DNA of 40,000 nucleotides from Bryobacterales bacterium (GCA_963744555.1 CAVUUB010000020.1:185086-225085), one strand, 5' to 3'; counted from the first letter of the stretch, positions 1 through 40,000 are shown. The notes: a model not told the origin generated them from the letters alone. Program-made: numbers and translations.

Positions 1-270
1 CATGTTTCGCCGGAATTTCCCAGCGGATATTGGCCGAACACCCCGGCTCCTCCGAACGAAACGGCCTGGGATAAGAGCGCGGACGCATTTCGCAAAGACC
101 TAAAAGCGATGGCCGAGTTGGTCGCGAACGAATCGACGGATCTGTTCACCCCGATCCCGCATGGCGAGGGGAAGACGATCCTCCGCGAAGCGTTGCTTGT
201 GGCGGATCACAACGCCTACCATCTGGGAGAGCTTGTTCTGTTGCGGCGCCTGCTGGGAGCGTGGCAGTAG
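1..270 (+). CDS. DinB-family protein, C-terminal fragment (5' end outside window)
   Basis: Frame 1 is open from base 1 to TAG at 268-270. It is absent from the ORF track because no start lies in the window. The translation ...[43 protein letters not shown] shows the C-terminal DHxxYHxGE helix pattern typical of DinB/YfiT-like proteins. Confidence 0.55.
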
Positions 271-316
271 CATCGCTCCTTGTCGCTTCTCGTGCCAGAA
301 ATCGGGTTGACGTGGC

Positions 317-410
317 GCACACACTTTTGTGTGCCGCGCCGGCACTCGTGCCGACGCCCGGAGTTCTCAGGTGTCGAGATAAGTCTCGTCACGGCACGCT
401 GAGAGCGTGC
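317..410. terminator. Cluster of short GC-rich hairpins between convergent genes (possible bidirectional terminator)
   Basis: GCACACA-CTTT-TGTGTGC (317-334), CGGCA-CTCG-TGCCG (about 340-353) and GCACGC-TGAGA-GCGTGC (394-410). There are no clear T-tracts, so the function is uncertain. Confidence 0.25.
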
Positions 411-421
411 AGCGCGGCCGA

Positions 422-3400
422 TCAATTCTCCGGCCCGGCCGCCGGCGCCGGTTCCCCCGGCGGAAGAATCGGCCGTGGCCGCTCCATTCGCCATTGAACA
501 CCGCCTGGGACTTCGCGCTCGGTGCGCATGACGCGGAGTTGGCCATCCGCCAGATATTTCAAGTGCACGCGATCGAAGGCGAGCCCGGCTGCGGCCAAAA
601 GCTTCAAATAATCGCCGTGCGCGGTTTCGTCGGGCGCTTCGGTATAGCCGGAATCCCAGGTAATGTCGGGCGAGATGCCGCCTCCGCCGCCCGCGGCTTG
701 AACTTGCGCGCCTGCCTGCCCTCCGGCCGGTCGTGCCGGATTACCTTTGAGCGACATATAAATGCGGACGCCATCCACGATCGGCTGATACATGTTGCGC
801 GGCTGCCAGCGCTGGCCGAAACGTTCGTAGCGCGCGTTCATGCGTTCTTCCAGCGGCAGCAGGCCGGGCACGACGCGTTCCGCCTGTACGATTCGATCCT
901 GCAGAGCGTAGGCAGTCTTCATGCTGTAGGGATGCTCGGGATCGCGCAAATAATTCGAGGCTGGTGAACCAACCGCGCGGGATCCACCAGGCGCGGCCGG
1001 GATTGGCCTGTTCACGGGTTTGCACCCAGCCGGTGTATTCGGAGAACGGCTGCACCCATTCGTGCGACGGATAGCCGTGCGGATTCAGAAACGCGTCCGG
1101 CAGCCATTCCTCGATCAATTGCCGCCGCGTTCGAGATTCGGGATACACAGGATCGGTTTCGCTCTGGCCGTTCGCCACATCAGCGGCTAATGCGCCGTGA
1201 TAGCCGGGATGCAGAATGTTATCGGGCGTGATGCCGGCCAGATCCATCGACAGCTCGGCGCCATCGGTGTTGGTGATCGGATGCAGGACTACGTTGACTT
1301 GCTTCAGCATCGCGCGAGTTTCGGGATCGGTGACGAGCTGCTCGCCCAATTTCAAAATGTGGCTGGTGCTCGAAACTTCGTTGGCGTGCTGGCGGCCGGA
1401 ATAGACGACGACCGCTTTCAGCGTGCTCTCTTTGGCGCGCGAACGCAGCACCGAAGGCGACGGCAACATCACATCCGCCGCCCAAAGATTTTGGCCCAGA
1501 TAGCTGCGGCCCATCCAGTAAGCGGTGACGCCCGGATAAGTGGCGAACCGCGCCAGCACCGCTGCATTTTCATCGGGACCAATGGGCTCGTCCCATTGCA
1601 CGATGGGCGTACGCGTGGTTTTCGGCGCGTAATCGGCGATCATGGGCCGCGGCGTCGCGGGCGGCGCAATCGGCCAGCTCGCATAAACTCGCTCCGGCGC
1701 GCTTCCCACTTTCGCAGTGAGCGCGAGCGGCAGCTCGAACTCGACGGCCATGCGCTGCAGATGCGGATACGCGAAGTCGTCGCGATAAATCCCGGCCGAA
1801 TGCATTTGCTCCAGCCAGTGAAGCTGGCCGCGGGCTCGCTCGACGACGAACAGGGTGCGATCCACCTGGTCCTGGCCTTCCACCTTTAGCCAGTCCTCGT
1901 ACTTGTCTTGGTTATAGTCGGCCGGCATCAGCCACGTCAGGCTTCGAACGCCCTGTTCTCCGGCTTTGACGCGCGCCTGAATCAAGCGCGGCTGCATGTC
2001 GCCGGTGATCACCGGCAGGTTGCGCTCGCGCTCCTGGTGCTTGCCTTGTGCATCGGTCCAACTCAGGCGTACCACAGGATTTGCCGCGGGTTTCCCATAG
2101 AACTCGATGTGGACGTGGCCGTCCTTGCCGTCTTCTGACGCATGGACGACGGGAATGATGCGCCCGACGTAACTGATCGCCCGGCCGCTTTCGAGGTTGC
2201 CCATCATGTTCATGAAGTTCTCGGTGGAATAGAACGTGTCTTCCTGCAGCGCTTCGAGCGACGAGATGCGTTCTTTGTCGAGATCGAGCGAATAATCGGG
2301 CTCGCTCATGTGAATGTCGATGCTCAGCGTGTCAAACGGCGGCGCGAACTCCGGCCGCAGATCGCCTTTGGACTGCGCCATAACGAAGTGAAAAACTTCG
2401 GGCAGCGTTTCGTTCTGGTAGTGATCCCAGAAGATCTTCGGGATCGGTCTTGATGCGCTGGTCGAGCAAGATCTTTCCACTCTGCTCCAGCTTCACCCAG
2501 CCGGTATCGACCCGCACTTGCTCATAGCGCTGGATGACGCCGTTGTAGGGCTGCATCACCGGTGGTGACGGTGAAATCGCGCGTCAGGATTTCGCTGCCG
2601 CGGCGTCGTAGGCGTGGACGCGATAGGTTGGGCTGCCGTTCGACGGCTCAAATTCGTTCAGCGTAATTTTTGCCAGCGGCAGATTCAACTTGCGCGCCAG
2701 CATCTCGTCCACCGGATATAGCTCTTGCACCCAGCGCGCCGGCGAGTACATGGCGCGCTCGCCGGTCGGATCGACCTCCTTGGCGAACTCGATTTTGAAG
2801 CTTGCGACCGGCTTTGCCCGCCAGCTCGGGCGCGATCTCGTCCATCAGCCAGCTATAGCCCGGCTTGTAAGCGGACAGCACCACCACGTGCAGGCGTTGT
2901 GGATCGGCGCCGGCGTGCTTCAGCATGTCCTCGAGTTGCGCTTGGAGTTTACGGCGCTGCTCCGGTCCTTCGCTGACTCGCGCCACTAGCTTCACGTCGC
3001 CCCCGCGCCGCAAGCGCGATGAAACGCCTTGCACGGCCTGCAGAAGCCGCGTGCCTTCCCACGGAATCACTGAGATCCTCGGTAAAACTGGGCGTGGATG
3101 TATGGAACGACTGTTCGGGCGACTGATAGTGAACGTTCGGCTCGCGCTCGCAACACTGCGTGCCGGCACGCAGGCTGTTGGTCTCTACTTCGAGACCGTC
3201 GGGATGCAGAGCGATCCTGGATCTGGCCGCGCACGAAGTCGGTGAGATGGGGATCGGCCAGATCGACGAACAGCTCGGCTTTGACATTCTTGACCGGCGC
3301 GCCGCCGATCTCTTTCATCCAGCGATCGAGATGATAAAGCCCGACGGCGGCCTGGCCCGCGCCGGATCGCAGGGAGAAGAAGCGATGCAGGTCATAGCGG

Positions 3401-4692
3401 ATCTCTTCGAGCGAAAGATATGGCTTGCCCGGCTCCCATAGGTTTGGGAAATGGCCGGAGAGCAGATCCAGGGCCGCCGCCGCCCCAGTATCGTCGCCAC
3501 GCGCAAGCAATGCCCCGTGCCGCGCGAAGCCGTCGTCCACCACCCGAATCTCTCCTTCCCCGGGCGCTAGATTGGTTCCGCTTGCGCGCCGTTCTTTTGC
3601 GCGCAGTTTGCGGCTTCTTCGACAAAGCCGAGTCGCCGGCGATCACCGCCTGAGTGCGCACATCTTTGACGCTGGCGTCGGGCGCTGGAGATGCAAGCGG
3701 CAGCGTAAGCCCGGCCGCTTCCATGCCCATGCGAGCAGCGAGGTTGGCCAGCGCAGTTCCAGCTGCGCCAGCGGGAACATAGAGGCGCGAGTCGAGCGAG
3801 GACGGGATCGGCATGCGCTGAGTGCCGTTGAAGAGGCCTCGGCTTGTGTAGAGAGTCGCGAGGTCGAGGCGCTTGGGCGCGGGCGGCTCGCCGCTTGCCG
3901 TGGCGCCGCTGCGGCTGGTGTATTAGCGGCTGGCGTCTCGGCCGGAAGCGTCTTCGGATTCATTATCTCGACCGGCGAAGCTCCGCCGAGCACCGTCACT
4001 TGACGCACGCCGGTCAAGCTGATTCGATGCGAACGCGGCGCTTAACGCGGCAATGGTCACCGGCGTCTGACTTCGCAGGATCGCGCGATACACGGCGGCG
4101 GTCTCCGCGCTTGTATGTCACGCCGACCAATTGCGTGCTCGAGCCGACAGCCGTAGCGATAGCCTCTAATTTTTCGCCGGGGACCTTCCATTGATAGGGC
4201 GCGCGCGCAGTGTAGGCGTCGGCAGCGGCCCCGAGGCCGCGGTCATCATTGGCGACGATCGCAAATTGCCGCTCAGCGCAAACACGCCGCCCTCTTCGGC
4301 ATCCAAGCTTCGGTGCGAGCGTCGCCAACTCGGCCGTAAACTGCGCGGGGACCGCGTCCTTGCCAACCCAGATACGCGGAGCGTCGACTGCATTGGTGCT
4401 CGCGTTGGCGCCAGCATTAATGACCATCGGCAACGTCAAGCCGGTCGTACCGAAACCCAACCTCGCCGCCAGATTCGCCGCTGCGGCATTTTCCGCGGCA
4501 CTCGGACGCGCGGGCACCACCACTTTGCCGTTCACGAAGTCGGCGATTCCGTCGCCGTTGGTGTCCACCAGCATCCAGCCGGTTCGCGAAGGCATCGGCC
4601 ACGAAGCCAGCGGAATTTGCAGCCGGTGCCGACGGCCTCTGAAACGCAAACGCGCACACGATCGTCAGCAGCGGAATCGATCTTTTTAGCAT
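422..4692 (-). pseudogene. Large secreted M14-like metallopeptidase, disrupted by multiple frameshifts
   Basis: Collinear minus-strand ORF fragments with overlapping ends lie in different frames. They are 4417..4719 (signal peptide MLKRSIPLLTIVCAFA), 4014..4649, 3392..3814, 3067..3543, 2648..3169, 2332..2559, 741..2480 and 422..1015. The HxxE zinc motif (QHANEVSS) and NPHGYPSHEW are in the 741..2480 piece. A repeated ANLAARxG..GLTLP module occurs in two N-terminal pieces. The junctions read through sensibly when the frame is changed, for example ...GWVKLEQSGKILLDQRIKT / PKIFWDHYQNETLPEVFHF near 2445. Confidence 0.65.
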
Positions 4693-7567
4693 GGTCAATC
4701 GAACTCCAACCATTATCAACCAACAAAACCGGTATCATGGCCAGGATGAGGGCATACGGATTGAAATCCATCCGGCGAACAGATCGGCATGGTCGGGATT
4801 GGCGGCCGGCGTACTCGCGGTGGCGTTCGTAGTCGCTGCGCCAGCTCAAACTACCCGCCACTTGACGACCCCGAAGGAAGCTCTCGGATTCGAGGTCGGC
4901 GACGATTACCAGCTCGCCACTTACACGCAGCTCACCGCGTGGTGGCAGAAACTGGCCGCCGAGTCGGATCGCATGAAGCTGGTCGAAATGGGAAAGACCG
5001 AAGAGGGCCGGCCGCAATGGATGGCCATCATCACTTCACCCGAGAATCAGAAGAAGCTGGACCATTACAAGCAGATCTCGCAAAAGCTCGCGCATGCCGA
5101 AGGTCTCACCGACGATGAGGCGCACGCCCTGGCGCACGAAGGCAAGGCGGTGGTTTGGATCGATGGCGGAATCCACGCCACCGAAGTGCTGGGCGCGCAT
5201 CAATTGATGGAGTTCGTTTGGGAGATGCTCAGCCGCAATGATCCGGAGACGTTGCGCATTTTAAATGACGACATCATCCTGGCCGTGCACTGCAATCCCG
5301 ACGGGATGGAGCTGGTCTCCAACTGGTACATGCGCCAGTCCGATCCCATGAAGCGCACGCACGCAATTTGTGCCGGTCCTATGGCAGAAATATATCGGCC
5401 ACGACGACAATCGCGACTTCTACATGTCCAACATGAAGGAAACCACCAACATGAATCGCCAGCTTTTCATCGAGTGGTTTCCGCAGATCATGTACAACCA
5501 TCATCAGACCGGCCCCGCCGGCGCGGTGATGTTCGCGCCTCCGTTTCGCGATCCGTTCAATTACAACTTCGATCCGCTGATCCCGCTGCAAATCGAACTG
5601 GTGGGCGCGGCGATGCACAGCCGCATGGTGGCGGAGGGCAAGCCTGGCACGGTGCAGCGCAGCGGCGCGACCTATTCGACCTGGTACAACGGCGGCCTGC
5701 GCACCGTTACATATTTCCACAATATGATCGGATTGCTCACGGAAACCATCGGCAATCCGACGCCGATGGAGGTGCCGCTGATCGCTGACCGGCAGCTACC
5801 CAATGGCGATGAGCCGTTTCCGGTTCCGCCGCAGACCTGGCATTTTCGCCAGTCGATTGAATACTCCATGACCGCGAATCGCGCGGTGCTGGACCTGGCG
5901 TCGAAATATCGCGAGGATTTTCTGTACAACCTTTATCGCATGGGGCGCAACTCGATCGAGCGCGGGAGCCGGGATTCGTGGACCATCACGCCCAAGCGCA
6001 TCGAGGCGCTGGAACAGGCCGCGATCGAAGAGGATCTGGTGCGTCGACCGGCGACCGGGCCTGCCTGCCAACTTGTATGCTTCGGTGTTGCACGATCCGG
6101 CGCTGCGCGATCCGCGCGGCTACATTATTCCCTCCGATCAGCCGGACTTCCCGACGGCCACCAAGTTCATCAATGCTCTGCTGAAGAACGGCATCACCAT
6201 TCTGCGCGCCACCGGCGGATTTCCAGGTGGCTGGAAAACACTATCCGGCCGGTTCCTGGGTGGTGAAGAACGCGCAGGCATTCCGTCCGCACGTCCTCGA
6301 TATGTTCGAGCCGCAGGATCATCCCAACGACTTCCGCTATCCGGGCGGCCCGCCGATTCCGCCATACGACGTGACCGGCTACACGCTGGCTTTTCAAATG
6401 GGCGTGAAGTTCGACCGCATCCTGGATGCCTTCGACGGCCCGTTCGAGAAGGTCAACGGTTTGCAAAGTGCTCCGCCGGAGCGGATCCTCGGCCCGGCGC
6501 AGCCGACCGGCTATCTGATCAGTCACCAGCAGAACGACGCGTTCATCGTGGTTAACCGCCTGCTGAAAAATGGCGACGAAGTCTACTGGCTCAAAAAACC
6601 GGTCACGCTCGCCGGACGCAGCACGGGCCCTGGAACAATATTCGTTCCTGCCCGGCCGCAAACCCGCACAGTGCTTCAGAAAGCCGCGGTCGATCTGGGA
6701 GTGACCGTGGAAGGCGTGACCTCTCGTCCATCAGGCGAGGCGCTCAAGTTGAAACCGGTGCGGATCGGACTCTGGGATCAGTACGGCGGTTCGATGACAT
6801 CGGGCTGGCTGCGCTGGATCTTCGAGCAGTTCGAGTTTCCGTTCGAGGTGGTTTATCCGCAGGCGCTGGACCAGGGCGATCTGGCCGCCCGTTTCGACGT
6901 GCTCGTGTTTCCGAGCGGCGCGATGCCACGCTCTGTGGGTGTAGGCGAGGCCCGTGGCCGAGGCGGATTGAATCGCCAACCCACCCCCGACGAAATTCCC
7001 GAGCAATATCGCAAGATGCTGGGCAACGTAACTAGCGAAAAAACCGTGCCTCAGCTCCGCAAGTTCGTCGACGCCGGCGGTACCATCGTGACCATCGGCG
7101 ATTCCACTGAACTGGCCCGTTTGTTCGGACTGCCGGTGGAAGACGGTTTAATGGAGAGGACCCAGGACGCGAAGCAACGTCCGCTGCCGCGCGAGAAGTT
7201 CTACGTCCCTGGCTCGGTGCTTCAAGCCAGCGTCGACAACACCGATCCGGTGGCATATGGTATGGGCTCAACGGTTGACGTGTTCTTCGAGAACAGTCCA
7301 GTTTTTCGCCTAAGCCCGGATGCGGAGTTGAAAGGCATTAAGCCGGTTCTGTGGTTCCCGAATGCAACACCGCTGCGTAGCGGATGGGCTTGGGGCGAGG
7401 GATATCTCCAGGGTACCGTAGCGGCTGCGGAGGCGCCTATGGGCGAAGGCAGATTGTTCCTGTTAGGCGCGGAAGCTGCTTTCCGCGGGCAGCCGCACGG
7501 AACTTACAAACTATTGTTCAATTCGATTTATTTCGGATCGGCGAAAGCGGCCACCATCGTGCCCTAA
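4691..7567 (+). pseudogene. M14 family zinc carboxypeptidase-like protein, at least 3 frameshifts
   Basis: Four overlapping plus-strand pieces together read as one protein of about 950 aa. They are 4691..5788 (signal peptide, then IDGGIHATEV with the HxxE zinc motif), 5370..6266 (LPVLWQKYIGHDDNRDFYM...), 6073..6555 and 6227..7567. Frame changes lie near 5355-5370, 6050-6075 and 6215-6240. The exact start is uncertain. Confidence 0.7.
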
Positions 7568-7786
7568 GGAGTGTTTCCGAGCCGCGCGCGTAAGCAAGCG
7601 ATCTCCCAAAAACTACAGCGCCCGCCGTTGGCTCCTCCACCAAAAGCGGGCGCTCTTCTCCGAGTTGTTAGCTCATTGTGTCTTCGTGCATTAGACTCTG
7701 CCTTGCGCGGAACGTTTCTTCAGTAAAATTACTAGGTTCGCAGCACCTTGCCGCCGCCATCCAAGCCGCGCTACGCTCGGAATTCA

Positions 7787-8857
7787 ATGAAAAAGTTTTC
7801 ATGCCTGCTCGTCCTCGTCCCCAGTTTCGCGATTGCACAAAATTCTTCGACCCCAGCCTTCAAATTCGCCGTCTCGGGCGATTCCCGCAATTGCGGCGAC
7901 GTGGTGATGCCGGCCATCGCTGCCGGCGCCCGCCGGAACGGAGCGGATTTCTACTGGCACCTGGGAGATATGCGAGCGATCTATACCTTCGATGAAGATC
8001 TTGTGCCTCCAGCCAAGCTGGCGCTGCCTCCGCGCGGCGTACCCTTGAATGTGACCACCTACCTTTCGTCGGCGTGGCCCGACTTCATCGCTCGCCAAAT
8101 GACGCCCTTCGGCGATCTAACAGTCTTTCTCGCGATCGGAAATCACGAAACAATCGCCCCCTCAACGCGCGAGGCATGGCTTATCCAGTTCGCCGATTGG
8201 CTCGAGAACCCGGTCATCCGCGCGCAGCGATTGAAGGACGATCCTCTGGATCGCAAGCTGCACGCGTACTATCACTGGATCCAGGGCAACATCGACTTCA
8301 TCACGCTCGACAACGTCACCTCCGAACAGTTCGATCTGGCTCAGCTCGCCTGGTTCCACAAAGTCATCAACCGCGACGAAGCATCGCCGGATATCCGCAC
8401 TATCGTGGTCGGCTCGCATATCGCGCTGCCCGGCGCCATAGGCCATAGCCACACCATGGACGATTGGCCGCAGGGCATCAAGACCGGCCGCGAAGTCTAC
8501 GAAGCGCTCTGGCACGCGCGCAGCGCCGCCAATAAACAGGTCTATGTCCTCGCCAGCCATTCCCACTTCTTCATGGAGAATGTCTTCCGCACGCCGGACT
8601 GGAAGGGCAAGGAACTGCCGGGTTGGATTGTCGGGACCGCCGGCGCGGTTCGTTACCGGTTGCCCGCCGAAGCCGGACCCGATCAAAAGGGCATGACGAA
8701 TGTTTATGGCTTCCTGCAAGGAACTGCCATGCGCGACGGCTCTATTTCGTTCGCCTATCAATCCCTTAGCCTGCAGGATTTGCTGAGCGCCAACCAGGGA
8801 AAGCAGCCCGAGCCGTTAGTGCGCTGGTGCTTCGACGAGAATTCGCTGGCTCGCTGA
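7787..8857 (+). CDS. Calcineurin-like metallophosphoesterase, secreted
   Basis: ATG at 7787 gives the signal peptide MKKFSCLLVLVPSFAIAQ. Metallophosphoesterase motifs are visible: SGDSRNCGD, HLGDMR and GNHE. Confidence 0.75.
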   Translation: MKKFSCLLVLVPSFAIAQNSSTPAFKFAVSGDSRNCGDVVMPAIAAGARRNGADFYWHLGDMRAIYTFDEDLVPPAKLALPPRGVPLNVTTYLSSAWPDFIARQMTPFGDLTVFLAIGNHETIAPSTREAWLIQFADWLENPVIRAQRLKDDPLDRKLHAYYHWIQGNIDFITLDNVTSEQFDLAQLAWFHKVINRDEASPDIRTIVVGSHIALPGAIGHSHTMDDWPQGIKTGREVYEALWHARSAANKQVYVLASHSHFFMENVFRTPDWKGKELPGWIVGTAGAVRYRLPAEAGPDQKGMTNVYGFLQGTAMRDGSISFAYQSLSLQDLLSANQGKQPEPLVRWCFDENSLAR

Positions 8858-8943
8858 ACTTTCTTTCAGAAACCAACCCGCCGAACAGTCATCTAAGACT
8901 ATGGGGTGCTATGTCGCGTCTAATCTGTAGATCGGAGCAATGC

Positions 8944-9435
8944 GTGCATCTTCAAATTAACCAACGGGAAAACGAGGGGATCGTCATTCTCGACTTAAAA
9001 GGACGACTGATTTTGGGCCCCGAGGATGTTGCGCTTCGACAGCGGCTGCAGGCGTTACGCGAGGCTGGATCTACGAGTGTGTCCCTGAATCTCAAGGACG
9101 TGTCGGATATCGACTCCACTGCTCTCGGCACGATAATCTTCTGCGCGACGAAGTTTCAGGAAGCTGGTGGACGCTTGGCGCTTTTCAATCTCTCGCCCTC
9201 CCACTCGGCGTTATCTGACGCAGTCAAGCTCAATACTGCCTTCGAAATTTATCCTGACGAGGTGTCTGCTCTGAACAGCTTCTTTCCCGACCGCGCGATC
9301 CAACACTATGACATCCTCGAGTTCGTCGAAGAGCTGGGGCAAAAGCAGCACGCGAGTGATATCGAACCCGGTAAGAAGCTGGAAAGAGAACCCAATGGCC
9401 AAAGCAGAGGAGAGTCTCAAAAAGTACCGAAGTAA
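8944..9435 (+). CDS. STAS-domain protein (anti-sigma-factor antagonist-like) with C-terminal tail
   Basis: VHLQINQRENEGIVILDLKGRLILGPEDVALRQRLQAL...DVSDIDSTALGTIIF...GGRLALFNL is the typical SpoIIAA/STAS pattern. The GTG at 8944 is preceded by GGAG, and ATG 8911 is an alternative start. The 3' end overlaps the next gene by 41 nt. Confidence 0.65.
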   Translation: MHLQINQRENEGIVILDLKGRLILGPEDVALRQRLQALREAGSTSVSLNLKDVSDIDSTALGTIIFCATKFQEAGGRLALFNLSPSHSALSDAVKLNTAFEIYPDEVSALNSFFPDRAIQHYDILEFVEELGQKQHASDIEPGKKLEREPNGQSRGESQKVPK

Positions 9436-10042
9436 GCGGAATTTCGACGTAACATCGGAGCCAAGCGGCGCTGAACGAAAACGTACGTCCGCGAAAAAAG
9501 CGCTGGCGTATGTGATACAGAAACATCAAGCCTCGCAGCTGCACTACGATTTCCGTCTGGAATGGAACGGTGTGCTGCTCTCCTGGGCGGTCCCCAAAGG
9601 GCCATCGCTCGATCCTTCCGTAAAACGTTTGGCGGCTCAAGTGGAGGATCATCCGCTCGAGTACGGCAGCTTCGAAGGCGTGATCCCGGAAGGCGAGTAC
9701 GGGGGCGGTACGGTAATGCTGTGGGATAACGGAACTTGGACTCCCGAGGATACTGACGTCGACGCCGCTCTTCGCAAGGGCGAGCTGAAGTTCGCGCTGA
9801 ACGGCAAGAAGCTGAAAGGCTCCTGGGTCTTGATTCGAACTAAGGGCGGCTTTGGTGGATCGCGAAAACCGCAGTGGCTCTTGATCAAGCATCGCGACCA
9901 GTACGCGTCCACCGAAGATGTGTTGGCAACGAAGCCGCGCTCGGTGATCTCCAATCGGCCGATGGCCGGCATCGCTCGCGATAACCATGGCGACGTCGCC
10001 AAAGCGGCCAAGGCAGATCTTGCCGGGAGCCGGGCGAGTTGA
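9395..10042 (+). CDS. ligD: LigD 3'-phosphoesterase (PE) domain protein
   Basis: SLKKYRSKRNFDVTSEP...YVIQKHQASQLHYDFRLEWNGVLLSWAVPKGPSLDP...EDHPLEYGSFEGVIPEGEYGGGTVMLWD is the canonical LigD PE domain sequence. Confidence 0.85.
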   Translation: MAKAEESLKKYRSKRNFDVTSEPSGAERKRTSAKKALAYVIQKHQASQLHYDFRLEWNGVLLSWAVPKGPSLDPSVKRLAAQVEDHPLEYGSFEGVIPEGEYGGGTVMLWDNGTWTPEDTDVDAALRKGELKFALNGKKLKGSWVLIRTKGGFGGSRKPQWLLIKHRDQYASTEDVLATKPRSVISNRPMAGIARDNHGDVAKAAKADLAGSRAS

Positions 10043-10971
10043 GCGATCGCATTCCCTTTCGAGTTCAGCCTATGCTGGCCACGCTGGTCCGCGAACCATT
10101 CCATCGCCCTGGTTGGGTCTATGAGGAGAAGTACGACGGCTATCGCATCGTCGCTTACAAGGAGGGCGACGGCGTCACGCTTCTATCCCGCAACGCCAAG
10201 GACCGAACCGCGACATTCTCGGTTGTGGCCGAAGCGGTAGCTTCGCTCAAAGCGCGCACCTTGGCGCTCGATGGTGAAGTAGTATTGTTCGATCGCCGCA
10301 ATGTTTCCCGATTTCAACTTCTGCAGAATCTAAGCTCTCCGCCGAAATACGCCGTCTTCGACTGTCTTTATCACGATGGTCGCGATTTGCGGAGGGAGCC
10401 GTTGTCCGTCCGTCGCGCCGAACTGGAGAAGGTCGTTGGAAAGACGGCTGGAAAAGACGGCGCCATTTTCCTTTCATCCCGGTTGGCGGACAACGGCCTG
10501 AAAGCTTATGCCGCCGCCAAGCGCAAAGGCTTCGAGGGGGTGGTGGCCAAAGAAGAATCGGCTCCCTACATCCAGGGACGCTCGGGCAAATGGCTCAAAT
10601 TCAAAGTTCATCAGGAAGATGAATTTGTAATCGTTGGCTACACCGCGCCGGCCGGTTCCCGCCAGCATTTTGGTGCGCTACTGCTAGGAGCGTACGCGGA
10701 CTCGAAGCTCCATTATGTCGGCAAGGTCGGCACCGGATTTTCTCAAGACGTTCTGGCCAGCCTCTTCCGGAAATTTCAACCGCACGTTCGCGCCAAGCCC
10801 TCCGTGGTCAATCCGCCGCGCGAGAGAGATGTCACGTATCTGGCGCCCCGCCTGGTCGCCCAAATCTCGTACGGAGAGTGGACCAACGATCAGAAACTCC
10901 GCCAGCCGGTCTTCCTGGGCCTGCGCGACGACAAGAAGCCAGAAGAAGTCACTCTGCCGGAGGCCAAATGA
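10039..10971 (+). CDS. ligD: ATP-dependent DNA ligase (LigD ligase domain)
   Basis: QPMLATLV... and the EEKYDGYR adenylation motif (KxDG) are present, with an OB-fold tail ...KLRQPVFLGLRDDK. The TTG start overlaps the PE stop (TTGA). Confidence 0.85.
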   Translation: MSDRIPFRVQPMLATLVREPFHRPGWVYEEKYDGYRIVAYKEGDGVTLLSRNAKDRTATFSVVAEAVASLKARTLALDGEVVLFDRRNVSRFQLLQNLSSPPKYAVFDCLYHDGRDLRREPLSVRRAELEKVVGKTAGKDGAIFLSSRLADNGLKAYAAAKRKGFEGVVAKEESAPYIQGRSGKWLKFKVHQEDEFVIVGYTAPAGSRQHFGALLLGAYADSKLHYVGKVGTGFSQDVLASLFRKFQPHVRAKPSVVNPPRERDVTYLAPRLVAQISYGEWTNDQKLRQPVFLGLRDDKKPEEVTLPEAK

Positions 10972-11843
10972 CACTTGAAAAGCTGATCAGCCATCCCGAG
11001 AAGGTCTTTTGGCCGGAAGAAGGCTATACCAAGCTCGATCTCGCGCGTTTCTACGCCAGCGTTTTCCCTAAACTCAAGCCCTACGTTGCCGACCGCCTGC
11101 TGACCATGGAACGATGTCCGGATGGAATGCGAGGTGGATGCTTCTATCAAAAGGAAGCCCCCAAGGGTCTGCCTCCCTCCACTCCTACTCAGATGATCGA
11201 GCATCAGAATCGGAATGTCCGCTACGTCGTGGGCGGCTCGCTCGAAACTCAAATCGCGCTCGTAAATCTGGGGTGCATTCCGGTGCACGTTTGGGGCAGC
11301 CGGGCAAAGAATCCGAGCAAGCCGGACTGGATGGTGTTCGATCTCGATCCCGGTTCGGGTGAATTTTCGGACGCAGCCAAAGCGGGCCTGGTCCTGAAAG
11401 ATGCGCTGGACACTCTCCATCTTGTCTCGTTCCCCAAGACGTCCGGCAGCCGCGGACTCCACCTGTTCGTGCCGCTCCGCGCCGGTCCGGATTTCGATGA
11501 AGTGCGTTCTTTCGCGGCTCAGCTTTGCGACCGGCTGGCGGCCGCGCATCCCAAGGAGCTTACCGTCGAGCAGCGGATCGAAGCACGCAAAGGCCGGGTT
11601 TATCTGGATTCTTTCCGCAACGGATTTGGAGCCACGGTGGTGGCCCCCTACTCGGTCCGTCGTCGCGAGAAGGCTCCATTTTCGATGCCGCTCGCCTGGA
11701 AAGAAGTGAAGCCTTCGCTGGTTCCGTCGGATTTCAACCTCGGCAACTACGAGAAGCGGCTGGCTGCGCCGGACCCTTGGAAAGATTTTTTTGCCAGCAG
11801 GCAATCGATCAAGAGCGCGGTGAAAGCCGTGAATAAGATCTGA
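10968..11843 (+). CDS. ligD: LigD polymerase/primase domain protein
   Basis: The ATG at 10968 overlaps the ligase stop (ATGA). KVFWPEEGYTKLDLARFY...MERCPDG...FDLDP...TSGSRGLHLFVPL matches the archaeo-eukaryotic primase-like LigD Pol domain. Confidence 0.85.
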   Translation: MTLEKLISHPEKVFWPEEGYTKLDLARFYASVFPKLKPYVADRLLTMERCPDGMRGGCFYQKEAPKGLPPSTPTQMIEHQNRNVRYVVGGSLETQIALVNLGCIPVHVWGSRAKNPSKPDWMVFDLDPGSGEFSDAAKAGLVLKDALDTLHLVSFPKTSGSRGLHLFVPLRAGPDFDEVRSFAAQLCDRLAAAHPKELTVEQRIEARKGRVYLDSFRNGFGATVVAPYSVRRREKAPFSMPLAWKEVKPSLVPSDFNLGNYEKRLAAPDPWKDFFASRQSIKSAVKAVNKI

Positions 11844-11896
11844 ACGTTCACGCATTCATCGCCGTCGTAGTCTATAAGTAGTTACTGCCGTTAATA

Positions 11897-12676
11897 ATGA
11901 CCACAAAGCTGATCTTGCTCATCCTTGCTTGTTGGCCGACCACGCAGCTTTGGGCAGATCCGCCTGAGCTGCTTCGAGTCATTCGAAACGTTCACGATCT
12001 GGAGCCCAGTCGGCCCTACGCAGATGCAAAAACCGCAGTCAACGTACTCGGGATGCGAGCGGCCTCCGGTCCGGACGAAGCTTGGCTGATGGAGCTGCAC
12101 GATTCGTTTGCGAGCATTGAAGAAGTCGACCAGGCGCTCGCCTCTACTCGTCCAGCGAGAAACTCGACTGCAAGCGCCAATCTAGCGTCCGACGACCTGC
12201 TTGCACCTGCTCGATTGTTAATTGCGTTATATCGGCCCGGTCTCAGTTACCGCCCCGACGAAGCCGCGAAGAACTTACCCAAAGCACATTACCTGCTGAT
12301 ATCGATCTACCGGATACGGCCGGGCAATGAAGCCGCATTCTCGGAGATAGTCAAGCTGCGAAGAGCTCGCAGCGACAGCATCAATCTGGATCGGCCGGAG
12401 ATAGCCTACGAGGTGGTAGCGGGTTCGATGTCCGGAACATATGTATTTGTTGCGCCATTCCCCACACTCAAGACCCTGGATGATGGTCTCGCTAGGACCC
12501 CGGCCTATGCGGAGGGCGTTCGGGACGCCGGCAAAAAAGCTGCCGGGGAGACGGAGGTCAGTCAGGAGCGGCTGCTGCTCCGAATCGAACCAGGGCTGAG
12601 CTACGTTTCCGACGACTTCGCCTCCGCTGATCCTGAGTTCTGGAATCCGAAGCTGCCTGCGAGCCGCGCGCGTTAG
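11897..12676 (+). CDS. Hypothetical secreted protein
   Basis: A 259-aa ORF with an N-terminal hydrophobic signal-like segment (LILLILACWPTTQLWA). No family was recognised. Confidence 0.55.
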   Translation: MTTKLILLILACWPTTQLWADPPELLRVIRNVHDLEPSRPYADAKTAVNVLGMRAASGPDEAWLMELHDSFASIEEVDQALASTRPARNSTASANLASDDLLAPARLLIALYRPGLSYRPDEAAKNLPKAHYLLISIYRIRPGNEAAFSEIVKLRRARSDSINLDRPEIAYEVVAGSMSGTYVFVAPFPTLKTLDDGLARTPAYAEGVRDAGKKAAGETEVSQERLLLRIEPGLSYVSDDFASADPEFWNPKLPASRAR

Positions 12677-12844
12677 CAAGCGACCTCTAGCTCACCACCC
12701 GCCCCCGAAACGTCCGGCTCCCCAGGATCACTGAACCCACCACGCTCACAACCAGTGCCGCCAGCACCCATGTGAGCTGTTCCCACGGATAATAAGCGCA
12801 CCCGGTAAACAGCAGTGGTGTGACGAGACGTCTTCGATCTTCCT

Positions 12845-13600
12845 CTAAAACGCGTGCACCGAATCGATCCCGTTGGCCTGCAGGACCACTTGCATCTTCT
12901 CCAGCGCTGATTTGTGAATCTGCGAGACCCGGCTTTCGTTGATGCCCAGGATTCCACCGATCTCTTTCATAGTCATCTCATTGGTGTAGTACAAAAACAC
13001 TACTTTCTGATAGCGCTCCGGGAGGGTCTTCATAGCGACGCTTAGAACCGAGCGCATCTGCTCGCGGGAGCACATGTTATCGGGCTGGGTTTCGGGCTTG
13101 CTCGGGAAATCCGGAGCCGGCAGATCGTCGTGCTCTGGAGCGCGCGATGAGGCCGAGATCAGGCCTACGCTGCGCAGATCAACCATCATCTGGCGCCAGC
13201 GCTCGACATCCACGCCGAGCTTCGCGGCCACTTCGGATTCCGTAGGAGTACGCTGCAGTGTGGAGGCTAATTCGCGCGTGGCGGCTTCCACTTGCTTGTG
13301 ACGCCGGCGCAGATCGCGCGAGGCCCAGTCCAATTGACGAAGGCTGTCCAGGATGGCGCCCTTGATGCGGTGCTTAGCGTAGCTCGAGAAGGCCACCTGT
13401 TTTTCGGGATTGAACTTGCTGGCCGCATCAAATAAGCCCAGAACGCCGGCGTGGACCAGATCGTCCAGATCCACATGCACCGGTAGATTCTCATGCACCC
13501 GCACCGCGATCGCTTTCACGAGCGGAAGATGCTCCAGTACGATACGATCGCGCCTGGCGATCTTAGCGGCTGGCGTGTTTTGAGCGGTCTTAGTCTTCAT
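12845..13600 (-). CDS. FliA/WhiG-family RNA polymerase sigma factor
   Basis: Region 2 (DLVHAGVLGLFDAASKFNP...FSSYAKHRIKGAILDSLR), region 3 and region 4 HTH (EMTMKEIGGILGINESRVSQIHKSALEKM) are all readable. Confidence 0.85.
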   Translation of the reverse strand: MKTKTAQNTPAAKIARRDRIVLEHLPLVKAIAVRVHENLPVHVDLDDLVHAGVLGLFDAASKFNPEKQVAFSSYAKHRIKGAILDSLRQLDWASRDLRRRHKQVEAATRELASTLQRTPTESEVAAKLGVDVERWRQMMVDLRSVGLISASSRAPEHDDLPAPDFPSKPETQPDNMCSREQMRSVLSVAMKTLPERYQKVVFLYYTNEMTMKEIGGILGINESRVSQIHKSALEKMQVVLQANGIDSVHAF

Positions 13601-13889
13601 CTGGGTTGCCTTTCTTCTTGGAGCTTTCTAAGTGTGCCGACGCTCCTGTAGGTGCAAGCCGGTAGCCAGAGAGGGACTACGCGAAAGTGGATGCGTTCTT
13701 CGGGTGTTTCTGTCTAAGGAAACGTACAGCATTTGCATGAGACTCAATGAGATGGATCTCACCTTCGCCGTACCGCTTTAGTACTTCCATCGAAAGTACT
13801 TGTTTAGCGCCTGGCCACTGGGAATCTCGTTATGGAACTAAACGGCGCCTTAACTTTGCCGAAATGGAACTGGCGTTCCAAAATGAAAC

Positions 13890-13928
13890 ACGACCCGACT
13901 CTCTCTCCTTCTACGCTTATCGGGTCGT
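13890..13928 (-). terminator. Hairpin downstream of the minus-strand kinase/small-ORF unit
   Basis: A 9-bp stem ACGACCCGA (13890-13898) / TCGGGTCGT (13920-13928). On the minus strand it is followed by GTTTCATTTT. The loop is long (21 nt), so confidence is modest. Confidence 0.35.
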
Positions 13929-13948
13929 TCTGCTGTGACCTTGAGGGA

Positions 13949-14224
13949 CTAAGGCTTTCTCAAGGTGGCCAGGTACGTTCTTACCGCTAGTCCTGCGAGG
14001 AATATCCAGACTACCCATAGAAACTTCCCATCTAAAGTGAACGCCGCCAGCAGCGCAATCGCCGCATAGCAGATCATCGCCGCTACAAGGCTAGGGCCTT
14101 TTCTATTGGATGGGGCTTCGTCGTCGTCTTCGGTGGGCGTCAATCTACCTGCCGAGAAACTTCTCGATCGTCTCCAGCGACCGCTCCGCCATTTGTAGAC
14201 TGGTTCGAGAGCTGTCGGCATCAC
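13949..14224 (-). CDS. Small membrane protein (start uncertain)
   Basis: The C-terminal two thirds encode two hydrophobic helices (LVAAMICYAAIALLAAFTL, FLWVVWIFLAGLAV). The annotated 5' part overlaps the kinase 3' end, so the true start is probably internal. Confidence 0.35.
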   Translation of the reverse strand: MMPTALEPVYKWRSGRWRRSRSFSAGRLTPTEDDDEAPSNRKGPSLVAAMICYAAIALLAAFTLDGKFLWVVWIFLAGLAVRTYLATLRKP

Positions 14225-15896
14225 CCGAGCGCATGGAATCCATGGATTCCTTCATGAGATAGTCCATCCGCGATTCCGCCTCAAGCATATCGCCGCGTAG
14301 ATCCACGCCTTGCCGCTGCATCTGCTGCTGGAGGGCTCGGAGGCCGCTCTTGGCCGCACCCACTCGGATCGCGACTTGGTTGTACTGCTGGCGAAGTTCA
14401 TTCAACTCGGCCGCCGTGGGTCGCGCCGGAGGCTGTTGTTGCGAGGCAGGCGCTTGTGCTGCGGCGGGCAGGGCCGAGGGTGGCGGTTGAACTGACCGCT
14501 GCGAGGTCCGCGATGGAGCCGTCGTCTTCGTTTGTGACGCCTGGGGCGGCGCTGGTGTCGCAGGCGGGTCAACCGGGGCCTGGGCGGGCGGAGTCTGTGC
14601 CGGCGGGGCTGGGTCAGGCTGAGCTGCGGGCTGGGACGATGGCTTGGCGGGAGCGGCCGTCGAATCCACCGGCTTGTTCTCTACAGGCTGGGCCGTCTGC
14701 GGAGTTGCAGTGCTGGCACTGCTATGCAGCAGCTTAGGACCTTCGATAATCGCGGCCGCCAGCACCAATAGCGTTGCCACCGACCCCAGGGCCATATATA
14801 AACCCCTCCGGCTCCCCGATTTCGGGTACGGCGGCGCGGACTGCGCGTTCAGAACTGGCGGAGGCCCCAGCGGCGCCTGCGGAACCGGCGCGGGCCCTGG
14901 CGGCGCCTGAAAAACAGGCGGTGCGGGCGCCTGTACGGCCGCTGGGCGTGCCGTAGGCGGTGCCCCTAGACTGGTCGCGGTAACTGCTAATCGCTCCCCG
15001 GTGGACCCCATCGGTGCGGATTGCCGGGGAGCCTGCAGCACCGGCGTTGGCGCCGTCTTCGAGGCTCCTAGGGTCACTCCGATCGACCCCGCGAAATTGC
15101 GCAGCGCGGCATGGAAAGCATCGGCGCTCTGGAACCGCCGCTCCGGTTCTTTGTCGATCGCCATCAGGATGATATCGTTCAAATCACGCGGCACGGTGGC
15201 GATAATCTCCATCGGCGCCACCGGTCTATTTTGCAGGTGCGCCGCCATGATCGAATAGTCGCTATCGCCCACAAACGGCCGCTTTCCCGTTACCATCTCA
15301 TACAACGTGACGCCCAGCGAGTAGAGGTCCGACCGCAGATCCGGCGGTCCGCCATTGATCTGCTCGGGCGACATGTAATACAACGAGCCCACTGCGGCCC
15401 CGGTTTTCGTCAGTTGACGGTCGGCCCCCATGCGCGCGATGCCGAAATCCATGAGCTTGATCACACCTGACGGTGTACGCATGATGTTCGGAGGTTTGAT
15501 GTCGCGATGCACCACCGCAAGCGCATGCGCGTACGCCAACGCGTCCAGCACCTGCGAGGCGCAATTCAGGGATTCGCTCAACTCCATGGGACCCTGGTGC
15601 AGGATCTGATAGATGGTCTTGCCCTCTACATATTCCATCAGCATGATCAGCTGATTCCCCACCTGCTGCGCGCTATTCATGCGGGCAATGTTGGGATGGT
15701 CCAGCGTGGCTTGTACTTTGATCTCGCGCAGGAACCGGTCAGCTAGCGCCGTATCGCTGCTCAGGTTGGGCAGCAGCACCTTCATCGCTTCCACGCGGTC
15801 CGAGATTACGCTTCGAACCTTGTAGACCTGGCCCATTCCGCCAGCCCCAAGAATCGCGACAATCTCGTAATCGCCGACGCGCTCTCCAATGTTCAT
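14145..15896 (-). CDS. Serine/threonine protein kinase with Pro-rich linker, TM segment and C-terminal coiled region
   Basis: GAGGMGQVYK, AMK, HRDIKPPNIM, DFGIA and YMSPEQ are the Hanks kinase subdomains. They are followed by a P/A/Q-rich low-complexity region and a TM helix (LYMALGSVATLLVLAAAII). Confidence 0.9.
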   Translation of the reverse strand: MNIGERVGDYEIVAILGAGGMGQVYKVRSVISDRVEAMKVLLPNLSSDTALADRFLREIKVQATLDHPNIARMNSAQQVGNQLIMLMEYVEGKTIYQILHQGPMELSESLNCASQVLDALAYAHALAVVHRDIKPPNIMRTPSGVIKLMDFGIARMGADRQLTKTGAAVGSLYYMSPEQINGGPPDLRSDLYSLGVTLYEMVTGKRPFVGDSDYSIMAAHLQNRPVAPMEIIATVPRDLNDIILMAIDKEPERRFQSADAFHAALRNFAGSIGVTLGASKTAPTPVLQAPRQSAPMGSTGERLAVTATSLGAPPTARPAAVQAPAPPVFQAPPGPAPVPQAPLGPPPVLNAQSAPPYPKSGSRRGLYMALGSVATLLVLAAAIIEGPKLLHSSASTATPQTAQPVENKPVDSTAAPAKPSSQPAAQPDPAPPAQTPPAQAPVDPPATPAPPQASQTKTTAPSRTSQRSVQPPPSALPAAAQAPASQQQPPARPTAAELNELRQQYNQVAIRVGAAKSGLRALQQQMQRQGVDLRGDMLEAESRMDYLMKESMDSMRSGDADSSRTSLQMAERSLETIEKFLGR

Positions 15897-15968
15897 GTTT
15901 TGCTCCTCGAAGAGTCTGGTCTTACGGCTCGGGGCGACCAGGCGGCTAATAAATGGGCGGGCCCGTGA

Positions 15969-16946
15969 TTACCGCTTTACGCGGTCGCCGACCTTCACAC
16001 CGGGTGGGCCGTCGTATGTTCCAACCGCGGACGCGTCGTCCACTTCCGTTATGTTGATCGCGCCGAGCGAGGACTCGGTCCGGCGGAGGACTTTGCCGGT
16101 TGCGGGATCCTTAATCTCGCGTCCCACCCGCGTGACCTGCAGCCTGTCGCCCACATGAACGCCCGATCGCGATCCCACGTTGAGCACCAGCGTCGATCCA
16201 TTCACGTCCGCCACCAGCCCGTCGATGGCAACCACCACCGTCGGAATCTTGCTGGCGCTCTCCGCTAGCCCCTGCGCCATCTGCGTAACGGCCTTATTGG
16301 TGGCCTCGCCCAGAATAGTGGCTCCGAAATTCGAGCTCGACATGTCCATCCCGGCGCCTCCAGCGCCGCCCGAAGAACCACCCGCTCCCAGCAGCGACGT
16401 TCCGCTGCGCGCCGATTCACCTTTGCCACTGGACACAGCCAGGATCTCAGCGGTATCGGTGCTGATCATGCGCGCGCTGATTTCCACCACGGCCTTGGCT
16501 TCACGCCTGCCTACGCCTCCAATGCCGAAGCCCCTGGTAAGGCCGCCGACAGCGCCTCCCCCAATGTTGGTGGAGTGATCGTCGCGTCCAAATTGAGTGA
16601 TGCTGCCGATGATAATCGCGCTCACGCCCAGTACCTTGCCGATCTTGGCGGCGCTGGATGGATCGGCGCGGTTACTATTGGAAAAATTCTGTTCGCCCAG
16701 GACCTTGTCCAGTTCCTTGCGCTCGATCACTGAATAAGAGCCGTCCTTTACCAGCCGGTCCACCAGCATATCGGCTATGCCCTTTCCAACGTCGACGTTA
16801 GTGCCAAAGACCGCGGAAACGCCCGACTGCACCGTGCCGTATTCAAAATTCATCACGGCCACGCGTGTCTTAGTCTGCGCGCTAGCCACCGATGTGAGCA
16901 CAAGTATCGATGTGAGCACAAGTATGGTAAAGAGAAGCCTTCTCAT
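15969..16946 (-). CDS. CsgG/HfaB-family (curli-type secretion component-like) protein
   Basis: A signal peptide is followed by RVAVMNFEYGT...GKGIADMLVDRLVKDGSYSVIERKELDKVLGEQNFS...IGKVLGVSAIIIGSITQFG, which is the CsgG-family pattern. Confidence 0.75.
   Translation of the reverse strand: MRRLLFTILVLTSILVLTSVASAQTKTRVAVMNFEYGTVQSGVSAVFGTNVDVGKGIADMLVDRLVKDGSYSVIERKELDKVLGEQNFSNSNRADPSSAAKIGKVLGVSAIIIGSITQFGRDDHSTNIGGGAVGGLTRGFGIGGVGRREAKAVVEISARMISTDTAEILAVSSGKGESARSGTSLLGAGGSSGGAGGAGMDMSSSNFGATILGEATNKAVTQMAQGLAESASKIPTVVVAIDGLVADVNGSTLVLNVGSRSGVHVGDRLQVTRVGREIKDPATGKVLRRTESSLGAINITEVDDASAVGTYDGPPGVKVGDRVKR
16891..16926. repeat. 18-bp tandem duplication inside the CsgG-like signal peptide
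   Basis: GATGTGAGCACAAGTATC (16891-16908) is followed by GATGTGAGCACAAGTATG (16909-16926), 17/18 identical. It is in frame and gives ILVLTS-ILVLTS in the h-region. Confidence 0.9.
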
Positions 16947-17069
16947 TGTCTGTTCCTCTCCCGGATATTATACGCCCGAACGCCGCAGATCCCACTAGAA
17001 CTCTGGTACCAATAGCCCGTAAAAGGTATAATCTTGGAAATCCGTCGAAAACTCGACGGAGGAGGTCCA

Positions 17070-17792
17070 ATGGCCGAAGAGAATCCTGGTGTTATGAGCG
17101 GCTTAGTTGGAATGTTCAACGCCTTTGTCGACCCCGTGGGCCTGGCCAAGCGCGCTAAGTCTAAGCTGTTCTGGTTGTGGCCTCTCATCACCATCTGCAT
17201 CATATACATCGTCGTCGGCTATCTCATGCTGCCCTATACCATGCAACTGGTGGACTTTTCCATGCAGCAACGGATGGCCGCGCAAAACCTGCCGCCCGAC
17301 CGGATGGAAACAGCCCGGAACATGGCCCACACCTTTGGCACCGTCGGGATCGCCTTCACGCCGGTCTTCGTCATAGGGGTTCTTGCATTGTTGGGTTGGC
17401 TGGTCACGGTCACAGGCTCCATGCTGGGATTGCGCGCCAACTTTGGCGACGTGTTCTCGCTCATGGCGGCCTGCTCGCTGATCCCCGCGTTGCAAGTCAT
17501 CGCGACCTACATTGTCGTCCGCGCCAAAGGAGACGAAATTCAATCCCCCGAGCAACTGATGGTGCCCTTCGGCGCCGACATCTTTATTCAGGACGTGCAC
17601 GGGGCCACGCTCGCATTTCTGAATTTCTTTTCGATCTTCGAGATCTGGTATCTCGTGATCCTGGGCCTTTCTCTGGCATACTTGACCGGGTCTTCCAAAG
17701 GCAAGGCCTTCGCCGCCATCACACCGGCCTGGGTCATTCCGCTGCTGCTGGTGATTATCCGCGCCAAATTCAGCCCTGGCGCGAGCAGCTAA
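17070..17792 (+). CDS. Yip1-domain-like polytopic membrane protein
   Basis: The ATG at 17070 is preceded by GGAGGAGG. There are five or so hydrophobic helices, and the N-terminal MAEENPGVMSGLVGMFNAFVDP resembles Yip1-family proteins. Confidence 0.6.
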   Translation: MAEENPGVMSGLVGMFNAFVDPVGLAKRAKSKLFWLWPLITICIIYIVVGYLMLPYTMQLVDFSMQQRMAAQNLPPDRMETARNMAHTFGTVGIAFTPVFVIGVLALLGWLVTVTGSMLGLRANFGDVFSLMAACSLIPALQVIATYIVVRAKGDEIQSPEQLMVPFGADIFIQDVHGATLAFLNFFSIFEIWYLVILGLSLAYLTGSSKGKAFAAITPAWVIPLLLVIIRAKFSPGASS

Positions 17793-17804
17793 GTCTGGTC
17801 CGGA

Positions 17805-17960
17805 TTAAGCCTCATCTAACCCGGCCGGCTTTTTGTGCTTGGGCTTCTTGCGCTCGGTCTTGGGCACGATGATTTTGGGAGCGGGCACATTGCCCACGCG
17901 CTCGCGCGCCAGCCGGCGCACTCCCTTCTTGCTGTCGAATCGTTTAGGTTTGCGCGCCAT
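17805..17960 (-). CDS. Small basic protein (51 aa), hypothetical
   Basis: MARKPKRFDSKKGVRRLARERVGNVPAPKIIVPKTERKKPKHKKPAGLDEA*. It is below the ORF-track length cut-off and lies directly downstream of the DUF1028 gene on the same strand. Confidence 0.3.
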   Translation of the reverse strand: MARKPKRFDSKKGVRRLARERVGNVPAPKIIVPKTERKKPKHKKPAGLDEA

Positions 17961-17967
17961 CGCAGTC

Positions 17968-18960
17968 TTACCGGCCGTTTTGCTCTCCGAATAAGTCTTT
18001 CAAGAACGGCTGGTCGTCCAGGATTCCTTTGAAAGCTGAGCGCTGGGCGGCGCCCTCGAATTGCCGGCGGAAATTAGGATCGCCGCTCAGCGATTGCGCG
18101 GCCTTGAGTTCTGTCAACGCTGCCTTCTTGTCGCCTCCGGCGTAGTCGAGCAATCCGAGCGTAACATGCGCCTCCGGCCGGCCCGGCCAATAGTGAACCG
18201 CTCGCGCCGCTGCATCGCGCGCATCGCTGATTTTTCCAGAGCCCAGAAGTTTGAATGTCTTGTCTTGATATAGATACCCGAGGTTGAGATCCAGCAGCCT
18301 TCGTAGTTCAGGCAGCGGGGCCGGATTGTCGTCGACGTTTATATAAATGTAGCGGTCATTATTAGTGTTGCGGCCGCCTTGTTTGCGCACCACCAGCATC
18401 GAAGCAGATTGTTTGCCTCGAGCGTCGCCACCGGCCTCGTCCCCAGCCTTCACCGCGGCATACAGCTTCTCGGCCAGCTCACCCGGCGTCTGATCGAAGG
18501 CCCGCCCCATCGACTCCACCACTTGCGGCCCCACCAGAATGTTGCCTTGCGCCGACCACGTCTTGCCCTGGCGATCGCCCGCCCATTTCGGAGCTCCGGG
18601 GCCCGTGTAGGCGGCGATGTTTCCTTTCGCATCGACGATCGCGACCTGCCGGCCGTCTTTGCCGTCAAACTTGTCTTCCGCGAGCAGCTGATCCAGGACT
18701 TCTTTGGCCGTGTGCCCCTGCTGTAGCAGTTCCAACCCGCGCGGCCCGTAGCCGACGTTCACATTGGCTTGCGTGGCGATCGCTCCCACCTGGGCCGCCG
18801 CCCACGGAACCACCGAGCCGACCGAGAAATATCGCGACGCCACCGCCACTCCCCAATCGGCATTCACGGGATCGTAAGCGACCACCGAGAAGGTGGCCAC
18901 TTGCGCGCCCGCCACCGCCGCGAATAGGAAAAGCAGCAGCAAACCGCGGATCATACTCAA
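17968..18960 (-). CDS. DUF1028 (Ntn-hydrolase-like) protein with C-terminal TPR-like region
   Basis: A signal peptide is followed by TFSVVAYDPVNADWGVAVASRYFSVGSVVPWAAAQVGAIATQA...RQVAIVDAKGNIAAYTG...GGDARGKQSASMLV, which is characteristic of DUF1028. Confidence 0.75.
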   Translation of the reverse strand: MSMIRGLLLLFLFAAVAGAQVATFSVVAYDPVNADWGVAVASRYFSVGSVVPWAAAQVGAIATQANVNVGYGPRGLELLQQGHTAKEVLDQLLAEDKFDGKDGRQVAIVDAKGNIAAYTGPGAPKWAGDRQGKTWSAQGNILVGPQVVESMGRAFDQTPGELAEKLYAAVKAGDEAGGDARGKQSASMLVVRKQGGRNTNNDRYIYINVDDNPAPLPELRRLLDLNLGYLYQDKTFKLLGSGKISDARDAAARAVHYWPGRPEAHVTLGLLDYAGGDKKAALTELKAAQSLSGDPNFRRQFEGAAQRSAFKGILDDQPFLKDLFGEQNGR

Positions 18961-18975
18961 TCGTCCTTAGAAGCC

Positions 18976-19791
18976 CTACTCCCCCGGCTTCAGTCCTGGC
19001 CGCTCGACGATCTCGATCTTCGCGCCGGCCGGTCCGGCCACATAGGAGAAATTGATCGTCGGACCGTGCGGCAGCGGCAGCGGGCGCGGTTCAGTTAGCA
19101 CCGTCACACCTTTAGCGCGCAGATCGTCGATCGTCTTCGCCAGCGGGCCCATCGACCGCCAGCCGATGTGATCGATGGCATGTCCTTCGCTTGGCTCTGC
19201 CTCGCCTTTTTGCACCAGTATCCACATGTCGCTGAAGCCCGGCGAGCTGTATTTAATGGCATCGATCCGCCCTTTGAGCTTGGTGCGCTCCCCGCCGAGC
19301 TTTGCCAGCAGCCAACTGAAATTCTCATCCGGGTTCGGTCCACGCATGTGAATGTGATGCAGCCCCAGCACGTCCGGATCCTGCACCACTTCGATGCGTG
19401 TTCCCCAGGGATCTTCCACAAACGCGAGCTTGAAGAGTCCGGGCACATCGCGGGTTGGCGTGACGATCTTAACCCCCGCAGATTCGAATTCCTTCATCTT
19501 CGCGTCCAGATCCGCCACCGAAAAGCCTATGTGGTCGACGGCGCTTCCGGCGCTCGGCTTCGCATCCGCTTTCTTAATGAACAGCAACCGCGTGCTGCCG
19601 AACATGATCCGGTCCGGAGCCTCCGTGATCCGCCGTCCGCCGAAGTTTTTCTCGTACCAATTGGCGGCCGCCGCCTGATCGGGCACATTCAAATGGATGT
19701 GGTCGTACGGAAAAGTCTGTGCCCCAACGGAGCCGGCCAAAGCCCCCAGGGCGTAGCACACGAAAGCAGCTGAAAGCATGACGCGTCGCAT
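18976..19791 (-). CDS. VOC-family (glyoxalase/bleomycin-resistance fold) protein, two domains, secreted
   Basis: A signal peptide is followed by two repeats of the VOC pattern: DHIHLNVPDQAAAANWYEKNFGG and LHHIHMRGPNPDENFSWL, each followed by VDHIGF / IDHIGW. Confidence 0.75.
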   Translation of the reverse strand: MRRVMLSAAFVCYALGALAGSVGAQTFPYDHIHLNVPDQAAAANWYEKNFGGRRITEAPDRIMFGSTRLLFIKKADAKPSAGSAVDHIGFSVADLDAKMKEFESAGVKIVTPTRDVPGLFKLAFVEDPWGTRIEVVQDPDVLGLHHIHMRGPNPDENFSWLLAKLGGERTKLKGRIDAIKYSSPGFSDMWILVQKGEAEPSEGHAIDHIGWRSMGPLAKTIDDLRAKGVTVLTEPRPLPLPHGPTINFSYVAGPAGAKIEIVERPGLKPGE

Positions 19792-19888
19792 CGAGAACTC
19801 CTTTCACCATCGGTCCTGCTGAGCCGGACCGAGTCCCAGTCTATCGCAGCAGGCCGCCCTTTTGCGATGTCGCTGGGCCCGCTTGACG

Positions 19889-20000
19889 GGGTAAGAGAGA
19901 GGATGCGAGATGTTCACCCAGGGGGGCGGGGTGCGCCGACTGGGGCGATTGCGCGGGTTTGGCCGTGCATGGTTGTGTTTTCGCGACCATCCATCACATT
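19889..20000. repeat. Inverted repeat copy A (about 112 bp)
   Basis: GGGTAAGAGAGAGGATGCGAGATGTTCACCCAGGGGGGCGGGG...CGCGACCATCCATCACATT matches the reverse complement of 23195-23305. The outer 43 nt match 41/43, the inner block CGCGACCAT(C/G)CATCACATT matches 19/20, and the middle is diverged. Confidence 0.85.
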
Positions 20001-20087
20001 AGATGGCGAGTATTCGTCCGCACGAACTCGTGAACTCGTAAGGCATCAGCGTGCACACTTCAGAAGTTACGACAATGGAAAGATCTC

Positions 20088-20420
20088 ATGTTACAGATCG
20101 CTCGATATTTGCTCAGCACCGTAGTTAGGTGGATCAAGGAGCGGCGTAGCAGCGACTGGCCCGTTACTCGGGGAACAGTGTACACATCGACGAGTTCGGG
20201 ACTGACCGCTCAGGTGGTGTACACGTATATCGCCAACGGCCAGCGTTACACGGGCGAACACACCCGAAGTTTTTGGTTCACAGATTCCGCGAGGACTTAT
20301 GCAGAGTTGTTTGCGCCGAGCACCACCGTGACGATACGCTACAGGGCCGGACAAGCGGAGATATCCATAATGAGATCAAAGGACCAAGGCAAACGCGGGA
20401 CCCAGCTGGACGGATTGTAG
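20088..20420 (+). CDS. DUF3592-like protein
   Basis: SDWPVTRGTVYTSTSS...AQVVYTYIANGQRYTGEH matches the W-x-x-T-x-G-x-V ... Y-x-Y-x-x-x-G-x-x-Y-x-G pattern of DUF3592. Confidence 0.5.
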   Translation: MLQIARYLLSTVVRWIKERRSSDWPVTRGTVYTSTSSGLTAQVVYTYIANGQRYTGEHTRSFWFTDSARTYAELFAPSTTVTIRYRAGQAEISIMRSKDQGKRGTQLDGL

Positions 20421-20439
20421 CAATGAGCAAGTCGGAGAC

Positions 20440-20533
20440 CGGTCAATCATCATACCCAGAGAAGACCGAAAGAACGCTCGTGTGCGGCAGCCAATCGAAC
20501 TTCTTCATCAACTCCGGCTGTGTTCTCTTCCAT
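20440..20533 (-). pseudogene. DUF3489-like gene remnant
   Basis: A minus-strand ATG at 20533 follows AGGAGGGCGG but gives only 27 aa. An alternative frame reads ELMKKFDWLPHTSVLSVFSG, which resembles the core of the DUF3489 pseudogene at 27049-27345. It shares its 5' leader with that copy. Confidence 0.3.
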
Positions 20534-20610
20534 CGTGTACCGCCCTCCTATTGCCGGTGACACGATTCATTACTCCGACGGCTCCAAGATGCAAGTCGGG
20601 AGATTCCCTT
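20529..20610. repeat. Direct repeat copy 1 (about 82 bp; leader/RBS region of DUF3489-like gene)
   Basis: TCCATCGTGTACCGCCCTCCTATTGCCGGTGACACGATTCATTACTCCGACGGCTCCAAGATGCAAGTCGGGAGATTCCCT aligns with 27341-27422 at roughly 85 percent identity by eye. Confidence 0.85.
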
Positions 20611-20785
20611 AGAAGTGCTTTCGCTCCCCGCCTTGATCCCGCTCCCCGCCTTGATCCTTCGCTTCGAAGAAAAACGTGAAGAAGGGGAAACGGACGCCAG
20701 TCTTTATGTTGTATCGGTTCCGTAACGCGTAGATTACGATACCCGCCATGAGAAGAAAGATGAGAAAGATCGCCATGAGTAGCAT
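20609..20785 (-). CDS. Small membrane protein (58 aa), paralog of 28813..29064
   Basis: The ATG at 20785 follows GGAGA. MLLMAIFLIFLLMAGIVIYALRNRYNIKTGVRFPFFTFFFEAKDQGGERDQGGERKHF*. IVIYALRNRYNIKTGVRFPFFTFFFEAKD aligns with IVMYALRSKGDVKAAFKIPFVEFSLETKD in the 28813 ORF. It is below the ORF-track cut-off. Confidence 0.45.
   Translation of the reverse strand: MLLMAIFLIFLLMAGIVIYALRNRYNIKTGVRFPFFTFFFEAKDQGGERDQGGERKHF
20623..20658. repeat. 18-bp tandem duplication
   Basis: GCTCCCCGCCTTGATCCC followed by GCTCCCCGCCTTGATCCT, 17/18 identical. It encodes DQGGER-DQGGER at the C-terminus of the 58-aa ORF. Confidence 0.9.
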
Positions 20786-20810
20786 CTATTGATCTCCAGG
20801 ATGTGGCGAT

Positions 20811-21329
20811 CTACTTCTGCTTCAACATCTGCTCCATAATCTGCTTTGACGACGGCTCAACAGCCACTTCGCTGACAGCAGCCGCGAACTTTTTAGCATC
20901 GGCTGTTTTTTCCGCGATTCGCCCTGTAGTTGAAGCGACTTGCTTCGTGAGCTCTTCGAATAGTTCGGGAAGCTTTTCGACGCCTTGAATCCGCAATCGA
21001 CGAGTCGCCTCGTTGAAAGGCCAATCTTCCAAGTAGGTGTCGCCATCCATCTCATTACCGCTGCGGTTTCTCAGAGAGATTCCCCATTTTCCATTTATCT
21101 TGTCGTATCCGAGCTCCTCTGCTGTGTACCGAAGTCCATCCTCGGAAGACCACTGATGGATGGTGACCCAGCATGGAATTCCGAGGTTCAGTTTCTTCAA
21201 AGAGGCATCTAGTTCGGAGACAGATTTTCCAAGTTCATCGGAAACTTTGTTGAGGGTTGCTGCGGCAGCGGAAAGCTGTCGGAAGGCTTCTTGCACTTTC
21301 AATGCAAGAGTATCGCTATTATCTTTCAT
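20811..21329 (-). CDS. Hypothetical protein, paralog A of 28289..28804
   Basis: A 172-aa ORF with shared blocks with the 171-aa ORF at 28289: LKKLNLGIPCW / LSKLNLGVSAW, LGYDKINGKWGISLRNRSG / IGYSKIGKDWHIAIRKTSG, and WPFNEATRRLRIQGVEKLPELFEEL / WPFDEAPRWMQIESVGKIPDLFDEL. Confidence 0.6.
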   Translation of the reverse strand: MKDNSDTLALKVQEAFRQLSAAAATLNKVSDELGKSVSELDASLKKLNLGIPCWVTIHQWSSEDGLRYTAEELGYDKINGKWGISLRNRSGNEMDGDTYLEDWPFNEATRRLRIQGVEKLPELFEELTKQVASTTGRIAEKTADAKKFAAAVSEVAVEPSSKQIMEQMLKQK

Positions 21330-21505
21330 ACTAGCTCCAGGCCAGACAGGCCATTGAAATCACCGCCGTCAAGCGATGGGACCACACCGGCTTCCACCGT
21401 ATAGCGATCCGTGGTCATCATACCAGATCTTGCAGGAATCGATGATCCACTGTCTGTACAGCAAAGCGGTAGCATGCCCTAGAACTGTCGGGCCAGCAGC
21501 AATGA

Positions 21506-22063
21506 TCACTCGAAGCTAATGAATCGGAATGCGGCCGAATGAACCAATGTATCTGAATGAAAACCTTCGCGCCGCAGCGCGACCATGAGCTCGGCGAACG
21601 TTCGTTGCAGTTCTGATTGCAGAGAGGATTTCTCAGTTACCGGGAGTGCGGCAACCTTTATTTGGAGGTCGATGTGTGCATTGAATGCATTAACAATTTC
21701 GTCGGGAGCATGCAGGAATAGTGCGGCGTGGGCCGCCAGAAATCTCCGGTTATCCTCATCAGTCACTTTGCGACCGCTTAACAAAGTCGCCGCAGCGGCC
21801 TCGGCGAACTGGATGTACAATTCCTGTCGCTTTGTCAGGCGGGACGTCTCGCGCTGTACGTTACCCCGAAGCCTTTCGAGTGTTTCAACGTATGGGAGTC
21901 TCGCTTGCTCCGTGAGTGAGGTGATCTCGGCGACATCTTCCTTGGTTGCCAAGTTCTCCGCCTTCTTCTCTACATATTTGGGTAAATATCGCCAGGCGAA
22001 GAGCGAAAGTCCGCCAATAGCCACGAACTGGCCAACCTGCAGTGCGATAAATAAGCCGTCCAT
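21506..22063 (-). CDS. Hypothetical N-terminally membrane-anchored protein
   Basis: A 185-aa ORF with one N-terminal TM helix (FIALQVGQFVAIGGLSLFAW) followed by a helical/charged region. No family was recognised. Confidence 0.5.
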   Translation of the reverse strand: MDGLFIALQVGQFVAIGGLSLFAWRYLPKYVEKKAENLATKEDVAEITSLTEQARLPYVETLERLRGNVQRETSRLTKRQELYIQFAEAAAATLLSGRKVTDEDNRRFLAAHAALFLHAPDEIVNAFNAHIDLQIKVAALPVTEKSSLQSELQRTFAELMVALRREGFHSDTLVHSAAFRFISFE

Positions 22064-22295
22064 GATTCGATGTTGTCAACGGGAGAGTCGAGCTTGGCCA
22101 GACGATAACAAGTAGTTAGGCCGTTTACATACTGATGCAATGCAGCGACTTGCTGCAAGCTCACTTATTTTACCTCGCAAGCAAGTGATGGGAGTTTTGG
22201 ACGACCTTGCTGCACGCATAGCCGTCTGAGTCCTTTTACGAGCACGTCTTGATGCGACTACAGGGCGGAGCTCAGGAGAGGAACCGGGTTTTAGG

Positions 22296-23054
22296 TCACT
22301 TCACATTATCAAGCGCGAAGCGAAGCCAGTCGAGGTAGAACTTACTCCCGCCGTCAAAGATCCTGCTCGTGAAAACACCCAGCTCGTATAAATACCTGCC
22401 ATCATTATTCATCGCGCACTGCTCGACCCTCTTCGCATAGTTCTCCTCGTCTACGTTGATTGCTGGGTCGATTGGTACGCCCAGAGATTTGTTGGCCGAT
22501 TCAGGACCAGCAAAGGGATCGCCATCCGCGATGGGTATCGCACCACCTGCGAGAGTATGTATCCACACCTGACGATAGCGGTTCACTTCTTCAATGAACG
22601 CGTGTCTGGCCTCTAAGAGAGCCAAAGACGAGGGAAAGCGTTTCTTTAACTCGCGTTTAAACTGCGTCGAGCGAAAGTTACGTTCCCCACCCTTGATAGG
22701 AAGTGAAAGTGCGTCGCTTAGCCAGTCGGCGATGTTGTCTATAAGTGCTTGCGCAAAGAAGATAGTTCCGGCAGAGTAAAATTGACCCGGCGTAACATGT
22801 TCTAAGTTGAGATCCTTACCCCTTGGCAGGCCGTTGGCGGAGCGGTCGGCGAAGGCAATGCAGTCTAGGTATGTCGAAATTCCGCGCCACCTGCACCAGG
22901 GCTGGACCTGTTGAGCGCCGTCGGGCATCAGCTTCAAACCTCGGCCTGCCAACTCAGCGAAAATTGGCATGGTTTGGAACTGGCGCCGCTGAAGTTCGAC
23001 CGGAACGAAGTATGAGGTTATGAGCCGGTGGCGGTCTTGATCGCTTGAGTGCAT
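22296..23054 (-). CDS. Hypothetical protein with an Rx4H (HEPN-like) motif
   Basis: A 252-aa ORF. EEVNRYRQVWIHT (nt about 22557-22574) contains R161-x4-H166 in a predicted helical context. The assignment to HEPN is speculative. Confidence 0.5.
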   Translation of the reverse strand: MHSSDQDRHRLITSYFVPVELQRRQFQTMPIFAELAGRGLKLMPDGAQQVQPWCRWRGISTYLDCIAFADRSANGLPRGKDLNLEHVTPGQFYSAGTIFFAQALIDNIADWLSDALSLPIKGGERNFRSTQFKRELKKRFPSSLALLEARHAFIEEVNRYRQVWIHTLAGGAIPIADGDPFAGPESANKSLGVPIDPAINVDEENYAKRVEQCAMNNDGRYLYELGVFTSRIFDGGSKFYLDWLRFALDNVK

Positions 23055-23194
23055 TGCCCAGAGGGTAACAAGTGGGTTCCTCTGTGACCAAGGCTTGCCA
23101 CGTAAATGACCGGCTGTCCTGCGCCCGTGCGACCACTACCTCTTCTAAACAGCCTACGGACCGCCATCGCAAAGCGACAGAGCGGCGTCCCTAC

Positions 23195-23305
23195 AATGTG
23201 ATGCATGGTCGCGGGAACGCAACCGCGTGGTGCCAAATCCGCTTAAACGCGCGCGAGACGCCCCCCGCCCCCCTGGGTGAACATCTCGCTCCCTCTCTCT
23301 TACCC
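23195..23305. repeat. Inverted repeat copy B (about 111 bp)
   Basis: This is the reverse complement of copy A (19889-20000). GCTTGACGGGG occurs at 19881-19891 (abutting A) and again at 23314-23324 (8 nt beyond B) in direct orientation. Confidence 0.85.
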
Positions 23306-23709
23306 TTTCGCACGCTTGACGGGGTATACAATAGCGCCCCCTGTTTTTGCCCCACCCCCCGGCGCGGAACGCGCATCGCGGAACAGGCGTCGCGCTTAAG
23401 AAAGCTCACGCGGGGGAAATTCGCGTTCGCGATGTGTTGCTGCATTGGATGCGCTATGACGGCTCGGAATAAATCGAAGTCGTGCGCGGGCGCGAGCGAA
23501 AAAGCCCGCCGCTTACGGATTTAAAATTACGCCCGTGTAATTAGAAAAACAATTTCTCGAAGCTTGGCTCGCCCCAGATGTTCCGGCATCTGTGAGTTGT
23601 TGCTTAGCCGTAAAGCTATGTTTCCATAGCAGATTAACGCTTCTTGTTTTTATCTGGGAACGCCCGCCTGCCTATTGCGGTCGCGGTTGCCGCCCTACCT
23701 AGAACGATC

Positions 23710-23985
23710 TTATTGAATCGTCCCCTCGAACTTTCTGAGAAACTCAGTTAGCTGGTCTGTTGTCGTTAGCTTTCCAATTGTCTCTCTTACTGCACGCAAT
23801 TCAGGAGCGTCTCTGATCTGGCCAGCGAGTCGCTTCAAATAATCAGGGCTAACTAGAACGCTGTTTATATTCATCAGAGCAACACGCTGAACCTGCATCG
23901 AAACGGTTAGATCGTGGATGACCTCAAGCAAGATCTTGGTTACCTTAACGAAATCTTCAACCGGAACAAACTTGTCGTCTGCCAT
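23710..23985 (-). CDS. Hypothetical protein (91 aa)
   Basis: An ORF with AT-rich island-type codon usage. No family was recognised. Confidence 0.4.
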   Translation of the reverse strand: MADDKFVPVEDFVKVTKILLEVIHDLTVSMQVQRVALMNINSVLVSPDYLKRLAGQIRDAPELRAVRETIGKLTTTDQLTEFLRKFEGTIQ

Positions 23986-24053
23986 TAGAATCTTTTCTCC
24001 TCGTTGGTTAAGGTCATGCGGTATTCTAACGCCTGGATCGGGCTTGTCAATGA

Positions 24054-24227
24054 TTATTTCAAAAAGGTGTTGTATACCCAGCGAACCAAATCTGCCAAGA
24101 GAATTATCATTCCGATAGACACTGCTGCCGTGATCACCTCGCGTCTCAACGCGCTAATGATTCGCTCAGGTAGGGCCTGGACATCTGCTCGCAGGGCTTT
24201 AATCTCTTCCAGGGATTCGTCAGGCAT
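24054..24227 (-). CDS. Possible small membrane protein (57 aa)
   Basis: MPDESLEEIKALRADVQALPERIISALRREVITAAVSIGMIILLADLVRWVYNTFLK*. It has a C-terminal TM helix and is below the ORF-track cut-off. Confidence 0.25.
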   Translation of the reverse strand: MPDESLEEIKALRADVQALPERIISALRREVITAAVSIGMIILLADLVRWVYNTFLK

Positions 24228-24251
24228 TGCCGGGGAATTTTATCACAACTG

Positions 24252-24291
24252 GCTAAGCATGCCCTCGCAATTCAGCACGGCCACTAGCGCC
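24252..24291. repeat. Direct repeat copy 1 (about 40 bp)
   Basis: GCTAAGCATGCCCTCGCAATTCAGCACGGCCACTAGCGCC compared with GCTAGCACGCCCTCGCTATCAGCACGGCCACTAGCGCC at 26307-26344. Confidence 0.8.
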
Positions 24292-24322
24292 GCGCGGCTG
24301 CCGCTTGCTCGTTCACAAAATT

Positions 24323-25033
24323 CTATTTCAGGAAGTGACCAGCAAGCCAGCCAACAACGCCACCGACAACCGCACCGATTGCCGCCGAGACCGCGTGTTT
24401 TGAAAAATCTTCTCGATTTCTAACCCAGAACGAAGGGGAGTTGAGTCTGGTTTCTAAACTCAGATAGTTGCCAATGCTGGCGACAGCCAAGATAGGGAAC
24501 CCTACGGTGGCTGCAATCCAACCAAGAAACTCAAACTGCAAAGACCATGAAACCGCCTCGTTCCGTGGTCCAGGCGCGGGAACTGGCGGACTTGTATTAA
24601 GATGGCGGCTCATAAAGACTACCAAGCCAATGACAGAAACCATCGCAAGAACAACAAATATCCAGCGAACGTACGGCCGTTGATAGTCGCTGAGAAAGTC
24701 TTTTATTCGAAAGAACAACGCATCAGCCTCGTTGGTAGCTTCTTCCGCCCGCAACTCGTTAAATACGAGAGTAGAAGGTGGGGACGTTTTCGACTGCTCC
24801 GACTTGTTCAGTACGAAATGCAAGCCCGGCTGTTCACCGTGAATTTCAAGATGGTCTATCCTAGGACCCTTTTGTGCCTTCATTTCGTCAAAGGACTCGT
24901 AGCGATACCGCTTGTCGGAAATCGTGACCCTAGCGCACTTGCTTTGAAACAGGTCAAGGAGTTGGTCGAGATCCTCCCGGTACATCTTGAGTTTCCTCAG
25001 TTGTGCGCTTTTAGGGTGTTTGATGGGTTCCAC
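24323..25033 (-). CDS. Hypothetical membrane protein (236 aa)
   Basis: A soluble N-terminal half is followed by three hydrophobic helices (WIFVVLAMVSVIGLVVF, LGWIAATVGFPILAVASI, AAIGAVVGGVVGWLAG). Confidence 0.5.
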   Translation of the reverse strand: MEPIKHPKSAQLRKLKMYREDLDQLLDLFQSKCARVTISDKRYRYESFDEMKAQKGPRIDHLEIHGEQPGLHFVLNKSEQSKTSPPSTLVFNELRAEEATNEADALFFRIKDFLSDYQRPYVRWIFVVLAMVSVIGLVVFMSRHLNTSPPVPAPGPRNEAVSWSLQFEFLGWIAATVGFPILAVASIGNYLSLETRLNSPSFWVRNREDFSKHAVSAAIGAVVGGVVGWLAGHFLK

Positions 25034-25350
25034 TGGCTGCCCCTTAACAACAATAGTTTGTCACGGCTCAGGACACTATTTCTTAGTGAACCAGCATGAT
25101 CGCCACCAATCCAATCGTCACGCCTGCGGATCAGTTGCAACCGGGTTCTTGGCCCCAACAGGAAAGAGCCGGTAGCCTTTGCCACTGCGCCCCCGTGCCG
25201 GGCCGTAACGCCCGGTGGCAACCTACTACGAACCATGCGCCCGGCGGCCCAACGGCAGCCGGTGTCCGGGGGAATTTTGGGGCAACGTGGCGGGGTCGGC
25301 GCGCCTATTGCCGATACTAACGCCATACGGCTACACTAGCCCTGGAAGGG

Positions 25351-25839
25351 ATGATTAAAATGAAACGGCTTTTCCGCTTAGGCTTATTGATCGTTGTGGT
25401 GTTTGCGCCTATAAGGGCCGATGACCCAATCAAGTTCTTTGGCGATGGGCATGATTGGCAAGAAATGGGAACAGCCTTCTCGAAAGCGATGTACATCGAC
25501 GGTTTTAAGCAAGGGCTATCATGTGCCGGGATGCAGTTGCACCATGAGCCCATCACGCTAGAGCAGATAATTGAAACATCAAAAGCGATTGGCGAAGATC
25601 AAACCACGCCGAACAAGCCGGTACCGCGTATCCAGATGGTGTTGGCTGTTGATTCCTTCTATAGCGATGTGAGGAATGTGAACATCGCCATACCCCTGGC
25701 GCTCCGCTGGGCCAAAGTGAAGCTTGATGGGGGGACGCCGGAAGATCTGGGTGCCTTTGCTGCCGTTTTACGGACCAATCACGAAGAGGTGAGTCAAAGT
25801 AGCCCCGCGCGCGTGCCGCAGGCCCGGTCAAATCTTTAG
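25351..25839 (+). CDS. Hypothetical secreted protein (162 aa)
   Basis: Signal-peptide-like N-terminus MIKMKRLFRLGLLIVVVFAPIRA. No family was recognised. Confidence 0.5.
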   Translation: MIKMKRLFRLGLLIVVVFAPIRADDPIKFFGDGHDWQEMGTAFSKAMYIDGFKQGLSCAGMQLHHEPITLEQIIETSKAIGEDQTTPNKPVPRIQMVLAVDSFYSDVRNVNIAIPLALRWAKVKLDGGTPEDLGAFAAVLRTNHEEVSQSSPARVPQARSNL

Positions 25840-26283
25840 CAATTCCGAGATGGTGTTCTGCGGCATGTTCGGCTGCAGGCCAAGAAATGCCGCAACAACG
25901 ACTTTCATTTCTTTGCTAATCGCCACGAAGTCCCACCTTTTCTCCGGAGGCGTACCCGCAATGCGTTGGGTCGTGAGATGATGCAGTTGCTTGTTTGCAC
26001 GCTTGCGCGCCTTTTCGAGAACAGGACTGATCGCTGGCCCCTTAGTGTTCCAATTCGCAACATAGTGTTCTGCGATCACATCATCTACCTTGGGGCGCAC
26101 AGGATAAAAGAATTCGATTAAGTTCCTGAGATGGAGTACGGTATCCTCGACCATGAGATTCTCCAGGAACTGGTCACCCCCCGGTTGTATTGCCCGCGCA
26201 AGAACGAACATCTGAACTTCATAGAAAAGATGCTCCTTGGCAAAATCGAAGAAGTTAACGGGCTGTGGCGACTTTGGCTTCAT
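25828..26283 (-). CDS. Hypothetical protein (151 aa)
   Basis: An intact ORF convergent with 25351..25839, overlapping it by 12 nt. No family was recognised with confidence. Confidence 0.5.
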   Translation of the reverse strand: MKPKSPQPVNFFDFAKEHLFYEVQMFVLARAIQPGGDQFLENLMVEDTVLHLRNLIEFFYPVRPKVDDVIAEHYVANWNTKGPAISPVLEKARKRANKQLHHLTTQRIAGTPPEKRWDFVAISKEMKVVVAAFLGLQPNMPQNTISELLKI

Positions 26284-26306
26284 GAATCAAATTGTAGCCC
26301 GGCCCC

Positions 26307-26344
26307 GCTAGCACGCCCTCGCTATCAGCACGGCCACTAGCGCC
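26307..26344. repeat. Direct repeat copy 2 (about 40 bp)
   Basis: See 24252-24291. The core GCCCTCGC(A/-)(A/T)(T/A)TCAGCACGGCCACTAGCGCC is shared. Confidence 0.8.
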
Positions 26345-26442
26345 AGCACCAACCCGGCGGCAGCATCCTCAGCCTAGACCAACCACCTACGCCAGCCCCG
26401 CCGGGCGTAGCGGGCCTGGAGCCAACGGTTAGATGGCAGGAT

Positions 26443-26937
26443 TCATAGTTGGTTGCTTTTCATCCGTTGGTGGTAAGTTACAGTGAGTCCAAGCCCCGGT
26501 ATGTCGTACAGGATGATCACTGTTTGTGGCAGCAGCCATTCCCAGGTTCGCTCTGGGAAGAGGCGACTGCCTTCTACCTTTACTGACGTCGGCTCGCCGT
26601 ACTTCTCACGAAGTCCCTGCAGAAAATTGATATTGGCGGGGGCGGAGTCTTTAGCATCTGTGAGGCTGATTTTGACGCTGCCCAGCCCGCCCGATTTGAA
26701 AATGAATTCAACGCGGTAGGTTATGGGTGAGGGTCCAATGGTTATATGGTCCAGACCAAAGAAATGGTTGACCGGGTTCCTGGGGTATGGATAAACCCGC
26801 GCCTCCGGAAAGGCTTCCCGGATCTGTGCTTCCGTCATTCCCCACTTGGCCTTGGTCCATCCACCTGGGTCATCCTGCGCGCCTAGACTAAAGCAGGCTA
26901 GGAACGCCACGATCAATTTGATGTTCACACTCGGCAC
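26443..26937 (-). CDS. Hypothetical secreted protein (164 aa)
   Basis: Signal peptide MPSVNIKLIVAFLACFSLGAQ. No family was recognised. Confidence 0.5.
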   Translation of the reverse strand: MPSVNIKLIVAFLACFSLGAQDDPGGWTKAKWGMTEAQIREAFPEARVYPYPRNPVNHFFGLDHITIGPSPITYRVEFIFKSGGLGSVKISLTDAKDSAPANINFLQGLREKYGEPTSVKVEGSRLFPERTWEWLLPQTVIILYDIPGLGLTVTYHQRMKSNQL

Positions 26938-27048
26938 CTGACCTTCGCCATCGACTCTTGTCGATTCGATCTTTAGCCCACAGGTGAACGCAAAAAGGGC
27001 CGGAAGCCTCGCGGCCCCGGCCCATCCAACTTTCGAGTTGGCTCCTAG

Positions 27049-27345
27049 CTACCGCACCTTGTACGTTCGCAGCCCGCCTTTCTCCTTCGATGATTCAACT
27101 TTGAAGCCGTGCAGGCGCCCCAGGTTGCTGATGAATCCTCACGCGGCATGCGTCTGGGTCCATCCAAACGCTTTCATGAGTGCGGGGACGGTGGTACCTT
27201 TGCGGAGCATGGCAATGGCGGCACGTCCTTAGGCTTCCTGGCCAATTTCCGGGGCTTGGTGGCCTTCTTTGCGGTACGCTTGGCCCTTTTGCCCTTCTTG
27301 CTGGTGGTAACCGCCGGGGGCGGCCTTTTCTGTGGTTTGTTCCAT
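27049..27345 (-). pseudogene. DUF3489-like gene, frameshifted and with an internal TGA
   Basis: The ATG at 27345 follows AGGAGGGCGG, and that frame stops after 38 aa. A second frame carries a Lys/Arg-rich segment (TSKKGKRAKRTAKKATKPRKLARK). A third frame reads AAIAMLRKGTTVPALMKAFGWTQTHAA*GFISNLGRLHGFKVESSKEKGGLRTYKVR*, which is the DUF3489 pattern. The TGA at 27139-27141 sits where that family has a conserved Arg (HSVRGF). Confidence 0.55.
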
Positions 27346-27422
27346 GTTGCCGCCCTCCTAATTGGCGGTGACACGATTCATCACTCAGAAGGCTTCAAGA
27401 TGCAAGTCGGAAGAATACCCTA
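27341..27422. repeat. Direct repeat copy 2 (about 82 bp)
   Basis: See 20529-20610. Confidence 0.85.
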
Positions 27423-27619
27423 CGGGATGGCAAGTATGCGAAACAATTGGTGATAAAATTGTTCTATTGGACGTCTTCTATTACCTCACTCAACCACCAA
27501 CGCAAAAGTCATGGGTTGATGTAGTCGGTATCTTTGCGCCCGTTGTCGCCACGATTGTCGCCATCGTCATCAGCCTTAGGGTTGCCAGCAAGTAAAACGA
27601 TATCCAAGAGCGACAATTC

Positions 27620-28036
27620 ATGAAGGAAGCCGAGATACAGGAGCGACAACTCAAAAAAGATTTGTTTGATCGTCGTTTTAACGTATACGCGGAAACTGGT
27701 GACTTTATCGATTACGTCCGTCGCAACGACGGCAAGACCAAGCTTAGCGGTCCTGAATACCTTCGTTTCCACGAAGTACTAGAGAAAGCGGAAATGCTCT
27801 TCCGCCCCGAAGTGCACAAGTATCTAATTGAAATCAGGGACGCCGCCGGAAACTTCTATGCCGACAAGTTCAAGGAAAACGAGGCCGCAGTTACTGGCAT
27901 GCATCAAGACGTGCTAGATCGCCTTAACGATGTGAGGAAGCGGCTATCCGTTCTATGGAAGCAACGAAATGATGTGTTCCGTCCTGAGTTGCATCTGGGC
28001 TCCGTTGAAAACAAGCCCAGTGTGCCTGGCAACTAG
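27620..28036 (+). CDS. Hypothetical protein (138 aa), possibly the distal part of a gene split by an in-frame TAA
   Basis: The ORF is in the same frame as 27362..27595, which ends with a TM helix (VGIFAPVVATIVAIVISL). A single TAA at 27593-27595 separates them. Confidence 0.45.
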   Translation: MKEAEIQERQLKKDLFDRRFNVYAETGDFIDYVRRNDGKTKLSGPEYLRFHEVLEKAEMLFRPEVHKYLIEIRDAAGNFYADKFKENEAAVTGMHQDVLDRLNDVRKRLSVLWKQRNDVFRPELHLGSVENKPSVPGN

Positions 28037-28122
28037 CGCAGCCTCGGAAAAGAAGAAAAGCCCCCGGCTACCGAACCAGGGGTATAGATCGATTGCTCTT
28101 TGCTCTAGGCTGCTCTTGGGGG

Positions 28123-28156
28123 CTCCTAACGCCACATCACTCCTAACGCCACATCA
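28123..28156. repeat. Perfect 17-bp tandem duplication in intergenic region
   Basis: CTCCTAACGCCACATCA occurs twice (28123-28139 and 28140-28156), upstream of the 28289 gene. Confidence 0.9.
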
Positions 28157-28288
28157 CCAAGATTCGCTCATGCTATACTTACGCCATCGTCGGCAGACTT
28201 GTTGATTGAGGTGTTTACACCTGGGGCAAGGCCCAAATCGATCTCAGCGCTCTGGCGGCGGCGATTAATAAGTTAGGAGTTAACTTCA

Positions 28289-28804
28289 ATGAGCACGAAC
28301 AAAGTCCCTCCGGGGGGCCAGAAAAAGGGGCCTCTTCCTGCCGAGAGGATTGTTTCTTCCTTTAAACAACTCGCCGTTTTCTCCACCGACCTCAATTCTG
28401 CCGTCGATGAACTCTGCGACAATATTTCTCCTCTTGACCGCGCTTTGAGCAAGCTTAACCTCGGAGTCTCAGCTTGGTACCAGATCGCGGGGCACGAAGA
28501 TGACGACATGACTTTCTGGAGCCGCGATATCGGGTACTCCAAAATCGGTAAGGACTGGCATATTGCCATCAGGAAAACTTCAGGCCATGAGCCTGACGTG
28601 TATCACGAGGAAGTTTGGCCCTTCGATGAGGCTCCTCGCTGGATGCAAATCGAAAGCGTCGGCAAGATTCCCGATCTTTTCGATGAGCTGATCAAGAGGA
28701 CCGAAGATACGATCAAGAAGATACGTGCCAAGACGATTGAGGCGCGCGATCTCGCCACCGCAATTAGCGGAGCGATATCTGCTCTTTCGCCGCAGGACCA
28801 ATAG
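28289..28804 (+). CDS. Hypothetical protein, paralog B of 20811..21329
   Basis: See the shared blocks listed for 20811..21329. Its orientation is opposite to paralog A. Confidence 0.6.
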   Translation: MSTNKVPPGGQKKGPLPAERIVSSFKQLAVFSTDLNSAVDELCDNISPLDRALSKLNLGVSAWYQIAGHEDDDMTFWSRDIGYSKIGKDWHIAIRKTSGHEPDVYHEEVWPFDEAPRWMQIESVGKIPDLFDELIKRTEDTIKKIRAKTIEARDLATAISGAISALSPQDQ

Positions 28805-28812
28805 TCCCGGAG

Positions 28813-29064
28813 ATGAATATCATGAAACTCTTCGTGTGTCTTGTGGCAATAGTTTTTATCGCTGCAATCGTGATGTATGCTCTCCGTTCCAAGGGGGATG
28901 TGAAAGCAGCGTTCAAGATTCCATTCGTGGAATTCTCATTGGAGACTAAGGACAAGAATTCGCCCTCCAAACCGACCGAGGCTAACCACAACCTGCTTGG
29001 ATCGCAACAAGATTCATCGGTAGGTATCTCTAGCCCACCTGGGCAGTCAGGTCGGAGACGCTAA
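28813..29064 (+). CDS. Small membrane protein (83 aa), paralog of 20609..20785
   Basis: An N-terminal TM helix (LFVCLVAIVFIAAIVMYAL) is followed by KAAFKIPFVEFSLETKDK. It lies 9 nt downstream of paralog B, the same gene order as the copy at 20.6-21.3 kb. Confidence 0.5.
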   Translation: MNIMKLFVCLVAIVFIAAIVMYALRSKGDVKAAFKIPFVEFSLETKDKNSPSKPTEANHNLLGSQQDSSVGISSPPGQSGRRR

Positions 29065-29215
29065 ACGGGCCGCGTCGGTCGGGGAAGTTCGCTCGTGTAG
29101 GCTGTGGGGACTTTTGTAGGGGAGATAGCCCCCAAAGAACCGACCCAGAATTGCGGTTATTGGCCGGAAACTAGCACTTGGCGTGTAGTTGGTACGCTAG
29201 GCCGCCTATTACGAA

Positions 29216-30754
29216 TCAGTTGCTGCGGCCTGCTGATCCTTCGGAAACGCCGACAAGCTCTGCTAGCTTCTGCCAATGGCGTGCATGAGGGAGATGCTTG
29301 CCTGACCGGATATCAACTGCATATGGCAGCGAGACGCCTAGTGCCAGAGCAATCGCAGAACAACTCAGGTTCTTCAGCAACGGTTGAATCCGAGTGACAT
29401 AAGTTTCTTTATTTAGCCATTCTGGCTGACTGGAGCAATCCCAAGCCTTTCTTGCGGCCATATGTTGCCGCATCGTTTCCGATTGACGCGCGAGGACGTT
29501 TGGACTATGAGCAAGCGCGCGGCCACCCTCCGCCGCTTTCAGCAGTTGCTTCGTCGACAGCTCGACACTGCAGTTTGCGCAATGGCTTCGTCCTGTCGGT
29601 ATCGATTTACCGCAGATGCCACAGACGCTCTCGGATTTTGGCGATGGCTTGGCGGGTGAAGTTGGTAGGCCACCTCTAGCCTCACGCTTTCGGCTCTGAG
29701 TTAATCGTGTTGCTGGAGCTCGCGGCCCAGTGGGCTTCGGTATTGCAGTCCAAAGAAGATGACTAATGCGTTCCGCGAAGGGACCAACTGCACTGCGCCA
29801 AGTTGAAGCCGTTTCTGACAATCGAATGGCAAATGATGCATTCAATCGACACGTGCCATCCCCCTTTTCGTAAAACCATTCTCGCTTCAGCGTTTCCCGT
29901 TGAATCCAATCGAGCACATAAGCGTCCACACGAGGGCGCACAGGCTCCATCAAATCACAGGCCAAGCTATCGCGAGCTTGGGTGTCAAAATGCAGAAACC
30001 CGAGTCCTGGGTCAAGACCTAACGCCGTTGCTGCAAGTCTAGCCTCGGATTCTAGTACGGTGTAAAGGTAGTTCAGCATTGTATTGAGGGGATTTGAAGC
30101 TAGACGAGCTCTACCTGATACCGGCGAATATCGGCTTTCGAAAATACGCCAATGATCAGGCGTCCGGCAGAGATCTTTCACAGGGAATTTGATAGGCAAA
30201 CCATTCCAGGCGGACCAATAAGCAGCGGCTGCCATCGATTCAACGACTCTGATGGATTCCATTGTCTTCGCGCTGACTAGCTCCTTCCGAAATCTTGCGA
30301 TACTATCGCCGACTGCCGAGTTGTTTAGCTCCTGGCGGGCGAGCTGCTCTTGATTTATGAGTTTCTGGCTGATAAGTTCACGAGCAATACCCACGCCCGC
30401 CTCGGACTTATAGGCGAGTGCCTGAGCCCGGCGTAGCCGAGCATCAGAGGATCGAACCGGGCCCGTCGTAGCGAGCACTGAACCATCCCGTTCAAGCATC
30501 ACAAAGGCTGCATCCTGATCGGCCAGCCAGCGAAGAGCGGCGAGGCTTACGTAACCATCGGCACCGATGACAACTAACCGGCGAAGACCATGTCCGACAC
30601 GCGGCAGTCGCGCATATAGGCGATCAGCGCCGATCCCATCCTCCAGAATCAGGTGACCACGATCCACGTGCACTCTTATGCCGTAGCCGAAAAGTGTGAT
30701 GACACCATGCCGTGGTGATGCAGACATTTGAGAACTGTTTGCTTCTTGCGTCAC
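29216..30754 (-). CDS. cas1: Cas1-family integrase (casposase-like, no CRISPR context) with C-terminal zinc-ribbon/HTH-like extension
   Basis: A 512-aa ORF whose GTG start overlaps the upstream stop (GTGA). The N-terminal beta domain is VITLFGYGIRVHVDRGHLILEDG...LVVIGADGYVSLAALRWL. The catalytic domain has the Cas1 signature residues in order: E172 (VVESMAAAAYW), SNPLNTMLNYLY, H255 (GLGFLHFD), and D267/E270 (SLACDLMEPVRPRVD). The C-terminal extension carries CGICGK-x9-HCANC. Confidence 0.85.
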   Translation of the reverse strand: MTQEANSSQMSASPRHGVITLFGYGIRVHVDRGHLILEDGIGADRLYARLPRVGHGLRRLVVIGADGYVSLAALRWLADQDAAFVMLERDGSVLATTGPVRSSDARLRRAQALAYKSEAGVGIARELISQKLINQEQLARQELNNSAVGDSIARFRKELVSAKTMESIRVVESMAAAAYWSAWNGLPIKFPVKDLCRTPDHWRIFESRYSPVSGRARLASNPLNTMLNYLYTVLESEARLAATALGLDPGLGFLHFDTQARDSLACDLMEPVRPRVDAYVLDWIQRETLKREWFYEKGDGTCRLNASFAIRLSETASTWRSAVGPFAERISHLLWTAIPKPTGPRAPATRLTQSRKREARGGLPTSPAKPSPKSESVCGICGKSIPTGRSHCANCSVELSTKQLLKAAEGGRALAHSPNVLARQSETMRQHMAARKAWDCSSQPEWLNKETYVTRIQPLLKNLSCSAIALALGVSLPYAVDIRSGKHLPHARHWQKLAELVGVSEGSAGRSN

Positions 30755-31545
30755 TTGATCTGCCTCCGCCTTCTTCGCTTCACCTTCGCCGCCCGCGATG
30801 CCTCAAAAATCTCTTCTGGCCTAATGGAGCCTACAAGGTTTACCGCTGTCCGCGTTTCAACTCCAAGGACCGCTCCCGCGAGTGCCCGCGACAAGAACCA
30901 AATTTGCTTCAACCGCGTCGATGGTCGCTTGGATCGTGGATACTTAGGATGCGTCCTCGCAGTAATAATTTCAGATGCGTATTCGGTGAGGTAGGAAGGG
31001 AGTAAGCTCCCGAAGGAAATTGGCCAATTCGGGACTTGTACCTCTTTTATGACTTCCGGCGCAATCTCGAAACTCTGCATGACGAATGCATCTTTGCAGA
31101 GTTCGCGCACTTGGTCTGGAGTTTTTGCCTTCAGCAGCTCTTCAAAAATGCCAGGCTCACCTGGAACTCCTAACTGCTTGTCTGCCTTCTCTGCGACTAT
31201 GCACCTCTCGCTCTCGTGCATCATTACAAGCTCATCCGCCTCCCTTCGTTTGAGCCACTCATGTATTTGTGATGATTCCAAATGCCCTTCGCGAACCTTC
31301 TGATCCGCTTCGCTCCTGAGCCGTGCTCGATCGTTGCCACTGAGCTGCTTCTTTTCCAATTCCGCGATGGATTTAGCGAACGTTTTTCGGTCGAACCATA
31401 ACCGGGTGGTGCCTTCGGCGATGTGCCTGAGTTCCCAGTAGAACTGCTCAGCGAACATATAAAGCGTTCCAGCATCGGTTTTTCGTGGCCGTCCAGGTCC
31501 CATAATTAAAGGGCAAAAACTTTTACAGTACCTTGCCTTAACCAA
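30751..31545 (-). CDS. Hypothetical protein translationally coupled to cas1
   Basis: A 264-aa ORF whose stop overlaps the cas1 start by 4 nt. The possible true start is ATG 31503 (MGPGRPRKTD, AT-hook-like). It has a basic C-terminus KVKRRRRRQIK. No family was recognised. Confidence 0.55.
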   Translation of the reverse strand: MVKARYCKSFCPLIMGPGRPRKTDAGTLYMFAEQFYWELRHIAEGTTRLWFDRKTFAKSIAELEKKQLSGNDRARLRSEADQKVREGHLESSQIHEWLKRREADELVMMHESERCIVAEKADKQLGVPGEPGIFEELLKAKTPDQVRELCKDAFVMQSFEIAPEVIKEVQVPNWPISFGSLLPSYLTEYASEIITARTHPKYPRSKRPSTRLKQIWFLSRALAGAVLGVETRTAVNLVGSIRPEEIFEASRAAKVKRRRRRQIK

Positions 31546-31600
31546 TATTATGTAAGATTCTGGAATTGTACTGCAGAGGCAATATTGGAGGTGCTAGGTG
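31541..31600. promoter_or_regulatory. AT-rich divergent control region between the cas1 and polB operons
   Basis: Only about 50-95 bp separate the divergent starts. An inverted 8-mer CCAATATT (31542-31549) / AATATTGG (31581-31588) is present. GGAGGTG (31587-31593) is a Shine-Dalgarno sequence for ATG 31601. Confidence 0.4.
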
Positions 31601-31807
31601 ATGCAGGTAGAAACAATAGCCTTTAATAGACGGGAGACCGCTGACGCGCTTCGTGTCAGTTTACGGACAGTGGATTACTTGCTCGCTCAGGGCAAGCTAC
31701 GAGGTACTCGAATTGGTCGTCGCGTTGTTATCCCGCGAACTGAGGTTGAAGACCTGCTACGCCAGGGCCTGGGTACAGTGCGGGAACGAATGAATCGCGA
31801 GTCGTAA
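31598..31807 (+). CDS. Excisionase-family (MerR-like) helix-turn-helix DNA-binding protein
   Basis: RRETADALRVSLRTVDYLLAQGKLRGTRIGRRVVIPRTEVEDLL is the classic excisionase/HTH_17 pattern. Confidence 0.7.
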   Translation: MMQVETIAFNRRETADALRVSLRTVDYLLAQGKLRGTRIGRRVVIPRTEVEDLLRQGLGTVRERMNRES

Positions 31808-31819
31808 CTTAAGGAAACC

Positions 31820-32317
31820 ATGCCGCGCCGCAATGCCAAACCGCGCACCAAACGCGAGGTAGAAGCCCGCGAAAGGGCGCTCGCAGCCGTCGCGCGAATG
31901 CGTCGTGAAAAGTTATCGCTGAGTGCGGCAGCCAAGGCTGAAGGAACGCATATTCGTACGGTCCGGCGTTACGCTGGCACCGCGCTTGAGCGACCAGGGC
32001 GACGTGGGCTATTTCGGGCAAAGGCGTCCGACCGACTTAGTCGTTCACTAAACTTCCCAACACCTCTTGGGCAACAGGTCGTTGTCGTACGAAGCTCAAG
32101 CACCGCATCGGCAATCGGCGAGTATCTCAACGCTGTTCGAAAATATCTGAACACCGGCGATACATTGCCACTCATGCCATTCCGCAACAAAAGCTTCCGG
32201 TCGGCTGATGGTGTCAGACACGAATTCACAACCGATCCAGGGTTGCTTAACAGGCTTGGAGATGCCGGAATCTTGGAAATCGAAGGACTATACCGCGCGG
32301 TTCACGGGGCGCAATGA
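31820..32317 (+). CDS. Hypothetical protein with N-terminal HTH-like segment
   Basis: A 165-aa ORF. LSLSAAAKAEGTHIRTVRRYAG looks like an HTH. AAGGA lies upstream of the ATG, and the stop overlaps the next start (ATGA). Confidence 0.5.
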   Translation: MPRRNAKPRTKREVEARERALAAVARMRREKLSLSAAAKAEGTHIRTVRRYAGTALERPGRRGLFRAKASDRLSRSLNFPTPLGQQVVVVRSSSTASAIGEYLNAVRKYLNTGDTLPLMPFRNKSFRSADGVRHEFTTDPGLLNRLGDAGILEIEGLYRAVHGAQ

Positions 32318-32724
32318 CCGATAGCGATCCAAATCGTACTGCTCGCCGAGAGATGACACGGCTCTCACGATTCGGCGAAGGTCCGCTTATCTGCTTTTTA
32401 TGCGGTTACACAGACCCGGTTGCGCTGATTCCGGTAACGGCTGGGTGGCTTAAAGCCACCGGTGTTTCGAAGACGCTGTTCCAAGGTGATCATGTCGTAG
32501 GCAGGGCACATGATCCTGACTTTGTTGTCCCCATATGCCGTAACTGTCACGCCGAAGTTACGGAAGACAGGCTCCGCGCAGGCATCAGCATGAGGCCAGC
32601 ACTTGATCAGAACACGCGCGAGGCGCTGCGGCTACAGAGTCTTGCACTGTTTCACGAGAGGGAGGCTGCAGCGTTGCGGCGATGGGCAGCGGAAAAATTA
32701 TCAAACGAGGAATCAAATGACTGA
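32314..32724 (+). CDS. HNH endonuclease-like protein
   Basis: CFLCG ... GDHVVGRAHDPDFVVPICRNCH gives CxxC, the catalytic His (DH), Asn (RN) and CxxCH in HNH order. The stop overlaps the polB start (ATGACTGA). Confidence 0.65.
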   Translation: MTDSDPNRTARREMTRLSRFGEGPLICFLCGYTDPVALIPVTAGWLKATGVSKTLFQGDHVVGRAHDPDFVVPICRNCHAEVTEDRLRAGISMRPALDQNTREALRLQSLALFHEREAAALRRWAAEKLSNEESND

Positions 32725-35700
32725 AAGTACACCTATATTCTTGCGAACACATACAGAGTACAAAAAGAAGAAAAAACGTAGTCGTGGCGCAAAGTTGGCT
32801 AAAAATGTTGTGGACCAAACCGATTTGGAGCAACGAGGAGAGGGGCCGATATGGCCGAAGTACGCCCTGGTCATCGACAGCGAGACGACCACGGATGAGC
32901 GCCAGACGTTAACGTTTGCCTTTTACCGACTGTGTCGGCTTGAGGCAAATAAGGAGTATGCCTGTGTCGAGGAAGGATTAATATATCCGGACGATCTGCG
33001 TCTGAACGATCCAGATGGGATGAAGATCCTTGAGGATTACGCCAGCATGCACACCTCCGAAACAAAACCTGGCAAACCCGTCCAATTGCAATTGAGGAGT
33101 CGATCCAAGGTCATGCAAAAGGTTTTTTGGCCAAATGCCTATGATCCGCCAAGCGGCTTTGGCGCTCTCGTTGTGGGCTTTAATCTCGCCTTTGATTTAA
33201 CCAGGCTTGCCATAGACTGTCGGCCCGCTCGTCGGCTAAAAGAAATGTGGAGTTTTCTGATGTCGCAGGACCGTCATCCGGAGACGGGCCAGTGCCGCGA
33301 GGACCCTTTTCGACCGAGGATCATTATCACGCCCAAAGATAGCAAGGCGGCTTTCATTCGCTTTGCAGGCGTCAACATCCGAAATAAGAAAACTGGTCGA
33401 AAATTTACGCAGTACAAGGAAGGCCGCTTTCTCGACCTACGAACACTAGGCTGGGCCTTGCGGAATGAGTCCTTCAGCTTGCGTTCTGCAGCGAAGGAGT
33501 TCACAGACAAGGAAAAGGATGATCACGACCCAACCGGGAAAATTACTCTAGACGAAATCAACTATTGTCGCAACGACGTGCGAGTTACCGTAGCCATCCT
33601 GAATGGCATGAAGAACGAGTTTGATCTCCATGATATCGATCTCAAGCCTGATCGCGCCCTCTCTCCAGCATCGATCGCCAAATCGTATCTCAAGCAGATG
33701 GGCATAATTCCACCGCTCAAGAAATTCGATCTCTCGCCCGAGGTGCTCGGTGCCGCAATGCAGGCGTATTATGGAGGCCGCGCCGAGTGTCGTATTCGCC
33801 ACACCGATGTCCCAATCGTTTATACGGATTTCTTATCGCAGTACCCCACCGTAAATTCCCTCATGGGCTTGTGGCAGATGCTCACAGCTGAACGTTTGCG
33901 AATGGAGGATGCGACCGACGACGTACGAAAGTTGCTTGCCAATGTGACAACTGAGTCGGTGTTCGATCCGGACTTTTGGAAACAGCTAACGTTCTTTGCG
34001 CTCGTGCAACCAGCAGGCGATATCTTGCCAGTACGCACCGAATACAACGGAGAGACTACCAATATAGGTATCAATCCACTTACATCGAAAAGACCGGTCT
34101 GGTATGCCGGGCCTGATCTTGTCGCTGCTACCCTTCTCAGCCCGACTCATAAGGCTCCCGATATCGTTCGGGCTTTGCGAGTATTGCCGGAAGGCCAACA
34201 GGCGAGCCTACAGCCAGTGACTCTGCGCAGCAGCGTGAACGTCGATCCAAGAAAGGATGACTTCTTCCAGAAAATTATCGAGGCTCGGGCCCGCGTTAAG
34301 AAGGATCAAAGTCTTCCAGAATCTGAGCGAGATGCACTCAGTTACTTTTTGAAAATCCTCGCGAATTCTGGATCGTATGGCCTTTTCGTTGAAATTAATC
34401 CTGAGCGCGTTGGCAAGAATGTTCGAGCGAACGTCAAAGTTTATTCTGGCGAAACCTACTTTGAAACAACGTCACCGATTGTTGAGCCGCCTGGTGTTTG
34501 GTATTGTCCAGTTTTCGCGTCCCTGATTACCGCTGCTGGTCGGTTGCTATTGGCACTGCTTGAACGATCGGTTACGGATAAGGGCGGAAGCCACTTGCTC
34601 TGCGATACTGACTCGCTCGCTGTCGTAGCCTCCGAAGCCGGTGGACTGGTGCCTTGTGTCGGCGGAGCGCATCGTCTCGGCCATGGGCGCGAGGCAGTCA
34701 AGGCCCTGTCATGGTCCGCGGTGCAGGAAATCGTCAACAAATTCGAGAAGCTCAACCCTTATGATCGAGATGCGGTACCGAGTTCGATTCTCAAACTAGA
34801 AGATGTGAACTTTTGCGACGGCGCGCAACGCGAACTCTATGGTTACGCCATCGCGGCAAAGCGCTATGCGCTTTTCAAGCTGGCGACAGACTCCATCCAT
34901 GTTGAAACAGCGAAAGCCCACGGTTTAGGGTTTCTGTTTCCGCCCGATGAGGGATTCGACAAAGAAGCGGATGCGCCGGTTTGGGTTGTTGAGGCCTGGG
35001 ACTGGATTGTACGCGGAGCGCTCGGACTACCTCGGAATGACCCGCCCTGGTTCGATCTACCTGCAATGATGCGGTTCAAAATCACGACCCGTCAAGTTCT
35101 GAAAGTGCTTCAGGATCGTCAAGTGAACTTGCCATACCAAGATCGGGTCAAGCCGTTTAATTTTATTTTGAGCCCGATGATTGATGACTTCGGCGGACTG
35201 CCGATTGGGTGCAAGGCTAATCATTTCACTCTTATCACTCCGTACACGAAGGACGTTTCACGATGGTACGGTCTCAAGTACTTCAACGTCCATGATGATG
35301 AAAAGCAGTATCGCTTAGGCTGCCCCGGAAAACGCCTGCCGTCGCAGGCGGAACCGCAGAGGTTGGAGGATGTCGTGAGCCGATATCGCTGGCACCCGGA
35401 AGCCAAGAGCCTCGCGCCAGATGGGAGTGAATGCGGTCGAAAAACTCAAGGATTGCTCCAGCGCACGCCAGTGACTGCGATCGAACAGCCGCGCTACATC
35501 GGCAAGGAGACAGATCGACGTTGGGAACAGGGCGAAGACATTAGCATGCTTGATCCCAAGCTAGTTGAATATCGTCCGAATGAAACCGCCCGGCTCGTGT
35601 GTGATCCGGAATTGCAGCGCGTTGTGGGAGGCATTTCTATTCGGAAACTGGCCAAAGCTGCAGACGTGACTGAAAATACCGTGAAGGCAGCCAAGCGAGG

Positions 35701-35800
35701 AGACCGGCTGCAAAGATCAACGGTGGAGAAGCTGAGGAAGGGTCTGAATCAATTCTTATCTCCAAGACCGATCAAGGCCGTTCGGAAGAAGGCTCGCTGA
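32717..35800 (+). CDS. polB: Family B DNA polymerase with 3'-5' exonuclease domain and long C-terminal extension ending in an HTH
   Basis: The probable start is ATG 32717 (MTESTPIF...), giving 1027 aa. Motifs in canonical order are Exo I LVIDSETTTD, Exo II VVGFNLAFDLTRL, Exo III INYCRNDVRVT, YxGG (AYYGGRAE), Pol A VYTDFLSQYPT, Pol B KILANSGSYG, Pol C LLCDTDSL and KxY (AAKRYALF). About 300 aa follow KxY, ending in ISIRKLAKAADVTENTVKAAKRG (HTH-like). Confidence 0.9.
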   Translation: MTESTPIFLRTHTEYKKKKKRSRGAKLAKNVVDQTDLEQRGEGPIWPKYALVIDSETTTDERQTLTFAFYRLCRLEANKEYACVEEGLIYPDDLRLNDPDGMKILEDYASMHTSETKPGKPVQLQLRSRSKVMQKVFWPNAYDPPSGFGALVVGFNLAFDLTRLAIDCRPARRLKEMWSFLMSQDRHPETGQCREDPFRPRIIITPKDSKAAFIRFAGVNIRNKKTGRKFTQYKEGRFLDLRTLGWALRNESFSLRSAAKEFTDKEKDDHDPTGKITLDEINYCRNDVRVTVAILNGMKNEFDLHDIDLKPDRALSPASIAKSYLKQMGIIPPLKKFDLSPEVLGAAMQAYYGGRAECRIRHTDVPIVYTDFLSQYPTVNSLMGLWQMLTAERLRMEDATDDVRKLLANVTTESVFDPDFWKQLTFFALVQPAGDILPVRTEYNGETTNIGINPLTSKRPVWYAGPDLVAATLLSPTHKAPDIVRALRVLPEGQQASLQPVTLRSSVNVDPRKDDFFQKIIEARARVKKDQSLPESERDALSYFLKILANSGSYGLFVEINPERVGKNVRANVKVYSGETYFETTSPIVEPPGVWYCPVFASLITAAGRLLLALLERSVTDKGGSHLLCDTDSLAVVASEAGGLVPCVGGAHRLGHGREAVKALSWSAVQEIVNKFEKLNPYDRDAVPSSILKLEDVNFCDGAQRELYGYAIAAKRYALFKLATDSIHVETAKAHGLGFLFPPDEGFDKEADAPVWVVEAWDWIVRGALGLPRNDPPWFDLPAMMRFKITTRQVLKVLQDRQVNLPYQDRVKPFNFILSPMIDDFGGLPIGCKANHFTLITPYTKDVSRWYGLKYFNVHDDEKQYRLGCPGKRLPSQAEPQRLEDVVSRYRWHPEAKSLAPDGSECGRKTQGLLQRTPVTAIEQPRYIGKETDRRWEQGEDISMLDPKLVEYRPNETARLVCDPELQRVVGGISIRKLAKAADVTENTVKAAKRGDRLQRSTVEKLRKGLNQFLSPRPIKAVRKKAR

Positions 35801-37991
35801 GCAGCGTCATTCCAATGGAAACAATAGACTGAGGAGATTTTCCCGCCGCAATGGACCGCTCCCGGTCAACTTCCAAAGCTCCGGTTTCGGGGTCGATTTT
35901 GTACGAAGATACTTTTCCGGAGGAAAAACCCGTTACTAAAATATATTTACCGGAAGGATCGATCGTGATTCCAACCGGCCCGTTTTCGGTCGCGTACGGC
36001 GAGCCGGTGATTTCAGCTATTCTCCCCGTCGATGAGTTGATCTTGAAAGCCGAGATGTCGTTCGAAACCAAATTAGCTACATAAAGGTAACGGCCTTGCG
36101 GATCAATAGCCGCTCCAATGGAGTTAGTACCTGCGCGGGCTGGCTTGGCAAGCGATCGTAACGCACCAGTATTCTGATCAATTGTGTACGCCGATACGGT
36201 GCATCCCGCGCCCGCGCCCTTTCCGTATGTGCCTTGGCAGACGTCGGTACGTACACCATAATTGATCACATACGCAAATTTCCCGGAAGGATGGAGGACG
36301 ATGCAGCGGGGCCGCAGTCCAGTGTCGAAGGGCGAACCAGAAATTTGAGCAAGCGAGCCATCACGCGGATCAATCCGGAACGCCGAGATGGTTGCGTCAT
36401 CCTGGTTGGCTACATAAGCAAATCTACCGTTGTTGTCCACTGTAATCCAGAATGGATGATATCCTGCCGAGAACGGCGAACCTGGAATTTCTAGGAGAGT
36501 CCCTGTCACTATGTCCCTCGCGTAAGCCGAAACATCATTGGAGATGACGTTAGTGACATAAAGGAACTTTCCGGCTGGGTCCTGCGCCATGCCAGTCGGA
36601 CCGAAACCCGCTTTGTAGGGAGAACCTGAAATCTCCGCTAGCGCTCCCGTGTCGTGATCGACACGATATGCCGACACATTACATCCATCACCGCAAGCGC
36701 GATCGGAAGTGCCTCGGTTGGCCACATAAACGAACGACCCTGACTCGTCAACGATCACGTAATATGGCCGGTCTTTCGTCGCGTATGGCGATCCTGCAAT
36801 AGCAGATAGCGCGCCGTCTCTATCGATGGCATAGGCCGAAATGTCTCGGGAATCGTAGTTTACTGCGTAGGCAAACGATGCAATGGCTTTCGCCGCTTCT
36901 CCGGCCCCGAACAGTAGCCTACTGTTGTCGTATGGATCGGTAAGATTCGCGTGCCCGTCAGCGAACAAAGCAGAGCTCCTGAAGTTGGTTGGTGTTCCGG
37001 CATAGACCTCGGCAGCATTTGTGGGTTCGATCGTCATCCGGTCATATTCCGAGCTGAGTTGGGTGTACAGAGCAGCTGACCACCGCCAGCGCAGATTGAT
37101 TTTCGGATCGTCAGTCGCCAACGAAGCGTACCAGGTCACGGGACGGATCCTTTCCGGCAACCCGCTACTGGGGACGTGAAACGTCATACCAGTCAGAAAA
37201 GCCTCTGCGGACTGATTCGACGGAACCTTGGTCACCCATCGGCCGCGCGCGGGATCAAATCTCGTGCTCGCGGCATGAAACTCCGGCGAGAAACTGACAG
37301 TAGCGTCTGGAACGCGCAGGTAATAAAGTTCGCCGCCAGCTATGAATCGCACGATCGATCGATTGAGCGATATCGTAACAGGTTTCGGCGACATGGCCTG
37401 TGGCTGAACGAGGCTGCTGAACCAGACGTACCTTCCGCCAGGAATCTTGGTGTCGTTGAACCGGCCTGTAACATAAAGCGGTCCAACGTCATCATTGTTC
37501 TCTTTGGAAGCAGCCGATCTTGCAGAGCGATGCAAAATACCGAAAAACAGAAGCGCCAATGATATGAGCACCGCTGCGAGAATGGCTGCGATCTGTCTTT
37601 TCGACCAACCGTGTGCGGCCCTTTTCTGTTCTCCGTCGAGTTTCTGTCCGTTGGAAGCCGCTTCCACCTGCGCGATGAAGCGATAACCAACGCGAGGCAA
37701 AGTTTCGATATAGCGCGGGTTCTCAGCCGAATCGCGCAGAGCTTCCCGCAGTTTATTCATGTTGAGATTCAGATTGCGATCGAAATCGACGTGAGCGTCG
37801 GGCCAAAGCCGAGAACATAACTGGTCGCGCTGGACTACCTCGCCAGCATGCTCCAACAAGATCTTGAGGAGGCTGAACGGGAGTCCCGAGAGACGAATAC
37901 GAATGCCATTCTTCCTAAGCTCTCTGGAACGTAAGTCGGCTTCGAATTCGCCGAAGTGGATTTTTCCGGATGACTCATTCGCCTCAGGCAT
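35772..37991 (-). CDS. CadC/OmpR-type winged-helix transcriptional regulator fused to TM segment and lactonase-type beta-propeller repeats
   Basis: The N-terminus FGEFEADLRSRELRKNGIRIRLSGLPFSLLKILLEHAGEVVQRDQL...ETLPRVGYRF is a trans_reg_C domain. A TM helix (IAAILAAVLISLALLFFGIL) follows. Repeated motifs YV(A/T)N...ND(I/V)SA(Y/F) and GP are typical of 7-bladed lactonase propellers. Confidence 0.8.
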   Translation of the reverse strand: MPEANESSGKIHFGEFEADLRSRELRKNGIRIRLSGLPFSLLKILLEHAGEVVQRDQLCSRLWPDAHVDFDRNLNLNMNKLREALRDSAENPRYIETLPRVGYRFIAQVEAASNGQKLDGEQKRAAHGWSKRQIAAILAAVLISLALLFFGILHRSARSAASKENNDDVGPLYVTGRFNDTKIPGGRYVWFSSLVQPQAMSPKPVTISLNRSIVRFIAGGELYYLRVPDATVSFSPEFHAASTRFDPARGRWVTKVPSNQSAEAFLTGMTFHVPSSGLPERIRPVTWYASLATDDPKINLRWRWSAALYTQLSSEYDRMTIEPTNAAEVYAGTPTNFRSSALFADGHANLTDPYDNSRLLFGAGEAAKAIASFAYAVNYDSRDISAYAIDRDGALSAIAGSPYATKDRPYYVIVDESGSFVYVANRGTSDRACGDGCNVSAYRVDHDTGALAEISGSPYKAGFGPTGMAQDPAGKFLYVTNVISNDVSAYARDIVTGTLLEIPGSPFSAGYHPFWITVDNNGRFAYVANQDDATISAFRIDPRDGSLAQISGSPFDTGLRPRCIVLHPSGKFAYVINYGVRTDVCQGTYGKGAGAGCTVSAYTIDQNTGALRSLAKPARAGTNSIGAAIDPQGRYLYVANLVSNDISAFKINSSTGRIAEITGSPYATENGPVGITIDPSGKYILVTGFSSGKVSSYKIDPETGALEVDRERSIAAGKSPQSIVSIGMTLLSEPSSERP

Positions 37992-38097
37992 TGGGACAGT
38001 GCTCGAAGCGAATCTAACACGGATTTTCGCCTTGCAGCAAGCCCTTGTGTTTCAGCGGCTTGGCGGGAGATATAAAACTAATATCAAAATGTATTGA

Positions 38098-39111
38098 GCT
38101 GGATATCCCCTTGACTCAGCTTGCCCCCATATGTAGTGGTGGCCCGCTAACCGTTCTCACTATCGACTCATAGGTGTTCGGCGGCGTATTCACGGCCTGC
38201 TGCACGAGCCGAAAGAAGAGCTTCCCTCGGCTCTTGGATTTCCGGCGATTGAAGCGAAATGTGAATTCATCCAGATAATAAGGCAGGTAGTAATAAGCTA
38301 CCCCGCCTTGGTGTGTACCGAGCAGCCAGCGCTTCAACAGCGACACGACCCGATGAACCCGAGGCATCAACTTGGAAGCTTCTTTCCTTCGATTCCCCAA
38401 CCTCGTGATCTCCCGTTGATAGCCCTGCTTCTCCAAGCCTGCGTATCCTTGCCAGCCGTCCGTGTGGATCACGCTTCCGGGTTCGATGCAATCCTCCACG
38501 AACGGATGGAGATTGGCCGCCGAGCAATCCCTGATCATCCGCATCCGGATGCGCCCAATGCCCGCTCCATCGGCCTGGGCAGCGATCACAACCCACGCCT
38601 TTCGCGCGGTTTGCCTTCCCCAAGCTCCCTCCTCCAATCCGCCCACCATGGTCTCGTCCATTTCCACCCAACCGCTCAACCGATCCCGGTCCGGCCGGAC
38701 CATTGCCCGTCTCAGTTTGTGTAGCCAGGTCCAGGCGGTCTCATAACTAGCCAAGCCGAGCACCCGCTGCAAACCCAGGGCGCTCGCCCCGTTCTTCTGG
38801 CTCGTCACATACCACATCGCCCGAAACCACATCACCAGCGGTTTCCGGGTGTCCTGGAAAATGGTACCCGCGGTGGCCGACACTTGGCGGCGGCAGCCAC
38901 AGCACTGGAACAAAGTGTCACGAACCACAACCGCCTTCTTGCCGTGACAGCACGGGCATTGAAATCCCTCGGGCCATCGCAGGCTGACTAGGTAGGCCCG
39001 GCAGTTTTCTTCCTTCGCGAAACGACTCTCGAACTCCTGAACGGTGCGCGGGTAATCCTCCATTCCTGAAATCTATATGTTGGGGTCGGCTGAGTCAAGG
39101 GGATATCCAGT
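38098..39111 (-). mobile_element. IS1595-family insertion sequence, complete
   Basis: Perfect 22-bp terminal inverted repeats CTGGATATCCCCTTGACTCAGC (38099-38120) and GCTGAGTCAAGGGGATATCCAG (39089-39110). They are flanked by an 8-bp direct repeat TGTATTGA (38090-38097 and 39112-39119). A single transposase ORF lies inside. Confidence 0.85.
38116..39063 (-). CDS. IS1595-family transposase
   Basis: N-terminal zinc-ribbon CPCCHGK...CCGCRRQ, then TIFQDTRKPLVMWFRAMWYVTSQKNGASALGLQR and a DDE region (VEMDETMVGG ... IHTDGWQGY). This is the pattern of ISXO2-like/IS1595 transposases. Confidence 0.85.
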   Translation of the reverse strand: MEDYPRTVQEFESRFAKEENCRAYLVSLRWPEGFQCPCCHGKKAVVVRDTLFQCCGCRRQVSATAGTIFQDTRKPLVMWFRAMWYVTSQKNGASALGLQRVLGLASYETAWTWLHKLRRAMVRPDRDRLSGWVEMDETMVGGLEEGAWGRQTARKAWVVIAAQADGAGIGRIRMRMIRDCSAANLHPFVEDCIEPGSVIHTDGWQGYAGLEKQGYQREITRLGNRRKEASKLMPRVHRVVSLLKRWLLGTHQGGVAYYYLPYYLDEFTFRFNRRKSKSRGKLFFRLVQQAVNTPPNTYESIVRTVSGPPLHMGAS

Positions 39112-39257
39112 TGTATTGACTTGTTACTACGCTGGGCATTTCATACAGAGGAACGGGCGTATGCTGCCAATGATACGGGGCAACTGAAATCGTCGGACCG
39201 CAAATGGGGATCGTCGCCGCCTGGAAGGGAGTATATGATTCCCAGAATGGACACGAT

Positions 39258-40000
39258 ATGAAGAACTCCCGACCGCGCCGTGTTTGCAAAAATGTACTGC
39301 CGTTGCTTGTTCTAACGCAGGTCTGCTACGGACAAAACACACGTTATCAATTCGTTGATCTTAGTAACGGGTACTCCGGGGCGTTCACACCGCTGCCCAT
39401 CGGTGTCAACAATTTGGGTCAAGCAGTGGTGGAATTTAATGGGGGGCCGGATGGAACGGCGTCGGGTGTGGCGGTCTTTAGCCCGCCATACCAAGCACCT
39501 ATGTTTATCCCGCCTCTAGCGGGAGACACTGCGACAGCTGGTGGGGGCATCAGTGATGCGGGTGTTGTCGGCTGTTCTTACTCCCCTAGCGTAACCTTCC
39601 CCAATGTGACGCCCATTCTCCACCCATTTATATTCTCACTGTTAACAGGAACGCAGCCGCTGCCTCTGCTGCCCGGTTATCGTGGGGCCTGTGCAATTGC
39701 AATCAGCAAGAATGGCACAATTTTGGGAGCGGCAATGGATGCTCAGGGTTCCAATGCTCTTACTTTTTTCGTCTATACAGCGGATCACAAGCCAGGTTCA
39801 ATTTTGGCGCTGCCTGGAAGTTCTCCAGCCCGGCGGCAATAAACGATTCCGGCCAGGTTACGGGGGACACAGGCGTGTTTGATCCCCAGGCTCGCCTTCT
39901 GGTGTCGAAGTACGCCACGCGTTCCTTTATTCGCAAGGTCAATCGACGGATCTTGGGACGCTCTCGTGGGATCCTACGCTATACACACTTGGCCTCGCGC
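39258..40000 (+). CDS. HAF-repeat-like secreted protein, apparent frameshift near 39825-39840; continues beyond window
   Basis: Signal peptide MKNSRPRRVCKNVLPLLVLTQVCYGQ. Repeats GVNNLGQAVVEF, ISDAGVVGCSY and ISKNGTILGAAMD are present. The ORF stops at 39842 but another frame continues ...SSPAAINDSGQVTGDTG... to the window end. Confidence 0.5.

Follow-up and report, generated by a model that had tools for sequence, protein, structure and literature searches.

A probable bacterial casposon in tandem with a mini-element, and promoter sequences at the insertion sites of its acidobacterial relatives

The presence of a cas1 gene next to a gene for a family B DNA polymerase (PolB) raises the question of whether such a locus belongs to a CRISPR system, to a casposon or to some other kind of element and, should it be a casposon, where the element ends and into what it inserts. 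Casposons are thought to be ancestral to the CRISPR adaptation machinery. Those described number a few dozen (54 Cas1 sequences served as references in a 2023 study), experiments have nearly all been carried out on two archaeal elements, and the bacterial casposons have been described as a handful. The DNA analysed here, a stretch of 40,000 bp which we call the window, had been read from its sequence only as carrying a casposon-like core at 29216-35800 within an AT-richer island. The island is indeed lower in GC (0.53 against 0.60) and these coordinates do enclose the casposon core, but the element itself begins at 23321 and probably runs past the end of the window.

Core genes and family placement

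The genes of the core are the following.
29216-30754, minus strand: casposase Cas1, 512 aa, with the Cas1 domain at aa ~17-335, a zinc ribbon and a C-terminal HTH
30751-31545, minus strand: gene coupled to cas1, a variable slot; 264 aa if started at TTG, 235 aa as annotated in a public gene call
31598-31807, plus strand: excisionase-type HTH (HTH_17; Pfam E 5.4e-10, TIGR01764 E 1.3e-9), which opens the PolB operon
31820-32317, plus strand: conserved casposon HTH protein, 165 aa, with weak HTH_23/DUF977 matches
32314-32724, plus strand: divergent HNH nuclease, 136 aa, with the motifs CxxC...DH...CxxCH
32717-35800, plus strand: family B DNA polymerase PolB, 1027 aa from ATG, with 3'-5' exonuclease motifs and a weak C-terminal Cro-like HTH

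The sequence-only reading had described an intact 512-aa Cas1 with its catalytic residues and a PolB with all Exo and Pol motifs plus YxGG and KxY; profile searches and homolog alignments uphold both assignments. The Cas1 ORF matches Pfam Cas_Cas1 (E 4.5e-45) and TIGR00287 (E 1.2e-37), residues E172, H255, D267 and E270 are unchanged across 32 homologs, the zinc ribbon cysteines are C378/C381/C392/C395, and the top PDB match, by sequence and fold alike, is the M. mazei casposase 6OPM. PolB matches Pfam DNA_pol_B_2 (E 5.6e-8, 32.5 bits, with a curated cut-off of 25.8) and its Exo I-III, YxGG, motifs A, B and C (CDTDS) and KxY are kept in 50 full-length homologs; the PolB_CDTDS group, which includes the PolB of the A. 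boonei casposon, has been described in PMC7544198. The tight coupling of an HTH / HTH / HNH / PolB operon on the plus strand (31598-35800), divergent from Cas1, was also confirmed together with its start/stop overlaps ATGA and ATGACTGA, and a promoter-like site lies ahead of it at 31522-31551. The HNH call is based on the motifs, the Pfam HNH match reaching just E 0.14, below threshold. This call and that of the C-terminal HTH of PolB (E 0.014, also below the Pfam threshold) are consistent with the motifs seen and with how the genes are ordered in AceAut-C1. Casposons of families 2 and 3 have a PolB that is often fused to an HTH, unlike the protein-primed PolB of family 1, and have HNH and HTH genes in common; the CDTDS motif C of the window PolB matches the casposon-linked group. 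At the same position as in the window the 165-aa HTH protein has tblastn matches in 50 of 82 related loci, and the HNH protein is found at the equivalent position in 29 of the 82.

The ORF at 30751-31545, which overlaps the start of cas1 via GTGA, has no match in Pfam, NCBIfam or PADLOC. It had been listed as an unusual protein coupled to Cas1; in related loci this slot is filled by at least five mutually unrelated proteins, and it was therefore rejected as a conserved component of the casposon. No repeat-spacer array was found in the 40-kb window, and no Cas2 or other cas gene among its scanned ORFs, in agreement with the earlier reading. All subtype-specific Cas1 models scored far below their cut-offs, with the generic TIGR00287 passed, and in related loci Cas1 is surrounded by genes for PolB, HNH and HTH proteins.

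BLASTP against the Cas1 set of Krupovic 2014 gave 128-206 bits for family 3 (AceAut-C1 at 44% identity), 86-116 bits for family 2, 68-72 bits for family 1 and at most 69 bits for CRISPR Cas1, the five best matches being the five family 3 references. An NJ tree including casposases and CRISPR Cas1 nested the window Cas1 inside family 3, its deep nodes being without support values. The window element is thus very probably a member of the known family 3 bacterial casposons. AceAut-C1 (PMC4046053), the best reference match with a Cas1 core 44% identical, has a bacterial host, an intergenic position, terminal inverted repeats and a 15-bp duplication, and it shares the C-terminal zinc-binding domain and HTH of Cas1 and the gene order HTH - divergent HNH - PolB-HTH. 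As the same architecture and gene order are present in AceAut-C1, the divergent layout and the extra domains (Cas1-ZBD-HTH, PolB-HTH), earlier held to be unusual, are typical of family 2/3 casposons. AceAut-C1 differs in belonging to another phylum, in its 602-nt terminal repeats, its length of 20 kb and its cargo, and it has no reported promoter target.

NitAL212-C1 of Nitrosomonas sp. AL212, also of family 3, resembles the relatives of the window element in its 14-bp duplication and the window element itself in its nested IS1595, and its repeat (GGGGTATGTTAAC...CCCAAACGCC) and that of the window element (GGGGTATACAATAGCG...) both begin GGGGTAT. Its zinc-binding domain is however N-terminal, its Cas1 is just 34% identical and its duplication, AGCCGGTACTGCCC, is without the TTGAC end seen in the Acidobacteria. 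The experimentally characterised casposons are the archaeal ones of family 2, AciBoo-C1 of A. boonei and MetMaz-C1 of M. mazei. These have in common with the window element and its relatives a Cas1-HTH casposase, PolB-HTH, HNH and two HTH proteins. Their repeats are of the type GGGATATAGG...AAAAAA, their target duplications measure 14-15 bp, and they too insert site-specifically and can form tandem arrays in a single site; they differ in their archaeal hosts, in targeting tRNA 3' ends or other intergenic sites and in a Cas1 only 26-29% identical. A GGGrTA...A-tract design of the terminal repeats is shared with both MetMaz-C1 and NitAL212-C1. With CRISPR Cas1-Cas2 the window protein shares the Cas1 fold and catalytic residues, whereas its sequence is distant, the window is without Cas2, array or effector, and the DNA integrated would be the element itself.

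Layout of the window

Outside the core the following features were identified.
19874..19887, plus strand: target-site copy T_left, TGGGCCCGCTTGAC, ending in a -35-like TTGAC directly before the first casposon terminus
19888..23306, unstranded: element A, 3419 bp, with neither Cas1 nor PolB
23307..23320, plus strand: target-site copy T_mid, TTCGCACGCTTGAC, common to both tandem elements
23321..23374, plus strand: Cas1-side terminal repeat of element B, GGGGTATACAATAGCGCCCCCTGTTTTTGCCCCACCCC...
23375..29215, unstranded: Cas1-side arm of element B, with cargo ORFs lacking Pfam or PADLOC matches
24323-25033, 25351-25839, 25828-26283, 26443-26937, 27620-28036 and 28289-28804: example cargo ORFs of the Cas1-side arm
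35772..37991, minus strand: probable cargo, 739 aa, OmpR-type winged helix (Trans_reg_C) plus lactonase-type beta-propeller (Pfam), GC 0.534
38099..39110, minus strand: insertion sequence of the IS1595 family, lying within the PolB-side arm, with 38-nt inverted repeats and transposase Pfam matches
39111..40000, unstranded: continuation of the PolB-side arm, GC 0.542

This arrangement is in all likelihood a tandem array of two casposon-type transposons that share a target site, with a glyoxalase gene of the host upstream of it. Element A is bounded by terminal inverted repeats of ~112 nt (19888-20000 and 23195-23306) with the terminus GGGGTAAGAGAGAGG, a family-type casposon end, and by an imperfect duplication, T_left and T_mid being identical at 11/14 positions; T_left fits the family target consensus ..gtTTGAC. 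The repeat type of element A also ends the Cas1-bearing element of the closest relative, L001 (92% over 51 nt), and ORF 20811-21329 of element A is paralogous to the element B ORF 28289-28804 (39% identity, E 2e-35). Element A is probably non-autonomous and moved in trans. L001, whose Cas1 is 87% identical, follows the same plan of a mini-element and then a Cas1 element, with array content different from that of the window. The junction of terminus, 14 nt ending in TTGAC and terminus recurs in L001 and in the right flanks of several related loci.

Element B starts 5.9 kb from the Cas1 stop, with a family range of about 1-9 kb for this arm, and the cargo ORFs of the arm gave no tblastn match in 82 related loci. 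An exact 21-mer of its terminus occurs in three soil metagenome contigs, each time right after ...TTGAC, with 55-59 nt conserved; these three termini came from a metagenome scan with the terminal repeat, which gave no full partner element. Beyond PolB, the 739-aa protein had weak partial tblastn matches in just two related loci, neither adjoining PolB. The IS1595 element (GC 0.585 against 0.53 around it) encodes a DDE transposase and has inverted repeats of its own, so that the earlier statement that Cas1 is the sole integrase-type gene of the island was wrong. An identical IS1595 transposase is known from another, unrelated locus. No terminus motif and no inverted copy of either repeat type was found in 29000-40000, and the inverted partner of the Cas1-side repeat of element B is absent from the whole window. 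From the sequence, element B would extend from 23321 to beyond 40000, over at least 16.7 kb, with its right end past base 40000, and we consider it highly likely to be an autonomous family 3 (bacterial) casposon. A PADLOC scan of the window for defence cargo gave no credible match, the one weak hit being ZorA-like at E 0.0017.

Related elements and their insertion sites

Relatives were found by scanning genome contigs with a Cas1 alignment; a scan with the single Cas1 protein gave none. A total of 337 species-level genomes carry a relative, and thus these elements, common in soil Acidobacteria, are not rare in bacteria, although the earlier reading had described casposons as known mainly from archaea and a few bacteria. 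The best 80 genomic loci are all from Acidobacteriota, as are the nearest relatives of the window genome (Terriglobia). Of the 82 related loci, 76 have PolB adjoining Cas1. Most of the modules are enclosed by strong terminal repeats, 33-175 nt long, their PolB-side arms measure 1.6-5.3 kb, and several genomes have two copies. Complete elements numbered 31, of 7.6-17.7 kb, with GGGGTA-type terminal inverted repeats and, in 30 of the 31, a perfect 14/14 bp target duplication. The search for ends and empty sites that had been suggested defined the ends in these 31 elements but yielded neither an empty site nor an excision product, and mobility is for this reason inferred from what the relatives show: their copy number, their differing locations and their perfect duplications. 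The reading of the Cas1, PolB, HNH and HTH module as a casposon core, as first proposed, is supported by the family 3 Cas1 score, the 6OPM match, the constant PolB, the repeats and duplications of the relatives and a terminus 5.9 kb away from Cas1 in the window itself.

At all 32 mapped sites the duplication ends in the TTGAC (TTGTC twice) of a -35/-10 promoter, and TTGAC(C)-N16-18-TAnnnT was present at 32/32 of them as opposed to 4.2% of control TTGAC sites. The insertions are intergenic, in promoter regions, and the host genes downstream, at least 20 different ones among 32 loci, include valS, thrS, tig, nuoB and genes for a thiolase and a rhomboid protein. Other kinds of target were considered and discarded. 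A single tRNA gene was present in the 32 loci (L025), 96 nt from a terminus and not on the promoter side, and the window itself has none; no Rfam match was obtained in six loci scanned for known RNAs. An inward promoter formed by TTGAC and the A-tract of the repeat was dropped, since the A-tract fits no TAnnnT at the right spacing and an identical A-tract is present in archaeal casposon repeats.

By analogy with the characterised archaeal casposases, the casposase would bind the GGGGTA-type terminal repeats and join their 3' ends to target positions 14 bp apart, gap repair would then duplicate the 14 bp, and PolB would copy the element. The casposase may recognise the conserved TTGAC, possibly by means of its HTH, and the HNH and HTH proteins may have roles in excision or regulation. 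Each enzymatic step of this scheme is predicted from homology. As the compared sequences show, the duplicated 14 bp in this acidobacterial clade end exactly at the promoter TTGAC, and one copy of the -35 box is therefore kept ahead of the host gene; insertion thus regenerates the targeted promoter and leaves a site that can serve again, which would lead to tandem arrays. We lean towards the view that acidobacterial family 3 casposons home to promoters, recognising the -35 TTGAC, probably together with the spacer, of sigma-70-type housekeeping promoters, and that a 14-bp stagger rebuilds the promoter as a reusable site in which tandem arrays form, including mini-casposons moved in trans. Neither this targeting of promoters nor the abundance in Acidobacteriota appears to have been described so far.

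CRISPR integration, by analogy, takes place with a fixed stagger beside a recognised flanking sequence, at the leader-repeat junction. The elements described here form a large and diverse bacterial clade; their ends are clean and their target rule is simple, the 14-bp duplication running up to a promoter TTGAC. They offer a natural parallel to the recognition, in CRISPR arrays, of a sequence that flanks the duplicated repeat, as well as a bacterial model for casposase target choice and possibly a site-specific integrase which spares the targeted promoter. If they do home to promoters, then with relatives in at least 337 species-level genomes they would be the largest casposon reservoir known, and no earlier one would have a defined target rule in bacteria. 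The existence of this clade also means that many of the "CRISPR-associated Cas1" annotations in soil metagenomes are transposases, which matters for surveys using cas1 as a CRISPR marker.

Alternative readings

That Cas1 is after all CRISPR-associated, with an array and Cas2 lying outside the window, is the reading implied by the public annotation of its homologs as "CRISPR-associated endonuclease Cas1" and by the passed TIGR00287 model. It is effectively refuted by the lack of any array or other cas gene in the 40 kb, by the subtype models, by CRISPR references scoring no higher than 69 bits against 206 for a casposase and by PolB as the constant neighbour. We find it very improbable that the island is instead another PolB element such as a pipolin, linear plasmid or provirus with Cas1 as cargo: the PolB does match a Pfam family named "organellar and viral", the GC is lower and many ORFs are without database matches, yet the searches gave no gene for a tyrosine or serine recombinase, a capsid or a terminal protein, motif C (CDTDS) is that of the casposon-linked group, and the ends of the related elements are casposon inverted repeats with 14-bp duplications and not tRNA att sites. 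Pipolins, by contrast, combine a piPolB with a tyrosine recombinase and att direct repeats, for the most part at a tRNA gene. Hardly more credible is a Cas1-PolB module domesticated by the host for defence or repair and vertically inherited. Such a history would fit a core that is well conserved in Terriglobia (among the genome loci listed, Cas1 is 55-62% identical) and under purifying selection, but the module is not fixed and syntenic: its location varies between many host-gene neighbours, genomes hold multiple diverged copies, and insertion must have been recent where duplications are perfect and the repeats, up to 175 nt long, are 100% identical.

More weight, though still well short of an even chance, is given to the window copy being a dead relic of a casposon, its genes open but the element immobile, for example through loss of or damage to the right end. 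No right terminal repeat is present in the 4.2 kb past PolB, an IS1595 sits in the PolB-side arm, the duplication of element A has decayed to 11/14, and the cargo ORFs without homologs in the loci and families searched may be degraded. Against this, neither Cas1 nor PolB is truncated and both keep all their catalytic motifs, and PolB-side arms of the length seen in the relatives, together with the 1-kb insertion sequence, place the expected right end of a family 3 casposon just past base 40000. An exact-protein look-up of Cas1, the glyoxalase, the 739-aa regulator and a 212-aa ORF returned no public record, while exact copies of PolB, and likewise of the 165-aa HTH protein, were each found on public contigs (a 6-kb contig and one of 0.2-1 Mb), so that the PolB protein exists on a second public contig as well.

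Cas1 and PolB genes and their family assignment

The Cas1- and PolB-encoding element of the window is a new member of the family 3 (bacterial) casposons, as judged from Cas1 similarity together with domain architecture and the order of the genes; the sequence-only reading, which had proposed a casposon, was right in its interpretation and the finding is real. The gene module is laid out as follows:

29216-30754, minus strand: Cas1, 512 aa, matched by Pfam Cas_Cas1 (E 4.5e-45) and by the generic NCBIfam cas1 model
30751-31545: ORF without assigned function, overlapping the start of cas1
Strand opposite to cas1: compact PolB operon encoding an excisionase-type HTH protein, a 165-aa HTH protein, a 136-aa HNH-like protein and a 1027-aa PolB

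Alignment of the window Cas1 with 31 homologs showed that E172, H255, D267 and E270 are invariant, as are four cysteines belonging to a zinc ribbon in the C-terminal part, and that the terminal HTH is largely invariant too. The protein falls far under every cut-off of the CRISPR subtype-specific Cas1 models, and its top solved structure, both by sequence and by fold (AlphaFold model, mean pLDDT 76), is the Methanosarcina mazei casposase 6OPM. The claimed lack of a CRISPR context was borne out: the window contains no repeat-spacer array, and the ORFs scanned along it include no cas gene other than cas1. The window protein was compared by BLASTP with the Cas1 reference alignment of Krupovic et al., 2014 (Additional file 2; PMC4046053), and the scores obtained place the five family 3 (bacterial) casposases as its top five matches.

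BLASTP matches of the window Cas1 in the reference alignment
AceAut-C1 (family 3): 206 bits, 44% identity
Saccharopolyspora spinosa (family 3): 201 bits
NitAL212-C1 (family 3): 161 bits
StrAlb-C1 (family 3): 161 bits
HenMar-C1 (family 3): 128 bits
Family 2 casposases: 86-116 bits
Family 1 casposases: 68-72 bits
CRISPR Cas1 references: 69 bits or lower

In a neighbour-joining tree the window Cas1 and its acidobacterial relatives form one group nested in the family 3 clade, the 100% bootstrap support applying to the node of that group only. The Cas1 of AceAut-C1 likewise carries a zinc-binding domain and an HTH, both C-terminal (PMC4046053), and its gene order is that of the window, with PolB-HTH, divergent HNH and HTH protein (supplement of PMC4046053); PolB-HTH fusions are known in family 2 casposons as well. 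The features that had been called unusual are therefore ordinary for family 2 and 3 casposons, being part of their normal design.

The window PolB scores above the Pfam DNA_pol_B_2 threshold, shows a weak C-terminal match to a Cro-like HTH, and has Exo I-III, YxGG, A, B, C and KxY motifs that are kept in 50 full-length homologs. Its motif C is CDTDS, which gives its name to the PolB group that includes the A. boonei casposon polymerase (PMC7544198). The gene overlaps in the PolB operon are as the sequence-only reading had described them, and the 136-aa protein, which matches Pfam HNH at only E 0.14, has the CxxC...DH...CxxCH motifs of a divergent HNH.

Acidobacterial relatives and their termini

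A Cas1 search of 5.8 billion proteins returned full-length matches of ~505-530 aa with ~60% identity from soil metagenomes, and comparison with 50%-identity clusters gave 1100 representatives at E <=1e-30, most of the best 150 of which (E 3e-77 or better) aligned over nearly the full length. Scanning one genome per species for Cas1 yielded 337 loci; the best 80 of these were all from Acidobacteriota, mostly Terriglobia, and some genomes carried two copies. PolB adjoins Cas1 in 76 of 82 loci, usually in divergent orientation as in the window, while in L052, L075 and L071 HTH-HNH-PolB lies immediately upstream of cas1 on the same strand. The slot coupled to the cas1 start, occupied in the window by the ORF without assigned function, is filled in nearly all cases (66 loci) by members of at least five protein families among which no similarity is detectable (hhalign probabilities of at most 21%).

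When each locus was compared with itself, strong inverted repeats of 33-175 nt, mostly 95-100% identical, were found to bracket the Cas1/PolB module, giving element lengths of mostly 12-19.6 kb. A stricter scan identified 31 complete Cas1+PolB elements of 7.6-17.7 kb, all but one of which (30/31) had a perfect 14-nt direct repeat at their ends. The terminal repeats start with GGGGTA or GGGATAG and have an A-rich tract ~20 nt inward, the same design as in the published repeats of MetMaz-C1, MetLum-C1 and NitAL212-C1. By all criteria that can be tested on sequence, the relatives are casposons. Contig L073 (1-11949; 11.9 kb) consists entirely of a single element, with one 98-nt inverted repeat at position 1 and its partner at 11837-11934; either the assembly broke at repeated ends, or the contig is a linear copy that exists free. 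Locus L017 holds a full casposon (4283-18656, duplication CTTTCTGGTTTGAC) nested within a second pair of casposon ends at 4045 and 18893 (duplication GTCAAACCCGGGGA); this outer element, ~475 bp in sum, is MITE-like, with little beyond its terminal repeats.

Target sites at promoters

Termini were inspected by hand in 36 loci. In 32 of these the last bases of the duplication are TTGAC (in two cases TTGTC), immediately next to one terminal repeat, which is on the PolB side in 14 loci and on the Cas1 side in 18. The restored, uninterrupted site reads TTGAC(C), 16-18 nt, TAnnnT in 32/32; of the 2727 further TTGAC sites in these loci, just 4.2% show this pattern. Within ~25-330 nt the site is followed by genes such as valS (in five genomes), a DUF4932/TPR gene (in seven), thrS, tig, nuoB, and genes for a thiolase and a rhomboid protein. 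ARAGORN detected no tRNA gene in the 32 loci except one in L025, 96 nt from a terminus and on the side opposite the promoter, and no Rfam RNAs were found in 6 loci scanned. As judged from these motifs, insertion occurs in sigma-70-type promoters, at the downstream edge of the -35 box. Since the -35 box falls within the duplicated 14 bases, insertion rebuilds an intact promoter for the host gene, which also explains repeated hits at one site; in several loci the next terminal repeat directly follows the 14 nt.

The end direct repeat lacks a terminal TTGAC in L036, L077, L061 and L014 (4/36 loci), with GTCAA immediately outside the 14-mer in L036; these loci may break the target rule, or the cuts may be shifted. 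The 14-mers preceding termini of the element B type in L083 (4402-4415) and at the TIR2 junction of L084 and L085 are palindrome-like (GTCAATCTCTTGAC and GTCAAGCGATTGAC, that is GTCAA-N4-TTGAC), which hints at two-fold symmetric target recognition. In contrast to the acidobacterial elements, no duplication published for a family 2 or 3 casposon ends in TTGAC, and for bacterial casposons the literature gives an intergenic location and nothing more specific (PMC4779613). Within the literature searched, which covered subscription journals in part, we found no paper linking casposons with Acidobacteria or with a TTGAC target.

Tandem elements, proposed mechanism and alternative explanations

The GC content of the window drops from ~0.60 to ~0.53 near base 19900 and stays low through the window end, a stretch which contains:

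19888-23306: element A, 3419 bp, with inverted repeats of ~112 nt and casposon-type ends
23321 to past base 40000: element B, the Cas1/PolB casposon
38099-39110: nested IS1595 in the casposon arm, coding for a DDE transposase

At the junctions TGGGCCCGCTTGAC is followed by GGGGTAAGAGAGAGG, which opens element A (19888); this ends in CTCTCTCTTACCCT (23306), after which TTCGCACGCTTGAC leads to GGGGTATACAATAGCGCCCCCTG at the start of element B (23321). The 14-mers on either side of element A are 11/14 identical. Element A has four ORFs (a weak DUF3592 protein and three without assignment), neither Cas1 nor PolB; one ORF is paralogous to an ORF neighbouring cas1 in element B (39% identity, E 2e-35), and element A (20550-20611) and the Cas1-side arm of element B (27361-27422) have a 62-nt direct repeat in common, at 85% identity. 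Element A is probably a non-autonomous "mini-casposon" in tandem with an autonomous one. The start of element B lies 5.9 kb from the cas1 stop, inside the family range, and the exact 21-mer of its terminus occurs in three soil metagenome contigs, always immediately after ...TTGAC. No inverted partner of its repeat is present anywhere in the window; the right end is expected just past base 40000, because the PolB-side arms of relatives measure 1.6-5.3 kb, to which the 1-kb IS must be added.

The closest relative, L001 (Cas1 87% identical, flanking DUF1028 gene 85% identical in DNA), has the plan of the window: a 1.9-kb mini-element, 14 nt ending in GCGCTTGAC, and a Cas1-bearing element. Its mini-element (8001-9890) encloses a histidine-kinase gene (HisKA/HATPase_c) and is bracketed by the near-identical 14-mers AACGAGCGCTTGAC and AACCCGCGCTTGAC; the repeats of both L001 elements are of the element A type. 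Comparison with the window shows apparent turnover at a related site and, by repeat type, assigns the ends of element A to a lineage that encodes Cas1. The cargo at L001 2306-6733 comprises an AAA_15/AAA_21 ATPase and a DUF4145 protein, resembling a defence gene pair, and also an IS66 transposase.

The sequences themselves show the gene content and catalytic motifs, the 14-bp duplications and terminal repeats of the relatives, the rule for promoter targets, the arrangement in tandem arrays, and elements that lack the enzymes but have the same ends. By analogy with archaeal casposase biochemistry (PMC4779613), Cas1 would link the element's 3' ends to staggered positions in the target, repair would yield the target duplication, and PolB would replicate the element. 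More speculatively, the casposase HTH may read TTGAC directly, and the HNH and HTH proteins may have roles of their own.

A Cas1 linked to CRISPR is excluded for practical purposes by the missing array in the window, the failed subtype models, the neighbouring PolB and the low scores of CRISPR references. That a pipolin, plasmid or provirus carries Cas1 as cargo is without support, there being no supporting gene and no att site, and the diversity of locations, several copies and perfect duplications are at odds with a fixed host module. The casposon reading extends beyond the original finding in the size of the acidobacterial casposon clade, the strict promoter (-35) target and the occurrence in tandem with an element that is probably non-autonomous. 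The live alternative is that the window copy of the casposon is immobile, as its right end lies outside the window and an IS is inserted in element B. This IS1595, with its DDE transposase, also overturns the earlier claim that Cas1 is the sole integrase-type gene of the AT-richer island. An identical transposase is found on another contig, L086 (10001-10948), in a conjugative-element-like region with TrwB/TrwC genes, which marks this IS as active in the community. At 9308-10971 the window also encodes LigD-type end-joining genes (3'-phosphoesterase domain, ATP-dependent ligase), which are ordinary host genes unrelated to the casposon.
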